From assembly GCF_055900595.2 (NCBI RefSeq), contig NZ_CM148325.1: a DNA stretch of 64,000 nt, one strand, 5' to 3'. Of this stretch, positions 1 to 64,000 are shown piece after piece. The position numbers and the translations under genes are program-made. Every line of letters starts with the position of its first letter. Positions within the stretch are counted from its first letter, which is position 1. The notes beneath the pieces are model-generated. The model saw only the letters and a program-made list of their open reading frames with translations. It made no database searches and was not told where the DNA came from.

Positions 1-882
1 GAGGATTTTTTGAAGAGAAATAATATTCCCCCCATTCATCATAAAATGGGTGGCAAATGTATGCCTCAATACATGAACCGCTTGACCGTCCGGCAAATTA
101 GGCTTAGCCACCTTCAGTTTCAGCCTAAACCATTTATAACTCACCCGAAATAAACGCCCCTCCTTGCGATGTTTTACAAGCCTAACAACATCATCAGAAA
201 CAGGAACAACCCGACGCTTATTATTTTTTGTGAAATTAAATACAACCTTATTACCGATAATATGTTCCCCCATTAGCTGATATGCTTCATTCCAGCGACA
301 GCCTGTAGACAACAAAAGGACAGCCATTCGGTAATAATCTCCCGAACCCTTGCAGATAGAAAGAAACGCACCAATCTCTTCATGATTAAGATAAGCCATC
401 TCTGGGGTTTTTTCCTTGAGGCGAGGAAGCGACAATACAGGGTTACTACCGTGATATTCACCAATCTCTGCCATAGCCTTTAACGCAGCGCTAAACGCAA
501 AAAGATCATGGTTGATTGTAGATGCCTTAACCCCTTGATCGAGACGGCGCGATCTATATTCAGCAACCATGCGTTCATCAATCTCGTACATCATAGGGTC
601 ACCCATATCAAGACAAATACACTGGAGGTTATTCAGTCTACGATTCGCGTAATCCTTGTGACGACCTATCAGTAACCACCACGTCGCAATGAAATCGCTT
701 AAATATCGCTTGTCCAGAAGATTACCGAAAACATCAACAGAAGGGCGATCAGCAAGAACTTCGCGTTCAAATGCTACAGCCAGATTTTTTTTCTCAAACT
801 TCCGACGAATGCGCCTTCCCTTACTTCCGTCGGGTCGAATGTCCACAAAATAGCGACCATCTTCGAGCTTCTTAATTGACAT
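1..882 (-). CDS. int: Tyrosine integrase, P2 Int family (partial; C-terminus beyond window edge)
   Basis: Minus-strand translation from ATG at 880-882 gives MSIKKLEDGRYFVDIRPDGSKGRRIRRKFEKK... and near the edge ...VLRHTFATHFMMNGGNIISLQKIL, which matches the recalled P2 Int sequence. Absent from the ORF track because it has no stop within the window. Confidence 0.85.
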   Translation of the reverse strand, partial: MSIKKLEDGRYFVDIRPDGSKGRRIRRKFEKKNLAVAFEREVLADRPSVDVFGNLLDKRYLSDFIATWWLLIGRHKDYANRRLNNLQCICLDMGDPMMYEIDERMVAEYRSRRLDQGVKASTINHDLFAFSAALKAMAEIGEYHGSNPVLSLPRLKEKTPEMAYLNHEEIGAFLSICKGSGDYYRMAVLLLSTGCRWNEAYQLMGEHIIGNKVVFNFTKNNKRRVVPVSDDVVRLVKHRKEGRLFRVSYKWFRLKLKVAKPNLPDGQAVHVLRHTFATHFMMNGGNIISLQKIL

Positions 883-951
883 AAGAAGACCCTCCAACAG
901 TCCATTCTCCATCTTGAAAACAGATAGAGAAAACGTATTCCTTATAAAGAG

Positions 952-1251
952 TTAACCAGTCTGTTTCCCTGATTGGGGTGACGTTGTTTCGACGTGCCCA
1001 CAGTGTGCGAGAGCCGGGGCTATTTGCCCGTGTTCTGGGTCGATGCGGTCATACATAAACCAATTCTGATACTTATGAAAACGGGGGTGACCAAATATCT
1101 TAATTGCAGATTCCAATGTCATCTTAGATTTGTCACGCTCATAGCCGTGATAGGTTGTGTAATTAAGCCCTACTAAATCAACAAATTGCTGTTTTGTTAG
1201 CCTTTCCGAATCTCGCATGATCGCTAACTTTTCACCTTGAGTATTTGACAT
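952..1251 (-). CDS. C: Immunity repressor, P2 C-like
   Basis: 99 aa, MSNTQGEKLAIMRDSERLTKQQFVDLVG...QIAPALAHCGHVETTSPQSGKQTG; resembles recalled P2 C repressor; sits between int and the early operon as in P2. Confidence 0.8.
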   Translation of the reverse strand: MSNTQGEKLAIMRDSERLTKQQFVDLVGLNYTTYHGYERDKSKMTLESAIKIFGHPRFHKYQNWFMYDRIDPEHGQIAPALAHCGHVETTSPQSGKQTG

Positions 1252-1345
1252 ATTTACGAGTACTCCATATAGTTACGCAAAAACAACATTCCTAGCCTAA
1301 AACGGCAAAACACCGTCAAAGGCCGATTAGGCTAAGCAAGCCTCA
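1252..1345. promoter_or_regulatory. Divergent immunity/early promoter-operator region
   Basis: Intergenic between C (minus) and the early operon (plus); inverted repeat TAGCCTAA ... TTAGGCTA about 22 bp apart, at roughly 1303-1337. Confidence 0.45.
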
Positions 1346-1501
1346 ATGAATGGCAACCTTGGAGTGTATCAAAAAATGGCAAAACAACGAGATTTTGAAC
1401 AAATCACGACACATCAGCATTGCCGTCTCTATCCATTAGACGGCTACATCACGATGAACGTGTGCAAAATGAGTTCAACGCAGGCTGGACGCATACGTGA
1501 T

Positions 1502-1993
1502 ATGAGTCTGAGCGACTTACAACAACAGGAGTTTGTTAGCCCAGAGGAGTTTGCATACATCACGGGGCGCACCTACAAAGCAGCCAAAAACATCATGGAC
1601 CGAAACGAAAGCCTGCTTATTAAGGAATACGCCACGCCAGACGCAACACGACCTAAGCGATTTATCAGACTCCAGCACTACTGGGCCGCAATTATCAACA
1701 ACAAAGCATCGCTGACACCACGCGAGCATCTATTTATCAATGAGATTCGAAACAACAAAACGCTTTACCGCGAGATGATGAAAATCAATCTCAAGATTCG
1801 CGAAGGGCGAGAAGTCTCGAAAAAAAACCAAGATACTCCCATCAATCGCAATCAGCGGCATAACACCAAAAGGAGTTTTCCCATGTGCGACCTGAGCAAA
1901 GCAGAGCTAATTGCAATCATATTGTTTGCCATAGATTTTGGTTTTCTTTTGAGCGGCGCAATTCTCCTTCCTGCAATTAACAGGAAAAATTAA
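1502..1993 (+). CDS. Cox/Apl-like excisionase-regulator with an unusual AT-rich hydrophobic C-terminal extension (start uncertain; ORF track starts at 1346)
   Basis: Segment MSLSDLQQQEFVSPEEFAYITGRTYKAAKNIMDRNE resembles P2 Cox (QEFAKLIGKSTGAVRRMIDKG). The ORF continues in frame through an A8 run (about 1823-1830) into an AT-rich tail encoding a TM-like segment, AELIAIILFAIDFGFLLSGAILLPAI. Confidence 0.4.
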   Translation: MSLSDLQQQEFVSPEEFAYITGRTYKAAKNIMDRNESLLIKEYATPDATRPKRFIRLQHYWAAIINNKASLTPREHLFINEIRNNKTLYREMMKINLKIREGREVSKKNQDTPINRNQRHNTKRSFPMCDLSKAELIAIILFAIDFGFLLSGAILLPAINRKN

Positions 1994-2023
1994 TCACCAC
2001 TGCAAATAACAAGAGCCAACAAC

Positions 2024-2239
2024 ATGACCCCAAGACAAGTATTAATCTCCAAAAATGATGACATATTGCACTTTCAAGTAAAATACATAATAGCCACAAC
2101 AAAGGTAGGAACATCAATCTATATACACTATCAGAATTTCTATCTGGAGAGAGTCTTCGAAACGGAAGGAGAAGCCCAGAAGTTTTTGATACACATAAAA
2201 GATTGCATAGAAGGAAAAATAAGACCAGGGGATCAATAA
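2024..2239 (+). CDS. Hypothetical protein in an AT-rich insert (71 aa)
   Basis: ORF in a stretch of markedly lower GC (by eye) than the flanking phage DNA; no recognised family. Confidence 0.35.
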   Translation: MTPRQVLISKNDDILHFQVKYIIATTKVGTSIYIHYQNFYLERVFETEGEAQKFLIHIKDCIEGKIRPGDQ

Positions 2240-2547
2240 TGCGAAAACATTATTCACAACCATATATCCGTAACAGTGCGCCACGCAGCAATAACCGCTG
2301 GAGCCTGCGCGAAACACACGCAACACCAGGCGGTCACGTTGTAAAACAAACTGGGGAACACACCTGGCTGATTGAGCAGGCTGGACTCGTGATCCACAGA
2401 TGCAACCGCAATCCGTTTACCGGAAACCGCATCTTTGCACTGAGCAGCGGCGACAACCAGTTCGGGCAGGATTTCACGCTACACGAAGCCCTGCGAACTG
2501 CCGACCGCTTAATCGCGGGGCGCAGCTTTCAGCACCCGGATTACTAA
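2239..2547 (+). CDS. Hypothetical early-operon protein (about 102 aa)
   Basis: ORF track 2203..2547 uses a TTG start; an in-frame ATG at 2239 is a more likely start. No recognised family. Confidence 0.4.
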   Translation: MRKHYSQPYIRNSAPRSNNRWSLRETHATPGGHVVKQTGEHTWLIEQAGLVIHRCNRNPFTGNRIFALSSGDNQFGQDFTLHEALRTADRLIAGRSFQHPDY

Positions 2548-2590
2548 AGAAAAGTCGGCTTAATAAGCCCTGAGCCAGTCTTAATAAGAC

Positions 2591-2848
2591 ATGAGAGGCG
2601 ATAAGATGAAAAGAGCCTACAAAGAAATCGCTAACGACATACTTCAGAATTATCACCTAACCCTTGCAAACGAGGGTGTCGCCTATGATGAGCAATCGTT
2701 CCGCGCAATGCAGGGTGGGATTCTTGGGCTGTATATCGCCGCCACAGCCAGCGGCGACCTCGAAGCGCTGGCAGAATTAAAGGTTATCTATCCGAAAGAA
2801 CTTGGCGAAGACCTGATTAAACCCTATCTCATTGAGGAGCTGGCATGA
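2591..2848 (+). CDS. Hypothetical early-operon protein (85 aa; alternative start at 2606)
   Basis: ORF track; GAGAGG Shine-Dalgarno before the ATG at 2606. Confidence 0.45.
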   Translation: MRGDKMKRAYKEIANDILQNYHLTLANEGVAYDEQSFRAMQGGILGLYIAATASGDLEALAELKVIYPKELGEDLIKPYLIEELA

Positions 2849-2970
2849 ATATTCTTATCTCGTGGTTAATTCTCATCCTCGCCATTATTTGCGCGGTGGG
2901 AATCATGCGAATTATTAACGGCATTAAAACCATCGAATCATTATTTACTGGCGACAAGCGCCATAAATAA
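2845..2970 (+). CDS. Small single-pass membrane peptide (41 aa)
   Basis: ATGA start/stop overlap with the upstream ORF; GAGGAG Shine-Dalgarno 5 nt upstream; MNILISWLILILAIICAVGIMRII... is strongly hydrophobic. Below the ORF track size cutoff. Confidence 0.45.
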   Translation: MNILISWLILILAIICAVGIMRIINGIKTIESLFTGDKRHK

Positions 2971-3050
2971 ATAACCGGAAATTACCAGAAAGCAAGAAAA
3001 CATCCGCAACGGCGGAGGGATTCCCTTACGCCTGAAATAAGGAGCAGCGA

Positions 3051-3266
3051 ATGAGTAAACCACTAACCAGCATTGAGCGAAAAATTGTTTTTATGAATGT
3101 GGCAGGCGTGCAGTTCGAAGTGGATAAGCAGGTCATCGTCTCCGAAACGAGATGCCCGGCAGCAGGTGAGCAATGCACCTACCTGACACTGGCAGACGGC
3201 ACGCAAATAACCGCCGTCACCGACACCATTCGCGAGCTTGTGATTATCAGAGGGGTTAAACGATGA
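3051..3266 (+). CDS. Hypothetical protein (71 aa)
   Basis: ORF track; AGGAG Shine-Dalgarno upstream (aaggagcagcgaATG). Confidence 0.5.
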   Translation: MSKPLTSIERKIVFMNVAGVQFEVDKQVIVSETRCPAAGEQCTYLTLADGTQITAVTDTIRELVIIRGVKR

Positions 3267-3475
3267 CCAGCAAATACACCACCAACGCACGCAAGCCAGG
3301 CAAGGAGGCACGTCATCACATTGCCGTTCTGCGCAATCTCATCATGTGCGAAATCGACGACTTTGTGGCGGGACTGGGCCAGCCGGGCGAGCCAGCAACA
3401 CCGGGCGAAATACACAAAGAACTACGCCGCCGCATAGAAAGCGCGGTGGATTACGTCATGAACCCGAACGACTGA
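3263..3475 (+). CDS. Hypothetical protein (70 aa)
   Basis: ORF track; ATGA overlap with the upstream ORF. Confidence 0.45.
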   Translation: MTSKYTTNARKPGKEARHHIAVLRNLIMCEIDDFVAGLGQPGEPATPGEIHKELRRRIESAVDYVMNPND

Positions 3476-3515
3476 CCAGAACGCGAGCGCGCGCCGGATG
3501 ACGCACGCATAACGC

Positions 3516-4001
3516 TTAGCGGGAAGCGCCAACCGTAAGGCTGGCAATGATTTTTTCGGAGAGTGAGAGAGATTCGCGATGATTAAGACCAAGAGCAGCA
3601 CAAGCTTTATTGCGCGCCGGGTTGTCCATGCATTCAAGCACCGGAGAGTCCTGCTTCTCAATTTCCACCAGTCGCGCCAGCAACACCTCCGTGCTGAGAC
3701 CGTCGCTTTCAGTAATCAGGACGTTATAGCGATGAGCCTGTTCTTTTGCAGCCTGAGCGCGTCGCCCAAATTTCCAGGCGATATTGCAGCCACTAAGCAC
3801 AGCCACGATACCACCCAGCAACCAACTGAAATTGCTGTCTGCAAACACAGTAGCCCCAGACGTAAGGATGACAGCATTAATCACCGTATCCATACGGCGG
3901 TTAAACACCTCCGAAATATGTTCAAGCCAGTAACTGTTCCAGAGACGAAACATGACCTCGTGTCGCCGTTCGGCATGATTTTCAGTTGGTTGTCTGTTCA
4001 T
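3516..4001 (-). CDS. Two-transmembrane protein (161 aa), opposite strand to the early operon; candidate superinfection-exclusion or abortive-infection effector
   Basis: ATG at 3999-4001 with GAGGAGGG Shine-Dalgarno upstream; two hydrophobic segments (VINAVILTSGATVFA and FSWLLGGIVAVLSGCNIAW) followed by a charged, helix-prone C-terminus. No confident family match. Confidence 0.55.
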   Translation of the reverse strand: MNRQPTENHAERRHEVMFRLWNSYWLEHISEVFNRRMDTVINAVILTSGATVFADSNFSWLLGGIVAVLSGCNIAWKFGRRAQAAKEQAHRYNVLITESDGLSTEVLLARLVEIEKQDSPVLECMDNPARNKACAALGLNHRESLSLSEKIIASLTVGASR

Positions 4002-4244
4002 TGCGGTTTAACCCTCCTCATCATCTCGCCCCTGCCCTTTTTCAGGCGCGGGAGCCGGTTGCCGTGGCACATGAAATTTATCGCTATCAGACATTTATTT
4101 TTTCCCGTGTGTTGTTGAACAAACTGCCCGCACAGTTTTGACGGAACGGCGGGCGCTTCAAGCGTAACACACCCTTCTTTTCCGGTTGAAGGCGAAAAAA
4201 ACCGGACAGCTACCCGACACAAACCAGACCAGCGGAGAACTGCC

Positions 4245-4799
4245 ATGTACGCACTTAAACCTATGGGGATACCAGGCAAAGCCCCGGCGCATGTGAAAGC
4301 CTGGACACAGCAGGAAGATGATTTGCTGATCACCCTGTACCCGCAGCACACAGCACGAGATATCGCCGGACGTCTGGGGCGCAGCTACGAAGGAGTTCGC
4401 GGCCGCATTTCTCGTCTGCGTGAACAGGGCAGGATTGGCATCAAGCAGCAAAGACTAAGCGATGAGATGATCGCCACGCTCATCAGGAACCGCCACACCA
4501 GGTCCCTCAAGGAACTGGCACACATGGCGAAAGTTTCGACACGCACGGTAACCAACCGATTGAGGGCGCTGGGCTACAGCCTGATCAAATGCGGAGAACT
4601 GCATAAAAACGCCGTCTACAGCGACTGCATCGTTGAGATTATCAACCAGTTACGCGACGAGCAGGGCCTGACGTTCAGGGAAATCGCGCAGCGCCTTAGC
4701 CACGAACTACAGCCGAACCCCACCCCGGCACTTGCTCGCCATCTCTACTGGCGCCGCACAGCAGCCGACGCCGTACTCCGCGAACTGTTACCAGATTGA
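4245..4799 (+). CDS. DNA-binding protein with repeated helix-turn-helix-like segments (184 aa), early/replication operon
   Basis: ORF track; three HTH-like segments (TARDIAGRLGRSYEGVRGRISRLR, SLKELAHMAKVSTRTVTNRLRALG, TFREIAQRLSHE). Confidence 0.5.
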   Translation: MYALKPMGIPGKAPAHVKAWTQQEDDLLITLYPQHTARDIAGRLGRSYEGVRGRISRLREQGRIGIKQQRLSDEMIATLIRNRHTRSLKELAHMAKVSTRTVTNRLRALGYSLIKCGELHKNAVYSDCIVEIINQLRDEQGLTFREIAQRLSHELQPNPTPALARHLYWRRTAADAVLRELLPD

Positions 4800-5119
4800 G
4801 CAATCACCATGTACACACAAAAAAACCGCTTGCAACAACAAACCGGAACAGGGTACGCTTCCCCCGCACCTCATAAAACGGGTGTCGGGTTTCGCAGCCT
4901 GCTGACTAGCAAAGCGCACAACCGCGCCAGCGGTTTTTTTGTGCGTACTGTATTGCCACGTCTTTTTCGCACACGAATTATGGCGGGGCGTACGGGGCCG
5001 ACTTCGGTCGGGCCGGGTTCTTTGCTAGCCGGTACTGCGAACCTCGTACGTCTCGCCACCCACAGTTTCGCAGCTCTGGATGGTGAGTTTTTAAAACTTA
5101 CTAGCAAAGAGGCCACACC
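4800..5119 (+). promoter_or_regulatory. Structured intergenic region with repeats and hairpins
   Basis: CTAGCAAAG occurs three times: direct at about 4905 and 5100, inverted (CTTTGCTAG) at about 5022. Also a CCGAC-TTCG-GTCGG hairpin with a UUCG-type loop at about 5008-5021 and a terminator-like CCGCGCCAGCGG plus T7 at about 4922-4940. Confidence 0.4.
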
Positions 5120-5338
5120 ATGGCAAACCGCAAACAGCGCCGCGCTACTGCGGAGCATCACCACGTCCGCGCCCAAATCGACAAACGCCTTTTCCGCGCA
5201 TCACGCGTTGCACGCATCATGCACATCAACATGCTGCATGAACGCAGAGGGGCACTACCGAACACCTATATCGCCTCCGTTTTCAGCTATCTGGCGGACG
5301 ATCTCGCCGAGCTGCAACACCTCATTAACCAGCACTGA
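5120..5338 (+). CDS. Hypothetical protein (72 aa)
   Basis: ORF track; AAAGAGG Shine-Dalgarno 8 nt upstream of the ATG. Confidence 0.5.
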   Translation: MANRKQRRATAEHHHVRAQIDKRLFRASRVARIMHINMLHERRGALPNTYIASVFSYLADDLAELQHLINQH

Positions 5339-5410
5339 TAAACATCCCGAAGCCATCCTGCGCCCGTTCGCGGGAGGCTTCCACACATCTGTAGTCGGGA
5401 GGATTGCGCC

Positions 5411-5779
5411 ATGATTCTGGCTGACGATTTTCTGGAGTACCTGAACAACACCGAGCGCGACCTGTACGCGCGCGTTCTCACCCGTTACGAGAAATACAAA
5501 CTTTCACTGCCAGAGCATCAACTCCGCGAAGGCGATATCGACATTGAAGGGCGCTACATCGTCAGGCGCCGCATAGCGGGCTACGGCATCTGGCGTGTCA
5601 CCGGACTTGAGCATTCATTGCTGACCATCTGCCAGAGTCCGTCCGGCGTGATAACGGAGATCGTCGCCGATAGTCTGCGACTCACCCATCACAGCGCCAC
5701 CCCGGAAGAAACGCTGGCAGAAACCCAGCGTCTGTGTCGCGTCATTGCCAACGCCGCCCTCCGCGCAGACAGGAGGTAA
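5411..5779 (+). CDS. Hypothetical protein (122 aa), immediately upstream of A
   Basis: ORF track; GGGAGG Shine-Dalgarno upstream. Confidence 0.5.
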   Translation: MILADDFLEYLNNTERDLYARVLTRYEKYKLSLPEHQLREGDIDIEGRYIVRRRIAGYGIWRVTGLEHSLLTICQSPSGVITEIVADSLRLTHHSATPEETLAETQRLCRVIANAALRADRR

Positions 5780-5782
5780 GCG

Positions 5783-8272
5783 ATGGAGTTCGTCAGAGAC
5801 TGGCAAAAACCGCGCCCCGCTATCGGGCGCGAAGGCTTACCCGTACCTGAAACCGCACTGGATACCATCCTGAAGTGTTACCGCGCAGACGAAGAGCGCG
5901 CACTGCACGCTGAAGAGCAGGGTCATCCGCTTGCGGGCACAACCATCGGTAACGCGATCGACAAGTGGGAAGGCGCACAGGAGCGCCAGGAAGAGGCCAT
6001 CACGCTCACACAGGAAGCGAGAAGACACCCGCCCACCCTTATTGAGGAAACCCTCAAAGAGCTGGACACCCTGCCCAAGTGGTTGAGGCTGCCGCTGATT
6101 AAGCACCTGAACTTTTTAAGGCGCAAACAGGAGGACGAACAACAGAAAGGCAAGCGCGGCAAGGACACCCGCAAATATGAGCGCTTCCTGAAAAACGGCA
6201 TCCCCGCACGTCTTCGCCGTATTCGTGAGATTAACGCTCGCTTTGCACCGTTAAGTTTTCAGGCCGCTGCCATGCGCGAGAGTCTGGAAGAACTGATCAC
6301 ACTGCCGAACCTGAGCCGTGAACGCATCCAGAAAATAGCCGTACTGCTTGCCAGCGCCGTTAAAATGCATCTTGCCGACGCAATGGACAAGGCCCGCGAA
6401 ATAACAGGGAACGACAAAGACGACAACCTGAACAACTGGCTGATTGCCTACCAGTATATTGGTCGCCGTGTCCTGAAGCTGGGGATCACCCCACCATACT
6501 GGAGCGCCCTTGAACTCCGCCCCGACCGCAGAAGCCCCCCGGACGTGACACTGGTTCCGGGCGCTGTTTTGCGCCTGAACGACGCCGAATGGTGGAATAA
6601 AAAACTTCGCCAGATGCACGACGTCTGGCGTGAGGAACTTTTACGTGCAGCGGGCCTTGTATCCCGCCAGACCTCCGTTTATGTGAGCCGTGAAGCGCTG
6701 GCAGACTTCCGCGAAAAACAGGCCCGTACCCGCGATTTTCTCAAAGCGCACGACGTGGAGAACGAAGACGGCGAACGCATCAGTCTGGAAGATATCTACT
6801 ACGCCAGTACATCCAACCCGCATAACCGCCGCAACGAGATGATGGCGTGCGTTAAGGGAATGGAGCTTATCGCACAGGAACGCGGCGACGTGGCCTTCTT
6901 CGTCACGGTCACAGCCCCGTCTCGTTTTCACAGCGTCACCGACGCAGGCACGCTGAACCCGAAATACAAAGGCGCAACCGTAAAGGACGCCAGCGACTAT
7001 CTGGTTTATAACTTCTTCGCCTCCGCCCGCAAACTCATCAAAAAAGAGAAGCGGGGCTGGTACGGCATTCGCACCGTGGAGCCTCACCACGACGGCACGC
7101 CCCACTGGCACATGCTGGTATTCACAAGCCCTGAGAACGAAGAGCGCATCACGGAAATCATGTGCAATGCCGCCATTCGCGAAGACCGGGCAGAGCTGGG
7201 CGACGACATCACCCCGCGCTTCAAGTGCGAGAAGATAGATCCCGAAAAAGGCACGCCAACCAGCTACATCGCCACCTACATAGGCAAAGGCATTGACGCC
7301 GCTGCATTCGGCGACACGGATCCAAAAACAGGTAAACCGCCCGTTGACCACGAAAGCGGAAAACCTATGGCGGACACCGTGGAAAACGCCGTCGCCTGGG
7401 CGCGCCTGCATCGCATTCGCCAGTTCCAGTTCTTTGGCCTCCCTTCCCGTCAGGTGTGGCGTGAGTTCCGCCGCCTTGCCGGACAAATGGCACGCAACCC
7501 GAAGGGGCCGCAGGCACTGACCAACCCCAAAGCCGACGCCCTCCTTGTTGCAGCCGATACGGGGTGTTTTGCCAGCTACATCATGCATCAGGGCGGTGTG
7601 CTCATTCCCCGTAGTGAATATCTGGCCCGCACAGCCTACGTCACCGCAGAAGAGCCGAACAATTACAGCGAATTCCCCGAGCGCATTTACGGTATCCGCA
7701 TGCCGGAACTGGGGGAGGACTTCACGTTATGCACCCACCCGGAAGAGTGGAAAATCGTCAGAAAGGAACCGGAACCAGACAACCGCACGGGCGAGGGTTT
7801 TGACCTTCAGGGCGGCCCCGCCGCCCCTTGGACTCGTGGCAATAACTGTCACCCTGACGAAAAAACAACCAACAACAGCACACAAACAGAACAGTCAGAG
7901 TGGGCAAAACTGCCCCCCTTACCCCCATCGTCGGACGGTTTTGTGAGCTGGTTTAAGTCGCTTAAGAGGCCGGACAGGAAAAAACTACAAAGATTGCTCA
8001 AAAAACGCACCGAAGAGAGTCGCCAGAACGCCAGCGGCGGCACCGACACACCCACCGACACCATTAACCTGGGCGTTGTGCTGCCGGAACTGCCGGAAAT
8101 CGTGCAAGTCCGCCGCGATCTGGAAGCGCTGGGCGCGGACTTCCCCGAAGCAATGGCCCATTCCGTCTTTATGGGTGCCCGCGTTCGTCTGGGTGACGGT
8201 CGCACCGTTCACCGCGACGAGCAGACCGGGCGCATCACCGTCACCAGTCTGCAACCGGAGGCGAAACCATGA
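5783..8272 (+). CDS. A: Replication initiation endonuclease, P2 gpA family
   Basis: 829-aa ORF at the position of P2 gene A (between the early genes and the portal); large rolling-circle-type replication protein. Confidence 0.75.
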   Translation: MEFVRDWQKPRPAIGREGLPVPETALDTILKCYRADEERALHAEEQGHPLAGTTIGNAIDKWEGAQERQEEAITLTQEARRHPPTLIEETLKELDTLPKWLRLPLIKHLNFLRRKQEDEQQKGKRGKDTRKYERFLKNGIPARLRRIREINARFAPLSFQAAAMRESLEELITLPNLSRERIQKIAVLLASAVKMHLADAMDKAREITGNDKDDNLNNWLIAYQYIGRRVLKLGITPPYWSALELRPDRRSPPDVTLVPGAVLRLNDAEWWNKKLRQMHDVWREELLRAAGLVSRQTSVYVSREALADFREKQARTRDFLKAHDVENEDGERISLEDIYYASTSNPHNRRNEMMACVKGMELIAQERGDVAFFVTVTAPSRFHSVTDAGTLNPKYKGATVKDASDYLVYNFFASARKLIKKEKRGWYGIRTVEPHHDGTPHWHMLVFTSPENEERITEIMCNAAIREDRAELGDDITPRFKCEKIDPEKGTPTSYIATYIGKGIDAAAFGDTDPKTGKPPVDHESGKPMADTVENAVAWARLHRIRQFQFFGLPSRQVWREFRRLAGQMARNPKGPQALTNPKADALLVAADTGCFASYIMHQGGVLIPRSEYLARTAYVTAEEPNNYSEFPERIYGIRMPELGEDFTLCTHPEEWKIVRKEPEPDNRTGEGFDLQGGPAAPWTRGNNCHPDEKTTNNSTQTEQSEWAKLPPLPPSSDGFVSWFKSLKRPDRKKLQRLLKKRTEESRQNASGGTDTPTDTINLGVVLPELPEIVQVRRDLEALGADFPEAMAHSVFMGARVRLGDGRTVHRDEQTGRITVTSLQPEAKP

Positions 8273-8679
8273 ACCGTTATCATTGTGTACTGCCGCGCCA
8301 CTACTTCGGTCAGATTATGCGCTCGCGTATTCCGGCGGTCACGCTGCGAAACCTGAGCACGGTACCGCAGCCGGGCGATGAGCTGGAAATCGCCGTAGCA
8401 GGCCCTGACCGTTCAGCCAGCTGCGTGACCGCCGACGTGCTGAACGCCGTGCCCGTAGGTGGTGACTGGCTGGTTGCCATCCGCTTCCGCCAAGACCCGT
8501 TCGCACCTGAACCGCTCACCCCCGCAGGCCGCATCATGCAGAACTGGCGGGATGAACGCGCGAAGGCGAACTGCGAAAAACTGATTAACAGGATTGCCAC
8601 GACAAACCGACATGCCGCGCTGGCGCGCCGGATATACCCCGCAAAATCAACACAACCAACAGGAGTAAAAGGCCCATGA
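8269..8679 (+). CDS. Hypothetical protein (136 aa), translationally coupled to A
   Basis: ATGA overlap with the A stop; no recognised family. Confidence 0.5.
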   Translation: MNRYHCVLPRHYFGQIMRSRIPAVTLRNLSTVPQPGDELEIAVAGPDRSASCVTADVLNAVPVGGDWLVAIRFRQDPFAPEPLTPAGRIMQNWRDERAKANCEKLINRIATTNRHAALARRIYPAKSTQPTGVKGP

Positions 8680-8804
8680 AAAGAATCGCCGGAACTGACT
8701 ACCAGGAGCTGCTTAAAGCGGTGGAAAACTACCGTTCAGCGCTGGTGTGGTGTGAGATTAAGCCCTGTGACCCGGGAGCAGTTAAGGATTGCAACCGGCG
8801 CGTG
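8676..8804 (+). CDS. Small hypothetical protein (about 42 aa), translationally coupled
   Basis: ATGA overlap with the upstream ORF stop; AGGAG Shine-Dalgarno. Below ORF track cutoff; low confidence. Confidence 0.3.
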
Positions 8805-8937
8805 AGGACATTCAGCGCGTAATTGGCTACCGCTATGTAGCAGCCATTATTGACCTTGTGAATGAACTGGAGGAAGCAAAAGAGCGCATCGCAGAACTGG
8901 AAACCCAGAATAACCCCAACCAGCAGGAGCAGAAGCC

Positions 8938-9519
8938 ATGAAAAAAAGAGACCTTAAAAAACACCTCCGTAGTCAGATTGAATATTTTGAAGATAAGGCT
9001 GCAAAAACAGGGCTTTCCGGTAAAGAGAACATGAACTTCAGGGCACACCTCCTGACGTGGAGAATACTTAATATCACGAGAGATGGACTTGAGCCGCTAG
9101 CCTACCTGATGGAAGATGGCGAGACCCTCATACAGGATCCCAATGTGGAAATGGAGAAGAAAGAGATGGACCTGCCGATAATCGGGCTGTTTGAGATCCC
9201 TGAACTAATAGGACGTTATGAACACGAAAACCGCCAGCTTGCCGCCTTTTTATCCGTGACAATCGAACGACTGGAAACCGTGAAACACGATATTCCGTTC
9301 GGTTTTGATGAGCGCACCGAGGGTGATTTGCTCAGCTTTCAGATTGCCCTGAACGTGCTCACCGCAGAGCCTTCTGCGTGGCTACGCCCGGAACGGCACC
9401 ACAACACGTTCGCATTTACCGTAATTCCCTACGATGCCGCACAGGAAGAGGATAACTTCGAGACCAGGCTTGTTCCCCTGTATCAGATTGCGGATTTCTA
9501 TACGTTGATTCGCTGGTAA
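8938..9519 (+). CDS. Uncharacterised cargo protein (193 aa)
   Basis: ORF track; AGGAG Shine-Dalgarno; acidic, no TM, no motif I can assign; followed by an intrinsic terminator. Confidence 0.55.
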   Translation: MKKRDLKKHLRSQIEYFEDKAAKTGLSGKENMNFRAHLLTWRILNITRDGLEPLAYLMEDGETLIQDPNVEMEKKEMDLPIIGLFEIPELIGRYEHENRQLAAFLSVTIERLETVKHDIPFGFDERTEGDLLSFQIALNVLTAEPSAWLRPERHHNTFAFTVIPYDAAQEEDNFETRLVPLYQIADFYTLIRW

Positions 9520-9532
9520 TCCCCCACAGTAA

Positions 9533-9558
9533 AACAGCCCGACCGGGCTGTTTTTTTA
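9533..9558 (+). terminator. Intrinsic terminator
   Basis: ACAGCCCGACCGGGCTG hairpin followed by T7. Confidence 0.6.
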
Positions 9559-9614
9559 TCTGATATTTTTGATAACGTTGACCGGCTCATTAGCAAAAAA
9601 GCAAAGAGGAAAAC

Positions 9615-10001
9615 ATGAAAGCCCGTATCGGGATCATCCCGGAAAAAGCCCTGCGCCAGCACCTGATTGATATTGCCAGAGGGAAGCGAAAACCACAGCC
9701 CGACGAGCCAAAGGTATGGTTTTCATCCATCAATGCGGCAGGCCAGACGCTGAGCAATGAAAATATCGCCCTTCTGCGTCTTATGAATGAGGAGAAGCCG
9801 CAGACCATGACCGCACTTGCGGAGTTATCCGGCAGAAAACTGAGCAACCTGTCTGTAACCCTGAAAATGCTGAGCAGCTACGGTTTTGTCAGTCTGGAAA
9901 AGAAAGGGAATACTGTACACCCGAAAGCACTTTTTACCGATTTTGAAATCATCGTTGATCCGTCCGTGGGTTCAGTACATCGCGCCACCGCCCGGCCCTG
10001 A
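9615..10001 (+). CDS. Small winged-HTH-like DNA-binding protein (128 aa)
   Basis: ORF track; AAGAGGA Shine-Dalgarno; central segment MTALAELSGRKLSNLSVTLKMLSSYGFVSL resembles a wHTH recognition region. Confidence 0.5.
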   Translation: MKARIGIIPEKALRQHLIDIARGKRKPQPDEPKVWFSSINAAGQTLSNENIALLRLMNEEKPQTMTALAELSGRKLSNLSVTLKMLSSYGFVSLEKKGNTVHPKALFTDFEIIVDPSVGSVHRATARP

Positions 10002-10013
10002 AGTGCGCAATAA

Positions 10014-10040
10014 ACAGCCCCGTTCGGGGCTGTTATTTAT
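10014..10040. terminator. Bidirectional intrinsic terminator
   Basis: CAGCCCCGTTCGGGGCTG hairpin flanked by T-rich sequence on both strands, between convergent genes. Confidence 0.55.
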
Positions 10041-10411
10041 TCCAGAATCAGCTGTTCAGGTGTGCAGCCGTACAGTCTGGCAAGGCGCTCAATATTTGCC
10101 CTGCGCGGGCGTTCTGTTCTTTCGAATTCGGACACGGTAGCCTGCCTGATACCCAGCGCATCCGCCACCTGCTTTTGCGTCATTCCGCGATAGATTCGCC
10201 ACGCCGCCTGCATGGTGCAGCCACGTTCCGAGAGGATGTTGACCACCTCGTTGGGATACAGCGTATCAGGCGATGCACTCGGTTCGTTCTGGACGTCCTC
10301 GTAGAGTTCGTCAAGGTCGCTGTCTCCTGCCAGTTTTTCAAACAACGCCACTGGCAGAATGACGGATACCCTGTTACCCGCACCGTCAGTAATAAACTGA
10401 ATCTGACTCAT
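10037..10411 (-). CDS. HigA-like antitoxin, XRE-family HTH (124 aa)
   Basis: C-terminal HTH (MTQKQVADALGIRQATVSEFERTERPRRANIERLARLYGCTPEQL); immediately downstream of a RelE/ParE-like gene. Confidence 0.65.
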   Translation of the reverse strand: MSQIQFITDGAGNRVSVILPVALFEKLAGDSDLDELYEDVQNEPSASPDTLYPNEVVNILSERGCTMQAAWRIYRGMTQKQVADALGIRQATVSEFERTERPRRANIERLARLYGCTPEQLILE

Positions 10412-10459
10412 TTGCCCCTCCTGCTAAACATCGGTTTATTTTTTAATTTGCTGCCGGTG

Positions 10460-10484
10460 ATAAAAAACGGCGGGTCGCCCCGCC
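10460..10484 (-). terminator. Intrinsic terminator-like hairpin between toxin and antitoxin genes
   Basis: On the minus-strand transcript: GGCGGG-GCGA-CCCGCC followed by GUUUUUUAU, starting directly after the toxin stop codon. Confidence 0.45.
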
Positions 10485-10757
10485 TTAGTATGTTGTCGAG
10501 GTTCTCCGCTGAATACGGAGGATCCTGATAACCACTATCTGCCCTCCCTCAATCGTGAACCTGACACGGTAATGATTTACCCTGAGTCTGTACTCCCCGC
10601 CCGAGTCAGTGAGCTTTTTAATATCCAGATTCTGGAACTTCGGATAGCCATAAAGCGCGTTAACTTTCTCGCGTAAGGATTTCTGATCCCTCGCTGGCAA
10701 AACCCGTAAATCTTTGATTGCCCGAGGGGTCCACATGATTTCAGTCGTCATAAACAC
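10485..10757 (-). CDS. RelE/ParE-superfamily toxin, HigB-like position (90 aa; start uncertain)
   Basis: MWTPRAIKDLRVLPARDQKSLREKVNAL...YRLRVNHYRVRFTIEGGQIVVIRILRIQRR fits the RelE/ParE pattern; toxin-first gene order is HigBA-like. Confidence 0.65.
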   Translation of the reverse strand: MFMTTEIMWTPRAIKDLRVLPARDQKSLREKVNALYGYPKFQNLDIKKLTDSGGEYRLRVNHYRVRFTIEGGQIVVIRILRIQRRTSTTY

Positions 10758-10860
10758 ACCGGAAGCAAATTATTAAAGAGCCGTGCCCGCTGGCACACCT
10801 TAAATATAGGTTTTAACCCCTATATTGTCAAACAAAATCCCTATATCATGAAGTAAAAAA
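10758..10860. promoter_or_regulatory. Putative operator/promoter of the HigBA-like module
   Basis: ATATAGG-N8-CCTATAT palindrome plus a second CCCTATAT direct repeat, directly upstream of the toxin gene. Confidence 0.4.
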
Positions 10861-10879
10861 GCACCTCCCGCGACCTCCC

Positions 10880-11130
10880 TTTCCGGTGCACGAAAGTGCA
10901 CAAATTTGCACAATTTTTTTGAACGACTTTTTGCCCTTCCGGCCCGTGTGGCGTCTGGATCCGTCGGGGATCCGTGCGTGCACGAAAAAAGGCCTTTTTC
11001 TGCGCGCAGGTGACGGGGGAACAGCCCGCGTTTCAGGGGGTAAATAGCATTCCCTGAACGATGTTGCAGTGACACAACAGAATGGCTGTATTTCTCACGC
11101 TGAGCGTGAAAAAGACGTAAGGGCTTTTGA
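10880..11130. other. Palindrome-dense non-coding stretch (candidate structured RNA or protein-binding array)
   Basis: Consecutive perfect palindromes/hairpins: GTGCAC-GAAA-GTGCAC (10886-10901), GGATCC-GTCGG-GGATCC (10957-10973), CGTGCACG, AAAAAGGCCTTTTT (10986-10999), CTGCGCGCAG (10999-11008), CACGC-TGA-GCGTG (about 11096-11108). Confidence 0.4.
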
Positions 11131-11340
11131 TTTGATGGGGTGAAAGATAAGGCCGTCAAAATCGCACTGAGGCAGCGAGAATATGTCGTCAGAGTTGCGG
11201 GGTTGCGTAAGCATCCGCCCGGCGATGATGGCTACAGGGCTGGAGATGTTGTGAAATTATCTGAAGGAATAACCAGCTTGCAGGAGAACCCGGGCAAAGT
11301 CAGAATAGCGGCAGGCATCAACTCAAAAGAGGATAATGTC

Positions 11341-11844
11341 ATGAGCCACTTTAATGATTTATGCCAGATCAATCGTGAAGCTGAAGAAAAACGCGCTGAG
11401 GCAGCTCAAATTTTGCGGGATGAAGCGGCAAGGCTGATTGATTTCTATGAAGAATGGCTGGGGCTTCCATCCATGTACTGGGAAGACGATGATGGCGACC
11501 TGCACCGCTACGTGGAGACAGGCTTGCCATGTAAGACAGCGGCGGATTTTAGTCCTCTTTCAGTCCACAATATCGCATCTGCACCAGACAATATTTTCCG
11601 CATGGCCGTACGAACCTGGGTTAAGTCATCTGACAGCAGCTACCCGGTAAGCGTGGTTATTGCACTTGAATTATATTCAGTAGATGCGGAACGGGTGTCT
11701 CTGAGAGTCCGGGTGGAAGACGATATTTCTGTTCGCGTATTTATCAATAAACCCAGCGAAGAAGCCTGGGGCGATGTTGTTATGCACATGAAAAAGCACA
11801 TCGCTAATCACCTGAAAAAGCGAGCGCCATCAGCACTTCGTTAA
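11341..11844 (+). CDS. Uncharacterised cargo protein (167 aa from ATG 11341; ORF track gives a 234-aa version from GTG 11140)
   Basis: Strong AAGAGGA Shine-Dalgarno before ATG 11341; sits in the position P2 uses for old, next to the portal gene; followed by the palindrome GGGGCATAAATTTTTTATGCCCC. Confidence 0.5.
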   Translation: MSHFNDLCQINREAEEKRAEAAQILRDEAARLIDFYEEWLGLPSMYWEDDDGDLHRYVETGLPCKTAADFSPLSVHNIASAPDNIFRMAVRTWVKSSDSSYPVSVVIALELYSVDAERVSLRVRVEDDISVRVFINKPSEEAWGDVVMHMKKHIANHLKKRAPSALR

Positions 11845-11910
11845 GCAGAGCTGGAGAGTCGGGGCATAAATTTTTTATGCCCCGGCGAAGCAGCAGACAA
11901 GCGAAGCGCG

Positions 11911-12966
11911 TCAGGATATGGGCCGGGTGTCTAACAGTGCGTAAGGGTTAAAACGGATCACCTCTTCGCCCAGCCAGTCGTTGACGTGTTTCATTGCTTC
12001 CATGACGGGCATCAGTTCGTTAATGGCAAACACACGGGCTGCCTTCTCCACATCCCCGAATGACCCCTTCTCACCCGGCATGGCCCCCATCAGCTGAGGT
12101 GGCACGCGGTGCACAGCCAGCACGTCATCACGCGATGCGGCCTTGACGTTCATGAACTCATCCTTTGCGGTGATTTGCTGAAACGGCAAAATCTGTACGC
12201 CATCCTTACCACCTCCCGCCGCGTGGATGAGCAGATTTTTAAACGCCCCGCCACCACGCGCGCTTTGCAGTGTTTCCCGCAGTTTTTCCATGCTTTCACG
12301 GTCAACCTGCGCCGCACCGATGTAGACAATACAGCCCGCGTGTGAGCCGTTATCGTAGTAGAGCTTGCGGAAGATATCGGCGGAATGTGACAGGCTGGCA
12401 GACAGCAGGCCGCCCAGGTAATCCGGCATCCCGTAAATCTCCTGGTTGATATCAGGATTCATCAGGTGGCATATCGTCCCCTCACGAAAGCGGTACTCTT
12501 CCTGTCCTTCCTGTATATACCACCATGATTTCATATCGCTGCCACGTCGCATGTATTTCGCCAGCGCCCGGCGCAGGGCCAGCGGTTCGCCAAGCATGTT
12601 GCGCCGCAGCTCAAGACAGGCATTACCGAACACAAACCAGTCCATCGCCACCCCGGCGAACTCCTGGCGGGACAGCAGAGGATGTGGAATATAGCAGCCC
12701 AGCAGCACATTACGTTTGAAGCTGAGCGCCGACTGGTGCCAGGACGTCTGGCGGGCAGCCCGTGCCAGTCCGTACCAGTCAACGGGCGTTTCAAACCACC
12801 GCCCGTTGTCGGCGCAGTACATGCTGTCCAGCAGGTCGGCCCCTGACAGCCGGTAAGGTCCTTCAAACGTGAAGGCACTCAGTGTCGGGTCGCTTCGCAG
12901 GGAATCCGCAAGGCTGCCCTGCGCTGCGCGGGCGTTCGTACGTCGTTGTTTATTTTTTCTGCTCAT
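11911..12966 (-). CDS. Q: Portal protein, P2 gpQ family
   Basis: 351-aa ORF divergent from the capsid operon and adjacent to the terminase large subunit, as in P2. Confidence 0.8.
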   Translation of the reverse strand: MSRKNKQRRTNARAAQGSLADSLRSDPTLSAFTFEGPYRLSGADLLDSMYCADNGRWFETPVDWYGLARAARQTSWHQSALSFKRNVLLGCYIPHPLLSRQEFAGVAMDWFVFGNACLELRRNMLGEPLALRRALAKYMRRGSDMKSWWYIQEGQEEYRFREGTICHLMNPDINQEIYGMPDYLGGLLSASLSHSADIFRKLYYDNGSHAGCIVYIGAAQVDRESMEKLRETLQSARGGGAFKNLLIHAAGGGKDGVQILPFQQITAKDEFMNVKAASRDDVLAVHRVPPQLMGAMPGEKGSFGDVEKAARVFAINELMPVMEAMKHVNDWLGEEVIRFNPYALLDTRPIS

Positions 12967-14717
12967 CAGAACTCCGTAACACTGAAGGGGGCGGCATCAT
13001 GTTCACCGCCGACAGGTTCGTTGATAACGGCCAGCATGGTGGCCCATGCAAGATCGCCATGGCTTACGCCTCTTGCGCGATCTGTTTCGTAGGTGATAAA
13101 TCCGGCCTGCGTTTTTGTTTTGCGTACCGCGTTAAAGGCGCTCACCAGTTCGCGCTCGCTGCGGTCGTACTCCCACCGCCCGGCGCGCATGAGCTGCAGC
13201 ATCTTCAGAACCAGCGTGCGCTTTGATGACAGGGTGAAGGTGTAGGGAATGGCTGCCGGAAAAAAGCGCTTCACAATCTGATACACCGCATCCCCGTGAC
13301 CGCCGGTTACGTCAATACCGATATGCTCAACGTTATAGCGAAAGGTGAACTCTTCAATCACCTTCGCCTGCGCCTCAAACTCCAGCCCCTGCACCCGCCG
13401 CGTCTCCACGGTGCGAAAACGCCCGCCCGGTACGGCTGGCGGCACCACCACGACAACCGCCCCGCTGTCACCGTTCCCGCTACTGCCGTTGGCGTCGTAC
13501 CCAATCCACACAGGGCGGTTCCCCATCGGACGCGGTGCAAACGGCTTCCAGTCCGGCCACTCGTCGTATCCGTCAACACCGCAGCCAATCAGGATATTCA
13601 GGTTAAATGCCGATTCCCCTTCGCGAGCAAATTCACACATGTAGAGATTGCGGAACTCGTCTTCAGTGTTATTGCGCCGGATTTTGTCAATGTTGGTTAA
13701 CGTCCATCCCTGACTGACCACATCTTCCAGCGTCACAATTTGCCGCCAGATATAGTCAGGACAGATAAGGCCGTTATGAAGCGCATTCCAGCTCACATCA
13801 AAATGCTGACGTTTATGAGTACGAAGCCCTTCATTCCAGTGATCGCCGTTCCAGTATGCATACGCCTCATGTGTTTCACTTGATGGCGTGGAAAAATAGG
13901 TACACCGCAAACCATCCAGCGTTGCCATAGCAGCAGCCACCTTGCGCAGCTCTGCGAAACGCCCCGTCCAGAAAAACTCATCAAAATACAGATTCCCTGT
14001 GTACGCTTGCGCGGTGGCCGCAGAAGTGCCGAGAAAATGCAGCTCTGCACCGTTGGAGAGGATGACTTTATCGCCCCCTTTCAGTTCCACATCAACTTCA
14101 GATGCAGCCTTCTGAATAATGCTTTTAAACTGGAGCGCCTGACGACGAGACGCAGACAAAAAAATCTGGTTACGCTGGTAAGGTTGTGCCACATCGTCAC
14201 GCAGCGCCATCAGCAGCGCTTCCTGCGCAAAATACCAGGTCGCCCCAATCTGGCGGGATTTCAGGATCATCCTGTCAGTAATTCCGGCACGCTCACAGGC
14301 ACCGATAGCATCAAGCCATTTGCGCTGGTGTCCGGCCAGCCTGTCGGTAATTTTTTCCCGCAGCGCCGCGATCTGTTCCGGCGTGAAATGATTTTTGTGT
14401 TTTTTCGCCCGGCCTTTCTTTCCTGTTGCCGTCTCATCCGGCAGACCGTCATGCAGCTTTTTAAGCTGACGGGTCAGCAAATCAATTTCCTTAAAGTCCC
14501 CGCCTGTTTTATTCTGTTTTTCCGTGAGCTGAATGAGTCGCGCATCCATGGACTGCGTGACACGCTGAACCGGGGGCGTCTCATCCCACTGGTCGCGTTT
14601 TTTCCACGAATGGATCGTGTTCTGGTTGATACCCATAAGGCGGGAAATTTCCGCAACAGGGTAACCCTGCCAGTACAGCTGGCGTGCCCGCTGGCGAACA
14701 AATGTATCCTGAATCAT
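12966..14717 (-). CDS. P: Terminase large (ATPase) subunit, P2 gpP family
   Basis: 583 aa with an N-terminal HTH (YWQGYPVAEISRLMGINQNTIHSW); position matches P2 P. Confidence 0.85.
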   Translation of the reverse strand: MIQDTFVRQRARQLYWQGYPVAEISRLMGINQNTIHSWKKRDQWDETPPVQRVTQSMDARLIQLTEKQNKTGGDFKEIDLLTRQLKKLHDGLPDETATGKKGRAKKHKNHFTPEQIAALREKITDRLAGHQRKWLDAIGACERAGITDRMILKSRQIGATWYFAQEALLMALRDDVAQPYQRNQIFLSASRRQALQFKSIIQKAASEVDVELKGGDKVILSNGAELHFLGTSAATAQAYTGNLYFDEFFWTGRFAELRKVAAAMATLDGLRCTYFSTPSSETHEAYAYWNGDHWNEGLRTHKRQHFDVSWNALHNGLICPDYIWRQIVTLEDVVSQGWTLTNIDKIRRNNTEDEFRNLYMCEFAREGESAFNLNILIGCGVDGYDEWPDWKPFAPRPMGNRPVWIGYDANGSSGNGDSGAVVVVVPPAVPGGRFRTVETRRVQGLEFEAQAKVIEEFTFRYNVEHIGIDVTGGHGDAVYQIVKRFFPAAIPYTFTLSSKRTLVLKMLQLMRAGRWEYDRSERELVSAFNAVRKTKTQAGFITYETDRARGVSHGDLAWATMLAVINEPVGGEHDAAPFSVTEF

Positions 14718-14871
14718 TTCTCCCCCTCATGTGATTCAGGCAGTTTACTCACCCCTTACAGGCCTCCTGCCATGCCCGGTGTTGTCGGCATTCGCTTACA
14801 ACAAACGCACTTTGTCTGTCCCTGCCCCGTTTTGCCATCATGAGACAAACGATCATCACGAGGGCCCGACA

Positions 14872-15708
14872 ATGCCTGAACAGAAAAAAACATCCCGTAA
14901 AACATTCCGCGTGGCCGTTTCCGGTCCCACCGCAGACGGTCGCGAAATCAGTGCCGCAGATTTGCGCGCGGCGGCCAGTAACTTCAACCCTGAGATTTAC
15001 GGCGCACGCGTGAACGTGGAGCACTGGCTTTCACCGGTTCCGTCCAGTGAATTTTCCGCCATGGGTGATGTGACGGCACTGAGCACAGAAGAAATCACCG
15101 AAGGTCCGCTGGTCGGTCGTACTGCGCTGTATGCGGAAATCGAACCCACCGACCGCATGAAAAATCTGGTCTCCCGGGGTAAGAAAATTTACTCCAGTAT
15201 TGAGCTGGCACGAAATTTCACCCCTACGGGCACCCCGTATCTTATTGGCCTTGCCATGACAGACACCCCGGCAAGCATCGGCACGGAGCGTCTTCAGTTC
15301 GCCCTGCAGCAGCGCCGTTCGGTCATGACCTTCAATAATCAGCAGACGGAAGCACCGATGTTCTCTGACGCCATTGAGGCTGAAGTGATCGAACTGACGG
15401 AGCGCCGCAGCGAGGAAGGTGCGCAGTGGTTTAACCGCGTGATGAACATGATTGGGCGAGGACGCAGGGCTGACGACACCCGGTTCTCCCGCATTCATGA
15501 CGCCGTTGAGGGGATAGCCTCATCGCATGCCGACCTTCTCGACCGCTTCAGTGCACTGGAATCGCGCCATCAGGCAGACAGACAGAAAGTCGCCACCCTG
15601 TCCACTGAGCTGGCAGAGCTGAAAAACAGACTGCGCGGACTGGACGCTGATCAGCAAAGTCGTTTTACGGCAACCGGCGGGCAGTCCAGACAACTGGCTG
15701 ACTACTGA
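14872..15708 (+). CDS. O: Capsid scaffolding protein, P2 gpO family
   Basis: From ATG 14872 (MPEQKKTSRKTFRVAVSGPTADGREISAADL...); matches recalled gpO N-terminus; the ORF track version starts earlier at a GTG. Confidence 0.8.
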   Translation: MPEQKKTSRKTFRVAVSGPTADGREISAADLRAAASNFNPEIYGARVNVEHWLSPVPSSEFSAMGDVTALSTEEITEGPLVGRTALYAEIEPTDRMKNLVSRGKKIYSSIELARNFTPTGTPYLIGLAMTDTPASIGTERLQFALQQRRSVMTFNNQQTEAPMFSDAIEAEVIELTERRSEEGAQWFNRVMNMIGRGRRADDTRFSRIHDAVEGIASSHADLLDRFSALESRHQADRQKVATLSTELAELKNRLRGLDADQQSRFTATGGQSRQLADY

Positions 15709-15736
15709 CAGAAATAACCACAAGAGGTGATAACCG

Positions 15737-16876
15737 ATGAATCTGATCATGAGCGATGCCGCGCGGGCCGAGCTTTTTGCTTACCAGGCACAACAGGCAG
15801 AGATGAATAACATCACGATATCTGCGCTCTCCTCCCGCTTTTCGGTACAACCGGCAGTGCAGCAGAGATTTGAAAACGCATCAAAGGAAAGCCATGATTT
15901 TCTTCAGAAAGTCAACAGCATTGGTGTGACAGAGCAGAAAGGTGAAAAGGTACTCCTGGACACCACCGGGCCGGTTGCGCGCACGAACAGCAGTTATGAC
16001 GGCACAAATCGTCGTAACCCGCTGAATGTGGTGGACATGAAAGCGCGACGCTATGAGTGCGAGCAGGTGAACTACGACACCTTCATCTCCTACCCTCAGC
16101 TTGACATGTGGGCCGGACACCCTGACTTCCAGCTGCGTGTGAGTCGCCAGATTGCCAGACAGGTGGCACTTGATCGCATCATGACAGGTTTTAACGGTAC
16201 GCACCATGCGGAAGTCTCGGATATAAAAAAACACCCGCGACTTGAGGACGTCAATAAGGGGTGGCTGCAGGATATCAGGGACCAGGCCCCGCAACGCGTC
16301 ATGAAAGACGTGATGCTGACTGCGCGCAATATGGACAATTCGGTGGCATACACCGGCAGATACGCCAATCCCGATGCACTGATCCAGGATGCACGCTCAT
16401 CCCTGCTTGACGAATGGCACAAGGACGCAGACGACCTCGTTGTCATCATGGGGCGAAACCTCTTTAACTCCCTGCGCCTGCCGGTCCTGAACAGTATCAG
16501 CATGCAGAATCCGAATGCCGAACTGCTTGCCGGACAGCTCATTGTGTCAACGCGGACCATTGGCGGCCTTGATGTGTACCTTGCGCCATTTTTCCCGGCT
16601 CAGTCAATACTCATCACCTCATTCAGCAACCTGTCGGTTTACTGGCAGAAGGGGTCCATGCGTCGTCTCATGAAGGATGAGCCCGAATACAACCGTATCG
16701 CCATCTATCAGTCCGTTAACGACTGCTATGTGGTTGAGGACCATGGTAAGTGCGCACTGATTGAGAATATCAGCTTTGCCGAATATGACCATGACGCGCC
16801 GGACTGGTACCGGGACGCCACAAAAGCACTGTCAGCGCAGGCTGAAGACAGGGATGCAGGGGAAGAGGAGGATTAA
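15737..16876 (+). CDS. N: Major capsid protein, P2 gpN family
   Basis: 379 aa; several segments match the recalled P2 N sequence (for example KYECDQ...DFQLR...MAGFNG and the C-terminal DYVVED). Confidence 0.85.
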   Translation: MNLIMSDAARAELFAYQAQQAEMNNITISALSSRFSVQPAVQQRFENASKESHDFLQKVNSIGVTEQKGEKVLLDTTGPVARTNSSYDGTNRRNPLNVVDMKARRYECEQVNYDTFISYPQLDMWAGHPDFQLRVSRQIARQVALDRIMTGFNGTHHAEVSDIKKHPRLEDVNKGWLQDIRDQAPQRVMKDVMLTARNMDNSVAYTGRYANPDALIQDARSSLLDEWHKDADDLVVIMGRNLFNSLRLPVLNSISMQNPNAELLAGQLIVSTRTIGGLDVYLAPFFPAQSILITSFSNLSVYWQKGSMRRLMKDEPEYNRIAIYQSVNDCYVVEDHGKCALIENISFAEYDHDAPDWYRDATKALSAQAEDRDAGEEED

Positions 16877-16878
16877 CC

Positions 16879-17661
16879 ATGCTGACACCGGCACAGGCTC
16901 ATTTCCAGCGCGTGATGGCTTTACGGGCAGGAACGGCAGCAGAAAACGAGGATATCGTGGCCCGCACGGCTCATGAGCAGGTCCTTCACCGTCTGCGCCT
17001 GGCACAGCAACGCATAAAGGGCGTCCAGGCAAAAGCGGCAAAGGCCGCGCTCAAGCGTGAAATGCTGCCGGGTTTTGCAGGCTGGATAGACGGCACGCTG
17101 GAAGCCGACGGCGGACAGCAGGATGAGGTGATAGCCACACTCATGGTGTGGGCCGTGGACTGTGGCGACCTGGCGCTTGCACTGCGCATCGGGGATTATG
17201 TGGTTCGCCACAACCTCACGATGCCTGACAACTTCGGGCGTACGGCAGCCACGGTACTGACCGAGGAAATCTGCAACCCTGTTCTGACACAGGCCGGAAC
17301 GGATGCACACGCCGATTTGTCCGGCTACATCGAACCGCTGGACACCCTCTGGCAAATTGTCGCGAACCGGGACATGCCCGATGAGGTCCGCGCCAAGCTG
17401 TGCAAGGCATGCGCCTTTGCCCGTCGTGGCCTGACCGATGCCGACAGCATGGCGGTGAGTCTGAAGCTGTTCCGTGAGGCAATGCACCTTAACCCGAATG
17501 CGGGGGTAAAACGTGAGATTGCCACGCTTTCACGGGCCCTGAAAAAGGCCGGACAGGATGAAGCCGCTGCCGCACAGGAGCCTGCGGCACAGAAAGATAC
17601 AACCAGAGAACAGACCACGACGCCGAAGGCGAAAGCGAAAGCGAAGGCGAAACGTGGTTAA
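16879..17661 (+). CDS. M: Terminase small (endonuclease) subunit, P2 gpM family
   Basis: 260 aa at the M position; lysine/alanine-rich C-terminal tail. Confidence 0.75.
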   Translation: MLTPAQAHFQRVMALRAGTAAENEDIVARTAHEQVLHRLRLAQQRIKGVQAKAAKAALKREMLPGFAGWIDGTLEADGGQQDEVIATLMVWAVDCGDLALALRIGDYVVRHNLTMPDNFGRTAATVLTEEICNPVLTQAGTDAHADLSGYIEPLDTLWQIVANRDMPDEVRAKLCKACAFARRGLTDADSMAVSLKLFREAMHLNPNAGVKREIATLSRALKKAGQDEAAAAQEPAAQKDTTREQTTTPKAKAKAKAKRG

Positions 17662-17763
17662 CGGCTGACCCCGTCAGAAGGCGGCGTGCCGGGCGTTCCG
17701 GTTACGGTTTTCCGTTCCCCTTACACCCGGCACCCACCGCTTTTTTTTCTGAAGGAGCGATTT

Positions 17764-18258
17764 ATGAGCATGGTCGCAAGACCGGAAGCCGCCCCTGCGC
17801 GGGACGACATCACCGACACCGACGACGGCGACGCCACCATCACCGCCGGGGCATTCTGGCCGGAGATTGTGCTGCGGGAGCTGCGCCTTGCAGTACGCCT
17901 GCCGGGCCGCATCACCTCCACACGTCTGGCGCACGTTGCCACGGGAGCCGTGGCTCACGTCACGCGGGAGCTGGAAGAGTGGCAGCAGGCGCAAATCGCC
18001 GCAGGATTCAGCACGCTGACAGACGTACCTGCCGCCACCATCAACGGTGAGAGCGTCAACGCCTGGCATTACCGGCACGCCGTCTACAGCGCCACCCGTG
18101 CCCTGATTCTGGAGCGCTGGCGGGATGTGGACACCACCGACAAGGGGGACCGCAGGGCTGACGCACTGGATGAGCAGGTGGAGGACCTGTGGCGCGACGT
18201 GCGCTGGGCGATTTCCGATATTCTCGGCTTTCCCCGTCTTTTTGTGGAGCTTGTGTGA
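17764..18258 (+). CDS. L: Head completion/stabilisation protein, P2 gpL family
   Basis: ATG 17764 with GGAG upstream; position after M. Confidence 0.7.
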   Translation: MSMVARPEAAPARDDITDTDDGDATITAGAFWPEIVLRELRLAVRLPGRITSTRLAHVATGAVAHVTRELEEWQQAQIAAGFSTLTDVPAATINGESVNAWHYRHAVYSATRALILERWRDVDTTDKGDRRADALDEQVEDLWRDVRWAISDILGFPRLFVELV

Positions 18259-18455
18259 TGAAAGTGAGGGCACTTCAGGGGGACACCGTGGATTTACTCT
18301 GTTTCCGGCACTACGGCACCACGCAGGGGGTGACCGCACAGGTACTTGATGCCAATCCCGGGCTCTGCCGCCAGGTAATTCTGGAAGCGGGACAGGAGGT
18401 GGAGATGCCGGAGCCGGAAAGGAAACAGCAACGCGAAAAGGTAAAGCTATGGTGA
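18258..18455 (+). CDS. X: Tail protein X, LysM-like (65 aa)
   Basis: ATG overlapping the L stop; small protein at the P2 X position. Confidence 0.65.
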   Translation: MKVRALQGDTVDLLCFRHYGTTQGVTAQVLDANPGLCRQVILEAGQEVEMPEPERKQQREKVKLW

Positions 18456-18739
18456 CGGGATTTTTTCAGCGCGTCAGTGACTGGATCACCTTCTGGGCGT
18501 CAGTGACGGCAACAACCATTGGTGTTATGACCATCAGCGAAAAAATTGCGCTGGCCGGGCTGCTTCTGGGGTCACTTTCCGCCATCCATGCCTGGCGCCA
18601 CCGCAGGCGTACGGAGCAGGCAATGAAGCGCCGCAATGACCTTATCGCCCGCATCCTGGCACGTTCAGAAAACCGCGAGCTTCACGACGGTGAGAGACGG
18701 GCACTGGACAGCGTGAGACAGGACGGAGAAGAGCGGTGA
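18449..18739 (+). CDS. Holin-like membrane protein (96 aa)
   Basis: Two hydrophobic segments; immediately upstream of the endolysin. Confidence 0.6.
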   Translation: MVTGFFQRVSDWITFWASVTATTIGVMTISEKIALAGLLLGSLSAIHAWRHRRRTEQAMKRRNDLIARILARSENRELHDGERRALDSVRQDGEER

Positions 18740-19281
18740 AGCTGCCGGTAAAACGTTATGCGGTGGCGGCCATTGTGGCGCTGGGCGTCTCCATGGCACC
18801 CGGTGAACTGAGAACCTCACGGGAAGCACAGATAAAAATCGCCACCCGGGAAGAGTGCCGGGCGACACCGTACCGTGATATTGCAGGAGTAATGACCGTG
18901 GGATGTGGTTCAACAGGGGGCGTGGAGAACCGGGTTTACGGAGAAAAGGAGGTGGCCCGCCGCTGGGTGAATGACCTGCGGCACGCGGAAAACTGTATCA
19001 ACCAGAACTTCAGCGGTGCCGCCATGCCCCAGTCCGCCTTTGAGGCGATGACCGACGCGGCGTTCAACGTCGGCTGTACCGGCCTGATGTGGTACCGGGA
19101 CAGGAGCGGCAACCGGCAGCGCACCACCATCTGGAAGCACGCACAGGCGCACCGCTGGGTGGCGATGTGCGGGAGACTGACCGATTTTGTCAACAGTGGC
19201 GGACGCCGCTCACAGGGGCTGGTTAACCGCCGGGAGGAGTTCAGACAGTGGTGTCTTCGCGACACGGGAGGCAGCACATGA
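18736..19281 (+). CDS. Endolysin with an N-terminal signal-anchor (SAR-type lysozyme)
   Basis: N-terminal TM (YAVAAIVALGVSMAPG) followed by a lysozyme-like motif (ECRATPYRDIAGVMTVGCGSTGG). Confidence 0.75.
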   Translation: MKLPVKRYAVAAIVALGVSMAPGELRTSREAQIKIATREECRATPYRDIAGVMTVGCGSTGGVENRVYGEKEVARRWVNDLRHAENCINQNFSGAAMPQSAFEAMTDAAFNVGCTGLMWYRDRSGNRQRTTIWKHAQAHRWVAMCGRLTDFVNSGGRRSQGLVNRREEFRQWCLRDTGGST

Positions 19282-19685
19282 GACCGGTTTACGCCGTGAT
19301 TGTTGCCCTCATGGTGACCGCCCTGACGGCAGTGGCCATGTGGCAGTCATACCGGCTGGGGCGTGCCGGTGAGGCACGTGACGCCGCAGAGCAGCAGCTG
19401 GGCGAATACAGCCGTGCGCTGCGTGAATCCTCCGCCGTTATCAGCGATGCCTCCGCCGTACTGCATGAGGTGATGACGCAGCGACAGCAAAGGGCACAGG
19501 AAGGAGAAGCCAGACGTGAACAGCTTCGCGAAATTACTGCGACGGATGAGTGCGCCCGCGCTCTTCCTGACCACCGTTTTACTGACCGGCTGCGCGAACA
19601 CACGGAACGCGCCACTGCCCGCGCCCTCCTTCCGGTTCATTCCGGCGGGACTGACGACGGGAACACGGCCCCCGCCCTTCCCTGA
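19278..19685 (+). CDS. i-spanin (Rz / LysB-like)
   Basis: ATG overlapping the endolysin stop; N-terminal TM plus a coiled-coil-like periplasmic region. Confidence 0.65.
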   Translation: MRPVYAVIVALMVTALTAVAMWQSYRLGRAGEARDAAEQQLGEYSRALRESSAVISDASAVLHEVMTQRQQRAQEGEARREQLREITATDECARALPDHRFTDRLREHTERATARALLPVHSGGTDDGNTAPALP

Positions 19686-19830
19686 ACACCCCACCTGGGG
19701 AAATATCGGGATATGGAGCGACAGCCTCCTGGATGCACTGGAAACCTGCAACGCAGACAAACAGGCCATTGAGGCGCTGGAGCGCCGGAGACTCAACCGA
19801 CAGAACGGAGGGGGACATGCTGAAAAGTAA
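19516..19830 (+). CDS. o-spanin lipoprotein (Rz1 / LysC-like), overlapping the i-spanin gene in another frame
   Basis: Lipobox LLTGC in the N-terminal region; proline-rich; overlaps the 3' end of the i-spanin gene. Confidence 0.6.
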   Translation: MNSFAKLLRRMSAPALFLTTVLLTGCANTRNAPLPAPSFRFIPAGLTTGTRPPPFPEHPTWGNIGIWSDSLLDALETCNADKQAIEALERRRLNRQNGGGHAEK

Positions 19831-20281
19831 ATCCCTGAGCACACACATGAGTACAGCGTGCCGGTGGTGCAGGGCCAACCCGGAAAAGTTCACCGTGTTC
19901 ATTGAACGTGGCGGGATAGAGACCACCGGCGAGACGCCGACGTTCGTGTACAACTACCGGCTCGTGATGTTCGTCATGGACTACACGGGCGACCTGGACG
20001 ACCTGACGCTGCCGCTGATTGTCTGGCTGGCAGAGAACCAGCCGCAGTTGCTGCTTAATCCTGAGCGCAACGGCGATATTCAGTTCACGGCGGCCATTAA
20101 CGACGACGACAGTGCGGACGTGCTTTTTGAGGTGCCGCTGCGCGAGCGCGTGCGCGTCACCCGCAGGGATGACGGCACCCTCACAACGGAACATCTGCCG
20201 GAGCCGAAATCGCGCATCCCGCAGGACGGCGACTGGTCGCACATTCTGGAGGATGTGACGTGGGAGGTGACCGGTGACTGA
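19817..20281 (+). CDS. R: Tail completion protein, P2 gpR family
   Basis: ATG 19817 with GGAGGGGG Shine-Dalgarno; position after the lysis cassette. Confidence 0.7.
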   Translation: MLKSKSLSTHMSTACRWCRANPEKFTVFIERGGIETTGETPTFVYNYRLVMFVMDYTGDLDDLTLPLIVWLAENQPQLLLNPERNGDIQFTAAINDDDSADVLFEVPLRERVRVTRRDDGTLTTEHLPEPKSRIPQDGDWSHILEDVTWEVTGD

Positions 20282-20915
20282 CAGGGCTTTCACTGAACTG
20301 GACCGCACAATGCGGACCATCAGTAGCGGACTTTCCCCGCAGGCACTGAGCCGGATTGCCGGGCAGCTTGCCAGAGAGCTTCGCCGCAGCCAGCAACAGC
20401 GCATGCGTGCACAGAAAGCGCCGGACGGTACACAGTGGGAGCCGCGCAGACGGCGCATCAGCCGCCTGCAGCAGCGTATCCGCTTCATCCGGAACAACGA
20501 AACCCGCACGCTGAAAAACTGGCATCACGACGTGAGCAGACACGGACGCACCATCACCGGCTGGGATGAGGATAAGGGAGGCCTGCGCACCTTCTACCGG
20601 GAGGATATCACCCGTTATATTGAAATCAGCACCCGCCGCATCAGCCGCAACGCCACAAAGACCGTACCGATGTTTGCGAAGCTGCGCACGGCACGCTACC
20701 TGAAAGCCAGAGGCGATGCGGGCGGTCTGACCGTCGGTTATGACGGCGTGGCGGCACGCATTGCCCGCGTTCACCAGTTCGGGGAGCGCGACCGGGTGGC
20801 CGCAGGGGTGTATACGGATTATCCGGCCCGTGAACTTCTTGGAATAACACCGGCAGATGAACGGCTGATTGCCGACAGGTTACTGAACCGCATTGCGGGA
20901 GAAATATCATCATGA
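20274..20915 (+). CDS. S: Virion morphogenesis / tail completion protein, P2 gpS family
   Basis: 213 aa at the position between R and V. Confidence 0.7.
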   Translation: MTDRAFTELDRTMRTISSGLSPQALSRIAGQLARELRRSQQQRMRAQKAPDGTQWEPRRRRISRLQQRIRFIRNNETRTLKNWHHDVSRHGRTITGWDEDKGGLRTFYREDITRYIEISTRRISRNATKTVPMFAKLRTARYLKARGDAGGLTVGYDGVAARIARVHQFGERDRVAAGVYTDYPARELLGITPADERLIADRLLNRIAGEISS

Positions 20916-21493
20916 ACGCGGAGCTTATGCGCCTTATCAGCAACATTATCAGAACCGGCGTGATTTTCGACGTGAACCCGCAGACCTGGGAGGTCCGGGT
21001 GCGCAGTGGCGGACTGGAGACAGGCTGGCTTCGCTGGAGCACCGCGCGGGCGGGCGCGTTCAGTGTCTGGGTGCCGCCAGCCACCGGTGAACAGGTGGCG
21101 TTCGTCTGTATCGGTGGTAATCCCGAAACCGCGATAATCATCGGCAGCCTCTGGAGCGATGATATCCCGGCACCGGGCAGCACACTGAAGGAAATCATCA
21201 TGACAGCACCGGACGGTGCGGTATTCCGCTACGATGCAGACGCCGGTGCACTGGAGGTTAAGGGGATTAAAACAGCCAGCATTCAGGCCGACACGCGCAT
21301 CACCCTGGACACGCCGGAGGTGGTGTGTACCCGCAAACTTATCACCGCCACCCTGGAGGTGCAGAACGGCGGCGAGATGCGCGGCAGCATATCCCACAGC
21401 GGCGGCAGCCTGACATCCAACGGTATCACCGTTCATACGCACACCCACGGTGGCGTCAGGACGGGCCCGGGCACCACGGGAGGCCCGCAATGA
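20912..21493 (+). CDS. V: Baseplate central spike, P2 gpV family
   Basis: 193 aa with a glycine-rich C-terminus (HTHTHGGVRTGPGTTGGP). Confidence 0.8.
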   Translation: MNAELMRLISNIIRTGVIFDVNPQTWEVRVRSGGLETGWLRWSTARAGAFSVWVPPATGEQVAFVCIGGNPETAIIIGSLWSDDIPAPGSTLKEIIMTAPDGAVFRYDADAGALEVKGIKTASIQADTRITLDTPEVVCTRKLITATLEVQNGGEMRGSISHSGGSLTSNGITVHTHTHGGVRTGPGTTGGPQ

Positions 21494-21840
21494 CCGCTGT
21501 TTACAGGGGGATGAACCCGCAGGGAACCGGCACGCTGAGCGACAGCGAACACCTGAAAAACAGCGTGCGGGATATCCTGACCACACCGCCAGGCAGCCGG
21601 GTGATGCGCCGCGAATACGGCAGCCTGTTACCGGACCTCATCGACGAGCCCATGAACGACACCACGCGTTTACAGTGCATGAGCGCCACGGTGACTGCGC
21701 TGGCGCGCCATGAACCCCGTATAGCACTGCAGAACGTCGATGTGAACTGGCGGGCTGGCGGACGCGCCGTGGTGACGTTATCCGGCATCATCACCGAAAC
21801 CATGCAGAACATCACATTCAGTATCACCATAAGGGAGTAA
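21490..21840 (+). CDS. W: Baseplate protein, P2 gpW family
   Basis: ATG 21490 overlapping the V stop; about 116 aa. Confidence 0.75.
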   Translation: MTAVYRGMNPQGTGTLSDSEHLKNSVRDILTTPPGSRVMRREYGSLLPDLIDEPMNDTTRLQCMSATVTALARHEPRIALQNVDVNWRAGGRAVVTLSGIITETMQNITFSITIRE

Positions 21841-21843
21841 ATC

Positions 21844-22740
21844 ATGCCTTCCGTTGACCTGTCACAGTTACCGGAACCGGCCATCATCGCGCAGCCGGAT
21901 TTTGAGTCCATCCTGGCAGACATTAAAACCATGATGGTGAGCTCCTTCCCGGAAGAATACCGCGCCGCCGTCACCCGTGCCCTTACTCTGGAATCCGAGC
22001 CATTGAACATCATTTCCCAGGCCATGGCCTTTCGTGAAATGCTGCTTCGCCAGCGCATCAATGAAGCCGCCCGCGCCTGCATGCTCAGCCACAGCCGGGG
22101 CAGTGACCTGGACAATCTGGCTGCCAACAACAACACCCGCCGCCTGGTCATTCATCCGGCCACTGATACCACGGAAGCAGTGATGGAAAGCGACACATCG
22201 CTGCGTCTGCGTGCCCAGTCAGCCTGGGACGGCCTGAGTGTGGCCGGACCGTCCGGCGCGTATGAGTATTTTGCCCGGAGCGCAAGCGGTCTTGTCCGTG
22301 ATGCGCGCGCCATCAGCCCGTCACCGGCCACAGTCACCGTCTCCATCCTGTCAGCAGACGGTGACGGCACCGCCGGTGAGGCGTTACTGAACACGGTGCG
22401 CACCGCCCTGAATGCCGAGAACGTGCGCCCGGTTGCCGACCGCCTGACTGTGCAGAGTGCTACCATCGTGAACTGGGAAATGGAAGCGAAGCTGTATTTT
22501 TATCCAGGGCCGGAGTCTGAACCCATGCTTGCGGCCGCTGACGCCGCTTTCCGTGCATGGCTGGCAGACCAGGGCCGTATCGGTCAGGATGTGGCCCTGT
22601 CAGCCATCACTGCAGCGCTGCATGTTCACGGTGTCCAGCGCGTTGAGGTCATAAAACCCACGCAGAACATCACCATCAGTGACACTCAGGCAGCCAGATG
22701 TACCACATTCAGCATCAGCGAAGGAGGACGCAATGAGTGA
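21844..22740 (+). CDS. J: Baseplate wedge protein, P2 gpJ family
   Basis: 298 aa following W. Confidence 0.8.
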   Translation: MPSVDLSQLPEPAIIAQPDFESILADIKTMMVSSFPEEYRAAVTRALTLESEPLNIISQAMAFREMLLRQRINEAARACMLSHSRGSDLDNLAANNNTRRLVIHPATDTTEAVMESDTSLRLRAQSAWDGLSVAGPSGAYEYFARSASGLVRDARAISPSPATVTVSILSADGDGTAGEALLNTVRTALNAENVRPVADRLTVQSATIVNWEMEAKLYFYPGPESEPMLAAADAAFRAWLADQGRIGQDVALSAITAALHVHGVQRVEVIKPTQNITISDTQAARCTTFSISEGGRNE

Positions 22741-23461
22741 CAGGAAAAAAACAGACAGCGCACAGCACAGTACATCACTGCTTCCACCGTCCGCAGGGCC
22801 ATTCATGCGCGCCACAGAGGCGACAGGAGTACGCATCAGTACCATACCGGTGGACGCCGACACCCTGTGGTCGCCGGACCGCTGCCCTGCTCACCTCCTG
22901 CCCTACCTTGCATGGGCATGTTCCGTTGACCGCTGGGACCGCAACTGGCCGGAAGAGACCAGACGACAGGTGATTGGCCAGTCCTGGAAGGTACACCGCC
23001 AGAAAGGAACGGTCAGCGCACTGAGGGAAACAGCCGCAGCATTCGGTTATGAGATGACCATCAGTGAATGGTGGGAGCATGGAGGGCAGCCGGGCACCTT
23101 TACTGTGACCATCGGGGCAGACACTCAGGGCATCGGCCCTGAAACATGGCTGGAGATGGAGGATCTGCTCAATGATGCACGTCCGGTTTCACGTCATATG
23201 ACGGGGCTTTATGCCGCCCTGCGTTCTGGCGTGACGGTTTACTGCGCTGCGGGAGCAGGCTGTGATGAGCTTGTAACCATTCACCAGAAAGCTCGCGCCT
23301 CCCTGGCGGGCCAGGTGACCATCATCGCAGCAGGAGACACACACACAACCGACAGTGTGACCGTACTGCCGGGGGTTCCGTCAGGTATGTACGGGGAGAT
23401 CTGTATCCGTACCGGCGCAGGTATATTCGTGAGTGAGATTGTGGAGGTTATCACCTTATGA
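22733..23461 (+). CDS. I: Baseplate protein, P2 gpI family
   Basis: ATG 22733 with AAGGAGG Shine-Dalgarno; overlaps the J stop. Confidence 0.75.
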   Translation: MSDRKKTDSAQHSTSLLPPSAGPFMRATEATGVRISTIPVDADTLWSPDRCPAHLLPYLAWACSVDRWDRNWPEETRRQVIGQSWKVHRQKGTVSALRETAAAFGYEMTISEWWEHGGQPGTFTVTIGADTQGIGPETWLEMEDLLNDARPVSRHMTGLYAALRSGVTVYCAAGAGCDELVTIHQKARASLAGQVTIIAAGDTHTTDSVTVLPGVPSGMYGEICIRTGAGIFVSEIVEVITL

Positions 23462-24573
23462 ACACCGATTTTTATTCCGTTCTGACGGATGCCGGGCTGA
23501 AAAAACTGGCGGCAGCCGCAGCATCAGGGAATCAGATGAAAATCACCCATATGGCTGTAGGCGACGGAAACGGAAAAGCCGTAACACCCGGCAGGGCCGA
23601 CACCAGGCTTGTCAGGGAAAAATACCGTGCGCCACTGAACAGTCTGGAAGAAGACACAGAGAGACCGGGGCATGTTATCGCAGAAATGGTGATACCTGAA
23701 AAACAGGGAGGGTGGTGGATCAGAGAATTCGGATTATTCGACGAAGACGGCGGAATGATTGTTACAGGCAAATTTCCTGACACATGGAAGCCTGCACCTG
23801 GTCAGGGTGGAGCACGACTGATATCAGTGAAAGTGGTTGTGGCAGTATCACATACAGAAAACATTGTGCTGAAAGTGGATCCTTCTGTTGTCATGGCAAC
23901 CCGGGAATGGGTGAACACAAAAGCAGAGCAGTTAAAGAAAGAGCTCAGACAACCTGATGCAACCACCAAAACAAAAGGCATTGTTCAGCTTAGCAGTGAC
24001 ATCAACAGCACCTCTGAAACGCAGGCTGCCACCCCCGGAGCGGTAAAAGCCGTGAATGATCGTGTGGACGGAAAACAGGACGCGGATCCCACGCTCACAT
24101 CTCTGTCCGGGAAAAATGCACAGCAACTGAGGCAGCTTCTGGGGCTGGGCACGCTTGCCACCCTGAACAGGGGCACCGGTTCAGGGAATGTGCCGGACAT
24201 GAGTCACTTTGCGAGTAAAAAAGCAGACTACGGTTACCAGTGTTTTCCTGGCGGCATAATGATCCAGTGGCTGCGGATCCCCTCAGACCACACAGAAAGA
24301 GCTGTCAGTCAGGAAGCCCGGGTGGCACTAAGCGGCGTGCGACTGTTTTCAGTGGAGGGTAACTGGAACGGTAATAACATGATTAAGACCCTGGCAAACT
24401 ACCAGTGGCCGAGAGTTTTCGGGGCAATTTATGCGACCGTTGCAACCAGGAATCACGGATCTGCATGGCGAGTATATCCGGTGTCCGCGAACAAGGATGT
24501 GCGTGTCGTATCCATTGCCTGGGCGGGAGAAGGTACAGATGACACTTATGTGGTTGGGGTGGGAAGAGTATGA
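23458..24573 (+). CDS. H: Tail fibre protein, gpH-like (371 aa)
   Basis: N-terminus typical of P2-family tail fibres (MNTDFYSVLTDAGLKKLAAA...); host-range-variable C-terminus. Confidence 0.8.
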   Translation: MNTDFYSVLTDAGLKKLAAAAASGNQMKITHMAVGDGNGKAVTPGRADTRLVREKYRAPLNSLEEDTERPGHVIAEMVIPEKQGGWWIREFGLFDEDGGMIVTGKFPDTWKPAPGQGGARLISVKVVVAVSHTENIVLKVDPSVVMATREWVNTKAEQLKKELRQPDATTKTKGIVQLSSDINSTSETQAATPGAVKAVNDRVDGKQDADPTLTSLSGKNAQQLRQLLGLGTLATLNRGTGSGNVPDMSHFASKKADYGYQCFPGGIMIQWLRIPSDHTERAVSQEARVALSGVRLFSVEGNWNGNNMIKTLANYQWPRVFGAIYATVATRNHGSAWRVYPVSANKDVRVVSIAWAGEGTDDTYVVGVGRV

Positions 24574-25016
24574 AAATGATGTGGTCGCCGTCTGTGGGCG
24601 GTTTTTTTGGTGAAGACAGCAGCCATATACCGGAAGATGCGGTGGAGGTTGATGAATCGATGTGGAGCAGGATGATGGAGGGACAACTTGAGGGAAAAAT
24701 TATCGTTAACGGCCCTGACGACCTGCCTGTTCTGGAAGAGCGTCCGGGACCGGGGCCAGAAGAATACCGGCATCAGGCTCGCCTTGAGCTTGCTGACCTT
24801 CGCCGACAGGGGCTGGAACACATAGAGTCGATGCGCTGGCGTGACAAAGCGGTCATGAACAGGCTGGGAGAAGAGGAGAAGCAGGAGTATAACGCCTGGC
24901 TTGACTGGCTCGACGCGCTTGACAGTACGGACATATCAGGGGCACCGGATGTGGTGTGGCCGGTGATGCCCGTCACGGTGGTTCCTGAACATCCTCAGAA
25001 AAAATTGCCGGAGTGA
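24570..25016 (+). CDS. G: Tail fibre assembly chaperone, gpG-like
   Basis: 148 aa; overlaps the H stop. Confidence 0.75.
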   Translation: MKMMWSPSVGGFFGEDSSHIPEDAVEVDESMWSRMMEGQLEGKIIVNGPDDLPVLEERPGPGPEEYRHQARLELADLRRQGLEHIESMRWRDKAVMNRLGEEEKQEYNAWLDWLDALDSTDISGAPDVVWPVMPVTVVPEHPQKKLPE

Positions 25017-25023
25017 ACAGCCT

Positions 25024-25049
25024 CCGGCCTGAGACTGCACTCAGGCCGG
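25024..25049. terminator. Strong hairpin between convergent G and U genes
   Basis: CCGGCCTGAG-ACTGCA-CTCAGGCCGG, a perfect 10-bp stem; no clear T-tract on either side. Confidence 0.45.
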
Positions 25050-25057
25050 AAATTCTG

Positions 25058-25504
25058 TTATCTGCCAGCATTGCGGATGATACCCGAAAGCATATCAGAC
25101 ACCGACGGCATCATTCGCTCCCGCAAATCCTCATCACAGCGTTCCATACTGACAGTGAACTCAATTTTTTTGGCCTTACCGTGGCGGTCAAGTTCGCTTC
25201 GCGTTGTGCGGACAGCCGTTATCACATACATGCCGTATATCTGCCCCACACCGTCAATCAGCGGCCATGGGCGGCCAGTGTAAGCCTGCGTCGTTAAAAG
25301 GCTGAGGGAAACCTCACCGCCGGTAATTTCGGGATAAAGCACACCGGACAACGTGATCTGGTCGTCACCCGCCCCGATATACTGCCAGCTGGCCGAACGA
25401 TTGATGCGTTCATTTTTAACGTGGCGCCAGGTTTTATTATGTTGCAGTTGTTGATGAGGCAGCGTGCGCAACTCAAAAACAAACATGCCGTAAATCATCA
25501 TCAT
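25058..25504 (-). CDS. U: Tail protein, P2 gpU family
   Basis: 148 aa, MMMIYGMFVFELRTLP...WQYIGAGDDQITLSGVLYPEITGG matches recalled gpU (MMM... start, LSGVLYPEITGG). Confidence 0.8.
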   Translation of the reverse strand: MMMIYGMFVFELRTLPHQQLQHNKTWRHVKNERINRSASWQYIGAGDDQITLSGVLYPEITGGEVSLSLLTTQAYTGRPWPLIDGVGQIYGMYVITAVRTTRSELDRHGKAKKIEFTVSMERCDEDLRERMMPSVSDMLSGIIRNAGR

Positions 25505-25515
25505 GCGAGGTACTC

Positions 25516-28500
25516 CTAATCTCTGTCACGGAAACTACCGACTGTCTGGCGGATACGGCGTTCCATTTCCGCACGGACGGCATCACCCACCATTTTTGCC
25601 AGTTCGCGCGGGTTTTGCGTGTGAACATCATGCAGGTGAATATGCAGTTCGCCAGTTAATCCCCATGGTGCCGGATCACTCTGACGCGGTCGGGGCGATG
25701 CGGGGGATATGGGCTGGCGCACAGCCTCAACCACCGGACGGGATGTTGCCGTTACGACGGGTGTCATTACCGGCGCAATATTGCCGGACACTACCGGTTT
25801 AATTACCGGGGAGAGCGTCGGTATAACATCGCCAGCCATAACCGGTTTGATCGCTGGCGAAATAACCGGAGCAACAGACTCAGCCATGACGGAACTGACA
25901 GGCTGAGGCGCTCTCACTATGCCAGCATCGATAACCAGCATGAGCTCGCGTACTGCCTCAAGGACAGGACGGGATATTGCCGCCATCACTGGTGTCATTA
26001 GCGGGGAGAACGTCGGCATGACATCGTGAGTCATAACCGGTTTGATCACCGGCGAAACCACCGGCGTAATATTACCGGACAGTACCGGACGGACGACCGG
26101 AGGAATAACCGGCACATTATTCACGGACACCACCGGCTTCACGACCGGCGACACGTTCGCCGTGGTGGATATCAGCGGCGAAACACTGACAGGCGGTGGC
26201 GCTGGCAGCGGTGGCAACGAAGGCACACTGACCGACGGCACCTGCGGCAGTCTGACAGGTGGCTCACTGACACTACCCGGTAACAGGGAAGCTGCGCGGT
26301 TAAAGCGTTCCTCCTTCCACTCACCACGAACGGCCAGCGCTTCCGGCAGGTTTTTAAAGATAATATCGCCGGGACCAGTGCGTTTTTTCGCCTGTTTCGC
26401 CTCATCCAGCAGGCCACCGGTGTTATCGACGATTTTATTCAGGCGACGCATGGTGCCGGTATTCTCCCCCGTCAGCGGAGCAGTTGCTGCAGGTGCAGGT
26501 ACTGGCGGCTTTTTGTCTTTGTCATTTTGCGGCGGATTAATGACATTAACATCCGCCAGGAGCATGGCGGCTTTCTCGTTCAGCAGCTCCTTCTGCTTCA
26601 GCTCTTCCGCCTTTTTCCGGGCGCGCTCAACCGCCGACGGAATCAGCCCGAGTTTTTCCAGCACCCGGGTTAATGAGTCAATCAGCAGCGTAACCGGACC
26701 GGTCACCAGATTGCTGATAAACTCCCCGACCTTCTGCCCGAACGTCCGCCCGGCTTCCGTGCACTTGTCCAGCTCATCCTTTGTTGTGCTTACCGGCGCG
26801 AACAAATCCACGAACCACTGCCACACACGCCCGATTGTCTGCCCGACATACTCAAACAATGGTCCCAGTGGTGCCACAGCCTCGCGCAGTGGCGTAAGCC
26901 CCTGCCACAGGCCGGACAAGAACCCGCCCACGACAGCCTTCAGCTGGTCCCAGTGCCGCCAGATAAGCACTGCCGCACCGACCAGTGTCGCCACCACAAG
27001 GCCCACCGGACTTAACAGAAAACCCAGCGCCCCGCCAAGTGCGCCCACCGCACCACTCACCATCCCCCACAGTGCGGGCAGACCTGACAGTCTGAGCGCC
27101 AGTATTCCGATACCGCGCCCCAGTGAAATCAGTGCGCCGCCAGGTGAAGTGAACGCAGCCAGCAGACCACCACGCAGCGCGCCAAGTCCCGCCTGCACAC
27201 CACGAAGCCGCCCCGCAACTACGCCCAGCAGTGCAGCAAACCGTCCGGCACCGGAGGTGATACCGACAAACAGCACGCGCCAGCCACCGATACCGCCCAG
27301 CGGACCACCGAGTACGCCGCGCAGCTGCGTCAGTAACGGCAGCGCACGACCGAGGCCGGATGTGCCGGTCAGCAGGGCAAACCCAAGACGCAGTTTTGCC
27401 AGCGGCCCCATCAACACACCAGTGGCAAGTGACAGCGCCCCCATGGCCGCAACCGCAGCCAGCAGTGCACCACCGGCAATCAGCAGTTGTTTTGTCAGTT
27501 CAGGGTGCGCCTGGGCCAGCGCGGTGACTTTCGCAATAACCCGGGTGAACGACTGCGTGACAGAACGCAGCGGCCCGTCAACGAGGTCAGCGACACGGAT
27601 ACGCAGCCCTTCCCATGCGCTGTTCAGTGATTTCAGGTCGCCGTCCAGGTTGTCCGCCATGATTCTGGCGTTTTCTTCCAGTTCGCCGTTCGCTGCCTGA
27701 ATCTCACGCGTCAGGCGCGGCAGGTTTTTTTCGCCTGCCTGTTCAACCAGGCTCATCAGGGAGACATACGCCTCCTGCCCGGCAATATCTGAAAAGAACG
27801 AGACTTTTGCCGCGTTACCGTATTTACGGGTGGCCTGATACAGCTCATACAGGATATCTTCCATCGGGCGCATGTTCCCGTAAGCATCCTGCGTTTCCAC
27901 GCCCAGCTGTTTCAGCGCCTTTGCTGCCGCTTTAGGCGGGTTCACAAGGCGGGACAGACTGGAGCGCAGCGCCGTACCAGCATCACTGCCACGTATCCCC
28001 ATCGACCCAAGCAACCCGGTCATGGCTGCGGTCTGTTCAAGAGACAGACCGAGTGAGGCGGCGACCGGTCCCGTATATTTCATCGTCTCACCAAGCCCGC
28101 GCAGGTCGGTATTGGTGCGGGTGAACGTTGCGGCCAGCGTGTCACCCACGCGGTTCATCTGGTCGGCAGACAACCCGAACTGCGTAAGGATATTTGAGCT
28201 GATATCGGCCGTCTGACCGAGGTCCATGCCGCTGGCCGTTGCCAGATTCAGCACGCCGGGAAGAGCCGCCTGTATCGCCTGCGGCGTGAACCCCGCCATG
28301 GCAAGGAACGCCTGACCGCTGGCAGCATCACCTGCGGTAAACTGCGTTTCGGAGCCGAGTTTAAGCGCCTGTTCGCGCAGCGCCTTAAACTGCGGACTGT
28401 TTTTGTCAATACGGGTCAGCGCCTGGACGCGCGACATCTCCTTACCAAAACTGACCGCCGGTTGCAGGAAACGCCCGGCCGCATAGCCACCTGCCGCTGC

Positions 28501-29058
28501 CGTGCCGACTGCCGTAAATCCACCCGCTTTCAGTTTTCCCGCCATCTCCTGAGCGCGGAAATATTGCTGGCGTGCCTGCGTGACGCGTGCCAGAGTCTGC
28601 CGTTCACGTTCCAGCTGTTCGTTGTATTGCTGTGTTCGCCGTATGGCCTGTTGAATGGTGTTGTCACTGCCGGAAAGCGCAATACCGTGACGCCGCAGCT
28701 CACCACCCAGTTCGCGCATTCGCTGAACTTCACGCGCACGGACCTCATTGAGACGCTCAAGTTTGAGGCTCAAATCGTTCATCAGCTTTTTCTGTTTGTC
28801 AGACAGCACGGTTCCGGCGCGCTGAATTTGCTGAAGTGCGCTTAACTGGCGTTGTGCCCGGGCAATGCCGTTTCCGGCCTTGTTTGCAGCCTCGCGGGCG
28901 CGATCAAATGAACGGGCGTGGCGTTCCAGGTTTTTGATCGCACCCTGCGTTCTCTGTATGGAGTCGCCAAGCTGGCCCATCATGCGACGGGCGTTTTCGG
29001 TGGGACGGGTCAGCCTGTCAACAGCGCTGAAGGCGACCCGTATATCAAGCGTTTTCAT
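25516..29058 (-). CDS. T: Tail tape measure protein, gpT-like (about 1180 aa from ATG 29056-29058; ORF track starts at GTG 29094)
   Basis: Very long helical protein with glycine-rich TM-like middle; an unusual Pro/Val-rich internally duplicated region near the C-terminus (DNA about 25700-26300). Confidence 0.85.
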   Translation of the reverse strand: MKTLDIRVAFSAVDRLTRPTENARRMMGQLGDSIQRTQGAIKNLERHARSFDRAREAANKAGNGIARAQRQLSALQQIQRAGTVLSDKQKKLMNDLSLKLERLNEVRAREVQRMRELGGELRRHGIALSGSDNTIQQAIRRTQQYNEQLERERQTLARVTQARQQYFRAQEMAGKLKAGGFTAVGTAAAGGYAAGRFLQPAVSFGKEMSRVQALTRIDKNSPQFKALREQALKLGSETQFTAGDAASGQAFLAMAGFTPQAIQAALPGVLNLATASGMDLGQTADISSNILTQFGLSADQMNRVGDTLAATFTRTNTDLRGLGETMKYTGPVAASLGLSLEQTAAMTGLLGSMGIRGSDAGTALRSSLSRLVNPPKAAAKALKQLGVETQDAYGNMRPMEDILYELYQATRKYGNAAKVSFFSDIAGQEAYVSLMSLVEQAGEKNLPRLTREIQAANGELEENARIMADNLDGDLKSLNSAWEGLRIRVADLVDGPLRSVTQSFTRVIAKVTALAQAHPELTKQLLIAGGALLAAVAAMGALSLATGVLMGPLAKLRLGFALLTGTSGLGRALPLLTQLRGVLGGPLGGIGGWRVLFVGITSGAGRFAALLGVVAGRLRGVQAGLGALRGGLLAAFTSPGGALISLGRGIGILALRLSGLPALWGMVSGAVGALGGALGFLLSPVGLVVATLVGAAVLIWRHWDQLKAVVGGFLSGLWQGLTPLREAVAPLGPLFEYVGQTIGRVWQWFVDLFAPVSTTKDELDKCTEAGRTFGQKVGEFISNLVTGPVTLLIDSLTRVLEKLGLIPSAVERARKKAEELKQKELLNEKAAMLLADVNVINPPQNDKDKKPPVPAPAATAPLTGENTGTMRRLNKIVDNTGGLLDEAKQAKKRTGPGDIIFKNLPEALAVRGEWKEERFNRAASLLPGSVSEPPVRLPQVPSVSVPSLPPLPAPPPVSVSPLISTTANVSPVVKPVVSVNNVPVIPPVVRPVLSGNITPVVSPVIKPVMTHDVMPTFSPLMTPVMAAISRPVLEAVRELMLVIDAGIVRAPQPVSSVMAESVAPVISPAIKPVMAGDVIPTLSPVIKPVVSGNIAPVMTPVVTATSRPVVEAVRQPISPASPRPRQSDPAPWGLTGELHIHLHDVHTQNPRELAKMVGDAVRAEMERRIRQTVGSFRDRD

Positions 29059-29571
29059 GCTCTGCGTTCCCGCTGCGAAGGGCCGCCCGCTCACGCCAGG
29101 CGACCACCTCGCCGGGATCCATCAGGAAGATTTCAGCGGGAGACCAGTTGAAAATAACGGCGATATCCGCCACAAAGTCTTCAATATGCTCAAAGGGCAC
29201 GACGGTTATCAGCCTGCCGTCGCCGCCACGCTCTTCCCGCCAGAGTCCTGACCGGCCAAAAAATTAACCGCCACCCCGCACAGCTGAATAAAATCAGCGG
29301 ACCCCATGCGCTTAAGCAGAACCTCGTCCAGTCGCGGCGAAGTGACGCGCGGGAGTAACTCAAACATCGCGTCCGTTTTCATGTTCAGCACGTCAAGCAG
29401 TGACAGCCCGCGCAGTGAACCGGCCTGCTGTACAGCAGGCGTGATTTCCACATACGTGATTTTTTTGTTACCGAGCACAAGGGGCGTTTTCAGCGTCACG
29501 CCGCGCTCACTGGTCACGTCCGCCGCATCAGCACCGTCAGTAACAGGGGCAACAACCGGATTTTCTTTCAT
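29045..29571 (-). CDS. E: Tail assembly chaperone gpE, with predicted -1 frameshift extension E+E'
   Basis: E ORF 29209..29571. Slippery T TTT TTG on the minus strand at 29257-29263 inside codons N-F-L; the -1 frame stays open to a TGA at 29045-29047, overlapping the start of T, as in P2 E/E'. Confidence 0.7.
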
Positions 29572-29621
29572 GAATAAAACCTCAAATCAGGGGGCGACGC
29601 CACGCGCCGCCGTGGAAAACA

Positions 29622-30140
29622 TTAACCACCAAGACCAATCGCCGAGCGCACGCGGTCCGGGAAGACGCTTTTGCCGTCCTTGCGTTCGATGTGGTTCAGT
29701 AAATCAATCTCCAGCACCGGACGGTCGTTAATGCTGAGTTTGTAGTAGGTACTTTTGACCGCATAGGTGTGAGACGTGACCTCACCCTGTTTGGCCTCCC
29801 CGGTATCAATTTCCGTCACGCGACCGCGAAGCTCAATCTCGTACAGGTCACTCTGTTCTTCATCGTTGTAGTACTCACCGACAAAGCGCAGCAGCGTACC
29901 GTCAATCGTTCCGCCGTACTTGAGGAACAGTTCGCGGGTCGGCCCGCCCATGGTGAAACTCGCATCCAGCGCGCCGTCATCCAGGCCAAGGTCGATATTT
30001 ACTGCACCGGCCATACCACCACCGCGATAGGCTTCCGTTTTACGGGTCAGTTTGGGGGCCGTGAAGCCGGTCACTCTGCCAATCTGGTTCACCCCGTCAG
30101 TAAACAGCGTGAACACCCTGAGATTTTTTGGTACGGCCAT
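29622..30140 (-). CDS. FII: Major tail tube protein, P2 gpFII family
   Basis: 172 aa between sheath and E. Confidence 0.8.
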   Translation of the reverse strand: MAVPKNLRVFTLFTDGVNQIGRVTGFTAPKLTRKTEAYRGGGMAGAVNIDLGLDDGALDASFTMGGPTRELFLKYGGTIDGTLLRFVGEYYNDEEQSDLYEIELRGRVTEIDTGEAKQGEVTSHTYAVKSTYYKLSINDRPVLEIDLLNHIERKDGKSVFPDRVRSAIGLGG

Positions 30141-31423
30141 TAAGCACCTCCAAGCGTCGCAAATGCAGGACCAAAGAATTCATCAGTAAACGTCTGGTAA
30201 AGTTCCATATCCTCAAGCGGCGGAACGGGCGTGTACTTGTAGCGGATACGCACGCGTCCCTGACGAAGTTCCGTGGTGCTGTTATCCACCACGTCATACC
30301 AGCACTCCGCACCAACGAGACGTCCTGACGTAACCAGCGCATCCAGTTTTGCGCGAATTGCGCTTAACACGTCTTTCACATTAGCAGGGGTCAGCGGGGC
30401 ATCAATCGTTTCAAACTGCGCTTCCGCAACAGAATCAGCCAGCACCTGAGCGGTTCGCGTGTACACCTCAAAGATATACGCCTTCGTTTCCGGCGTACGG
30501 TTGCCCCAGAAGCGGAAACCGTTACGGCGAATGATGGTGGTGATTTCCTTGTTGTTGAGATTGTTGGCATCGCTGTCTTCGGACTGAAGGGACCAGAACA
30601 CCGGGCTGGAAATACCCAGCACATTTCTTACCGGCACGTTGGACAGCGATTTATGCCAGCCCTGTTCGTGGTCAATACGTGCACGTAAACCGCAGGCGTA
30701 CGCCGCAGCCGGGAAGACCTCATTAGCGCCGGATTTCGGGTTATGGGCGATGAAGTCAGGCCAGAGCAGCATAAGTTCGCGCTCGTTAAATCTGGCGCGG
30801 TAGCTGATTGCATCAGCGGGCTTCTTGCAGTTGTGACAGCCCGCGTAGACAAATGCGCGAAGTTTTTCTGCAATTACACACAGGGATTTTGTGACAGCTT
30901 CAGTATCCAGTCCGGGCGCTGCGATGATGCGCGGACGGTAACCGATGGCATCATCCTGTTCAGCTATCAGAAGTGCATACATACCGGTATAATTACCGTC
31001 GTCATCCGTGCCACCAATGACATACTGGTCCTGCGTTTTGTGTGGGTATACAGGATGTGCATCTTCAGACTCATCAATACCAAAAAATGCCCTGTCTTCA
31101 GGATCCAGATGACCGAATGATGTAACTCCTGTATCCGGGGCGCCCTGAGAACTGGCATCAGGAACGCGCACCACAATCACCTTCGTGCTCACCTGGTCGG
31201 CGACAGCCTTAAGTGAACGGTACAGCGTGCCCTTTGTGCCGGTCTTACCCAGCACATCACTGACGCGGGTCAGCAGTATGGGTTTGTTCAGCGGGAACAG
31301 AGTTTCATCCGCGTCATCTGCCGTAGCCACAATACCAATAACACTGGAATCCACATCATTAATGGCGGTGGTAAGGCCGGTACTTTCCCTTACGCGCGCA
31401 CCATGAAAGCGTGTTTCACTCAT
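30140..31423 (-). CDS. FI: Tail sheath protein, P2 gpFI family
   Basis: From ATG 31421-31423 (MSETRFHGARV...); multiple segments match recalled P2 FI (FPLNKP, GTKGTL, QEQGWHKTLSNV, GFRFWGNRT, YTRTAQV, YTPVPPLE). Confidence 0.85.
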   Translation of the reverse strand: MSETRFHGARVRESTGLTTAINDVDSSVIGIVATADDADETLFPLNKPILLTRVSDVLGKTGTKGTLYRSLKAVADQVSTKVIVVRVPDASSQGAPDTGVTSFGHLDPEDRAFFGIDESEDAHPVYPHKTQDQYVIGGTDDDGNYTGMYALLIAEQDDAIGYRPRIIAAPGLDTEAVTKSLCVIAEKLRAFVYAGCHNCKKPADAISYRARFNERELMLLWPDFIAHNPKSGANEVFPAAAYACGLRARIDHEQGWHKSLSNVPVRNVLGISSPVFWSLQSEDSDANNLNNKEITTIIRRNGFRFWGNRTPETKAYIFEVYTRTAQVLADSVAEAQFETIDAPLTPANVKDVLSAIRAKLDALVTSGRLVGAECWYDVVDNSTTELRQGRVRIRYKYTPVPPLEDMELYQTFTDEFFGPAFATLGGA

Positions 31424-31583
31424 ATGTTTCACCCTTGTCTGGCTGGTTGATTTTGCGTAATCATTACCCACGATGCCGCCGGTATCATCTCCTGCCCGTT
31501 CTCACCGTTCGCTTACAACAAACAGCCGTTCACCACGGTCGCACGCCGTGAAAACATGACGGGACACACCACGAGGGCAGACC

Positions 31584-32675
31584 ATGACCGACCTGTTAAT
31601 CAACGTTCCGTCACCGGATATCGAAATCACCATCAACAACAACAGACTCCGTAACGTCACGGAGCGGCTCATGACGCTGTCACTGACCGACAACCGGGGC
31701 TTTGAGGCGGACCGCGTCACCCTGACCATTGACGACGCGGACGGGCAGCTTCAGCTGGCACAGCGCGGCGCACGCCTGAACGTGATGATTGGCTGGCGCG
31801 GGGAGGCGCTGGTTAACAAGGGTGTCTACATCGTTGATGAAGTGACGTGGGAAGGCCCGCCGGACAAACTGACCATCACCGCCAGCAGCGCCGATTTTCG
31901 CGAAGAGTTCAACGTGAAGCGTGAAGTCTCCTGGCACGACGTGACGGTAAAACAGGTTGTGTCAGCCATCGCGCACCGCTACGGCCTGAAAGCACAGATA
32001 AGCGATATCCTCATGGATATCGAAATTGACCACGCAGACCAGACCGAAGAGAGCGATATATCCTTCCTGACCCGCATGGCTGAAATGCTGGGTGCGATTG
32101 CCACCGTAAAAAACGGCAGCCTGTTATTCATTCTGCCGGGTGGCGGAACCGGGCCGGACGGAAGAGCCCTGCCTTCGTTCGCCATTACCCGCAGCAGCGG
32201 CGACAGTCACCGCTTTCGCATTGCTGACCGTGATGCGTATACGGGGGTCCGGGCGCACTGGCTCGATCTGAAGTTCGGGCAAAAGAAAAAAGTGAACGTG
32301 AAGCGACGCAGGGAAGCCGGGAAACAGAAACAGGAGAAGAGCAGCAGCCGGGAAGGTGATTACATGGAGGGCGCGGAAGGGAACGTCTACGTTCTGCGCA
32401 GGACTTACCAGAATGAAGAAACCGCACGACGTGCAGCAGCTGCAAAGTGGCAGGAACTACAGCGGGGCGCGGCATCATTCTCCATCACGCTGGCGCGCGG
32501 TCGTGCCGACCTGTACCCTGAAATGCACGGCAGGGTAACAGGTTTTAAAAGCGAGGTGGACAATCAGGACTGGATTATTGCCAGGGTGGAGCACAGCATA
32601 GATGAAAGCGGCTTCACCACACAACTGGAGCTGGAAGCGAAAATCCCCGAATGGATAGCAGATTCAGGCGGATAA
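31584..32675 (+). CDS. D: Late control / tail protein, P2 gpD family
   Basis: 363 aa at the D position, upstream of ogr. Confidence 0.8.
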   Translation: MTDLLINVPSPDIEITINNNRLRNVTERLMTLSLTDNRGFEADRVTLTIDDADGQLQLAQRGARLNVMIGWRGEALVNKGVYIVDEVTWEGPPDKLTITASSADFREEFNVKREVSWHDVTVKQVVSAIAHRYGLKAQISDILMDIEIDHADQTEESDISFLTRMAEMLGAIATVKNGSLLFILPGGGTGPDGRALPSFAITRSSGDSHRFRIADRDAYTGVRAHWLDLKFGQKKKVNVKRRREAGKQKQEKSSSREGDYMEGAEGNVYVLRRTYQNEETARRAAAAKWQELQRGAASFSITLARGRADLYPEMHGRVTGFKSEVDNQDWIIARVEHSIDESGFTTQLELEAKIPEWIADSGG

Positions 32676-32718
32676 AATTAAAATGAGCCATCTCCACTCA
32701 GCCAGATAAGGAGAAGCC

Positions 32719-32970
32719 ATGTTCCGTTGTCCCCTGTGCGGTGCATCCGCACGTATCCGCACCAGTCGCAATGAAAATGATTCAGGCACAGTTCGCCTGA
32801 AGTACTACCAGTGCAATAACCTCGAATGCGGGATCGGCTTTACCACACTGGAGGGTTTTAACAAATTCACATCAAAACGCGCCCCGTCGCCGCAGGGTAC
32901 AGAGCGGATACCGTGGGAAGATTTTCCGGGATCTCACAGGGGGAATGCTCAGATGAATCTTGATATTTAA
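32719..32970 (+). CDS. ogr: Late-gene transcriptional activator, Ogr/Delta zinc-finger family
   Basis: MFRCPLCGASARIRTSR...YYQCNNLECGIGFTTLE, a C2C2 zinc finger matching recalled P2 Ogr (MFHCPLC...HQCQNVNC). Confidence 0.85.
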   Translation: MFRCPLCGASARIRTSRNENDSGTVRLKYYQCNNLECGIGFTTLEGFNKFTSKRAPSPQGTERIPWEDFPGSHRGNAQMNLDI

Positions 32971-32974
32971 GAAC

Positions 32975-33990
32975 AATAATCAGGTTGAGAGGACATCATA
33001 AGGCAAGTAGATTAACGGCAGATACTTTCCCGCAACCACGGGCAAGTATTTAATTATCCATGATGAAATATGACCTAAATTGTTTTTTGCCCGCCGGAAA
33101 GCGGGCATTTTTTTATTCTTTTGTGGTTATGGGGTCATCAGGAACCACGTGCAGATTATATTTTTGTTTTTTTGGCGTTCCTCCGGCAGCAACGAGTTCA
33201 TCAATAAGACACTGACACGCCTGAACATCCCGGGCATGTCTTAGTTTCACCTTTATTGATTTAACCTTATCCTCACCGGAGGAGAAATGCAGTTCAATCT
33301 CAATATCGTTTCTTCGGAACAATCTCATACGCCCCCCTGAACATATCAGAAATGCTAGTATCGAAAAATGAGAAAACAGTTAGACAGGAGAAACATATTA
33401 ACACAAATCATTTATACCTATAGATGAAATTATAATTTCATTCATGAATATGATAGATAACTATATTGTGAACAAAATGAAAAATGGCTAAATTAAAAAT
33501 GGGCATGGAGGAATGCCTCGTAATCAGTAATACATGATCCATACTTCCTTGTTTTGCCCGCCGGAAAGCGGGCATTTTTTTGGCGGTTACCATCGCCTCA
33601 CCTTCCTGGTTCACACAAAGCAACCCTGATTTTCCATGAAAACTTCAGGGTTGAGCCAAAAGCACAAAGACAGTAGATTAACCAAGGGTACCCGCCACCT
33701 GCCAACAGGAACGGTATCCAGTACGTATTAATGACTGACAATTCACATTGCTGTTTTGCCCGCCAGAAGGTGGGCATTTTTTTGGCAGTTATCATGGACG
33801 CACCTTCATGACACATATTAAGCAGACCTGATTTTTCCATGAAAAATTCATGGTTGAGACAAAAGCACAAAAACAGTAGATTAACCACGGGTGCCTGCCA
33901 CCTGACAACAGGAAGGGGTGTCCATTATCCATGATATACAAACGAAAAGTCTTGTCTTTTGCCCGCCGTTGCGCGGGCTTTTTTTTTGCC
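32975..33990. repeat. Array of diverged att-like repeat units, each ending in a GC hairpin plus T-tract
   Basis: Hairpin GCCCGCC-loop-GCGGGC plus T-run at 33089-33115, 33556-33582, 33768-33792 and 33961-33987. Units share GGTTGAG...AGTAGATTAACC...CCACGGG...TTATCCATGAT; the first unit directly follows ogr. Confidence 0.6.
33113..33328 (-). CDS. Hypothetical small protein (71 aa)
   Basis: ORF track; G-rich Shine-Dalgarno-like sequence upstream; AT-rich promoter-like region with palindrome ATGAAATTATAATTTCAT upstream on the minus strand. Confidence 0.35.
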   Translation of the reverse strand: MRLFRRNDIEIELHFSSGEDKVKSIKVKLRHARDVQACQCLIDELVAAGGTPKKQKYNLHVVPDDPITTKE

Positions 33991-34016
33991 ACCCTCACCA
34001 GTGAGGGTACCATCAT

Positions 34017-34238
34017 TCAGAGGCGCGTAAGCCACCCGGCGTTAACATCCTGCCCGTCAACCCTGACCGCAGAGTCTGAACGGCAGGCACCGGAAGCAGT
34101 ACCAAAAACACCTCTGACAAGTTCCGCCACCTTCCCGATATCATCAGGCGCCACATTCCTCACCTCGACAGCGATCCGTGGCGTACCATCATCGTTAACA
34201 AGCGTGGCTTTAAGGCTGGTACGACGGGCAAATAACAT
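34017..34238 (-). CDS. Hypothetical small protein (73 aa from ATG 34236-34238; ORF track gives 95 aa)
   Basis: GGGAGGGGG Shine-Dalgarno 6 nt before the ATG; MLFARRTSLKATLVNDDGTPRIAVEVRNVAPDDIGKVAELVRGVFG...; no recognised family. Confidence 0.4.
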   Translation of the reverse strand: MLFARRTSLKATLVNDDGTPRIAVEVRNVAPDDIGKVAELVRGVFGTASGACRSDSAVRVDGQDVNAGWLTRL

Positions 34239-34395
34239 CAACACCCCCTCCCTTCGGTTCGTTGCACTGGCAGCACGATACCACCAGGAAAAAGAAAAGC
34301 CCACAACGTCAGGATTGCGGGCTTTTTTTCTTCAAAAATGGACACTACGTGGACACTGATTAAATAATCCTTTCTTAATCAGACTGTTAAAATGC

Positions 34396-34426
34396 TTGAC
34401 CTTCCCCTTGCTGGAAGGTTTAACCT
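34396..34426 (+). promoter_or_regulatory. copA promoter with CueR operator
   Basis: TTGACC -35, then the dyad CCTTCC-N7-GGAAGG (34400-34418) inside a long spacer, typical of a MerR-family (CueR) promoter. Confidence 0.7.
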
Positions 34427-34465
34427 TTAACACAGTCAGTCAACACTGTCTTAAAGGAGTACGTT

Positions 34466-36970
34466 ATGTCACAAACTATCGACCTGACCCTGGACGGCCT
34501 GTCCTGCGGTCACTGCGTTAAACGCGTGAAAGAAAGTCTCGAACAGCGCCCGGATGTTGAGCAGGCGGATGTGTCTATCACTGAAGCGCACGTTACCGGT
34601 ACTGCCAGTGCAGAACAGCTGATCGAAACCATCAAACAAGCGGGTTATGACGCATCTGTAAGCCACCCAAAGGCTAAACCGCTGGCGGAGTCATCAATCC
34701 CGTCGGAAGCACTGACAGCGGTTTCTGAGGCGCTTCCGGCAGCAAACGCCGATGACGATGACAGTCAGCAGTTGCTGCTGAGCGGCATGAGCTGCGCCAG
34801 CTGTGTTACCCGCGTACAAAATGCGCTGCAAAGCGTACCGGGCGTCACTCAGGCACGGGTAAACCTGGCGGAGCGTACTGCGCTGGTGATGGGCAGTGCC
34901 TCCCCACAAGATTTAGTGCAGGCAGTGGAAAAAGCGGGCTACGGCGCGGAAGCGATTGAAGATGACGCTAAACGCCGCGAGCGCCAGCAGGAAACCGCCG
35001 TCGCTACCATGAAGCGCTTCCGCTGGCAGGCAATTGTCGCTCTGGCGGTAGGTATCCCGGTGATGGTCTGGGGGATGATCGGCGATAACATGATGGTCAC
35101 CGCCGACAACCGCAGTCTGTGGTTAGTTATCGGCCTGATAACGCTGGCGGTAATGGTTTTCGCCGGCGGGCATTTTTACCGTAGCGCATGGAAAAGCCTG
35201 CTGAACGGTGCGGCGACAATGGATACGCTGGTGGCGCTGGGTACTGGCGTGGCGTGGCTCTATTCAATGAGCGTCAACCTGTGGCCGCAGTGGTTCCCGA
35301 TGGAAGCGCGACATCTTTATTACGAAGCCAGTGCGATGATTATCGGTCTGATTAATCTCGGTCATATGCTGGAAGCGCGCGCACGTCAGCGTTCTTCAAA
35401 GGCGCTGGAGAAATTACTCGATTTAACCCCGCCGACGGCGCGCCTGGTCACTGACGAAGGTGAAAAAAGCGTGCCGCTGGCAGATGTTCAGCCTGGTATG
35501 TTACTACGCCTGACGACCGGCGATCGCGTACCGGTAGATGGTGAAATTACCCAGGGCGAAGCGTGGCTGGATGAAGCAATGCTGACGGGCGAACCTATTC
35601 CGCAGCAAAAAGGCGAAGGCGATAGCGTTCATGCAGGTACCGTGGTGCAGGACGGTAGCGTGCTGTTTCGTGCCAGTGCGGTTGGCAGCCATACTACGCT
35701 GTCACGGATCATTCGTATGGTGCGCCAGGCCCAGAGCAGTAAACCGGAAATCGGCCAGTTGGCGGATAAAATCTCTGCCGTATTTGTGCCGGTAGTGGTG
35801 GTGATTGCGCTGGTCAGTGCGGCAATCTGGTACTTCTTTGGTCCGGCACCGCAAATTGTTTATACCCTGGTGATTGCCACTACGGTACTGATTATCGCCT
35901 GCCCGTGTGCGCTGGGGCTGGCAACGCCAATGTCGATTATTTCCGGCGTCGGGCGTGCGGCTGAATTTGGCGTGCTGGTGCGGGACGCCGACGCGCTGCA
36001 GCGCGCCAGTACGCTCGACACCGTAGTGTTCGATAAAACCGGGACGCTGACCGAAGGGAAGCCGCAGGTTGTCGCAGTAAAAACATTTGCTGATGTTGAT
36101 GAAGCGCAAGCATTGCGTCTGGCGGCGGCACTGGAACAAGGTTCCAGCCATCCGCTGGCACGGGCGATCCTCGATAAAGCAGGCGATATGCAGCTGCCGC
36201 AGGTCAACAGCTTCCGTACATTGCGTGGGCTGGGCGTGAGCGGTGAAGCAGAAGGTCATGCGTTATTGCTGGGTAATCAGGCGTTGTTAAATGACCAGCA
36301 AGTCGATACTAAAGCGATTGAAGCAGATATTTCAGCCCAGGCATCGCAAGGGGCAACGCCTGTGCTGCTGGCGGTTGACGGGAAAGCGGTGGCCTTGCTG
36401 GCGGTGCGCGATCCGTTGCGTAACGATAGTGTGGCGGCACTGCAACGTCTGCATAAAGCGGGATATCGTCTGGTGATGCTAACCGGGGATAACCCGACCA
36501 CCGCCAATGCGATCGCCAAAGAAGCAGGGATTGATGAGGTGATAGCCGGCGTGCTGCCAGACGGTAAAGCCGAAGCGATCAAACGTCTGCAAAGTGAAGG
36601 ACGTCAGGTGGCAATGGTGGGCGACGGCATTAACGACGCGCCAGCGCTGGCTCAGGCGGATGTCGGTATTGCTATGGGTGGCGGCAGCGATGTTGCCATT
36701 GAAACCGCGGCGATTACCCTGATGCGCCATAGCCTGATGGGTGTTGCGGATGCGCTCGCAATTTCCCGCGCAACGCTGCGCAACATGAAGCAGAACCTGC
36801 TCGGTGCGTTTATCTACAACAGCATTGGTATTCCGGTCGCCGCCGGTATTTTGTGGCCGTTCACGGGAACACTGCTTAACCCGGTGGTTGCCGGAGCGGC
36901 AATGGCGCTCTCGTCGATTACCGTAGTGAGTAACGCCAACCGGTTGCTGCGGTTTAAACCGAAGGAATAA
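34466..36970 (+). CDS. copA: Cu(I)-translocating P-type ATPase
   Basis: 834 aa; two N-terminal GLSCGHC / GMSCASC metal-binding motifs, CPC in the TM domain, DKTGTLT phosphorylation motif. Confidence 0.95.
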
Positions 36971-37165
36971 GTATGTCATTGCGGATGCGCTGCTTTAGGG
37001 TGGCGCATCTGGCATCGACGCATGCCTGCCGGATGCGGCGATGTTTTGGCCTTACGCGACCTTTTTGCACGTTTTCCCCGGCGTGCCAAATATTTAATCC
37101 GTCCCAACTCCATTTGCGCCATCCCTCACCGCGCGCTAGCATGATATTTCACAAAGGGAGGTCGT

Positions 37166-37960
37166 ATGGATCTGTTGTACCGGGTAAAAACGCTTTGGGC
37201 CGCGCTGTGCGGTAATCATTACACCTGGCCTGCTATCGATATCTCTCTTCCCGACCATCGCCATTTTCATCTAATCGGCAGTATTCATATGGGTAGCCAC
37301 GATATGGCTCCCCTGCCCACCCGTTTGCTCAAAAAGCTCAAAAACGCCGATGCGCTGATCGTCGAGGCGGATGTTTCTACCAGCGATACGCCTTTTGCCA
37401 ATTTGCCTGCCTGCGAGGCGCTGGAAGAGCGCATTAGCGAGGAGCAACTCCAAAACCTGCAGCACATTAGCCAGGAGATGGGCATTTCTCCGTCGCTCTT
37501 TTCTACCCAACCGCTGTGGCAAATCGCGATGGTTCTTCAGGCAACGCAAGCGCAAAAACTGGGGCTGCGGGCAGAATATGGTATCGATTACCAGCTATTG
37601 CAGGTGGCGAAGCAACAACATAAACCCGTGATTGAACTGGAAGGGGCAGAAAACCAGATTGCCATGTTGCTCCAGCTCCCTGACAAAGGACTGGCGCTGC
37701 TGGACGATACGCTGACCCACTGGCACACCAACGCTCGTTTGCTGCAACAAATGATGAGTTGGTGGCTGAATGCACCACCGCAAAATAATGAAATAACGCT
37801 GCCCAATACGTTCAGTCAGTCGCTGTACGATGTGTTGATGCATCAGCGAAATCTCGCCTGGCGGGACAAATTACGCGCTATGCCGCCGGGGCGCTATGTG
37901 GTCGCGGTCGGTGCACTACACCTGTATGGAGAAGGGAATTTGCCACAAATGTTGCGCTAA
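37166..37960 (+). CDS. ybaP: TraB-family protein YbaP
   Basis: 264 aa; conserved position next to copA and ybaK. Confidence 0.8.
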   Translation: MDLLYRVKTLWAALCGNHYTWPAIDISLPDHRHFHLIGSIHMGSHDMAPLPTRLLKKLKNADALIVEADVSTSDTPFANLPACEALEERISEEQLQNLQHISQEMGISPSLFSTQPLWQIAMVLQATQAQKLGLRAEYGIDYQLLQVAKQQHKPVIELEGAENQIAMLLQLPDKGLALLDDTLTHWHTNARLLQQMMSWWLNAPPQNNEITLPNTFSQSLYDVLMHQRNLAWRDKLRAMPPGRYVVAVGALHLYGEGNLPQMLR

Positions 37961-38163
37961 AAAAATGGCCAATATCGCTATTGGCCCGTCAAAGAGGAAT
38001 TTCATTTTTTTATTATTATGCCGTCACTTTAAGCGACGGTGTAACTCGATTGTCGCTCAATCTCACCATCCTGCCAATACTCTTAGGCAAGATGACTCTT
38101 TTTTTTGGACCGCCATCAGGCGTATGCTTGCTTCGTTTTTTTGTTTAAGGCAGGAAAATTACC

Positions 38164-38643
38164 ATGACACCCGCAGTTAAATTACTCGAAAAAAACAAGA
38201 TTTCGTTTCAAATCCATACCTACGAGCACGATCCAGCTGAAACCAATTTTGGCGATGAAGTCGTCAAAAAATTAGGTTTGAATCCGGATCAGGTCTACAA
38301 AACGCTGCTGGTCGCAGTGAACGGTGATATGAAACATCTGGCAGTGGCCGTTACGCCGGTCGCCGGTCAACTGGATCTTAAAAAAGTAGCAAAGGCGTTG
38401 GGTGCCAAGAAAGTTGAGATGGCCGATCCGATGGTCGCGCAGCGTTCGACGGGATATCTGGTTGGGGGGATTAGCCCACTGGGGCAGAAAAAACGCCTGC
38501 CGACGATTATCGACGCCCCCGCGCAAGAGTTTGCCACTATTTTTGTTTCTGGCGGCAAGCGCGGGCTGGACATCGAACTGGCGGCAAGCGACCTGGCGAA
38601 GATCCTCGATGCCAAATTTGCTGATATCGCTCGTCGCGATTAA
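38164..38643 (+). CDS. ybaK: Cys-tRNA(Pro)/Cys-tRNA(Cys) deacylase
   Basis: 159 aa; conserved neighbourhood. Confidence 0.85.
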
Positions 38644-38679
38644 GCATTGTGCCGGATGCGAACATCCGGCACTTTCGGA

Positions 38680-40332
38680 TTACTGCCAGCTCACCTCACC
38701 TTTCGGTTCATAGACACTCACATCCAGCGGCGAGTTTTTCTGGATATACGCTTTCAGCACTTCAGCATCAATAAAGCCGGTATTCACATAGCCCGGTTTG
38801 TTATCCAGACGCGGATAGCCATCACCGCCAGTGGCATTGAAGTTTAATGTCGCCATACGGTAAGTTTTCGCCGGATCGACCGGTTCGCCTTTGATTTTCA
38901 GGTCGTTCAGTTTGCCGTCTTTCGCCACAAAGCTAACGTTGGCAAATTGCGGATAGGCACCAGAATCAGGCTTCATTTGTGCGACGGCGGTCAGGTAATC
39001 AATCACCTCTTTACCGGTCATGTCGGCATACACCACCACATTGCCGAATGGCTGCACTTTCAGCACATTTTTATAGCTGATATCACCTGTTTCGATAGAA
39101 TCACGAATTCCGCCTCCGCTCATCACCGCAAAGTCGGCACCAGTGCGATCCATTTGTGCTGCCAGAATCAACCGCCCCATATTGGTCTGTACAAAACGCA
39201 CTTTGCTGCGGTCGCCTTCCAGACGACCATTGGTTTCGCCTATTTTCACTTCCAGCTGCGCTTTGCCTTTGTTCTGGAACGGTGATAACAGCGAAATCAT
39301 TTGCTGGTTTTCGGCGATTTCAGGGGTGTAAAGCACACGCTCGCTTTTCCCGTCTTCCCAGGTCACTTTCTTCTTCAGGTTTACCGGAATCAACTGGTAG
39401 TTGACCATTTTCATTTCGCCGTTGCGAAACTCAAAGTCGGCCCGACCAACGTACTTGCCCCACTCATGCGCTTGTACAATCCAGATGCCATTTTGTTGAT
39501 CCGGTTTGCATGGCGTACCAGGAACGTAATCGACCTGTTTTTTATTTTCTGCCGCCATACAGACTGGATCTTGCGAGTGACCTCCGACGATCATCGCCAG
39601 CGATCCGGCAGGCAGCGCGCGTGCCATCTCCACATCGCCCGCTGCATTAGAGCCGTGCTCACCATTGTCGTAATGCCCCATATGGGTTGCCGCGATAATA
39701 ATGTCTGGCTTTTCTGTCTGTTGCAGCTCCTGAATCACCAGCTTCGCTTTATCAGCGGGCTTACGAAATTCGATATCAGTGAAGTATTCCGGGTTACCAA
39801 TTTTGGCTGTGTCATCGGTTGTCAGCCCAATAACGGCAATTTTCAGATCCTGACGCTTAAACAGCGCCCATGGTTTAAACAGGCGCTCACCAGTGCTTTT
39901 TTGGTAGATATTGGCGGAAAGCAACGGGAACTTAGCCCACTTTTCCTGCTGGCGTAATACGGTGAGCGGGTTATCAAATTCATGATTACCGATCGCCATT
40001 GCATCATAGCCCACCAGATTCATACCTCGAAAATCAGGTTCGGCATCCTGTAAGTCGGACTCGGGCACGCCAGTATTAATGTCGCCACCGGAAAGTAGCA
40101 GCACGCTACCACCTTCAGCCGCAACCTCTTTGCGAATACCGTCCACCAGCGTTTTTTGCGCCGCCAGACCATATTCGCCATATTCATTACGCCAGAAATG
40201 ACCATGATGATCATTGGTATGCAGAACTGTAATTTTGTAGGTTTTATCCTGCTCATAAGCCAGAGCAGTTTCACTCGCCAGTGTAAATGTGGTTAACAGT
40301 GCTAACGCCACGCCCCGCTGCAATAATTTCAT
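38680..40332 (-). CDS. ushA: Periplasmic UDP-sugar hydrolase / 5'-nucleotidase
   Basis: 550 aa with signal peptide and metallophosphatase motifs (GNHEFD). Confidence 0.9.
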   Translation of the reverse strand: MKLLQRGVALALLTTFTLASETALAYEQDKTYKITVLHTNDHHGHFWRNEYGEYGLAAQKTLVDGIRKEVAAEGGSVLLLSGGDINTGVPESDLQDAEPDFRGMNLVGYDAMAIGNHEFDNPLTVLRQQEKWAKFPLLSANIYQKSTGERLFKPWALFKRQDLKIAVIGLTTDDTAKIGNPEYFTDIEFRKPADKAKLVIQELQQTEKPDIIIAATHMGHYDNGEHGSNAAGDVEMARALPAGSLAMIVGGHSQDPVCMAAENKKQVDYVPGTPCKPDQQNGIWIVQAHEWGKYVGRADFEFRNGEMKMVNYQLIPVNLKKKVTWEDGKSERVLYTPEIAENQQMISLLSPFQNKGKAQLEVKIGETNGRLEGDRSKVRFVQTNMGRLILAAQMDRTGADFAVMSGGGIRDSIETGDISYKNVLKVQPFGNVVVYADMTGKEVIDYLTAVAQMKPDSGAYPQFANVSFVAKDGKLNDLKIKGEPVDPAKTYRMATLNFNATGGDGYPRLDNKPGYVNTGFIDAEVLKAYIQKNSPLDVSVYEPKGEVSWQ

Positions 40333-40549
40333 ACTTCTCTCCCTGATCAGATTTCAACGTGTTGAAAAATAGTATGACGCGACATCATAGACAAGTCTGC
40401 GTCCGGTGAAGATAAATCTGCATCCAGATTAGAAATTCTGTATTCAGCGTTGAGACTTCCTTCAGGCGGCGCATACAGGTATGTTAGTCGGGTAATAATC
40501 ACAAATAAGATCATTCTTTACATCGCAACCCTGAAAAAGTGACTTTCCT

Positions 40550-41770
40550 ATGGCAATGAGTGAACAAACCCAGCCAGTGGCTGGCGCTGCTGCGTCAACG
40601 ACCAAGGCCCGAACATCGTTTGGTATTTTAGGTGCTATCAGCCTCTCACATCTGCTGAACGACATGATCCAATCGCTGATTCTGGCGATTTATCCCCTGC
40701 TTCAGTCAGAATTTTCTCTGACATTTATGCAAATTGGCATGATAACCCTCACCTTCCAGCTCGCCTCTTCACTATTGCAACCGGTGGTCGGCTACTGGAC
40801 GGATAAATATCCGATGCCGTGGTCGTTGCCGATTGGCATGTGCTTTACCTTAAGCGGTCTGGTGCTGCTGGCGCTGGCGGGCAGTTTTGGCGCAGTTCTG
40901 CTGGCGGCGGCGTTGGTCGGCACTGGTTCGTCGGTCTTTCACCCGGAATCCTCACGCGTGGCCCGAATGGCGTCTGGTGGCCGTCATGGTCTGGCGCAAT
41001 CTATCTTCCAGGTCGGCGGAAACTTTGGCAGTTCACTTGGTCCCTTGCTGGCGGCGGTAATTATCGCGCCTTATGGCAAAGGTAACGTGGCGTGGTTTGT
41101 ACTGGCTGCTCTGTTAGCTATCGTGGTGCTGGCGCAAATCAGCCGTTGGTACTCTGCACAGCACCGAATGAATAAGGGCAAACCCAAAGCAACGATTATC
41201 AATCCACTGCCGCGCAACAAAGTGGTACTGGCGGTCAGCATTCTGTTAATCCTGATTTTCTCGAAATATTTCTATATGGCGAGCATCAGCAGCTATTACA
41301 CCTTTTATCTGATGCAAAAATTCGGATTATCTATCCAGAATGCCCAGCTTCATCTATTTGCATTCCTGTTTGCCGTTGCGGCAGGTACGGTGATCGGCGG
41401 GCCTGTAGGGGATAAAATTGGACGGAAATATGTGATTTGGGGCTCTATCCTCGGCGTTGCGCCGTTTACGCTGATTTTACCCTACGCCAGCCTGCACTGG
41501 ACGGGGGTTTTAACGGTGATTATTGGATTTATCCTCGCTTCGGCGTTCTCTGCCATTCTGGTCTACGCTCAGGAGCTACTTCCAGGACGTATCGGTATGG
41601 TTTCTGGACTCTTTTTCGGTTTTGCTTTCGGCATGGGGGGTCTGGGAGCGGCAGTTCTGGGGCTTATCGCCGACCACACCAGCATCGAGTTAGTCTATAA
41701 AATCTGTGCTTTCCTGCCACTATTGGGGATGTTGACCATATTCCTACCTGATAACCGGCATAAAGACTGA
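40550..41770 (+). CDS. fsr: Fosmidomycin resistance MFS transporter
   Basis: 406 aa, multi-TM MFS; conserved neighbourhood. Confidence 0.85.
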   Translation: MAMSEQTQPVAGAAASTTKARTSFGILGAISLSHLLNDMIQSLILAIYPLLQSEFSLTFMQIGMITLTFQLASSLLQPVVGYWTDKYPMPWSLPIGMCFTLSGLVLLALAGSFGAVLLAAALVGTGSSVFHPESSRVARMASGGRHGLAQSIFQVGGNFGSSLGPLLAAVIIAPYGKGNVAWFVLAALLAIVVLAQISRWYSAQHRMNKGKPKATIINPLPRNKVVLAVSILLILIFSKYFYMASISSYYTFYLMQKFGLSIQNAQLHLFAFLFAVAAGTVIGGPVGDKIGRKYVIWGSILGVAPFTLILPYASLHWTGVLTVIIGFILASAFSAILVYAQELLPGRIGMVSGLFFGFAFGMGGLGAAVLGLIADHTSIELVYKICAFLPLLGMLTIFLPDNRHKD

Positions 41771-42007
41771 TTTCATTGCAGCCAAAGGCAAACTTTGGCT
41801 GCATCGTTTTACAGTCGCCATAAGCCTTTCCTCTGTTAAACCGCCTTCTGTTTTCCGATCCGTGCTTTTTTTGCCGCTAATTCCATTTTTCTGCAAAATT
41901 CAACAATTATTCATAAACATCATCAATGAAATTGTCATAAACTATTACCTGTAATTTTGGTTTTCCCGGCCAAAAATGGACAATAACCACCAGGAAAAGG
42001 AGACGGA

Positions 42008-43684
42008 ATGCATCACGCCACCCCGCTTATCACCACCATTGTTGGCGGCCTTGTGCTCGCCTTTATCCTCGGCATGCTGGCCAATAAACTACGCATTTCT
42101 CCTCTGGTGGGATACCTGTTAGCAGGTGTGCTGGCGGGACCATTCACTCCTGGCTTTGTTGCCGATACCAAGCTCGCGCCGGAACTGGCGGAGCTGGGCG
42201 TTATTCTGCTGATGTTCGGCGTCGGTTTGCACTTTTCGCTGAAGGATTTGATGGCGGTAAAGGCCATCGCCATTCCCGGCGCGATCGCCCAGATAGCCGT
42301 GGCGACGCTGCTGGGTATGGCGCTCTCCGCCGTGCTGGGCTGGTCGTTAATGACCGGTATCGTGTTCGGTTTATGTCTTTCCACCGCCAGTACCGTGGTG
42401 TTACTGCGCGCACTTGAAGAACGGCAATTAATAGACAGCCAGCGTGGGCAAATCGCCATCGGTTGGTTGATTGTGGAAGACCTGGTCATGGTTCTGACGC
42501 TGGTATTGCTGCCCGCAGTAGCAGGAATGATGGAACAGGGCGATGTGGGCTTTGCCACTCTTGCAGTCGATATGGGGATCACCATCGGCAAGGTGATCGC
42601 ATTTATCGCCATTATGATGCTGGTAGGTCGCCGTCTGGTGCCGTGGATTATGGCACGCAGCGCAGCAACCGGTTCCCGCGAGCTGTTTACCCTGTCGGTG
42701 CTGGCGCTGGCGTTAGGGATTGCCTTTGGTGCGGTGGAGCTGTTTGATGTCTCCTTTGCACTCGGTGCGTTCTTTGCCGGGATGGTACTGAACGAGTCTG
42801 AACTGAGTCACCGTGCTGCCCACGATACGCTGCCATTACGCGACGCGTTTGCGGTGCTGTTTTTTGTCTCCGTCGGAATGCTGTTTGATCCGTTAATTCT
42901 GATTCAGCAACCACTGGCGGTGCTAGCGACGCTGGCGATTATTCTGTTTGGTAAGTCATTAGCCGCGTTTTTCCTGGTGCGACTGTTTGGTCACTCTCAA
43001 CGTACGGCATTAACTATCGCCGCCAGCCTGGCGCAAATTGGTGAGTTCGCTTTTATCCTGGCGGGGCTGGGGATGGCGCTGGATCTGTTGCCGCAGGCCG
43101 GACAAAACCTGGTGCTGGCAGGGGCAATCCTGTCGATTATGCTTAACCCGGTGCTGTTCGCGCTGCTGGAGAAATATCTGGCGAAGACCGAAACGCTGGA
43201 AGAGCAGACGCTGGAAGAAGCTATCGAAGAGGAGAAGCAGATTCCGGTGGATATCTGCAACCATGCGCTGCTGGTAGGTTATGGTCGTGTGGGCAGCCTG
43301 CTGGGGGAGAAGTTGCTCGCATCTGATATTCCTTTAGTGGTGATTGAGACGTCACGTACTCGCGTCGATGAACTGCGCGAGCGCGGGGTCCGGGCGGTAT
43401 TAGGCAACGCGGCGAATGAAGAAATTATGCAACTAGCGCATCTGGAATGCGCAAAATGGCTGATCCTGACGATTCCCAATGGTTACGAAGCAGGCGAGAT
43501 TGTGGCGTCTGCTCGCGCGAAAAACCCGGATATTGAGATTATCGCCCGCGCCCATTATGACGACGAGGTAGCATATATTACCGAGCGCGGGGCGAATCAG
43601 GTGGTAATGGGCGAGCGTGAAATCGCCCGTACTATGCTGGAACTGCTGGAAACGCCACCGGCGGGTGAAGTGGTGACGGGGTAA
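42008..43684 (+). CDS. ybaL: CPA2-family K+/H+ antiporter with C-terminal TrkA-N domain
   Basis: 558 aa, multi-TM plus a Rossmann-like C-terminus (LLVGYGRVGS). Confidence 0.85.
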   Translation: MHHATPLITTIVGGLVLAFILGMLANKLRISPLVGYLLAGVLAGPFTPGFVADTKLAPELAELGVILLMFGVGLHFSLKDLMAVKAIAIPGAIAQIAVATLLGMALSAVLGWSLMTGIVFGLCLSTASTVVLLRALEERQLIDSQRGQIAIGWLIVEDLVMVLTLVLLPAVAGMMEQGDVGFATLAVDMGITIGKVIAFIAIMMLVGRRLVPWIMARSAATGSRELFTLSVLALALGIAFGAVELFDVSFALGAFFAGMVLNESELSHRAAHDTLPLRDAFAVLFFVSVGMLFDPLILIQQPLAVLATLAIILFGKSLAAFFLVRLFGHSQRTALTIAASLAQIGEFAFILAGLGMALDLLPQAGQNLVLAGAILSIMLNPVLFALLEKYLAKTETLEEQTLEEAIEEEKQIPVDICNHALLVGYGRVGSLLGEKLLASDIPLVVIETSRTRVDELRERGVRAVLGNAANEEIMQLAHLECAKWLILTIPNGYEAGEIVASARAKNPDIEIIARAHYDDEVAYITERGANQVVMGEREIARTMLELLETPPAGEVVTG

Positions 43685-43694
43685 GACATTGATT

Positions 43695-43885
43695 CCATTG
43701 CCGGATGCGATGCTGGCGCATCTTATCCGGCCTACAGGTGCCACCTTCCAAAGGTCGGATAAGGCGTTTATGTCGCATCCGACTGTCATTGCCGGATGCG
43801 ATGTTGACACATCTTATCCAGCCTACAGGTGCCATCTTTCGTAGGTCGGATAAGGCGTTTATGCCGCATCCGACTGTCATCAGTC
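43695..43885. repeat. REP / BIME elements
   Basis: Two copies of GCCGGATGCG...CTTATCCGGCCTACAGGTGCC-type REP sequence. Confidence 0.75.
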
Positions 43886-43892
43886 CGATAAC

Positions 43893-45197
43893 TTAACGAT
43901 CCCAGTAAGACTCTTCCAGACTGTCTTCACGCTCCGGTAAGCCGCGCGTTAAACGAGGTGAATGCTGGTTCAGTACCTGATAGCTCACACGGTTAGCATA
44001 TTTACACACCTGCGCTAATGACGAATACGTTAACCAGGTGAATTTATGTTTGCTGGAGTTTGGTACGTTGCTACGGTGGTAGCTGTTGGCGGTAATGTCA
44101 TGCAGCAATGCTGCCAGTGCGCCATCCCCGGCACCGTTGGTGTTCATGATCTTTTCCGGCCCGCCCATGTACGGCGCAATGTGAGAATAGACGCGCAGCG
44201 GGTTCTGGCAATCTTTATGGCGCATGGCGCGGCTAAACTCATACTGGTTAAATTCCGCTATAGCGCCCGGCAGCAGCGGATGCTGGGTTTTACGTTTCGC
44301 TTCGTCTTCAGTAAAGCCCGCCATATACAAGCCGATTGGCCCGGCGGTGCACAGCACCAGATCAACCCAGTCCAGCGCCTTGTCAGATGCCAACAACGGA
44401 TCGCTTTCTCCGGTCAACGCTTCGGCCTCATCTTCGTTCATCGCAAGGATAGAGACGTGATCTTTGAGGAATTGCTGCCACCACTGCGGATTCTCGGCAA
44501 TGACAAACTTGGTGCCCAGCGTCAGCACCACCGGTACGTTATATTTCTTCGCGTACTCAATGGCTTTCATGGTTGCTTCCGGCATGGGTTCACCCGGCTT
44601 ACAACGCACCAGATAAGAAGTGAGAACCAGTGCCGAGGCTCCGGCAATCACATCTTCCGGAATACTTTCAGCCCGCAGCTGGTTCATGTGGCCAGGGCTG
44701 ATAGCAAAGGTACGTTCCCCGGACTCGCCAATCAGGGTAAAGCAGCGACCAATCGGGCCGTCCACGCCTTGCAGATAGTTAAGATCGGTACGGCTGGAGG
44801 TGTTACACAGGTAACGATAGGCATAGCTGCCAATTTCAATATTGCTGCACATGACGCCCAGCAGCACCGAACGGTCGTCCGCGAGCACCGAGTAGTTGTG
44901 CATGGTGTTACCAATGGTGCCACCCGCAAACTGGTGAGTAATCAGGTTTTTCTGTTTCAGCTCCTGATAAAGTGCTTCGGCAACATCATCCTCAATCACC
45001 AGTGAATGCCCGGCGCTTAATCCATAACGCTCAATGAACTCATCATCCACTTTCGCTTCAATATCGACCAGCGTTTGATCGATACCCACTACCCAGGCAG
45101 CGCTGGTTTCGTTTTCTGGCTGGAATTGCTGAAGCAGCGGATCGCGTGCGTTTACGGGAAAATAATGTTTGGATTTACGTTTGCCGGGAAATTTCAT
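43893..45197 (-). CDS. gsk: Inosine-guanosine kinase
   Basis: 434 aa; conserved neighbourhood. Confidence 0.9.
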   Translation of the reverse strand: MKFPGKRKSKHYFPVNARDPLLQQFQPENETSAAWVVGIDQTLVDIEAKVDDEFIERYGLSAGHSLVIEDDVAEALYQELKQKNLITHQFAGGTIGNTMHNYSVLADDRSVLLGVMCSNIEIGSYAYRYLCNTSSRTDLNYLQGVDGPIGRCFTLIGESGERTFAISPGHMNQLRAESIPEDVIAGASALVLTSYLVRCKPGEPMPEATMKAIEYAKKYNVPVVLTLGTKFVIAENPQWWQQFLKDHVSILAMNEDEAEALTGESDPLLASDKALDWVDLVLCTAGPIGLYMAGFTEDEAKRKTQHPLLPGAIAEFNQYEFSRAMRHKDCQNPLRVYSHIAPYMGGPEKIMNTNGAGDGALAALLHDITANSYHRSNVPNSSKHKFTWLTYSSLAQVCKYANRVSYQVLNQHSPRLTRGLPEREDSLEESYWDR

Positions 45198-45348
45198 GGT
45201 TGTTTTTACGGGTGGTTAACTGAGCGGCGAATGTTAACACAATCAGACGGGAGCGCGCGAGACGCAGCCAGTTTCAATATCAGCAGGCGGGATCGCATTT
45301 TCATGGCAGTGGTTCCTTACAATGACGTAATTTGAAAGGAGTTTTTGC

Positions 45349-46308
45349 ATGAAGCCGGAAAACAAATTACCCGTTCTGGACCTTATTTCTGCTGAAATGA
45401 AGACCGTTGTGAATACTCTTCAGCCGGATTTACCGCCCTGGCCCGCAACGGGAACGATTGCTGAGCAACGACAGTATTACACACTTGAGCGCCGATTCTG
45501 GAATGCGGGCGCTCCAGAAATGGCAACCAGCGCTTACATGGTTCCCACACCTTATGGTCAGGTCGAGACTCGCCTCTACTCACCCAAAAGTCACAGCCCG
45601 GCGACACTATTTTATCTGCATGGTGGTGGTTTTATTCTCGGCAATCTTGATACCCACGATCGGATTATGCGACTGCTGGCAAATTACACCCAATGTACAG
45701 TGATTGGTATTGCTTACACTCTTTCGCCGGAAGCACGTTTTCCGCAGGCAATAGAGGAAATTGTGGCTGCCTGTTGCCACTTCCACCAGCAGGCAGAGGA
45801 TTATCAAATCAATATGTCACGCATTGGTTTTGCTGGTGATTCTGCAGGCGCAATGCTGGCGCTCGCCGGTGCGTTGTGGTTACGTGATAAACAGATAGAT
45901 TGCGGTGAAGTTGCGGGCGTTTTGCTGTGGTATGGGCTTTACGGATTACGGGATTCCGTGACTCGTCGTCTGTTGGGCGGTGTTTGGGATGGCTTAACGC
46001 AAGAGGATTTACAGATGTATGAAGAGGCGTATTTAAGCAACGACGCTGACCGCGAGTCGCCGTATTACTGCCTGTTTAATAATGATCTCACTCGTGAGGT
46101 TCCGCCCTGTTTTATTGCCGGAGCGGAGTTCGATCCGCTGCTGGATGACAGCCGTCTGCTTTACCAGACGTTAGCGGCGCATCAGCAGCCCTGTGAGTTC
46201 AAACTCTACCCAGGCACGCTGCACGCCTTTTTGCATTATTCACGGATGATGAAAGCCGCCGACGAGGCTCTTCGCGACGGCGCTCAGTTCTTTACCGCTC
46301 AGCTTTAG
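45349..46308 (+). CDS. aes: Acetyl esterase
   Basis: 319 aa; HGGGF and GDSAG esterase motifs. Confidence 0.9.
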
Positions 46309-47267
46309 CGATACGCGGCAACAAGATTAGCCATCATTTCGATATGTTCCGGTGTGGCATTAAGCGCCGGAATATATTCGTATTTTTTCCCGCCCGCACC
46401 GAGGAAGACCTCACGGTTTTGCTCGGCAATCTCTTCCAGCGTCTCCAGACAATCTGCAGCAAAGCCCGGGCACATCACCTGAATATGACCTACGCCTTTT
46501 TCTCCGAGCATTTTCAGCGTTTCATCGGTATAAGGCATTAGCCAGGGTTCCCGACCAAAACGCGACTGAAAGGTCATCATCACTTTTTCCGGAGCCATTC
46601 CCAGTGCGGAAGCCAGTTCACGTGTAGTTGTGCGACAACGTTGCGGGTAATCATCGCCTTCATCGGCATAACGCTGGGGAATGCCATGATAAGAGAGCAG
46701 CAGCAGATCCGGTTCGCCATGTTTGGCAAAAGAAGCACGTACGCTGTTCGCCAGTGCATTAATGTAATCGTGGTTATCGGCGTAATCACGAATAAACGAT
46801 ATCCCCGGAATGCTACGTTTGCGCGCCAGAATGCGTGCCAGTTCATCCCATACCGCACCGACCGTTGAACAGGAGTATTGCGGATAAAGCGGAAGCACCA
46901 CAATATGATCTACATGCTCTGCCAGGAGTTCATCTACGGCGCTTTCCAGTGATGGCGAGCCGTAGCTCATTCCCAGCGCTACGGGCGTCTCCGGTAAACG
47001 TTGTGCCAGCGCCTGCTGTTGCTGGCGGCTGTAAACCATCAGTGGCGAGCCGCCCTCCATCCAGACAGAGGCATACAACTTCGCCACACGCGGCGAGCGC
47101 AGCGGCAAAATCACGCCGTGCAGCAACGGCCACCACAACAGCCGTGAGGTATCAACCACGCGTCTGTCGCTTAAAAATTGTTTCAGGTAGCGTTTTACCG
47201 CTTCAGGAGTGGGGGCATCGGGTGTACCCAGGTTTGCCAGCAGAATACCGGTTTTAGTTTGACGCAT
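46305..47267 (-). CDS. hemH: Ferrochelatase
   Basis: 320 aa; conserved neighbourhood with adk. Confidence 0.9.
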
Positions 47268-47398
47268 TACCGCCTCTTATCGATTCAACTTGTTGATAAT
47301 TGTAGCGGAAAAGTGAAGAAGAAGAACTAATTGCTGTGAGAGGTTTTGCCTGAGGAGGATGAGCAGACCTGCCCGAAAGCAGATCTGCTGCGGCTTAA

Positions 47399-48115
<717 letters not shown>

Positions 48116-48223
48116 TCAAGAAAGGCACCTGAGGCTGAAACGGTTAATGGCGAGATAATTTGCGGAAAGGACAGATGATGAAAAGAAAAATGCCGGATGA
48201 CACGAGGGTCATCCGGCATTACA

Positions 48224-50098
48224 TCAGGAAACCAGCAGCTGGTTCATACGACGAATAAACAGGTTCGGATCTTCCAGCGTACCGCGCTCTGCCAGCAGCG
48301 CCTGATCCAACAGTAATTCTACCCACTCGCTGAACTTCGCTTCATCTTCAGTATCTGCCGCACGTTTCACCAGTACGTGATCCGGGTTCAGTTCGAAGAT
48401 GTATTTCACTTCTGGTACTTTCTGGCCCGCCGCAGCGAACAGTTTCGCCATCTGGGTGCTCATTTCGTCCGCGTCGGTCGAAACGATCGCTGGCGTATCG
48501 GTCAGACGGTGGGTCAGACGGACATCTTTCACGCGCTCGCCGAGCAGGGCTTTCACACGGTCGATGAACGGAGTCAGTGCTTTCTCCGCTTCTTTCGCGT
48601 TCTCATCAACTTCGTCAGCCAGTTTTTCCAGCGACTCGTCAACTTTAGACACAGACTGGAACGGTTTACCGTCGAACTCAGTCAGATAGTTCATCATCCA
48701 CTCATCGATGCGGTCGGAAAGCAGCAGAACTTCGATGCCTTTCTTACGCAGCAGTTCCAGGTGCGGGCTGCTCTTCGCTGCCGCATAGCTGTCTGCGGTG
48801 ATGTAGTAGATTTTCTCCTGCCCTTCTTTCATGCGGGAAACGTAGTCTTCCAGAGACACGGTCTGCGCAGAAGAGTCGGTATGGGTAGAAGCAAAACGCA
48901 GCAGTTTGGCGATCGCTTCCTGGTTAGCGAAATCTTCCGCCGGACCTTCTTTCAGTACCAGGCCAAACTGTTGCCAGAAGGTCTGGTATTTTTCCGCGTC
49001 GTCTTTCGCCAGTTTTTCCAGCATTTGCAGCACACGCTTGGTCAGCGCATTGCGCAGGTTGCGGGTTACGGTGCTGTCCTGGAGGATTTCACGGGAAACG
49101 TTCAGCGGCAGATCGCTGGAGTCAATCAGACCACGCACGAAGCGCAGATAGTTCGGCATGAACTGTTCTGCGTCGTCCATGATGAACACACGCTGGACGT
49201 ACAGTTTCAGGCCGTGCTTATGATCGCGGTTCCACATATCCCACGGTGCCTGCGACGGAATATACAGCAGGCTGGTGTACTCCTGCTTACCTTCGACACG
49301 GTTGTGGCTCCAGGTCAGCGGATCGTTAAAGTCGTGAGCGATGTGTTTGTAGAACTCTTTGTACTCTTCATCGGTGATTTCCGACTTGTTACGAGTCCAC
49401 AGCGCCTGCGCTTTGTTGATTTTCTCCCAGGAGATAACGGTTTCGCCGTCTTTCTCTTCGCGTTTTTCGATCTCTACCGGCAGCGCGATATGGTCGGAGT
49501 ATTTGCTGATGATGGAACGCACGCGCCAGTCATCGAGGAACTCGTCTTCGCCTTCACGCAGATGCAGGGTGATTTCAGTACCACGATCTTCTTTGGTGAT
49601 GTCGGCAACGGTATATTCACCTTCGCCAGCCGATTCCCAGAAGACGCCGTTTTCTGGTTTTTCGCCTGCCGCGCGAGTACGCACGGTCACTTTGTCGGCC
49701 ACGATAAACGCAGAGTAGAAACCAACACCAAACTGACCGATCAGTTGGCTGTCTTTCGCCTGGTCAGAACCCAGGGATTCGAGGAATGATTTGGTGCCGG
49801 ATTTAGCGATAGTCCCCAGATGGTCAATCACTTCGTCGCGGGTCATCCCCACGCCGTTATCGGAGATGGTAAGCGTGCGCTTGTCTTTATCGAAAGAGAC
49901 ACGAACGCGCAGTTCGCCATCACCTTCGTACAGGTCCGGGTTGGAGAGCGCGCGGAAACGCAGCTTGTCCGCCGCATCGGAGGCGTTAGAGATAAGCTCA
50001 CGCAGGAAGATTTCTTTATTGGAATAGAGAGAATGGATCATCAGGTGCAGAAGTTGTTTCACTTCTGACTGAAAACCACGAGTTTCTTGTCCTTTCAT
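48224..50098 (-). CDS. htpG: Chaperone HtpG (Hsp90)
   Basis: 624 aa; N-terminal GHKL ATPase motifs. Confidence 0.95.
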
Positions 50099-50207
50099 GT
50101 AGGTCTACCTCAATAATGCCATTTTAAGGTTAAAAACAGGATGAGGGAGAGATGGGGACAAGGGAGAATAATTTCAAGCGAGAGCAGGTGATCCTGCTCT
50201 CGTTTGC

Positions 50208-50812
50208 TTAAAAACGAATCTTATGACGCCCGGCAAGGGAGTGTGACAGCGTGGTGCCATCGACCATTTCCAGCTCGCCGCCAACCGGTACGCCATGAGC
50301 GATTCGGCTGGCTTCCACGTCATATTGCGCGCAAAGCTCGGCAATGTAGTTAGCGGTAGCTTCACCTTCAACCGTGGGGTTGGTGGCTAGGATCACTTCA
50401 GTGATTTTTTCCTCTGCCAGACGCTGTTCCAGACGATCAAGGCCGATATCATCCGGACCGATGCCGTCCAGCGGTGACAGATGTCCCATCAACACAAAAT
50501 AACGACCTGAAAACTGCCCCGTCTGCTCAATGGCATAAATGTCCGCCGGACTCTCCACCACGCAGATTTGACCGTTTTCCTGACGACGCGGATTCGAACA
50601 GATGTTACAGACTTCCTGTTCGGTGAAAGTGCGGCAATCGGCGCAGTGGCCGATTTCCGACATCGCCCGGGTGAGCGCCTGCGCCAGACGCATCCCGCCG
50701 CTACGATCGCGCTGAAGCAGCGTGAACGCCATACGCTGCGCCGACTTCGGGCCAACGCCCGGCAGACAGCGCAGTGCTTCCATAAGCTGTGTTAACAGCG
50801 GGCTGGTTTGCA

Positions 50813-50813
<1 letters not shown>
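50208..50813 (-). CDS. recR: Recombination protein RecR
   Basis: 201 aa; C4 zinc finger ([16 protein letters not shown]) and Toprim region. Confidence 0.95.
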
Positions 50814-51157
<344 letters not shown>

Positions 51158-51194
51158 TCACGTTAAGGATGACGAACGTAAGCTGTGCTTACGA

Positions 51195-53126
51195 TCAAAT
51201 GGGGCGGATACTTTCTTCATCCAGCTCCGCATCGAAGAATCGACGCAGGGTCTGAATATTATTATCCGCAATAATGGACTCGCGCGCCTGCGCAAGTTTT
51301 TCTTCGTATATCGCCTGACGCCATTCCAGCGGCGTGCGCACCGCGGGATTATCATCTTCAACGATAGTCAGTTCAACCGTTGAACCTTTTAACGTGCTCA
51401 ACGCTTCAGCCAGTTTTTGCTGTGCACCGCGGTTGTTTAAATGCCGCTGAGAGGAGCGCAAATGCAGACATACTGCGTTGTCGCTCTCCTCTTTCCAAGC
51501 ATTTAACGCCACCTGTTCGACCAGTTTTGGTAGCGAAAGTTGGCTCACCTGTGCCGCCCAAGGATCGCGGTCAATGGCTTCTGCCGCCAGCTTTGCCGCC
51601 AGTTCCGGCGTTTTTTCATGTTCCAGCGCTTTTTTCAGCGCCTTCGGCGTGGCGACCACCTCTTTTTGCTGCATCACTGGAGTGGTAGCCTTCCAGCGAT
51701 ACGCTTCTTTTTTGGCTGGTGCTTTTTCCAGCGCCGATGGCCCCGGACGCGCCTGAACGCGATCGGTGACCGAAGCCAGTCTTTCCAGCGCAGCGTTATT
51801 CACCGGCCGCGCGCGGGTAGCGGCTGCCGGTTCACTCTTTTTTGCTTTGGTTGCTCCCTGTGCGCGCTGCAGTTGTTGGCGCGCTGCCAGCACCTGGCTG
51901 GTGGTTTCTGAGAGCGGTACAGTCGGTGCCTGCTGCGGTGCTGATTGCGGTTGCGGCGGCACCTGGGTTGGCGTCATTACTGCCGTTGGCGCGACGGGCG
52001 CAAAAGACTGGCGTGGCACTTCTGGCTCAGGCAGCGGCATACGCGGATGAAACGCCAGTGCGCGCAACAGTGTCATCTCAACGCCCATGCGGCGGTCCGG
52101 CGCATACGGTAATTCTTTGCGACCAATCAACAGCGTTTGATAGTAAAGCTGAATATCCGTCGGCGGTATGGTGCGCGCCAGTTCACGCATCCGCAGCTCG
52201 ATGGCGGCCATGTCGTTGCCCAGCGCAGCAGGGGAAAGTTGCACCATTGCAATGCGGTGCAACAGGCCGAGCATTTCTACCAGCAACGCTTCCCACTCAA
52301 TACCACGAGCGGCGGCTTCATTAATCAGCGACATTACACGCTCGCCGTTGGCTTCAACCATCGCTTCAACCAGCGACAGCGCCTGATCGTCGTCAAGCGT
52401 ACCCAGCATCGCACTGACCGCCTGGGTTGAAACCTGGCCGTCACCGCTGGCAATTGCCTGGTCGGTTAAACTTAGGGCATCTCGCAAGCTGCCTTCAGCG
52501 GCGCGCGCCAGCAGTTGCAGCGCCCGCGGCTCGTGAGCGATATGTTCTTCGTTGAGGATGTGCTCAAGCTGATGGCGAATTTGCTCGACATCCAGCGCCT
52601 TGAGATGAAATTGCAGGCAGCGTGACAAAATCGTCACCGGCAATTTCTGCGGATCGGTCGTCGCCAGCAGAAACTTGACGTGCTCCGGCGGTTCTTCAAG
52701 GGTTTTTAACAGTGCGTTAAAGCTGTGGCGCGACAGCATATGCACTTCGTCGATCAGATAAACTTTAAAACGACCACGCGCTGGCGCGTACTGGACGTTA
52801 TCCAGCAGGTCGCGGGTATCTTCGACTTTGGTGCGCGAGGCGGCGTCGATTTCAATCAGATCGACAAAGCGCCCCTGCTCAATTTCACGACAGTTATCGC
52901 ACACGCCGCACGGCGTCGCGGTAATGCCGGTTTCGCAGTTTAGCCCCTTCGCCAGCAGTCGGGCGATAGAGGTTTTTCCGACGCCACGGGTGCCGGAAAA
53001 AAGATAAGCATGATGAATACGCCCTAACGACAAGCCGTTCGCCAGTGCGGTCAGCACATGTTCCTGGCCGACGACGTCAGCAAAGGTTTGTGGGCGCCAT
53101 TTTCGGGCTAAGACCTGATAACTCAT
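51195..53126 (-). CDS. dnaX: DNA polymerase III tau/gamma subunits
   Basis: 643 aa; AAA+ motifs (GTRGVGKTS). Confidence 0.95.
   Translation of the reverse strand: MSYQVLARKWRPQTFADVVGQEHVLTALANGLSLGRIHHAYLFSGTRGVGKTSIARLLAKGLNCETGITATPCGVCDNCREIEQGRFVDLIEIDAASRTKVEDTRDLLDNVQYAPARGRFKVYLIDEVHMLSRHSFNALLKTLEEPPEHVKFLLATTDPQKLPVTILSRCLQFHLKALDVEQIRHQLEHILNEEHIAHEPRALQLLARAAEGSLRDALSLTDQAIASGDGQVSTQAVSAMLGTLDDDQALSLVEAMVEANGERVMSLINEAAARGIEWEALLVEMLGLLHRIAMVQLSPAALGNDMAAIELRMRELARTIPPTDIQLYYQTLLIGRKELPYAPDRRMGVEMTLLRALAFHPRMPLPEPEVPRQSFAPVAPTAVMTPTQVPPQPQSAPQQAPTVPLSETTSQVLAARQQLQRAQGATKAKKSEPAAATRARPVNNAALERLASVTDRVQARPGPSALEKAPAKKEAYRWKATTPVMQQKEVVATPKALKKALEHEKTPELAAKLAAEAIDRDPWAAQVSQLSLPKLVEQVALNAWKEESDNAVCLHLRSSQRHLNNRGAQQKLAEALSTLKGSTVELTIVEDDNPAVRTPLEWRQAIYEEKLAQARESIIADNNIQTLRRFFDAELDEESIRPI
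51837..51843 (-). other. dnaX: dnaX programmed -1 frameshift slippery site (A AAA AAG)
   Basis: Minus-strand mRNA reads GCA AAA AAG AGU GAA, followed by a GC-rich stem-loop, as in the known dnaX gamma-subunit recoding site. Confidence 0.8.
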
Positions 53127-53254
53127 TGGCAGGCTCTGAAACGCTGGAAGGTGGATTCACGAAGGGGTAATGCTAACACAGCCCCGTCAGAACGGCGAGG
53201 CTGAATGCACATCTTGTGCTGTCCGTAGCGTGGGCAGCACAAGACTGGCAATAA

Positions 53255-53806
53255 TTAATGGCCCGGGAACGGGACAAGGCTGTAGCTGGTAATGCCCTGT
53301 TTTTCCAGACGCTGTTCGCCGCCGAGATCGAACAGGTTGATAATGAACGCAGCATCAGCCACTTCACCACCCAGACGACGGATCAGTTTAACGGTCGCTT
53401 CGATAGTGCCGCCGGTTGCCAGCAGATCGTCCACCACCAGAACTTTGTCGCCCGGTTTGATGGCATCAACGTGGATTTCCAGCTGATCGGTGCCGTATTC
53501 CAGGTCGTAAGTTTCACTGATGGTTTCACGCGGCAGTTTGCCCGGTTTACGGACCGGTACAAAGCCAACGCCCAGACCCAGAGCTACCGGAGCGCCAAAC
53601 AAGAAGCCACGCGCTTCGGTGCCGACAACTTTGGTAATGCCCGCATTTTTGTAACGCTCAACCAGTAAATCGATGCTGAGAGCGTAAGCTTTCGGGTCTT
53701 CCAGTAAGCTGGTGACATCGCGGAAAAGAATGCCGGGTTTTGGGTAGTCCTGAATGCTTTTGATGCTATTTTTGAGATACTCAAGCTGCTGTGCAGTCGC
53801 GGTCAT
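53255..53806 (-). CDS. apt: Adenine phosphoribosyltransferase
   Basis: 183 aa from [16 protein letters not shown]; PRPP-binding motif [13 protein letters not shown]. Confidence 0.95.
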
Positions 53807-53958
53807 AAGTGTATGCCTGCTTGTTACGGTGGTACTCACGGCGCGTTTTAAACGAGTCAAAAGTAACAGTTGTTTAACCTTTGACCGCCTGCGCCTGTGC
53901 TCGAAAACGCCAGAATGTACTGGCTGTGGGCGATAATTGCAACAGCGATTGTTGTGCT

Positions 53959-54336
53959 TCAGTGCTTTTCTTGCTTTTCATCAATCACCGGAATTCGCCA
54001 CATATAAAAAAGCAAACAGGCGAGAATTACCAGCAACATGATGCGCCCCCATGGCATCTGGACGAACCACAGAGAAATGGCAAACGTGAGTAAAATAAGC
54101 AAAATCGCCCGCGGTTTGACGCCGCGCGGCATCGCATGATGTTTCTGCCAGAAACGTAGATAGCTGCCAAACCATGAGCGGTAGAGCAACCAGGCGTGAA
54201 AGCGCGGGGAAGAACGGGCAAAGCACCAGGCCGCCAGCAGGATAAACGGCGTCGTCGGTAATACCGGTAATACCACGCCCAGCGTACCCAGCACTACCGC
54301 CAGCCAGCCAATGATGATTAAAATGATTCGTTGCAT
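53959..54336 (-). CDS. ybaN: Inner membrane protein YbaN (DUF454)
   Basis: 125 aa, multi-TM; conserved neighbourhood. Confidence 0.85.
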
Positions 54337-54405
54337 ATTGAGTGTTGTCAGCTTACAGAGTGGCTACTTTAGCATAACAATTATCATTTTCATTGAGGTC
54401 TTATC

Positions 54406-54933
54406 GTGAAAACCGCCCTGCTGCTGGAAAAACTGGAAGGACAGCTCGCCACGCTGCGTCAGCGTTGTGCCCCGGTAGCGCAATTTGCCACGCTAAGTGC
54501 CCGTTTTGACAGGCACCTTTTTCAGACCCGTGCGACAACACTACAGGCTTGTCTCGATGAGGCGGGCGATAATCTGGCTGCGCTTCGTCATGCGGTTGAG
54601 CAGCAACAGATGCCGCAAGTGGCCTGGCTGGCGGAACATCTGGCTGCACAACTGGAAGCCATCGCGCGTGAAGCCTCCGCCTGGTCATTGCGCGAGTGGG
54701 ACAGTGCGCCACCGAAAATTGCCCGCTGGCAGCGTAAACGTATTCAGCATCAGGATTTTGAGCGGCGACTTCGTGAGATGGTTGCCGAACGTAAAGCCCG
54801 CCTGGCGCGGGTGACCGATCTCGTGGAACAGCAAACGCTGCATCGTGAAGTAGAAGCCTATGAAGCACGCCTGGCACGCTGCCGTCATGCGCTGGAAAAA
54901 ATCGAAAACAGGATAGCGCGTTTAACTCGCTAG
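54406..54933 (+). CDS. priC: Primosomal replication protein N''
   Basis: 175 aa; conserved neighbourhood. Confidence 0.85.
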
Positions 54934-54946
54934 CAATGGAGAGAGT

Positions 54947-55108
54947 ATGTCACTGGAAAATGCCCCTGACGATGTCAAACTGGCCGTCGATTTGATTGTG
55001 CTGCTGGAAGAAAATCAGATCCCAGCCCGCACCGTACTGCGCGCGCTGGATATTGTAAAACGCGATTATGAAAAGAAATTAACGCGCGATGATGAGGCGG
55101 AAAAGTGA
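54947..55108 (+). CDS. ybaM: Small protein YbaM (DUF2496), 53 aa
   Basis: [53 protein letters not shown]; GGAGAGAG upstream. Below the ORF track size cutoff. Confidence 0.75.
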
Positions 55109-55159
55109 GAAATAAATGGGGCCGCTAAATGTCCCCTAAGATTGCGGGTAAACGCAAAA

Positions 55160-55262
55160 CTGCCTGATGCGCTACGCTTATCAGGCCTACACCGCTCCTG
55201 CAATATATTGAATTCTTGCGGTTTCGTAGGCCGGATAAGGCGGTCACGCCGCATCCGGCATG
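55160..55262. repeat. REP elements
   Basis: GCCTGATGCGCTACGCTTATCAGGCCTAC and GTAGGCCGGATAAGGCG...GCCGCATCCGGCA. Confidence 0.7.
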
Positions 55263-55319
55263 AACAACGCGCACTTTGTCAGTAATCTCGGGGCAACTAA
55301 ATGTCGCCCCCTTTGGTTA

Positions 55320-58300
55320 TTACCCTACCGCTGGTGTCGGATCGTCGCCTTTGTAGTCGCGTTTTACTTCCGTCACCTCATCGCCCTTCTCGTTGTGCAG
55401 ATGCACTTCAAGCTGGTTAAAGGCAATGTTGATGTCGTTTTCACGGCACAGCTGATCGATAGTACGGTTCAGCTCATCGACAGTACGGCTACGGTCACGC
55501 AGTTCACGCACATACAGACGCAGCTCATGATCCAACGTGCTGGCACCAAACGCCGTAAAGAAGACTTCCGGCATTGGTTCGTGCATCACCCTTGGGTGCT
55601 CAGTCGCCGCCTTCAGTAACACTTTACGCACTTTTTCCAGATCGGAGCCATAGGCCACACCGAGACGGATCACCAGACGCGTAGTAGTGTCAGTCAACGA
55701 CCAGTTGATCAGACGCTCGGTAACAAACGCTTTGTTCGGGATGATCACTTCTTTGCGATCGAAATCGGTAATCGTTGTCGCACGAATACGAATCTTACTT
55801 ACCGTCCCCGAGAAGCTACCAATGGTTACCGTATCGCCAATGCGTACCGGACGTTCGAACAGAATGATCAAACCGGAGACAAAGTTACCGAAGATCTCTT
55901 GTAAACCAAAACCAAGACCTACGGATAATGCTGCCGCCAGCCACTGGAGTTTATCCCACGAGACGCCCAGCGATCCGAACACCGTCATCGCACCAACGGC
56001 AATAATGATGTAGTTAAGGATGGTAGTAATGGCATACGACGCGCCCTGGCGCATATTCAGGCGCGAGAGCACCAACACTTCCAGCAAACCAGGCAGGTTG
56101 CGAATCAACGCCCAGGCTACCATTGAGGCGATAATCGCAAACAACAGACTGCCCATGGTGACGTTTTTCACCACCGCAGCGCCAGCTTCAGTGCCGTTGT
56201 AATGCCAGAGCGTGATGCTGTCGAGATAGCTGAACACGGTGATCAAATCTGACCAAATTGCCCAGAACATGACACCGAACAGCGCAAACATCAGCAACAT
56301 AGTAATACGCAGCGTCTGTTGGTTAACCTGCTCCAGTGCAATGGTTGGTTCTTCCGGCGGTTCGGCACCTTCTGCGCCCTCTTTCACCAGATTCTGTCGA
56401 CGCGCTAGCGCACGACGCCAGGCGATACGCCGCGCCGCTACGCTTAAGCCGCGCAATACCGTCTGGTACAGCAGGTTCCAGATAATCACCAGATACACGG
56501 TTTCAATCCAACGTCCGGAGAGGCGCAGTGTGGTGTAGAAATAACCCGTGGCGGTCAGCACCATCAACGCAATCGGGATTATCGACAGTATGGTAATGGT
56601 GACAAGTCGCATGGTGTGCGACTCTTTATCACGCCAGCTTTCGCGGCACATTGGCCATACCAGGAAGGCAATCAGCAGCAGGTTGAAGAAAATCATCGCC
56701 TGCCCCAGCACATCATCCATCAGATGCAGCGGGGAAAGTTCTGCCACCACAGACCAGAAATGGATAGGCAGCAACGCGAGACTGATGCGGACAATTTGCC
56801 GACGCCAGTGGCTGGTCTGCTGTTCCGGCATGCCGAAGTGACGCACGGCAACACCGTTTTTCTCCAGTACCTTCCAGCACAGGCCAAACACCAGCCAGAA
56901 AATCGCCAGTTTTTTACTGAACGACCATAGCAGTTCGCTGATGTTGAGCTGCATGGTCAACAGAATCAGGCCAACCGCGAGAATAATCAGGCACACCGGC
57001 AGCGCACGGATCAGGTCGATAAGGATCGCTTTTGGTGTGTTGAGCTGGCTGTCGTTACGCAGGGAACCCACAGCGGAAGCCAGTTTTTGTTGATACGCTT
57101 TCAGCCAGCCCAGACGCCAGTGGATCAGCCCGGCAATTAATAGCAGTGGCAAACCAGCGAGGAAAGCGATAAAGACGGCAGGCCAGGCTTTTTCCCAGTT
57201 TACCGTGATCTTCATCGACTTAAATTCATCTTTCAGCGTTTGTGGGAACGCTTTGATCCAGTCCCAGTCCATTGGACGGTTACTGTTCACCCAAAAGATT
57301 TGCTGAGTCAGGATCGATTTCAGGTTTTTCGACACGCTCATTAACTGCTGCTGGTTGATTTGCAGGTTAATGGCCATCATCAGCTGGTTACCCAACTGTT
57401 TGTTAAGCTGATCCAGCAATTCGCGACGCATATCAACTACTTGCAATAACGCATCGTGAACTTCGCTGTTGACTTCGTTGGTGTGACCTTCTTCCAGTTT
57501 GTTGACGAACGCATCGCTCTGGAAGAGTGCATCACGCTGCTGGTTAACTTCAAACTGTTCGAGACGCAAATCCGCGATGCGGTTGGTCATGTTTTCCAGT
57601 TCATCCGCCGAGGGCAGCGTTTGTTGTTGCTGGTAAAGGATACGAGACAACAGCAGACTGCCCTTCAGGACGGCAATCTGCTCCTTAATATTTCGTTCCG
57701 ATTGCAGCGCCCGCTCAAGCCAGTTTTTGACTTTAATGTTTTGCTGCATTAGCTGATTACCGTTTTCAGTCGCGGTAATCAGACGCTGACTCAACTGCTG
57801 GTTAATTTCCAGTTCCTGTTTCACCAGAGGATTAGCCTGAATACGTGCAGCTTCATCCGGGGAGACGGCTTCCTGCGCCGTTTTTTCGGTTAAGGTCAGG
57901 CGCTTACTGTTTACCGCTTCTTGCAACAGTTGCAACTGGTGTTCCAGACGAGCACTGTTCGCCGTCACGTAATCACGCTGCTTTTGCAAGGTATCCTGTA
58001 AGACGGTGTTCCCTTCCAGGCTTTTTCGCTGCTGGTCAATCTCAGCATTCAGCAAAACCTGCTGGGCCTGCATCAACACTTTCTGGCTGGGACGTAAGGC
58101 AGTATCGCCAACATCAGTGCCATCCAGGCGGCTGCGAATTTGTTGCAGCTGCTGCGAAGCGTTATACATCGCATTTTGCACGCGTTCGGGCTGCGTCTGT
58201 AACGAAACCAGCTGGCTGTTATAAGACGCCAGATCGTTTTGTGCGTTTTGCAAATCGTCCAGCGCCTGGGCAACGCGAGTTTCCAGCTGGCGCAACGAAA

Positions 58301-58682
58301 GCGTGCTCAGAATTTTGCGCGTTTCTTCGTCGTTATCGACATCGCTAAGTGCTGTTAACGCCGCGGTCGCCTGACGCATTTTTTCCGGCGCTTCAGCGAC
58401 TTTTTGCCGTAGCTGAACTGTCTCTTCTTTTATGCGATCGATTTTATCGAGGGTGGCTAATGTATCTGTCAGATCCTGCTGCACCAGTTTGTCCTGAGCA
58501 GAAAGATCTTTTTGTTTATTCAGTGAGTCAAGTTGTGCCTGCAGGTCCGCTTTTGTTGGCAGATCACCATTCGATGGCGCCCGCGCAAACGCCGTGTTCT
58601 GGCATAACAAGACAAAAACAAAAGCAATAAATGCTGAAAAAACAAAATGCCGTGATCGTTTGTAATACTGGAACATAGTCAT
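55320..58682 (-). CDS. mscK: Mechanosensitive K+-regulated channel MscK (KefA)
   Basis: 1120 aa; long coiled-coil periplasmic region, multi-TM, C-terminal MscS-like domain. Confidence 0.95.
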   Translation of the reverse strand: MTMFQYYKRSRHFVFSAFIAFVFVLLCQNTAFARAPSNGDLPTKADLQAQLDSLNKQKDLSAQDKLVQQDLTDTLATLDKIDRIKEETVQLRQKVAEAPEKMRQATAALTALSDVDNDEETRKILSTLSLRQLETRVAQALDDLQNAQNDLASYNSQLVSLQTQPERVQNAMYNASQQLQQIRSRLDGTDVGDTALRPSQKVLMQAQQVLLNAEIDQQRKSLEGNTVLQDTLQKQRDYVTANSARLEHQLQLLQEAVNSKRLTLTEKTAQEAVSPDEAARIQANPLVKQELEINQQLSQRLITATENGNQLMQQNIKVKNWLERALQSERNIKEQIAVLKGSLLLSRILYQQQQTLPSADELENMTNRIADLRLEQFEVNQQRDALFQSDAFVNKLEEGHTNEVNSEVHDALLQVVDMRRELLDQLNKQLGNQLMMAINLQINQQQLMSVSKNLKSILTQQIFWVNSNRPMDWDWIKAFPQTLKDEFKSMKITVNWEKAWPAVFIAFLAGLPLLLIAGLIHWRLGWLKAYQQKLASAVGSLRNDSQLNTPKAILIDLIRALPVCLIILAVGLILLTMQLNISELLWSFSKKLAIFWLVFGLCWKVLEKNGVAVRHFGMPEQQTSHWRRQIVRISLALLPIHFWSVVAELSPLHLMDDVLGQAMIFFNLLLIAFLVWPMCRESWRDKESHTMRLVTITILSIIPIALMVLTATGYFYTTLRLSGRWIETVYLVIIWNLLYQTVLRGLSVAARRIAWRRALARRQNLVKEGAEGAEPPEEPTIALEQVNQQTLRITMLLMFALFGVMFWAIWSDLITVFSYLDSITLWHYNGTEAGAAVVKNVTMGSLLFAIIASMVAWALIRNLPGLLEVLVLSRLNMRQGASYAITTILNYIIIAVGAMTVFGSLGVSWDKLQWLAAALSVGLGFGLQEIFGNFVSGLIILFERPVRIGDTVTIGSFSGTVSKIRIRATTITDFDRKEVIIPNKAFVTERLINWSLTDTTTRLVIRLGVAYGSDLEKVRKVLLKAATEHPRVMHEPMPEVFFTAFGASTLDHELRLYVRELRDRSRTVDELNRTIDQLCRENDINIAFNQLEVHLHNEKGDEVTEVKRDYKGDDPTPAVG

Positions 58683-58809
58683 GATGAATGAAGGTTTCTG
58701 AACCTGAAGAACGACCTGAAAAAGTCAAACCGCAAGAATATCACGACGCAGTGAACCAGAATAGCAACGACGAAAATGTCCAGGAAAAATCCTGGAGTCA
58801 GATTCAGGG

Positions 58810-59457
58810 TTATTCGTTAGTGGCAGGATTACGAAGCGTGGGGCACAGGAGATACATCTCCAGTAAGATGGCGACGTAATCGCGGGCTTCTTTTTTAAGA
58901 TCAAAAGATTGCGGGGCAAAGAGCCAGTTTTCCATCAGGCCGGAAATATAGCCGCGCATAATAATTGCTGCGCGACGCGTCATTAAATCCGCAGGCAACA
59001 TTTTCGCTTCAATACAATGTTTTAACGTTTGTTCTATACGGTCATAACTTTCCAGACAGAGATTACGTTGTGCCTGTTGCACAACAGCCATTTCTCCGAC
59101 AAATTCGCATTTGTGGAATATAATCTCCATCAATAATCGACGCCGTTCTTCTGTCACCGTGGATTCAAGAACATGAATTAATATCTCTCTTAATACTGAG
59201 AGTGGATCGCCAGGGAATTTTGCCTGATACTCAAGCTCTAGTTCACCAATATTGGATTCTGACAGTTCCCAGATCTCACTGAACAAATCCGACTTGTCTT
59301 TAAAATGCCAGTAGATTGCACCGCGCGTAACGCCAGCTGCTTTTGCAATCTCACCCAGCGAGGTGGATGATACCCCCTGCTGTGAGAAAAGACGTAGAGC
59401 CACATCGAGGATGTGTTGGCGCGTTTCCTGCGCTTCTTGTTTGGTTTTTCGTGCCAT
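58810..59457 (-). CDS. acrR: TetR-family repressor AcrR
   Basis: 215 aa with N-terminal TetR HTH; divergent from acrA. Confidence 0.95.
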
Positions 59458-59485
59458 ATGTTCGTGAATTTACAGGCGTTAGATT

Positions 59486-59509
59486 TACATACATTTATGA
59501 ATGTATGTA
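59486..59509. promoter_or_regulatory. AcrR operator in the acrR-acrAB divergent promoter region
   Basis: Perfect 24-bp palindrome TACATACATTTATGAATGTATGTA. Confidence 0.8.
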
Positions 59510-59598
59510 CCATAGCACGACGATAATATAAACGCAGCAATGGGTTTATTAACTTTTGACCATTGACCAATTTGAAATCGGACACTCGAGGTTTACAT

Positions 59599-60792
59599 AT
59601 GAACAAAAACAGAGGGTTTACGCCTCTGGCGGTCGTTCTGATGCTCTCAGGCAGCTTAGCCCTAACAGGATGTGACGACAAACAGGCCCAACAAGGTGGC
59701 CAGCAGATGCCCGCCGTTGGCGTAGTTACAGTCAAAACTGAACCTCTGCAGATCACAACCGAGCTTCCGGGTCGCACCAGTGCCTACCGGATCGCAGAAG
59801 TTCGTCCTCAAGTTAGCGGGATTATCCTGAAGCGTAATTTCAAAGAAGGTAGCGACATCGAAGCAGGTGTCTCTCTCTATCAGATTGATCCTGCGACCTA
59901 TCAGGCGACATACGACAGTGCGAAAGGCGATTTAGCGAAAGCCCAGGCTGCAGCCAATATCGCGCAATTGACGGTGAATCGTTATCAGAAACTGCTGGGT
60001 ACGCAGTACATCAGTAAGCAAGAGTACGATCAGGCTCTGGCTGATGCGCAACAGGCGAATGCCGCGGTAACTGCGGCGAAAGCTGCCGTTGAAACTGCGC
60101 GTATCAATCTGGCTTACACCAAAGTCACCTCTCCAATTAGCGGCCGCATTGGTAAGTCAAACGTGACGGAAGGTGCCCTGGTGCAAAACGGTCAGGCGAC
60201 TGCGCTGGCAACCGTGCAGCAACTTGATCCGATCTACGTTGATGTGACTCAGTCCAGCAACGATTTCCTGCGCCTGAAACAGGAACTGGCAAATGGCACG
60301 CTGAAACAAGAGAACGGCAAAGCCAAAGTGTCGCTGATCACCAGTGACGGCATTAAGTTCCCACAGGACGGTACGCTGGAGTTCTCTGACGTTACTGTCG
60401 ATCAGACCACCGGGTCTATCACCCTACGCGCTATCTTCCCGAACCCGGATCACACTCTGCTGCCGGGTATGTTCGTGCGCGCACGTCTGGAAGAAGGGCT
60501 TAATCCAAACGCCATTTTAGTCCCGCAACAGGGTGTAACCCGTACGCCGCGTGGCGATGCTACCGTACTGGTGGTTGGCGCGGATGACAAAGTGGAAACC
60601 CGTCCGATCGTTGCAAGCCAGGCTATTGGCGATAAGTGGCTGGTGACAGAAGGTCTGAAAGCAGGCGATCGCGTAGTAATAAGTGGGCTGCAGAAAGTGC
60701 GTCCTGGTGTCCAGGTAAAAGCACAAGAAGTTACCGCTGATAATAACCAGCAAGCCGCAAGCGGTACTCAGCCTGAACAGTCCAAGTCTTAA
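59599..60792 (+). CDS. acrA: Multidrug efflux periplasmic adaptor AcrA
   Basis: From MNKNRGFTPLAVVLMLSGSLALTGC (lipobox); the ORF track version has a 12-aa upstream extension. Confidence 0.95.
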   Translation: MNKNRGFTPLAVVLMLSGSLALTGCDDKQAQQGGQQMPAVGVVTVKTEPLQITTELPGRTSAYRIAEVRPQVSGIILKRNFKEGSDIEAGVSLYQIDPATYQATYDSAKGDLAKAQAAANIAQLTVNRYQKLLGTQYISKQEYDQALADAQQANAAVTAAKAAVETARINLAYTKVTSPISGRIGKSNVTEGALVQNGQATALATVQQLDPIYVDVTQSSNDFLRLKQELANGTLKQENGKAKVSLITSDGIKFPQDGTLEFSDVTVDQTTGSITLRAIFPNPDHTLLPGMFVRARLEEGLNPNAILVPQQGVTRTPRGDATVLVVGADDKVETRPIVASQAIGDKWLVTEGLKAGDRVVISGLQKVRPGVQVKAQEVTADNNQQAASGTQPEQSKS

Positions 60793-60811
60793 CTTAAACA
60801 GGAGCCGTTAA

Positions 60812-63964
<3,153 letters not shown>

Positions 63965-64000
63965 TACAACGTGTAATCACTAAGGCCGCGCAAGCGGCCT

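Follow-up and report, generated by a model that had tools for sequence, protein, structure and literature searches.

In phage lambda, the length of the tape measure protein (TMP) scales with that of the tail, and other long-tailed phages have the C-terminal end of this protein at the tip of the tail. Among the closest described systems, P2 gpT and the pro147 TMP have 815 residues each, and the TMP of P88 and other Xuanwuvirus has 935; published tail lengths are 130–131 nm for pro147 and 137–140 nm for P88. In TP901-1, tail length is proportional to TMP length, and the TMP contains repeats that are proposed to facilitate duplication and deletion, and thereby the adaptation of tail length (Mahony et al., 2016, PMC5099701).

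I analyzed a TMP gene located in a 64,000-nucleotide stretch of contig NZ_CM148325.1 (RefSeq assembly GCF_055900595.2), hereafter referred to as the window. Judged from its sequence, it is the tail tape measure gene of a P88-like (Peduoviridae) Escherichia coli prophage. The open reading frame extends from 25516 to 29094 on the minus strand, and the ATG at 29058 gives a protein of 1180 residues whose N-terminus, MKTLDIRVAF, resembles the starts of its homologues. The profile phrog_28 (‘tail length tape measure protein’) matches it with E = 9e-185, and PF10145 is fully covered (profile positions 1–201; E = 3e-58, 197.3 bits against a gathering cut-off of 33.2). Pfam and PHROG thus confirm the identity proposed in the initial annotation, which had also described the protein as oversized relative to P2 gpT, as indeed it is. 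The core aligns with the tape measure chain of PDB 9g8s (E = 5e-44). In the translation, a Gly/Ala/Leu-rich, membrane-like hydrophobic stretch is apparent at residues ∼525–700, and aligns with the hydrophobic part of Gp14 in PDB 9m8o. Matches in the PDB sequence search were confined to the N-terminal/core and hydrophobic parts, with none for the C-terminal modules; a GGA1 match in the repeat array described below (E = 0.6) was set aside as compositional.

The genes lie on the minus strand in the order sheath, tube, gpE-like, GpE, TMP, gpU, and the ORFs of this tail cluster are intact in the window. The gpE-type genes consist of a 120-residue ORF (29209–29571) and a 51-residue GpE-family ORF that overlaps the beginning of the TMP gene; PGAP applies the label ‘GpE family phage tail protein’ in GF60, where the locus is identical. 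Antisense ORFs cross the TMP region, for example 26042–27700 and 25503–25802 on the plus strand, and are probably a side effect of the coding strand being rich in G+C. All features are listed in the table.

Table. Features of the tape measure locus, in window coordinates.
Feature	Position	Strand	Residues / length	Basis or remark
Tail sheath gene	30140–31471	−		Pfam Phage_sheath_1 / sheath_1C
Tail tube gene	29622–30140	−		Pfam Phage_tube
gpE-type tail chaperone genes	29045–29571	−		phrog_103 ‘tail protein’; PGAP label in GF60
Tail tape measure protein (TMP) gene	25516–29058	−	1180 aa	ORF and translation; stop codon 25516–25518
PhageMin_Tail (TP901-type) core domain	27778–28377	−	aa 228–427	Pfam PF10145
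Gly/Ala/Leu-rich hydrophobic segment	27082–27342	−	aa 573–659	MAFFT comparison
Conserved motif GPGDIIFKNLPEALAVRGEW	26317–26376	−	aa 895–914	Columns invariant or near-invariant; upstream spacer anchor
Pro-rich lead-in (SLLPGSVSEPPVRLPQVPSVSVPSLPPLPAPP)	26203–26304	−	aa 919–952	Only in this clade
Repeat unit I	25912–26202	−	aa 953–1049; 291 nt	
Repeat unit II	25714–25911	−	aa 1050–1115	Shorter than unit I
Segment exactly duplicated in the 1238-aa allele	25853–26047	−	195 nt	Strain Br_112_kylling
Segment absent from 1103-aa one-copy alleles	25752–25982	−	231 nt	Nucleotide alignment of window with L005, L007, L004
Conserved C-terminal module	25519–25653	−	aa 1136–1180	GELHIHLH and amphipathic helix; downstream spacer anchor
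gpU-type tail protein gene	25058–25504	−		Directly downstream of TMP gene; Pfam Phage_P2_GpU, E = 7e-41

The operon context of P2 gpT and of the pro147 TMP is that of the window. Homology to gpT runs from the N-terminus to the sequence VLEKLG (34% identity, window residues 4–806 against gpT residues 5–718), after which only 97 residues remain in P2, but 374 in the window TMP; P2 lacks the Pro/Val array as well as the GPGDI motif and the GEIHVHLH module. The nearest named relative is P88: its TMP is collinear with that of the window over the full length (934 aligned residues, 67% identity), with a common N-terminal region, PhageMin_Tail core and hydrophobic region, and it also possesses the GPGDIVFKNLP..AVRGEW motif, one PVVAASSRPVAEAIR end motif and a GEIHVHLH terminal module, the GPGDI and GEIHVHLH motifs being invariant. 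The neighbouring gpE, gpU, tube and sheath genes match, and gpD lies beyond the sheath gene in both. However, P88-like genomes show no megablast-level DNA similarity to the window gene, and none of 50,697 phage records was matched in a megablast search with this gene.

Using the GPGDI-type motif and the C-terminal module as landmarks, the length of the intervening spacer was counted across relatives. It is fixed at 86 residues in P88, with a single end motif and without any of the 16-residue units described below, whereas the window spacer has 241; a spacer of 164, 241 or 306 residues is found within the clade of the window. The spacer is 70–86 residues long in ∼108 relatives and 86 in ∼104 P88-like cluster representatives, and P88 length was likewise found for 78 of the best 80 relatives in IMG/VR. 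The window TMP therefore falls outside the P88-type length of ∼935 residues with an 86-residue spacer. Alignment with the P88, phiT5282H and Kp4845 TMPs shows collinearity apart from window residues 573–659 and 919–1095, both missing from P88. The initial annotation had ascribed the excess to a tandem Pro/Val segment near the C-terminus, which holds for 155 residues relative to P88, but a further 87 are found in the hydrophobic middle. This second segment is largely kept in phiT5282H and Kp4845 according to MAFFT, and is a second indel hot spot, with a 7-residue indel and a 45-residue tandem duplication in the relatives P0010 and P0012.

The self-comparison proposed in the initial annotation for 25500–29100 was performed with blastn on the whole TMP gene, and returned off-diagonal matches (E from 2e-18 to 2e-5) that all lie inside 25709–26151; the internal repeat is real, and significant internal DNA repeats are limited to this interval. 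The individual pairs are 25793–25908 with 25988–26103 (72% identity, spacing 195), 25709–25773 with 25940–26004 (78%, spacing 231) and 25894–25912 with 26185–26203 (89%, spacing 291). Self-alignment of the protein scores 162, against 43 ± 8 for shuffles, and DNA alignment of unit I with unit II scores 46, against 3 ± 3 for codon shuffles. Tandem Repeats Finder did not report the array, since divergence and indels set its copies too far apart.

The array is nested, with PVxx tetrads composing five 16-residue units, themselves distributed over two larger units of 97 and ∼66 residues. The consensus of the 16-residue unit is SPVIKPVxSGNIxPVx, with proline at positions 2, 6 and 14, and both larger units terminate in TPVxxAxSRPVxEAVR. 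Unit I comprises an APPPVS lead, three 16-residue units (26008–26151), SPLM, the end motif TPVMAAISRPVLEAVRE (25945–25995) and an LMLVIDAGIVR tail, and unit II an APQPVS lead, two 16-residue units (25765–25860) and the end motif TPVVTATSRPVVEAVRQ (25714–25764). The repeated peptide block PVISPAIKPVMAGDVIPTLSPVIKPVVSGNIAPVMTPVV, reported in the initial annotation, is present at residues ∼1064–1102. The two tandem units of ∼300 bp described there fit the evidence only in part: unit I, at 291 nt, agrees, but unit II (25911–25714) is shorter, and the copies are diverged and gapped. Valine and proline account for 21% and 20% of residues 941–1130, and the array includes a single Phe and no Trp.

Neither Pfam nor PHROG offered a profile match to the array. 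The C-terminal module has invariant H/L columns and is covered by phrog_5431 and phrog_17114. A phmmer search with the C-terminal 286 residues against 1.84 billion representatives returned 24 matches; the ones that reach into the array are weak, involve low-complexity PV/PT proteins unrelated to it, and were rejected as homologues. A homologue search with just the Pro/Val region gave two fragments; as this region is present in full-length members, the low number was ascribed to filtering by the tool and not taken as a sign of rarity.

It had been suggested that the repeat arose by a recent duplication that would change virion geometry. The two large units of the window are instead old copies, with 75% nucleotide identity over 185 aligned nt and 81% over the best 111 nt, a dS of ∼0.35 and a dN/dS of ∼0.5. 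A recent origin is not supported because of this divergence, and because eight complete E. coli genomes share the two-copy form; over the same repeat region, TMP alleles of different strains are 97–100% identical. The spectrum of substitutions between the copies has no adenine bias, which does not point to a diversity-generating retroelement target.

Recent events were found in sister prophages, where the alleles carry 1, 2 or 3 repeat copies, corresponding to TMPs of 1103, 1180 and 1238 residues, each encoded by an intact ORF. Examples of carriers are SCU-115 for the 1103-residue form, CS5L and CM2 for the 1180-residue form, and Br_112_kylling for the 1238-residue form. The repeat is thus not conserved unchanged. 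The one-copy allele lacks 231 nt, with a breakpoint in a shared hexamer, CGGCAA, that makes its position ambiguous by 6 nt, and the L005 version is a perfect chimera, matching copy 1 to the left of the junction and copy 2 to its right. By parsimony, this change can be argued to be a deletion rather than an insertion. In the three-copy allele (L004), the duplicated 195 nt are flanked by the 16-mer GATCAAACCGGTTATG, found in the window at 26032–26047 and 25837–25852, and the two copies are identical at 195 of 195 positions, giving an exact repeat of 211 nt. The near-identical copies expected of a recent tandem duplication are found only here, and not between the units of the window. A further chimeric allele, in which AGDVIPTL is joined to SPLMTPVMAAISRPV, also keeps the reading frame.

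The probability that the repeat is an artefact of sequencing or assembly is negligible. Draft contigs do often begin or stop within residues 985–1045, a stretch difficult for short reads, and the three-copy form is known from one complete genome only. The two-copy form is, however, identical or nearly so in eight independent complete genomes that differ in country and source, the 1180-residue protein occurs on dozens of contigs (its UniRef100 entry has 57 members), and collapse or expansion during assembly could not have produced copies as diverged as these. A cluster of 905 partial proteins was considered as a sign that exact-repeat alleles are common, but was dropped, its members being fragments of many lengths. 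PGAP annotates the intact TMP gene as pseudogene fragments; given these labels and the short-read breaks in the gene, assessments of how complete the prophages of this lineage are will likely be wrong.

The array could also be neutral filler, its polymorphism reflecting relaxed selection in rarely induced or defective prophages, with no consequence for the virion. Strain 135 has a 10-nt frameshifting deletion in the Pro-rich lead-in, the GF60 prophage copy carries an IS21 element in its sheath gene, additional in-frame indels occur elsewhere in the TMP gene among relatives, and the expansion was found in none of the sequenced phage isolates. With the frameshift and the IS21 element, some copies of the prophage are visibly decaying, and the polymorphism in length could be neutral in part. 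I nonetheless consider neutral filler unlikely, as the 1-, 2- and 3-copy forms and the chimeric allele all keep the frame, the tail gene cluster of the window consists of intact ORFs, and the dN/dS between copies, together with the prolines kept in every 16-residue unit, suggests some constraint.

A structural model of the TMP was generated with AF2, as a monomer and from an alignment of 11 sequences. Its mean pLDDT of 51 is too low for fold searching; the spacer is modeled as coil with pLDDT below 50, and only the C-terminal module reaches 77–86. From such low confidence, disorder cannot be concluded for the trimer enclosed in the tube. The published virions provide a second line of comparison, as P88 has 120 TMP residues more than pro147, but a tail longer by only 6–9 nm. 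This suggests that the C-terminal extension contributes less than 0.08 nm for each residue, at most about half the value for a helical ruler, and it may contribute little or nothing to the ruler.

These values bear on the proposal that a recent duplication lengthened ruler and tail in proportion, at ∼0.15 nm per residue. It is consistent with the presence of two tandem units, with the truly recent exact copy in L004, and with the scaling of TMP and tail established for lambda and described for TP901-1 (PMC5099701). I regard it as improbable, since the window copies differ at 19–25% of their DNA positions and are common to eight genomes that are 97–100% identical elsewhere in the gene, the segment is predicted to be non-helical, and P88 and pro147 yield a lower value per residue.

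The explanation I consider probable, based on sequence comparison, is that of an old, repeat-built Pro/Val spacer that changes length in frame, acts as a length-tolerant linker, and probably makes the tail somewhat longer. Some 155 of the extra residues form a low-complexity Pro/Val-rich spacer between the GPGDIxFKNLP..AVRGEW motif and the GE[IL]H[IV]HLH helix module. Where different units share short identical stretches, recombination or slippage changes its length while keeping the frame, and this has given rise to the one-copy deletion derivative and the exact duplication in otherwise near-identical prophages. The spacer is predicted to be non-helical, either extended or disordered, and by analogy would lie at the baseplate-proximal end of the ruler; from these two properties, it may be expected to behave as a length-tolerant linker. 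It would probably lengthen the tail by ∼1–3 tube/sheath discs per 77-residue unit, less than a helical segment of equal length.

Two more specific roles can be considered for the array. It may act after ejection, as a stiff, extended, polyproline-like tether comparable to the Pro-rich region of TonB that spans the periplasm, with the C-terminal module crossing the periplasm before the hydrophobic, channel-forming part. The array does have the conserved C-terminal module on one side and the membrane-like hydrophobic region on the other, its regularly spaced prolines (20%) and predicted non-helical nature would suit a tether, and other phages are known to eject their TMP into the envelope (PMC5099701). 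However, relatives with a 70–86-residue spacer infect the same species, and the resemblance to PV/PT linkers is compositional only, and this role seems unlikely. Alternatively, the array could be a natural tuning cassette, in which recombination between the nested repeats switches the TMP between its three lengths, so that populations would contain particles with stepwise tail lengths or envelope reach, the polymorphism being maintained by selection through the thickness of the host surface (capsule, O-antigen); this too seems unlikely. The three near-identical alleles, which differ by 77 or 65 non-helical residues, represent a natural length series. In a contractile-tailed phage, this series would test what the ruler measures: the number of residues, its physical length, or the helical part alone.

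Overall, the variation described here is real but modest, and the evolution of the array is of an ordinary kind, internal duplication and loss being already known in tape measure genes. The nearest precedent is the TP901-1 TMP, which likewise has short tandem repeats and tolerates their in-frame loss or gain (PMC5099701). The TP901-1 repeats are, however, 11 or 18 residues long, marked by Trp or Phe and located in a helical region, and their scaling with tail length was seen by electron microscopy, whereas the window array has a 16-residue period with 4-residue PVxx sub-units, and is Pro-rich and predicted non-helical. Aromatic 11- or 18-residue repeats of the TP901-1/p2 type are therefore not what the array is built from. 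In composition and in the short periodic spacing of its prolines, it is reminiscent of the periplasmic spacer of TonB and of the PT/PV linkers of surface proteins; these are different proteins in a different context, with no homology to the array, and the likeness is that of a functional analogy.

The prophage lies in an E. coli chromosome, flanked by host genes for a CopA-type copper ATPase (copA by PGAP in matching genomes), a 5'-nucleotidase, a large MscS-family mechanosensitive channel and an AcrB-family transporter. Its tail tape measure protein (TMP) is encoded within a P2-family tail operon, with the gpD and ogr genes beyond the sheath gene on the far side. The product matches PHROG 28 ('tail length tape measure protein') and carries a PhageMin_Tail core at residues 228–427 (Pfam, 197 bits); by every testable criterion, this ORF is a tape measure protein. 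Across the TMP gene region E. coli strain GF60 is 100% identical to the window, and several poultry and human isolates are 97–99% identical. At the identical locus of GF60, PGAP annotates an HTH protein gene and a RelE/ParE-family toxin gene inside the prophage, with early genes on one side and the portal gene on the other.

Features of the prophage, in window coordinates
Feature	Position	Strand	Remarks
HTH protein gene	10037-10411	-	
RelE/ParE-family toxin gene	10485-10757	-	
Tail fibre assembly gene	24570-25016	+	directly adjoins gpU
gpU gene	25058-25504	-	after TMP gene
TMP gene	25516-29058	-	1180 residues, N-terminus MKTLDIRVAF
Repeat unit II	25911-25714		TMP aa 1050-1115
Repeat unit I	26202-25912		TMP aa 953-1049; 291 nt
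gpE-type chaperone genes	29045-29571	-	between tube and TMP genes
Tail tube gene	29622-30140	-	P2-family tail operon
Tail sheath gene	30140-31471	-	P2-family tail operon; intact, 443 aa

The initial annotation had described the TMP as oversized, and it is so against both P2 gpT (815 aa), whose homology stops at the VLEKLG motif (residue 806 of the window protein), and the TMP of Xuanwuvirus P88 and its relatives (935 aa, 67% identity). The closest named phages are Peduoviridae members, including Novemvirus phiT5282H (988 aa) and Reipivirus Kp4845-1 (991 aa), and a megablast of the gene against 50,697 phage records returned no DNA match. Relative to P88, two regions are specific to the window: residues 573–659, an 87-residue Gly/Ala/Leu hydrophobic part largely common to phiT5282H and Kp4845, and residues 919–1095, where 155 residues are split over three blocks. 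The latter is bracketed by two family-invariant motifs, GPGDIxFKNLP..AVRGEW (residues 895–914) and GE[IL]H[IV]HLH followed by a helix (residues 1136–1180). I measured the distance between these motifs, hereafter the spacer, in all full-length relatives fetched: it is 86 residues in 104 P88-like cluster representatives and 70–78 in four more distant relatives, versus 164, 241 (window) or 306 in the window's clade. The C-terminal module is encoded on 451 IMG/VR contigs, the best 80 of which comprise 78 of P88 length plus one each with the window's allele and the 164-residue spacer; the expanded part is covered by none of the 29 phage records having the module. The repeat array within the spacer is an expansion peculiar to this clade, in a segment whose length is normally constant.

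This array is rich in Pro and Val as first described (20% and 21%, respectively), and blastn self-comparison of the gene places all significant off-diagonal similarity within 25709–26151 (E 2e-18 to 2e-5); the protein self-alignment scores 162, against 43 ± 8 in shuffles. Its construction is nested, with PVxx tetrads forming 16-residue units (consensus SPVIKPVxSGNIxPVx), three at residues 970–1017 and two at residues 1067–1098, that are housed in two larger units, each starting AP[PQ]PVS and finishing TPVxxAxSRPVxEAVR. P88 possesses this end motif once, and none of the 16-residue units. The proposal of two tandem copies of about 300 bp is correct in that the repeat is real and unit I has nearly that size, but unit II is shorter and the copies have diverged. 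Tandem Repeats Finder did not detect the array, because of this divergence and of indels between the copies.

The duplication had also been read as recent, which its divergence contradicts. Identity between units I and II is 75% across 185 aligned nucleotides and 81% over the best 111, with dS ∼0.35, dN ∼0.17 and no base-specific bias in the differences over that stretch, versus 97–100% identity between different strains' alleles across the repeat region. Judged on these identities, the window duplication is older than the spread of this prophage.

Complete E. coli genomes yielded four allele classes. The window's two-copy arrangement is found in eight records (1180 aa, or 1173 aa through a 7-aa indel in the hydrophobic region), and for this form an assembly artefact is excluded as the source of the repeat. 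A one-copy allele, 231 nt shorter (1103 aa), is present in 17 records, eight of which are equal in size (5,067,659 bp) and perhaps represent a single strain. In nucleotide alignment it follows copy 1 (unit I) exactly up to ...CCAGTGATGG and copy 2 (unit II) exactly from CGGCAACATCC..., with the junction inside the hexamer CGGCAA common to both; from this perfect match on either side, it would most simply have arisen by deletion from a two-copy allele. The three-copy allele (1238 aa, 195 nt longer; one record, Br_112_kylling) carries an exact duplication (195/195 identical, exact repeat 211 nt) flanked by the 16-mer GATCAAACCGGTTATG, found once per window copy. The fourth class, also a single record (strain 135), is the one-copy form disrupted by a 10-nt frameshifting deletion, CCACCGCTGC, located in the Pro-rich lead-in. 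At least one more chimeric arrangement, AGDVIPTL|SPLMTPVMAAISRPV, is seen in draft assemblies, where it opens one set of contigs and indicates an additional recombinant allele. Array length shifts in frame, by recombination or slippage at short identities among its own units. Many draft contigs start or stop at varied positions within residues 985–1045 (proteins P0121, P0151, P0159, P0175-P0188), and the repeat is therefore a frequent breakpoint in short-read assemblies.

Length also varies elsewhere in the protein. The hydrophobic region (window ∼27082–27500, residues 520–660; P0010, P0012, P0013) is a second such spot, P0012 bearing a ∼45-aa tandem duplication, GGPLGGIGGWRVLF...GALRG. A 30-residue in-frame deletion flanked by short direct repeats, KALREQA|IQAALPGV, lies within the PhageMin_Tail core (residues ∼233–262; P0008, on 14 contigs, P0009, P0011, P0014-P0016), and P0005 and P0006 have smaller deletions of 2 and 5 aa.

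One possibility is that the length polymorphism is neutral and arises in prophages that are decaying. The strain 135 frameshift supports this, as does the IS21-family element (istA/istB, ISSso4-like) inside the sheath gene of a GF60 copy (L008 24625-28554); however, the reading frame is preserved in all length classes, the Pro residues keep their positions, and dN/dS is ∼0.5. That IS21-bearing copy adjoins hicAB/ihfA while the window prophage adjoins copA, so prophages of this type are found at two or more chromosomal sites, with more than one copy in GF60.

Neither Pfam nor PHROG has a profile that covers residues 941–1084. When the C-terminal 286 residues were compared by phmmer with 1.84 billion representatives, 24 hits were returned; the ones that reach into the array are unrelated PV/PT low-complexity proteins, and were rejected as homologues. 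A word-indexed search with just the Pro/Val region yielded two short fragments, although this exact region is present in many full-length proteins of that database; a low-complexity or bias filter is the probable cause. AlphaFold2, run on residues 799–1180 as a monomer with an 11-sequence alignment, predicted helices at residues 809–840, 867–892, 1030–1044 and 1150–1173, with coil at pLDDT <50 across the spacer and only the terminal helix at pLDDT 77–86. This weak, monomeric model is an indication that the spacer may be non-helical.

Tape measure C-termini are located at the tail tip, and TMP length sets tail length; on this basis the spacer would sit at the ruler's baseplate-proximal end and serve there as a non-helical linker. 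A helical ruler extends ∼0.15 nm per residue, which corresponds to 11–12 nm per 77-residue unit. In TP901-1 deletion mutants, tail length is proportional to TMP length (PMC5099701). The tails of P88 and pro147 (TMP 935 and 815 aa), measured in one paper at 137–140 and 130–131 nm (PMC5285337), differ by 6–9 nm, against 120 additional residues that fall almost entirely within the C-terminal extension, or <0.08 nm per residue. By this comparison, the spacer is expected to add less than proportionally to tail length, and it is somewhat more likely than not that it lengthens the tail measurably at all. Alternatively, it may act after ejection, as a putative periplasm-spanning tether.

PGAP calls the TMP gene pseudogene fragments ('incomplete; missing C-terminus') in GF60, SCU-115, LH50-c and Br_112_kylling. 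The flagged ORFs (1103–1238 aa) are intact, the only genuine frameshift being that of strain 135. The series is useful mainly as a natural set of cases on which ruler models can be tested, and as a warning for annotation.

That tape measure genes gain and lose internal duplications is already well known, and the TP901-1 authors proposed that repeats facilitate both duplication and deletion (PMC5099701). A nested Pro/Val array with a one-, two- and three-copy series in a contractile-tailed P2-family prophage appears undescribed in the literature searched, and the aromatic 11/18-residue repeats of lactococcal phage TMPs are absent from the window protein. In P88 a DNA invertase gene separates gpU from the tail fibre genes (L001 5815-6932), whereas in the window there is no invertase. 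The window TMP is related to the P88-type TMPs, but departs from the otherwise invariant length and spacer of that group.

What the first reader, a model, noticed from the sequence alone, without database searches (positions are those of the whole stretch)
29045..29571. Programmed -1 frameshift E/E' retained in the inverted tail block
The slippery heptamer T TTT TTG lies in the E reading frame on the minus strand (plus coordinates 29257-29263). The -1 frame stays open for about 70 codons and stops just inside the start of the tape measure gene. This is the conserved tail-chaperone recoding arrangement and supports the block being functional despite its inverted orientation.
Basis: partly seen in the sequence, partly recalled or inferred. 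Interest (0 to 1): 0.15.

Follow-up and report, generated by a model that had tools for sequence, protein, structure and literature searches.

The report
P2-type tail chaperone frameshift site
This is the well-known "slippery" site at which ribosomes of P2-like phages shift back one base to make a longer tail-assembly protein (E+E'), here in an E. coli prophage related to phage P88; it is real, conserved and ordinary.

Summary
On the minus strand, gene E (29571-29209, 120 aa) carries T TTT TTG at 29263-29257 in the X XXY YYZ register. The -1 frame is closed by a TAA directly upstream of the heptamer. It then stays open for exactly 70 codons to a TGA at 29047-29045, 14 nt inside the tape-measure gene (ATG 29058).

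The -1 frame encodes a true homologue of P2 E' (Pfam PF06528, 4e-12). The E part aligns with P2 gpE up to the Phe-Leu encoded by the heptamer. The same in-frame heptamer, followed by a 57-73-codon -1 ORF ending at the T start, is present in all nine reference phages from nine Peduoviridae lineages that I checked, and in 78 of 80 IMG/VR relatives. Substitutions in the E'-only stretch concentrate at E' third codon positions.

No downstream RNA structure was found, as reported for P2.

The "inverted" FI-FII-E-E'-T-U block is the normal layout of P88-like phages. P88 is inducible and forms plaques, so the inversion is not an anomaly of this locus.

This is an already known feature. RefSeq annotates it as two separate CDSs. 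Frameshifting itself is inferred here by homology, not shown.

The parts
29209..29571 (-). Gene E (tail assembly chaperone, zero-frame product, 120 aa; stop TGA 29211-29209)
   Evidence: ORF. phrog_103 'tail protein' 4e-31. 36% identity to P2 gpE, E=1e-14, with the alignment ending at ..FL. No Pfam or NCBIfam model matches it.
29257..29263 (-). Slippery heptamer T TTT TTG (codons 104-105 = Phe-Leu)
   Evidence: Read directly. Register computed. Same heptamer and register in P2, 186, P88, Chuche, phiT5282H, 3LV2017, vB_YenM_31.17, Shewanella M16-3 and Burkholderia FLC5, and in 78 of 80 IMG/VR loci. F104 and L105 are invariant columns.
29264..29266 (-). TAA in the -1 frame directly upstream of the heptamer; together with the E stop at 29209 it confines any 0 to -1 transition to 29263-29209
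   Evidence: '-1 frame open from 709' equals the heptamer position.
29045..29257 (-). E' reading frame (-1 relative to E): 70 sense codons plus TGA; the first 49 nt overlap the 3' end of E and the last 14 nt overlap T
   Evidence: Translation. PF06528 Phage_P2_GpE 4e-12. phrog_1756 6e-33 and phrog_6416. Substitutions against P88 at E' codon positions 1/2/3 = 5/3/16, and against phiT5282H 13/6/25, in the E'-only stretch.
29045..29571 (-). Predicted fusion product E+E', 175 aa (105 aa from frame 0 plus 70 aa from frame -1)
   Evidence: Constructed. tblastn finds both halves as two joined pieces in 396 phage records, 107 of them at 80% coverage or more. Alignment A1.
25516..29058 (-). Tape-measure gene T (1180 aa from ATG 29058)
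   Evidence: PF10145 3e-58. 59% identity to P88 T from residue 1.
29622..30140 (-). Tail tube gene FII
   Evidence: PF04985 4e-44.
30140..31423 (-). Tail sheath gene FI (start taken from the 1284-nt RefSeq CDS of the near-identical prophage)
   Evidence: PF04984, PF22671 and PF17482.
25058..25504 (-). Gene U
   Evidence: PF06995 7e-41.
31584..32675 (+). Gene D, on the strand opposite to the FI-U block, as in P88
   Evidence: PF05954 4e-17; P88 layout.

Best explanation
Genes E and E' of a P2-family (P88-like) E. coli prophage are expressed by programmed -1 ribosomal frameshifting. Most ribosomes translate E to its stop at 29209 and make a 120-aa protein. A minority slip back one base while Phe-tRNA and Leu-tRNA occupy T TTT TTG (29263-29257), then continue in the -1 frame and make a 175-aa E+E' protein that ends 14 nt inside the tape-measure gene. 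In P2 the minority is about 10%; that figure is my recollection of Christie et al. 2002. By analogy with P2 E/E+E' and lambda G/GT, the shared N-terminal part would bind the tape-measure protein, and the E' extension would recruit the tube protein, so the fixed ratio of the two products supports tail assembly. What is shown here is the sequence anatomy, the homology of both frames, the conservation and the coding constraint in the E' frame. What is inferred is the frameshifting itself, its efficiency and the chaperone role.
For: Exact X XXY YYZ register, and the only such heptamer in E. The -1 frame is closed by TAA immediately upstream, and the 0 frame closes 45 nt downstream of the heptamer, so the switch must occur within 29263-29209. 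The -1 frame hits Pfam PF06528 'Phage P2 GpE' (4e-12, above the curated cutoff), phrog_1756 and phrog_6416. E aligns with P2 gpE up to the Phe-Leu of the slip site. The gene order FII-E-E'-T-U is confirmed. The heptamer, register and -1 ORF ending at the T start are conserved in nine reference phages from nine lineages and in 78 of 80 IMG/VR loci. F104 and L105 are invariant. There is a third-position substitution bias in the E' frame, and in the E/E' overlap most changes fall on E' position 3, which is E position 2. Literature: the P2 -1 frameshift at TTTTTTG gives E (91 aa) and E+E' (142 aa), without a downstream hairpin (PMC3091744). The G/GT-type frameshift is conserved among long-tailed phages, and its efficiency in P2-like phages is 2- to 3-fold that of lambda (PMC5009743).
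Against: There is no experimental evidence for this locus. No stimulatory RNA structure was found downstream (z = -0.61) and there is no Rfam match; the same is reported for P2, so this counts only weakly against. The heptamer by itself is common, with 32 copies in the window. A GTG at 29200 allows E' to be drawn as a free-standing 51-aa ORF, which is how RefSeq annotates it.
Confidence: 0.93

Rival explanations
1. E' is an independent small gene, translated from its own start (GTG 29200, 51 aa) as drawn in RefSeq and in several phage records, with no recoding.
For: The ORF 29200-29045 with a GTG start exists. On its own it contains the whole PF06528 match (4e-13). PGAP and several phage records annotate it separately as 'GpE family phage tail protein'.
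Against: No Shine-Dalgarno-like sequence precedes GTG 29200 (read...GGCTGATAACCGTC GTG). The -1 frame remains open, and is conserved at the protein level, for 19 codons upstream of that GTG, back to the heptamer (GLWREERxGDGxLITVV in P88 and Chuche; GGDG in phiT5282H and 3LV2017). phrog_1756 aligns from fusion residue 98, that is, across the junction. In P2 the frame was shown to be translated as a -1 extension of E (PMC3091744, citing Christie 2002).
Confidence: 0.03
2. The E+E' fusion is made by transcriptional slippage: RNA polymerase adds one extra U in the U6 run, rather than the ribosome slipping.
For: The site is a homopolymer run of six T. One inserted U would put downstream sequence in the same frame as a -1 ribosomal shift. 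The sequence alone cannot separate the two mechanisms.
Against: From my own knowledge, efficient slippage by bacterial RNA polymerase generally needs runs of about 8-9 or more A/T, so six is short. What is conserved is the full heptamer, including the 3' G and its exact codon register, which matters for tRNA re-pairing but not for polymerase slippage. In two relatives the run is broken (TTTTATG), yet an in-register A AAT TTT heptamer remains.
Confidence: 0.03
3. The arrangement is a non-functional relic in a decaying prophage: the sequence is preserved only by recent descent, and no frameshift product is needed or made.
For: This is a prophage in an E. coli chromosome. In the near-identical prophage of strain CM2, RefSeq flags T and the baseplate J gene as pseudogenes.
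Against: In the window all the P2-type head, baseplate and tail genes that I checked are uninterrupted ORFs with full-length family matches, including J (298 aa) and T (1180 aa, aligned end to end with P88 T). The E' frame shows purifying selection against relatives at about 77% DNA identity.
Confidence: 0.05

Closest known systems
Bacteriophage P2 genes E and E+E' (FETUD tail operon; Christie et al. 2002, cited through PMC3091744)
   Same: Same heptamer T TTT TTG in the same register at the homologous Phe-Leu. A homologous N-terminal domain (36% identity) and a homologous E' domain (PF06528). Same position between FII and T. E' ends overlapping the T start. No downstream hairpin.
   Different: E is 120 aa here against 91 aa, with a longer N-terminus. 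E' is 70 codons against 57, because of a 10-residue insertion just after the slip site, within GLWREERGGDG. The E stop lies 45 nt after the heptamer rather than 18 nt. The -1-frame stop abuts the heptamer here, whereas in P2 it is 9 nt upstream. The operon is on the strand opposite to the H/G and D genes.
Escherichia phage P88 and relatives (Xuanwuvirus, Peduoviridae) gp47/gp46
   Same: Same block layout, with FI-FII-E-E'-T-U opposite to D and to the fibre genes. E+E' is 73% identical. E' has 70 codons, the E stop lies 45 nt after the heptamer, and the overlap with T is 14 nt.
   Different: P88-type sequences carry two overlapping in-register heptamers (A AAT TTT and T TTT TTG), whereas the window has only the second. 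DNA identity is only about 77% over about 40% of the late region. T is 245 aa longer here. There is no invertase or alternative fibre cassette next to U.
Phage lambda G/GT tail assembly chaperones and the conserved tail-gene frameshift of long-tailed phages (Xu, Hendrix and Duda 2004; PMC5009743)
   Same: [quoted passage not shown] The presumed role is chaperoning the tape measure and recruiting the tube protein.
   Different: No sequence similarity was detected (no Pfam tail-chaperone family hit). A different heptamer (G GGA AAG in lambda, from my own knowledge). The reported efficiency in P2-like phages is 2- to 3-fold higher. The tail is contractile.

Membership tests
P2 gpE / gpE+E' frameshifted tail-assembly pair (Peduoviridae) | Located between the tail tube gene (FII) and the tape-measure gene (T) | tested here: met
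   PF04985 tube at 29622-30140 and PF10145 tape measure at 25516-29058, both on the minus strand.
P2 gpE / gpE+E' frameshifted tail-assembly pair (Peduoviridae) | Zero-frame product homologous to P2 gpE | tested here: met
   BLASTP against P2 gpE: 36% identity over 87 aa, E=1e-14. phrog_103 4e-31. No Pfam or NCBIfam model matches E.
P2 gpE / gpE+E' frameshifted tail-assembly pair (Peduoviridae) | -1 frame encodes the GpE (E') domain, Pfam PF06528 | tested here: met
   45.8 bits against a cutoff of 23, E=4e-12, fusion residues 134-169; 49 bits on the 51-aa ORF.
P2 gpE / gpE+E' frameshifted tail-assembly pair (Peduoviridae) | T TTT TTG heptamer in X XXY YYZ register near the 3' end of E, at the position homologous to P2 | tested here: met
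   F104 and L105 are invariant in nine lineages.
P2 gpE / gpE+E' frameshifted tail-assembly pair (Peduoviridae) | -1 ORF is closed upstream of the slip site and ends at or overlapping the start of T | tested here: met
   TAA 29266-29264; TGA 29047-29045 against T ATG 29058.
P2 gpE / gpE+E' frameshifted tail-assembly pair (Peduoviridae) | A fusion protein is actually made by -1 frameshifting (about 10% in P2) and is essential for tail assembly | not testable with these tools
   Needs a reporter assay, mass spectrometry or genetics.
Lambda G/GT-type tail assembly chaperones | Sequence membership in a described tail-assembly-chaperone family | tested here: not met
   No Pfam hit other than PF06528, no NCBIfam hit and no PDB sequence relative. 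It works like G/GT, but is not a sequence-level member. The fold was not compared.
Lambda G/GT-type tail assembly chaperones | Binds the tape-measure protein and recruits the tube protein; absent from mature virions | not testable with these tools
   Biochemical property.
Xuanwuvirus (P88-like phages) | Genome-wide nucleotide similarity at genus level, and shared gene order with the FI-U block opposite to D and H/G | tested here: inconclusive
   The gene order is shared. However, megablast covers only 40% of window 11000-34000 at 76.8% identity, so genus membership is not established.

The most novel reading that the evidence does not exclude
The least ordinary reading still open concerns the P88-type lineage's changes around the site. 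These are the 10-residue insertion directly after the slip (within GLWREERGGDG), the 45-nt rather than 18-nt E/E' overlap, and, in this prophage, the -1-frame TAA abutting the heptamer together with a tape measure 245 aa longer than in P88. These might tune frameshift efficiency or the chaperone-to-tape-measure stoichiometry differently from P2. Alternatively, a third product might start at GTG 29200. Nothing in the data calls for either idea.
Probability: 0.05. Interest if true: 0.2.

Novelty: already known. Interest (0 to 1): 0.07.

Why it matters
The value is mainly for annotation. RefSeq and many phage records split this gene into a 120-aa 'phage tail protein' and a separate 51-aa 'GpE family' CDS, whereas the real second product is almost certainly a 175-aa frameshift fusion. 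The finding also shows that the tail module of this prophage is intact and under selection. It opens no new biological question.

Tried and rejected
A downstream stimulatory RNA structure: the fold of 29256-29160 is no better than shuffles (z = -0.61). Rfam at E<=1 over 28800-29800 gave nothing.

Significance of the heptamer alone: rejected, because there are 32 copies in the window.

Pfam and NCBIfam models for the E part: none match. Homology had to be shown by direct comparison with P2 gpE and by PHROGs.

Solved structures by sequence: none. I did not run structure prediction or fold search, because the verdict did not depend on it.

Antisense ORFs on the plus strand (29306-29731 and 28865-29251) and the +1-frame ORF 29190-29363 have no credible family hits. 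I treat them as by-products of GC-rich coding sequence.

Ogr-type TGT-N12-ACA dyads: none lie in the FI/D intergenic region, and the window total is not above chance.

Tandem repeats as the cause of the long T gene: none found.

The primary paper Christie et al. 2002 (PMC135442) is not held in the library. It is cited through PMC3091744 and from memory.

Full report
**Observation**

Read on the minus strand, an ORF starts at ATG 29571, preceded by GAGG eight bases upstream, and ends at TGA 29211-29209 (120 aa). TTTTTTG occupies 29263-29257. The offset from the start codon is 308 nt. T29263 is therefore the last base of codon 103 (AAT), and TTT and TTG are codons 104 and 105. This is the X XXY YYZ register required for tandem tRNA slippage, and it is the only such heptamer in the ORF.

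In the -1 frame a TAA (29266-29264) lies directly 5' of the heptamer. The frame is then open for exactly 70 codons to TGA 29047-29045. The tape-measure ORF, with its conserved ATG at 29058 (MKTLDIRVAF..., identical in P88), is overlapped by 14 nt.

**Is it more than chance?**

Not from the motif alone. TTTTTTG occurs 32 times in the window (15.5 expected). A -1 run of at least 70 codons is seen at 3.8% of positions in this prophage's own genes. The weight comes from homology and conservation:

- **The -1 frame.** The predicted 175-aa fusion hits Pfam PF06528 'Phage P2 GpE' at residues 134-169, entirely within the -1 frame (E=4e-12, 45.8 bits, cutoff 23). It also hits phrog_1756 and phrog_6416.
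- **The zero-frame part.** It hits phrog_103 and is 36% identical to P2 gpE (E=1e-14). The alignment runs up to ..V-x-F-L, the residues encoded by the heptamer.
- **Reference phages.** tblastn with the fusion finds both halves as two adjacent pieces in 396 phage records. In nine reference phages from nine lineages (P2, 186, P88, Chuche, phiT5282H, 3LV2017, vB_YenM_31.17, Shewanella M16-3, Burkholderia FLC5), T TTT TTG is in the same register. In each it is followed by a 57-73-codon -1 ORF that ends at or just inside the tape-measure start. Phe-Leu at the site is invariant.
- **IMG/VR loci.** 78 of 80 P88-type IMG/VR loci (47 distinct sequences) keep the heptamer. The other two have TTTTATG, but retain the overlapping in-register A AAT TTT.
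- **Coding constraint.** In the E'-only stretch, differences from P88 fall 5/3/16 on E' codon positions 1/2/3, and differences from phiT5282H fall 13/6/25. In the E/E' overlap most changes fall on E' position 3, which is position 2 of the E frame, so E' is the more constrained frame there.

**Context**

The window is E. coli DNA. The tail block is 98-99.8% identical to prophages in a few complete E. coli genomes, mostly from chickens. In one of them, strain CM2, the prophage lies between glsA and copA. copA starts at 34466 in the window.

The morphogenetic genes are of the P2 type and are uninterrupted:

- portal, large terminase, scaffold, capsid and small terminase;
- V, J, I, fibre and fibre-assembly genes;
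- U, T, FII, FI and D.

The nearest described phages are P88 and relatives (Xuanwuvirus), at about 77% DNA identity. In P88, FI-FII-E-E'-T-U lies on the strand opposite to D and to the fibre genes. The window is collinear with P88 through this region. P88 is mitomycin-inducible, forms plaques and has a myovirus morphology (PMC5285337). The 'inverted' orientation, relative to P2, is therefore the normal state of this lineage and needs no special explanation.

**Mechanism**

The best-supported reading is the P2 mechanism. In P2, a -1 shift at TTTTTTG yields E (91 aa) and E+E' (142 aa) from one start, with no downstream hairpin (PMC3091744, citing Christie et al. 2002 and Xu et al. 2004). The efficiency in P2-like phages is 2- to 3-fold that of lambda G/GT (PMC5009743); I recall a figure of about 10% from Christie et al.

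Here too there is no significant structure downstream (z = -0.61) and no Rfam match. The TAA in the -1 frame and the TGA in the 0 frame restrict any frame change to 29263-29209, where the heptamer is the only candidate.

The roles (E binds the tape measure; the E' domain recruits the tube protein) are inferred from lambda G/GT and P2 genetics. They were not tested here.

**Rivals**

- **An independently initiated 51-aa E' from GTG 29200.** This is how RefSeq draws it. It is unlikely. There is no ribosome-binding site, and the frame is conserved at the protein level for 19 codons upstream of that GTG, back to the heptamer.
- **Transcriptional slippage on a T6 run.** This is unlikely, because the run is short and because the 3' G and the codon register are conserved.
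- **A decaying relic.** This is contradicted by the intact ORFs and the purifying selection.

**Verdict**

The feature is already known and already partly annotated. It differs from P2 only in detail: a longer E N-terminus, a 10-residue insertion after the slip site, and a 45-nt rather than 18-nt distance from the heptamer to the E stop. Interest is low.

Noticed in passing
window 25516-29058 (-): The tape-measure gene encodes 1180 aa against 935 aa in P88. The extra length sits in two blocks (about residues 507-600 and 920-1104) and is not tandem-repeat derived. In the 99.5%-identical prophage of E. coli CM2, RefSeq calls T a pseudogene ('missing C-terminus'), although the ORF in the window is uninterrupted. 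A longer tape measure would predict a longer tail.
   Followed up: partly
L033 and L090 (IMG/VR loci), about position 690-700: Two P88-type relatives have TTTTATG instead of TTTTTTG, but keep the overlapping in-register heptamer A AAT TTT. P88-type phages thus carry two tandem slippery heptamers, whereas the window (GTT AAT TTT TTG) has only the second.
   Followed up: partly
window 25007-25050: A GC-rich hairpin (11 pairs; TCCGGCCTGAG...CTCAGGCCGGA) lies in the 41-nt gap between the convergent fibre-assembly gene (24570-25016, +) and U (25058-25504, -). It looks like a bidirectional terminator closing both late operons.
   Followed up: no
window 22679-25504 compared with P88 (L001 8251-11065): P88 has a DNA invertase and alternative fibre and fibre-assembly cassettes next to U; the window has none. 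Its fibre gene is short (371 aa, against 812 aa in the otherwise near-identical CM2 prophage), so the fibre module has been exchanged between close relatives.
   Followed up: no
window 31424-31583: The 160-nt divergent intergenic region between FI (-) and D (+) must hold the late promoters of both units. It has no sigma-70 consensus hit and no TGT-N12-ACA dyad of the kind described for P2 Ogr-dependent promoters. One such dyad lies at 14783-14800, in the divergent terminase/scaffold region.
   Followed up: partly
window 1-34400 and 34466 onward: By comparison with strain CM2, the prophage lies between glsA and copA, and the window appears to start inside the integrase gene. The host genes copA, ybaP, ybaK and ushA follow. 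The left attachment site is outside the window.
   Followed up: partly
window 33000-34000: This stretch between D/ogr and copA holds five of the 32 TTTTTTG copies and only small hypothetical ORFs. TTTTTTG is about twice as frequent in the window as in shuffles (32 against 15.5).
   Followed up: no
L012 (E. coli CM2) 18613-19509: The baseplate J gene of the near-identical CM2 prophage is annotated with an internal stop, whereas the window's J (21844-22740) is intact. Sister copies of this prophage are at different stages of decay.
   Followed up: no

Follow-up and report, generated by a model that had tools for sequence, protein, structure and literature searches.

Two small ORFs at the right end, from ogr to attR, of a P88-like prophage at the Escherichia coli copA promoter

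Genes and features between ogr and copA

The 64,000-nt stretch of contig NZ_CM148325.1 (assembly GCF_055900595.2) that was analysed, hereafter the window, carries two small minus-strand ORFs, ORF71 and ORF73, between the late-gene activator gene ogr of a prophage and the host gene copA. Both had been described in the original prediction, each with a Shine-Dalgarno sequence, together with a palindrome in an AT-rich stretch. All of these were found as described, and both ORFs are annotated in RefSeq. The features of the region are the following:

32719–32970, plus strand: ogr/Delta-type late-gene activator (RefSeq WP_000488096.1, ogr/Delta-like zinc finger protein)
32985–33114, plus strand: repeat unit u1, with TTGAGA-17-TAGATT, a body of ~95 nt that begins with a 5′ hairpin and continues in an AU-rich linker, and then an intrinsic terminator (85 bits)
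33113–33328, minus strand: ORF71, 71 aa, ATG start (RefSeq WP_001236182.1 in identical DNA)
33424–33441, no strand: palindrome ATGAAATTATAATTTCAT, a perfect 18-mer in the 23% G+C DNA that separates ORF71 from unit u4
33467–33581, plus strand: repeat unit u4, weaker and divergent, with TTGTGA (33467)-17-TAAATT (33490) (38.6 bits, E = 2e-5)
33651–33783, plus strand: repeat unit u2, with TTGAGC-17-TAGATT, a 98-nt body and a terminator (90.6 bits)
33854–33987, plus strand: repeat unit u3, with TTGAGA-17-TAGATT, a 99-nt body and a terminator (99.8 bits)
34017–34238, minus strand: ORF73, 73 aa (RefSeq WP_029490443.1), the last ORF before attR
34244–34252, minus strand: Shine-Dalgarno sequence of ORF73, GGGAGGGGG, 5 nt before the ATG
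34295–34326, no strand: long hairpin with a 13-pair stem (minus strand), TTTTTTT after the hairpin (plus strand) and thus T-runs on both strands
34339–34356, plus strand: two direct TGGACAC repeats, to the right of ORF73
34395–34414, no strand: att core CTTGACCTTCCCCTTGCTGG at attR, located by sequence, by comparison with attL and by the empty site
34466–36970, plus strand: copA, the host gene downstream of attR (ORF list and RefSeq)

The annotated prophage extends from int, beside glsA, to ogr, which is the last conserved gene of its structural region and the left edge of a variable arm. As judged from the sequence, the true right boundary is not ogr but positions 34395–34414, within the copA promoter. 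The attL/attR duplication consists of the 20-bp core CTTGACCTTCCCCTTGCTGG, whose attL copy is located at 5379–5398 of L004. Beyond this core there is no identity between the prophage ends; it is the sole sequence common to both, and it lies to the right of ORF71 and ORF73. In attR it spans the −35 hexamer of the copA promoter and the left half of a CCTTCC-N7-GGAAGG dyad. When both prophage flanks were joined, the resulting insertion-free glsA-copA intergenic region (the "empty site") was contiguous in 5402 of the 5426 complete E. coli genomes and carried the core once. Because the core in the copA promoter is the only duplicated sequence and the empty site is found in these genomes, everything up to 34394, both ORFs included, lies inside the resident prophage and belongs to it.

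The original prediction had located the ORFs outside the prophage, on its copA side, and this has to be corrected, since both lie inside the prophage, between ogr and attR. Its statement that K-12 does not have them upstream of copA agrees with the empty site being the usual state of this region in complete E. coli genomes. The assignment to phage cargo stands as well, but the proposed source in decayed prophages or in a separate small element does not, both ORFs being part of a resident and apparently intact prophage, whose tape-measure ORF is intact within the window.

This P2-like prophage is close to P88 (Xuanwuvirus, Peduoviridae), rare in E. coli and inserted in the copA promoter. P88, which was obtained by prophage induction (PMC5285337), is the closest sequenced phage (gpD 77.7% identical in amino acids). 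As in the resident prophage, an inverted sheath-tube-tape-measure block diverges from D-ogr, small cargo is found 3′ of ogr, and the last gene is encoded on the minus strand, with a hairpin and a GTGGACA motif separating it from att. The two differ in the content of this slot, where P88 has hok/mok and a minus-strand gene for an 80-aa protein unrelated to ORF71 and ORF73, and the published attP core of P88 is a 14-mer different from the 20-bp core found here (PMC5285337).

The long hairpin at 34295–34326 is terminator-like in both directions because of its T-runs on both strands, and it stands between the prophage arm and the att region with the copA promoter. Of the sequence at the TGGACAC repeats, TGTGGACAC is found also beside int at attL, and GTGGACA beside the att end of P88. 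In view of the arm sites of P2 Int, we take these repeats to be candidate integrase arm-type binding sites.

In an alternative reading, the ORFs and the repeats were left behind by earlier prophages or by a small integrative element distinct from the present one, and successive integrations at the same site produced several att scars before copA. The ~200-bp repeated units do adjoin the prophage end, the arm is mosaic, and decayed gene copies are present in relatives. Nevertheless, this is highly improbable. The repeats, which the original prediction had called att-like, have no copy at attL, where the 20-bp core is the only common sequence; at two other chromosomal sites, ihfA and serS, the prophage is again accompanied by the entire arm; the presumed arm-type sites lie to the right of ORF73; and neither a second integrase gene nor a tRNA is present.

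ORF71 and the phrog_14142 family

ORF71 is a real protein, an N-terminally shortened, stand-alone form of the C-terminal beta-hairpin/helix domain of the uncharacterised phrog_14142 family (~128 aa). In the hmmscan search of PHROGs it matched this family with E = 4.9e-12 (46.9 bits), aligned to the C-terminal 56 positions. The exhaustive HMMER search (phmmer) returned relatives of 128–133 aa, aligned over their residues 72–124. Through the profile search 71 family members were found in Salmonella, Citrobacter, Enterobacter, Klebsiella, Yersinia, Pectobacterium and others, and the clusters of ORF71 itself (P0001 and P0002) scored 104–107 bits. Typical examples of the family are P0013 (Salmonella) and P0049 (Klebsiella/Raoultella), both of ~128 aa and located in P2-like prophages.

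In the alignment of 34 sequences, ORF71 keeps all invariant columns at ~44% identity, that is, M72, L74, D79, E81, E83, L100, R101, C109 and L112 in the numbering of P0013. Its start corresponds to the family-internal Met72; residues 1–71 are absent, the DNA upstream is AT-rich and unrelated, and tblastn detected no N-terminal family remnant there. The full-length ~128-aa architecture is not present and, therefore, ORF71 is a domain-only variant, with a C-terminal extension of 14 aa.

The genes of the family are placed at the prophage edge, by att or int, in every P2-like context examined and downstream of the primase in one P4-like element. In detail, L018 and L027/28 have the gene converging with ogr, and in L023 it comes immediately after int. 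In L012 and L024–26 it occupies the edge of the prophage, and in L014 it follows the P4-type primase. ORF71, convergent with ogr and att-proximal, agrees with the family in its position. The consistently kept att-adjacent location suggests that phrog_14142 proteins may have a role related to lysogeny. The family has no Pfam domain, and profile searches of PDB sequences gave no solved relative; the AlphaFold model of a 128-aa member (pLDDT 51) was too poor for a structure search.

The palindrome at 33424–33441 reads TATAAT on both strands and could possibly be the −10 element or an operator of the ORF71 cassette. The block that flanks it (families D9/D10) recurs with every ORF71 copy of the prophage located at serS (L003).

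Because the N-terminal half of the family is missing and the extra copies in L003 decay freely, with truncated or degenerate copies among them, ORF71 could be a dispensable fragment. This is one part of a rival explanation in which ORF71 is what truncation has left of a 128-aa gene and can be dispensed with, ORF73 is a chance frame in GC-rich attP-proximal DNA, and the region is a decaying mosaic without protein function. In its favour, some of the "short forms" in other places are in fact long forms that are truncated or were called wrongly. On the other hand, ORF71 has diverged by ~55% from the long forms and still retains all invariant residues and an intact frame, which points to selection over a long time on a protein that stands alone, and P4-like elements have an independent stand-alone form, likewise without N-terminal remnant. 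As a whole, the rival explanation is considered rather unlikely; its second part depends on ORF73.

ORF73

The mechanical ORF of ORF73 extends to a GTG at 34304 (95 aa), and the start preceded by a Shine-Dalgarno sequence is the ATG at 34238. Two variants of the ORF occur in E. coli. The variant of the serS site differs by 7.7% (17 of 222 nt) and conserves both the ORF and the Shine-Dalgarno sequence, the latter as GGGAGGGGA. No homologue outside E. coli was found among 5.8 billion proteins or in IMG/VR, where just one, identical, copy is present. As a further variant, P0008 (73% identity) was set aside, its source assemblies being full of frameshifts. The original prediction was to be refuted if both ORFs lacked homologues and expression; as to homologues, the answer is divided between ORF71, with homologues across the Enterobacterales, and ORF73, with none beyond E. 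coli.

Several results are in accordance with a chance frame. The two-variant comparison gave a dN/dS of 0.6–0.8, with changed codon positions of 7/4/6. Among random mutants with 17 substitutions, 70% stay open, and 11.9 amino-acid changes are expected against 11 observed; the substitutions thus look neutral. PGAP has no annotation for the serS-type copy in 26 genomes, and one assembly has a frameshifted form (P0009). Moreover, the same 1.3 kb that holds both ORFs also contains clearly spurious ORFs of 74, 96 and 142 aa, and for this reason the length of an ORF could by itself be due to chance in this region.

Against the chance frame stands the ATG with its strong, conserved and correctly spaced Shine-Dalgarno sequence. 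The frame is the only one of the six that is without stop in the window and also intact in the serS variant, and its codon score is the best of the six (0.106 per codon vs 0.059 for ogr). The single-sequence AlphaFold model (pLDDT 65) is moderately confident and contains a beta-hairpin and a helix over residues 8–46 (pLDDT 72–78); Foldseek gave no PDB match to it below E = 0.1. Weighing these points, the balance tips slightly towards ORF73 being a real gene.

A kinship of the two ORFs was first suspected from their similar size, N-termini and predicted beta-beta-alpha order, of which the order alone is alike. ORF73 as a distant homologue of ORF71 or phrog_14142 was rejected: hhalign gave a probability of 0.1%, the HMM score of 1.5 bits was matched by 61 of 2000 shuffles, and BLASTP returned only a mis-registered match of 21 aa, so that homology is statistically rejected.

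Repeat units and cassettes of the variable arm

A 30-nt hairpin with a T-run is found at 33085, 33552, 33754 and 33957, and a unit of ~203 bp stands in tandem. The supposed att-like repeats are four predicted small plus-strand units, each composed of a promoter-like site, ~95 nt and a terminator. In the divergent u4, the hairpin and the terminator are located at 33502–33517 and 33555–33581, respectively. The layout of Hfq-type sRNAs (promoter, 5′ stem-loop, AU-rich single-stranded stretch and U-tail terminator) is present in prediction. The units share with the promoter region of the P88 hok mRNA the −35 TTG, the −10 TAGATTA and the 5′-hairpin start GGGTGCCT, and because of this resemblance they are candidate sRNA genes. 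They differ from hok/sok in terminating after ~95 nt and in having no hok/mok frame, no conserved ORF and no Rfam match.

The folds of the units have z-scores of −0.7 to −3.4, the lowest being that of u1 (MFE −27.7 kcal/mol), which is a candidate sRNA and/or the 3′UTR of ogr. Double changes were seen in two of the 19 pairs among seven paralogues. The motif ATCATGGATAAT occurs solely in the units themselves. No unit reached any Rfam gathering score, with best matches at chance level (E = 0.02 or weaker), and no tRNA was detected, so that a tRNA or a known RNA family is rejected. Small peptides were also rejected, because the shared ATG stands in different frames relative to the hairpin between copies. 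In a search for targets, 113 translation-start regions of the window were tested, and the strongest duplexes did not exceed those of shuffled controls.

The T-tail of u1 abuts and overlaps the stop codon of ORF71, and the stop of ORF73 is 30 nt from the terminator of u3. The ORFs might be paired with convergent small RNAs, read-through of each mRNA being antisense to u1 or u3 and vice versa, in an antisense-controlled module as in the 3′-overlapping type I toxin-antitoxin systems of prophages. Besides these overlaps, the hok-type promoter of the units, the presence of hok and HicAB in the same slot of relatives and the minus strand after both ORFs, where no terminator is recognisable, are compatible with such a pairing. 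It is nonetheless improbable: neither protein is hydrophobic or toxin-like, PADLOC and Pfam gave no toxin match, in other members of the family the terminators are plain and the unit is missing, and the units are restricted to ~30 E. coli genomes and transcribed by prediction only.

ORF71 and ORF73 are accessory cargo of the variable ogr-attP arm, at the far right end of the P88-like prophage. ORF71 is found 3′ of ogr in prophages at copA, ihfA and serS. Its region is present in 30 genomes and that of ORF73 in 31. The arm is mosaic in structure: small cassettes, each self-contained, meet at terminator hairpins that are almost identical to one another. For instance, the match (H17) to the sister prophage at ihfA stops at position 33986 of the window, the end of unit u3, which is the switch point to HicAB in place of ORF73, and the prophage at serS carries a 3.7-kb array of hok copies and degenerate ORF71 copies. 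The G+C content varies from 23 to 59% within 1 kb of the arm and is unlike the composition of the neighbours. A more elaborate model may be drawn from these data, in which the arm is a shuffling array: four hok-promoter-derived Hfq-type sRNA genes would be convergent with ORF71 and ORF73 and antisense-coupled to them as a maintenance or anti-phage module, and the 30-nt terminator hairpins would be the recombination joints that swap hok, HicAB, ORF71 and ORF73 between phages. We regard this model as speculative and doubtful.

Extra genes that have transcription signals of their own and stand between conserved phage genes are termed "morons" (Hendrix and colleagues). The cassettes of the arm resemble these, being present, absent or replaced at a fixed genome position among close relatives, terminator-bounded and opposite to the late genes. 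As to their own signals, the terminator-like hairpins at 33502–33517 and 34295–34326 are upstream of the ORFs. They differ from morons in that no same-strand terminator follows either ORF and the promoters are weakly predictable: the consensus scan found no sigma-70 promoter on the minus strand for either, and by eye there is the TATAAT of the palindrome for ORF71 and an extended −10-like TGGTATCGT for ORF73, which is not kept in the serS variant.

No known function was found for either ORF by Pfam, NCBIfam, PADLOC, PDB or fold matches; PHROGs offered only a family of unknown function, and that for ORF71. A toxin-antitoxin or known anti-phage defence identity was rejected, with no match in PADLOC, Pfam or NCBIfam and both proteins hydrophilic. 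Neither the ORFs nor the arm DNA are present in 50,697 phage records (DNA and protein, long-form family member included), and no paper was found on this att site, the repeat units or the phrog_14142 family. The products would be non-essential proteins that the lysogen expresses from promoters of the cassettes themselves, and by analogy with the neighbouring cargo they would act in prophage maintenance, in the exclusion of other phages or in host modulation, and not in virion production. This functional class is proposed tentatively, from the neighbours only. In conclusion, the reading as a whole is quite probable: ORF71 and ORF73 are prophage cargo, the first a real protein and the second a putative orphan gene, with a role in maintenance, exclusion or modulation only inferred.

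The region is ordinary prophage cargo with modest curiosities. The map is corrected: the right end of the prophage moves from ogr into the copA promoter, and two "hypothetical proteins" become phage cargo. If transcribed, the units would be a new prophage-borne sRNA family on a hok-type promoter. Through ORF71, a gene that is rare in E. coli is connected with an uncharacterised family found across the Enterobacterales. The current view of phage biology is unchanged, and these results are a small, testable addition to it.

The prophage end inside the copA promoter

The features around the boundary at copA are as follows; the sequence at about 33-34.5 kb comes from E. coli.

33113-33328, minus strand: ORF71, 71 aa, ATG start
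34017-34238, minus strand: ORF73, 73 aa
34295-34326: long hairpin, terminator-like on both strands
34339-34356: two direct TGGACAC repeats, just inside attR
34395-34414: att core CTTGACCTTCCCCTTGCTGG, 20 bp, at attR (at attL, 5379-5398 of comparison locus L004)
34466-36970, plus strand: copA

The prophage of strain CS5L starts with an integrase gene (int) adjoining glsA and extends to ogr, the late-gene activator gene. The glsA-int junction reads ...TTATTAATTT CTTGACCTTCCCCTTGCTGG GGACAAAG... and the copA side of the window reads ...GTTAAAATG CTTGACCTTCCCCTTGCTGG AAGGTTTAACC.... The core is the sole duplication between the prophage ends, and identity ceases on either side of it. To rebuild an insertion-free site in silico, the glsA flank was joined through a single core to the copA flank; of 5426 complete E. 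coli genomes, 5402 have this site contiguously, at 95-99% identity. The core duplication and the contiguous empty site therefore assign everything from int through 34394, including both ORFs, to the inserted prophage. This contradicts the original prediction, in which they lay beyond its end and might be left over from decayed prophages. The whole arrangement at copA was found in only 5 of the 5426 genomes.

The prophage sits within the copA promoter. We take the core to span two elements of this promoter, its -35 hexamer and the left half-site of the CueR dyad (CCTTCC-N7-GGAAGG); at attR the promoter was presumably rebuilt from -35 onward by integration, with phage DNA directly upstream. TGTGGACAC is present at attL too, beside int. 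The copA-site and serS-site prophages (window 34339-34392 and L003 5700-5770, respectively) have in common ORF73, the hairpin and the TGGACA(C/T) direct repeats, and part about 25 bp short of their differing att cores. Judged from these sequences, their integrases are putatively related, with the same arm recognition and different core specificity.

The prophage looks complete, with an intact tape-measure ORF of 1192 aa (25516-29094, minus strand). In the near-identical CS5L record this ORF is annotated as an incomplete pseudogene, probably an assembly or annotation difference. The copA-ybaP intergenic region (window 36971-37165) translates into REP-like palindromic repeats and is about 109 bp shorter than in CS5L, as deduced from the differing coordinate offsets on either side. 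Among sequenced phages, the prophage is closest to Escherichia phage P88, a member of Xuanwuvirus (Peduoviridae) with 77.7% aa identity in gpD. P88 was obtained by prophage induction (PMC5285337). At the place matching the TGGACAC repeats, P88 has GTGGACA.

Coding evidence for ORF71 and ORF73

Both ORFs lie where they had been predicted, and both are hypothetical proteins in RefSeq (WP_001236182.1 for ORF71 and WP_029490443.1 for ORF73, from the almost identical genome of strain CS5L). The Shine-Dalgarno of ORF73, GGGAGGGGG, was found 5 nt before the ATG; ORF71 has a weaker signal, AGGGGGG, 3 nt upstream. The palindrome ATGAAATTATAATTTCAT noted between them occupies 33424-33441 and is embedded in DNA of 23% G+C. 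ORF length alone says little here, since ORFs as long as 74, 96 and 142 aa in the same 1.3 kb are plainly spurious.

ORF71 belongs to phrog_14142, a PHROGs family of unknown function (E = 4.9e-12, positions 72-127 of the 128-position profile), and has no match in Pfam, NCBIfam or PADLOC. When 1.84 billion representatives were searched exhaustively with HMMER, it was matched by proteins of 128-133 aa over their residues 72-124 and by one 57-aa form; elsewhere, some of the "57-aa" entries are either truncated or long forms that begin at a GTG. A profile search gave 71 clusters, all "hypothetical" and none with a Pfam domain. Besides E. coli, they occur in Salmonella, Citrobacter, Enterobacter, Klebsiella, Raoultella, Yersinia, Pectobacterium, Kosakonia, Pantoea and Sodalis. 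In a 34-sequence alignment ORF71 (about 44% identity) retains every invariant position (M72, L74, E83, L100, R101, C109 and L112) and also D79, E81, D105 and D114. No remnant of the N-terminal half of the family was found upstream of ORF71, and it is likewise absent at the P4-like copy. We conclude that ORF71 is a domain-only member, long diverged and still constrained, rather than a fresh fragment. For the 128-aa form, AlphaFold gave a poor model (pLDDT 51), with the C-terminal domain predicted as strand-strand-helix, and a sequence-profile search of the PDB gave no relative.

In every context examined, the family gene is at the att end of its element:

L018 and L027/28: convergent with ogr, sole gene before host DNA
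L023: directly after int, with an 11-bp gap
L012 and L024-26: at the prophage edge
L014: after the primase of a P4-like element

ORF73 is an orphan of E. coli only. Among 5.8 billion proteins it matched four clusters, all from E. coli, and IMG/VR added one identical copy; homologues outside E. coli were found in neither, and no relative by fold or sequence was detected. A similarity to the ORF71 family was considered and is unsupported. The alleles are effectively two, a copA type and a serS type with 85% aa identity, between which the Shine-Dalgarno, ATG and frame are kept. Of the six frames, that of ORF73 is the only one both stop-free in the window and an intact ORF in the serS variant. Its codon-usage score is the best of the six (0.106 per codon; ogr, 0.059) and exceeds the 95th percentile of out-of-frame segments. 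Residues 8-46 are modelled as a hairpin and helix (AlphaFold, single sequence, pLDDT 72-78). Counted against a gene are the 17 nucleotide differences between the alleles, with dN/dS of 0.6-0.8 and a spread of 7/4/6 over codon positions. In simulation, 70% of neutral 17-hit mutants remain open, with 11.9 amino-acid changes expected against 11 observed. Similarly, no promoter is predicted between the 34295-34326 hairpin and the ORF73 start, and the serS-type copy has no PGAP call. On balance, the evidence tips slightly towards ORF73 being a real gene.

Cassettes and repeat units between ogr and attR

Between ogr and attR, the prophage arm is built as a mosaic of cassettes. In sister prophages at other chromosomal sites, ORF71 follows ogr beside ihfA (L002) and serS (L003, L007). 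At ihfA, the likeness to the window runs precisely to the final repeat terminator (window 33986), beyond which HicB/HicA take the place of ORF73. The serS-site arm (L003 1800-5820) is expanded to 3.7 kb, with nine terminator copies, five full units, two hok (one intact, one degenerate) and three ORF71 copies (one intact, one truncated, one degenerate); an intact ORF73 homologue is again the final ORF ahead of the host gene. These copies point to a region prone to rapid duplication and erosion. The matching slot of P88 has hok/mok and an 80-aa minus-strand gene unrelated to the window ORFs.

The cargo breakpoints (ORF73 versus HicAB, and the ORF71 block duplications) coincide with near-identical 30-nt terminator hairpins (window 33957-33987; L002 5007; L003 2173 and 4008), which may be recombination joints in cassette exchange.

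The repeats described as att-like are real; they are not att sites, but promoter-like/terminator units:

32985-33114, plus strand: unit u1
33467-33581, plus strand: unit u4
33651-33783, plus strand: unit u2
33854-33987, plus strand: unit u3

Their promoter-like sites have conserved hexamers and a divergent spacer (TTGAG(A/C)-17-TAGATT in three units and a weaker TTGTGA-17-TAAATT in the fourth). The body of about 95 nt is predicted to fold into a stem-loop at its 5' end, followed by an unpaired AU-rich segment and a GC hairpin that carries a U-tail; it has no consistent reading frame. A covariance-model search found the units in this prophage group only, in about 30 E. coli genomes with 2-9 places in each; with so few copies, all closely similar, the covariation signal is weak. 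They reached the gathering score of no Rfam family, and the best matches (E = 0.02 and weaker) resemble chance hits or hits to terminators. The unit promoter (-35 TTG, -10 TAGATTA) and the start of the first hairpin, GGGTGCCT..., align with the promoter and leader of the P88 hok mRNA (window 33630-33700 and 33833-33900; L020 3215-3330), and this alignment suggests that the units may descend from hok loci with the toxin part lost. They are candidate Hfq-type sRNA genes; for u1, an identity as the 3'UTR of ogr is equally possible. ORF71 and ORF73 each converge on the terminator of a unit and neither is followed by a minus-strand terminator, so an antisense coupling is possible, if unsupported.

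Among the 5426 genomes, the ORF71 region and the units each occur in 30 and the ORF73 region occurs in 31, always on chromosomes and never on plasmids; many isolates listed as carriers originate from poultry.

Prophage cargo and its possible roles

ORF71 and ORF73 are ordinary prophage cargo, rightly flagged as unannotated. They would be accessory genes with non-structural products, whose expression does not depend on the late operons. A role in prophage maintenance, exclusion or host modulation is a tentative suggestion, by analogy with the hok and HicAB that the slot holds in relatives. The interest of the region lies in two modest points, an uncharacterised att-proximal protein family and a possible new family of prophage sRNAs.

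Follow-up and report, generated by a model that had tools for sequence, protein, structure and literature searches.

The gene ybaQ has been described as encoding a conserved antitoxin that is also the repressor of a clade-specific toxin gene, higB-1, and it is essential in those B2 and F strains in which higB-1 occurs (Rousset et al., bioRxiv 10.1101/2020.05.25.114553). According to the same study, higB-1 is absent from K-12 and from most phylogroups, and in phylogroup D higB-1 and ybaQ have both been lost. YbaQ of K-12 is classified by RASTA-Bacteria as a solitary antitoxin (PMC2374986). The presence/absence polymorphism at this locus is therefore already published; what we describe here is a further, independent null allele, a defined deletion scar, located between copA and ybaP in a 64-kb window (the whole stretch of DNA that was analyzed, 64,000 nucleotides).

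A sequence-only reading of the window had noted that only about 195 bp separate copA from ybaP, and the coordinates of the two open reading frames, the first of which ends at 36970 and the second of which begins at 37166, bear this out: the spacer spans positions 36971..37165 and is exactly 195 bp long (Table 1). The gene names are taken from the RefSeq annotation of NZ_CP098223.1, a 99.9%-identical E. coli record, and from that of K-12; the product of ybaP matches the Pfam model TraB_PrgY_gumN (PF01963, E=1.7e-43), and ybaK and then ushA lie downstream of it. The same reading placed a small helix-turn-helix gene, ybaQ, in the ybaP-copA gap of K-12, and took the short spacer to mean either that this strain had lost the gene or, if the K-12 interval was also about 200 bp long and without a gene, that the arrangement was normal. 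The placement of ybaQ was correct: the copA-ybaP interval of K-12 MG1655 is 794 bp long and contains ybaQ, as seen both in its annotation and in its Pfam HTH_3 domain, together with three REP/BIME units, so the second option does not hold. An even longer spacer of 869 bp is found in AVS0970, where ybaQ is accompanied by a RelE/ParE (HigB-like) toxin gene. The window spacer was aligned with four other alleles using MAFFT and then pairwise with K-12.

Table 1. Positions of the copA-ybaP spacer features and of the flanking genes in the window.
Feature	Position	Strand	Description
copA (copper-exporting P-type ATPase)	34466..36970	+	Left border of the spacer; 834-aa ORF
Stem-loop, 13 bp, directly after the copA stop codon	36982..37011	+	RNA fold; sequence also in K-12
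REP half-site GCCGGATGCGGCG	37028..37040	+	Exact match; 13 nt
Remnant of the ybaQ 3' end	37052..37107	-	56 nt; stop codon and approximately the last 22 codons, with a frameshift and an internal deletion
Deletion junction, microhomology CCAA	37104..37107	.	Alignment with K-12 and toxin-antitoxin-bearing alleles
ybaP upstream segment, 62 bp	37104..37165	+	Conserved in all four alleles of the locus
ybaP (TraB/GumN family)	37166..37960	+	Right border of the spacer; 264-aa ORF; RefSeq annotation of relatives

The 195-bp spacer is very probably a double deletion scar that removed ybaQ. The most telling feature is a decayed piece of the ybaQ 3' end, the stop codon of which is read as TTA on the plus strand at position 37052. 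Compared with K-12 ybaQ, this piece carries four substitutions, a 1-bp deletion, and a deletion of 11-12 bp (MAFFT and pairwise alignment). It was matched to ybaQ by blastn with 88.6% identity over 44 nt (E=1.5e-9), and a somewhat longer segment of the K-12 spacer (positions 288-359) matches window positions 37024-37094 with E=7.6e-18. At the protein level, tblastn relates the remnant to YbaQ residues 89-111 with 61% identity. Because the remnant is short and degraded, and because the tblastn E-value is only 0.023, its assignment to ybaQ rests on nucleotide homology and synteny. Similarity to ybaQ at the place and on the strand predicted by synteny is what is expected of a gene remnant, and it supports the suggestion of the sequence-only reading that the strain has lost this gene. 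An intact ORF of approximately 113 aa with an Xre-type HTH_3 domain, which would qualify as a HigA-family antitoxin gene, is absent from the window, and so is a PF05015 ORF of approximately 100 aa adjoining an antitoxin gene, which would qualify as higB-1. Searches with blastn and tblastn within the 64 kb revealed no ybaQ or higB homolog elsewhere in the window; tblastn with HigB-1 against the whole 64-kb window returned nothing better than E=0.3, and no match in the spacer. Relocation of ybaQ to another place inside the window is ruled out by this homology search.

The junction itself is well defined. The ybaQ sequence (...GTCCCAA/TTC..., with the slash marking the breakpoint) is fused to the sequence upstream of ybaP (...TCTCCAA/CTCC...), and the microhomology shared by the two sides is 4 nt long given a K-12-like parent and 3 nt long given a toxin-bearing parent. 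The corresponding deletion amounts to 348 bp relative to the K-12 allele and to 682 bp relative to the allele with both genes. It removed the ybaQ promoter and approximately 91 codons, so that nothing is left of the HTH_3 domain (residues 16-70).

To place this junction in the E. coli population, we surveyed the locus in 5,426 complete E. coli genomes. The ybaQ gene is present in 4,834 of them (89%) and absent from approximately 11%. An adjacent RelE/ParE toxin gene, the product of which matches the Pfam model HigB-like_toxin (PF05015, E=2.7e-32), was found in 1,266 of the 4,834 genomes with ybaQ, including UTI89, ST131, and ABU 83972. In another 347-358 of the 5,426 genomes, an unrelated 428-bp filler without a gene occupies the site. 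The deletion junction of the window type was identified in 44 genomes (0.8%), among them SMS-3-5 and CE10, where a carrier is defined as a genome in which the query 37043-37130 is covered at 80% or more. We take SMS-3-5 and CE10 to belong to phylogroup F. These classes add up to 5,236 genomes (4,834 + 358 + 44), and approximately 190 of the 5,426 fall outside them. Both the remnant and the junction are identical in six other carriers that were fetched and aligned. At least four alleles can be distinguished at the locus: one with both genes, one with the orphan antitoxin, the filler, and the scar. Absence of ybaQ is not rare, and a scar at this locus is ordinary; the scar allele itself is already contained in long-public genomes, such as those of SMS-3-5 and CE10.

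The 428-bp filler contains an unannotated dispersed repeat of 271 bp (positions 2106-2376 in the locus of strain 50579417), which is also found between aqpZ and lysO in a K-12 derivative (positions 1501-1771 of its locus). Essentially every E. coli genome has this repeat in 2-8 copies (median 4), and it shows a sub-threshold Rfam match to the TwoAYGGAY RNA (31.5 bits versus a gathering score of 43).

The sequence-only reading had also noticed a REP-like fragment in the spacer. This fragment was found (Table 1), and it is the remainder of a BIME after a deletion of 122 bp. A REP/BIME unit is an imperfect palindrome of approximately 35 nt, GCCGGATGCGGCG...CGCCTTATCCGGCCTAC, which generally occurs in inverted pairs; the window spacer has the 13-nt left arm without its partner, whereas K-12 and other carriers have complete units. 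The motif GCCGGATGCGGCG occurs in two copies in the window versus 0.23 expected by chance. In the six other aligned carriers, the spacers are 303-328 bp long, with one complete BIME and 3-6 CGGATGC heptamers; the 122-bp segment that the window lacks consists of one BIME and (CGGATGC)n. It is bordered by direct GCCGGATGCGGC repeats of 12 nt, and a repeat-mediated deletion would therefore explain the REP half-site. The tandem heptamer CGGATGC, which is REP-derived, varies from 3 to 6 copies among the copA-ybaP spacers of carriers and is absent from the window. Further REP/BIME-like sequences are located in the window at 43695-43880 (72-76% identical to the BIME units of the K-12 copA-ybaQ interval) and at 55224-55261 (94-97% identical to the same units).

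Not one of the 5,426 complete E. coli genomes has the REP junction of the window (37013-37054), and no identical source genome is among them. Some genomes show approximately 100% identity to the window over the 14.6 kb that begin with copA; they match it in two pieces, as would be expected from the 122-bp difference, and in the one of them that we aligned, Z0117EC0005, the spacer is 317 bp long and includes the extra 122 bp. Since the junction is unique and a near-identical relative keeps the segment, the 122-bp loss is either a strain-specific deletion or an assembly collapse. In the latter case, the ybaQ deletion would still be real, but the true spacer would measure approximately 303-328 bp, the BIME and (CGGATGC)n having been collapsed, and 195 bp would in part be an artifact of assembly or sequencing. 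The direct repeats flanking the missing segment and the tandem heptamers, the number of which differs between strains, are features that would favor such a collapse. However, a real deletion between 12-nt direct repeats is also very plausible, heptamer number varies naturally between strains, and there are no Ns or ambiguity codes pointing to a gap; we therefore consider an artifact unlikely, although it deserves to be kept in mind. Two other explanations concern the ybaQ deletion, and we regard both as far less probable than the artifact. The site might be ancestrally empty, with ybaQ, alone or with higB-1, inserted only elsewhere in the species. Mobility is common among toxin-antitoxin modules, and the number of alleles at this locus would fit such a history; however, the stop codon and approximately 22 degraded codons of ybaQ are still in the right place and orientation, which indicates loss rather than primary absence and makes an ancestrally empty site highly improbable.

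Even more improbable is that the remnant has been recruited as a new small gene. A 48-aa ORF does exist on the minus strand (36976..37122), in which a new ATG in the ybaP upstream region precedes the C-terminal remnant of YbaQ, and its first residues resemble YbaQ residues 89-111. However, it has no Pfam match, none of the 44 carriers has it annotated, and the Shine-Dalgarno-like GAGGG directly abuts the ATG. Furthermore, substitutions within the ORF distinguish the carriers from one another, and in these genomes its downstream part extends into a BIME, which the window lacks; thus, there is no sign of constraint on the 48-aa ORF.

The double deletion remains the preferred explanation, and the following course of events would account for it. 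Illegitimate recombination at the 4-nt CCAA microhomology would have removed the ybaQ promoter and approximately the first 91 codons, and the toxin gene higB-1 would have been deleted in the same event if the ancestor carried one. The last 69 nt of ybaQ would have been left behind and would since have decayed to 56 nt. In a second event, a 122-bp deletion between the two direct GCCGGATGCGGC repeats would have eliminated the BIME and the heptamer repeat, leaving one REP half-site. The toxin partner of ybaQ was probably lost together with ybaQ. STLEFF_29, which has both higB-1 and ybaQ, shows no differences from the carrier SMS-3-5 in 1,100 nt of the ybaP region and 15 differences in the last 950 nt of copA; the identical ybaP region favors a toxin-bearing ancestor of the scar, with the junction itself compatible with either type of parent.

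Strong mosaicism is seen in the sequences flanking the scar among the carriers, with up to 54 of 950 nt differing in copA and up to 44 of 1,100 nt from ybaP onward, which implies that the scar is old, or was moved by homologous recombination, or both. The same null allele, down to its junction and remnant, is found on flanks that differ by up to approximately 5-6%, and the ybaP regions of STLEFF_29 and SMS-3-5 are identical; the scar could therefore spread between lineages. It is tempting, albeit speculative, to view it as an old allele spreading by short-tract homologous recombination and, together with the independent filler allele, as a sign that selection has repeatedly acted against the higB-1/ybaQ module or other regulatory roles of YbaQ; on balance, we consider this scenario rather unlikely.

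In the part of the window at approximately 35000-39300, which comprises the 3' half of copA, ybaP, ybaK, and ushA, the lineage is unusually divergent and the sequence is mosaic. Its copA sequence differs by 4-6% from those of K-12, B2-type strains, filler-type strains, and SMS-3-5, and the sequence from ybaP onward differs by approximately 3-4%; only 8 of the 5,426 genomes match this region with 99% identity or more. This divergence may mean that the lineage branches deeply or that the region is a hot spot of recombination.

What remains of the spacer most likely has no role other than that of copA 3' end and ybaP 5' region. Folding of the RNA from 36968-37062 gave -40.1 kcal/mol (z = -2.4), and K-12 also has the sequence of the stem-loop next to copA, of which a B2-type strain has a part; this stem-loop (36982-37011) is likely the 3'-end structure of copA. 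The only terminator-like match detected in a terminator scan was the hairpin of the REP half-site, which is weak (5 pairs). The 62 bp preceding ybaP are 100% identical to K-12 and 98% identical to the B2-type and filler alleles, and they contain the ybaP ribosome-binding site GGGAGG. By eye, TTGCGC-17-TAGCAT in this segment is a possible weak promoter; a promoter consensus scan of the spacer detected none at 9/12 or better. The covariance models of Rfam 15, searched against both strands of 36800-37300, produced no match with an E-value up to 1.

Upstream of copA, a P2-like prophage occupies positions 1..34394 of the window. The start of the window truncates an integrase-like ORF, after which come capsid and tail genes; gpD and ogr/Delta lie at the end next to copA. 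At the boundary (34395), homology with K-12 and the closest relatives sets in exactly with the -35 hexamer (CTTGACC) of the copA promoter, which is controlled by CueR and is intact. The glsA-ybaT-cueR genes are absent from the window; the nearest relative, Z0117EC0005, has glsA-ybaT at this place. The prophage-copA arrangement was found in only 5 of the 5,426 genomes.

Judging by its gene content, the copA-ybaP locus retains no toxin-antitoxin function. With no YbaQ regulator or antitoxin, nor a toxin gene, within the 64-kb window, YbaQ-dependent regulation is absent, and ybaQ cannot be essential here, unlike in the toxin-bearing B2 and F strains. The locus could be used as a minor marker of lineages and could illustrate how a toxin-antitoxin module decays, in line with the published picture; beyond annotation, it is of little importance.

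Compared with the ybaQ locus of K-12 MG1655 (b0483), the window has the same gene order (copA, ybaP, ybaK, ushA), the same stem-loop sequence, and the same 62 bp upstream of ybaP. On the other hand, K-12 has an intact ybaQ of 113 aa (342 nt, on the opposite strand, annotated as 'HigA family addiction module antitoxin') and three REP/BIME units in 794 bp, whereas the window has a dead remnant of 56 nt and one REP half-site in 195 bp. The scar lies at the chromosomal position that the higB-1/ybaQ type II module has in B2 and some F strains; the strains with this module (1,266 of 5,426) keep the HigB-like toxin gene (PF05015) and ybaQ, whereas the window has neither, and the module is the probable ancestral state of the window allele. 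The filler allele (e.g., in strain 50579417) resembles the window allele in that both genes are missing and approximately 60 bp upstream of ybaP are kept, but it differs in that the last copA codons and the interval are replaced by the unrelated 428 bp, with no ybaQ remnant. Judged by this structure, the filler allele and the scar are independent events, and the filler allele may be the loss reported for phylogroup D by Rousset et al.
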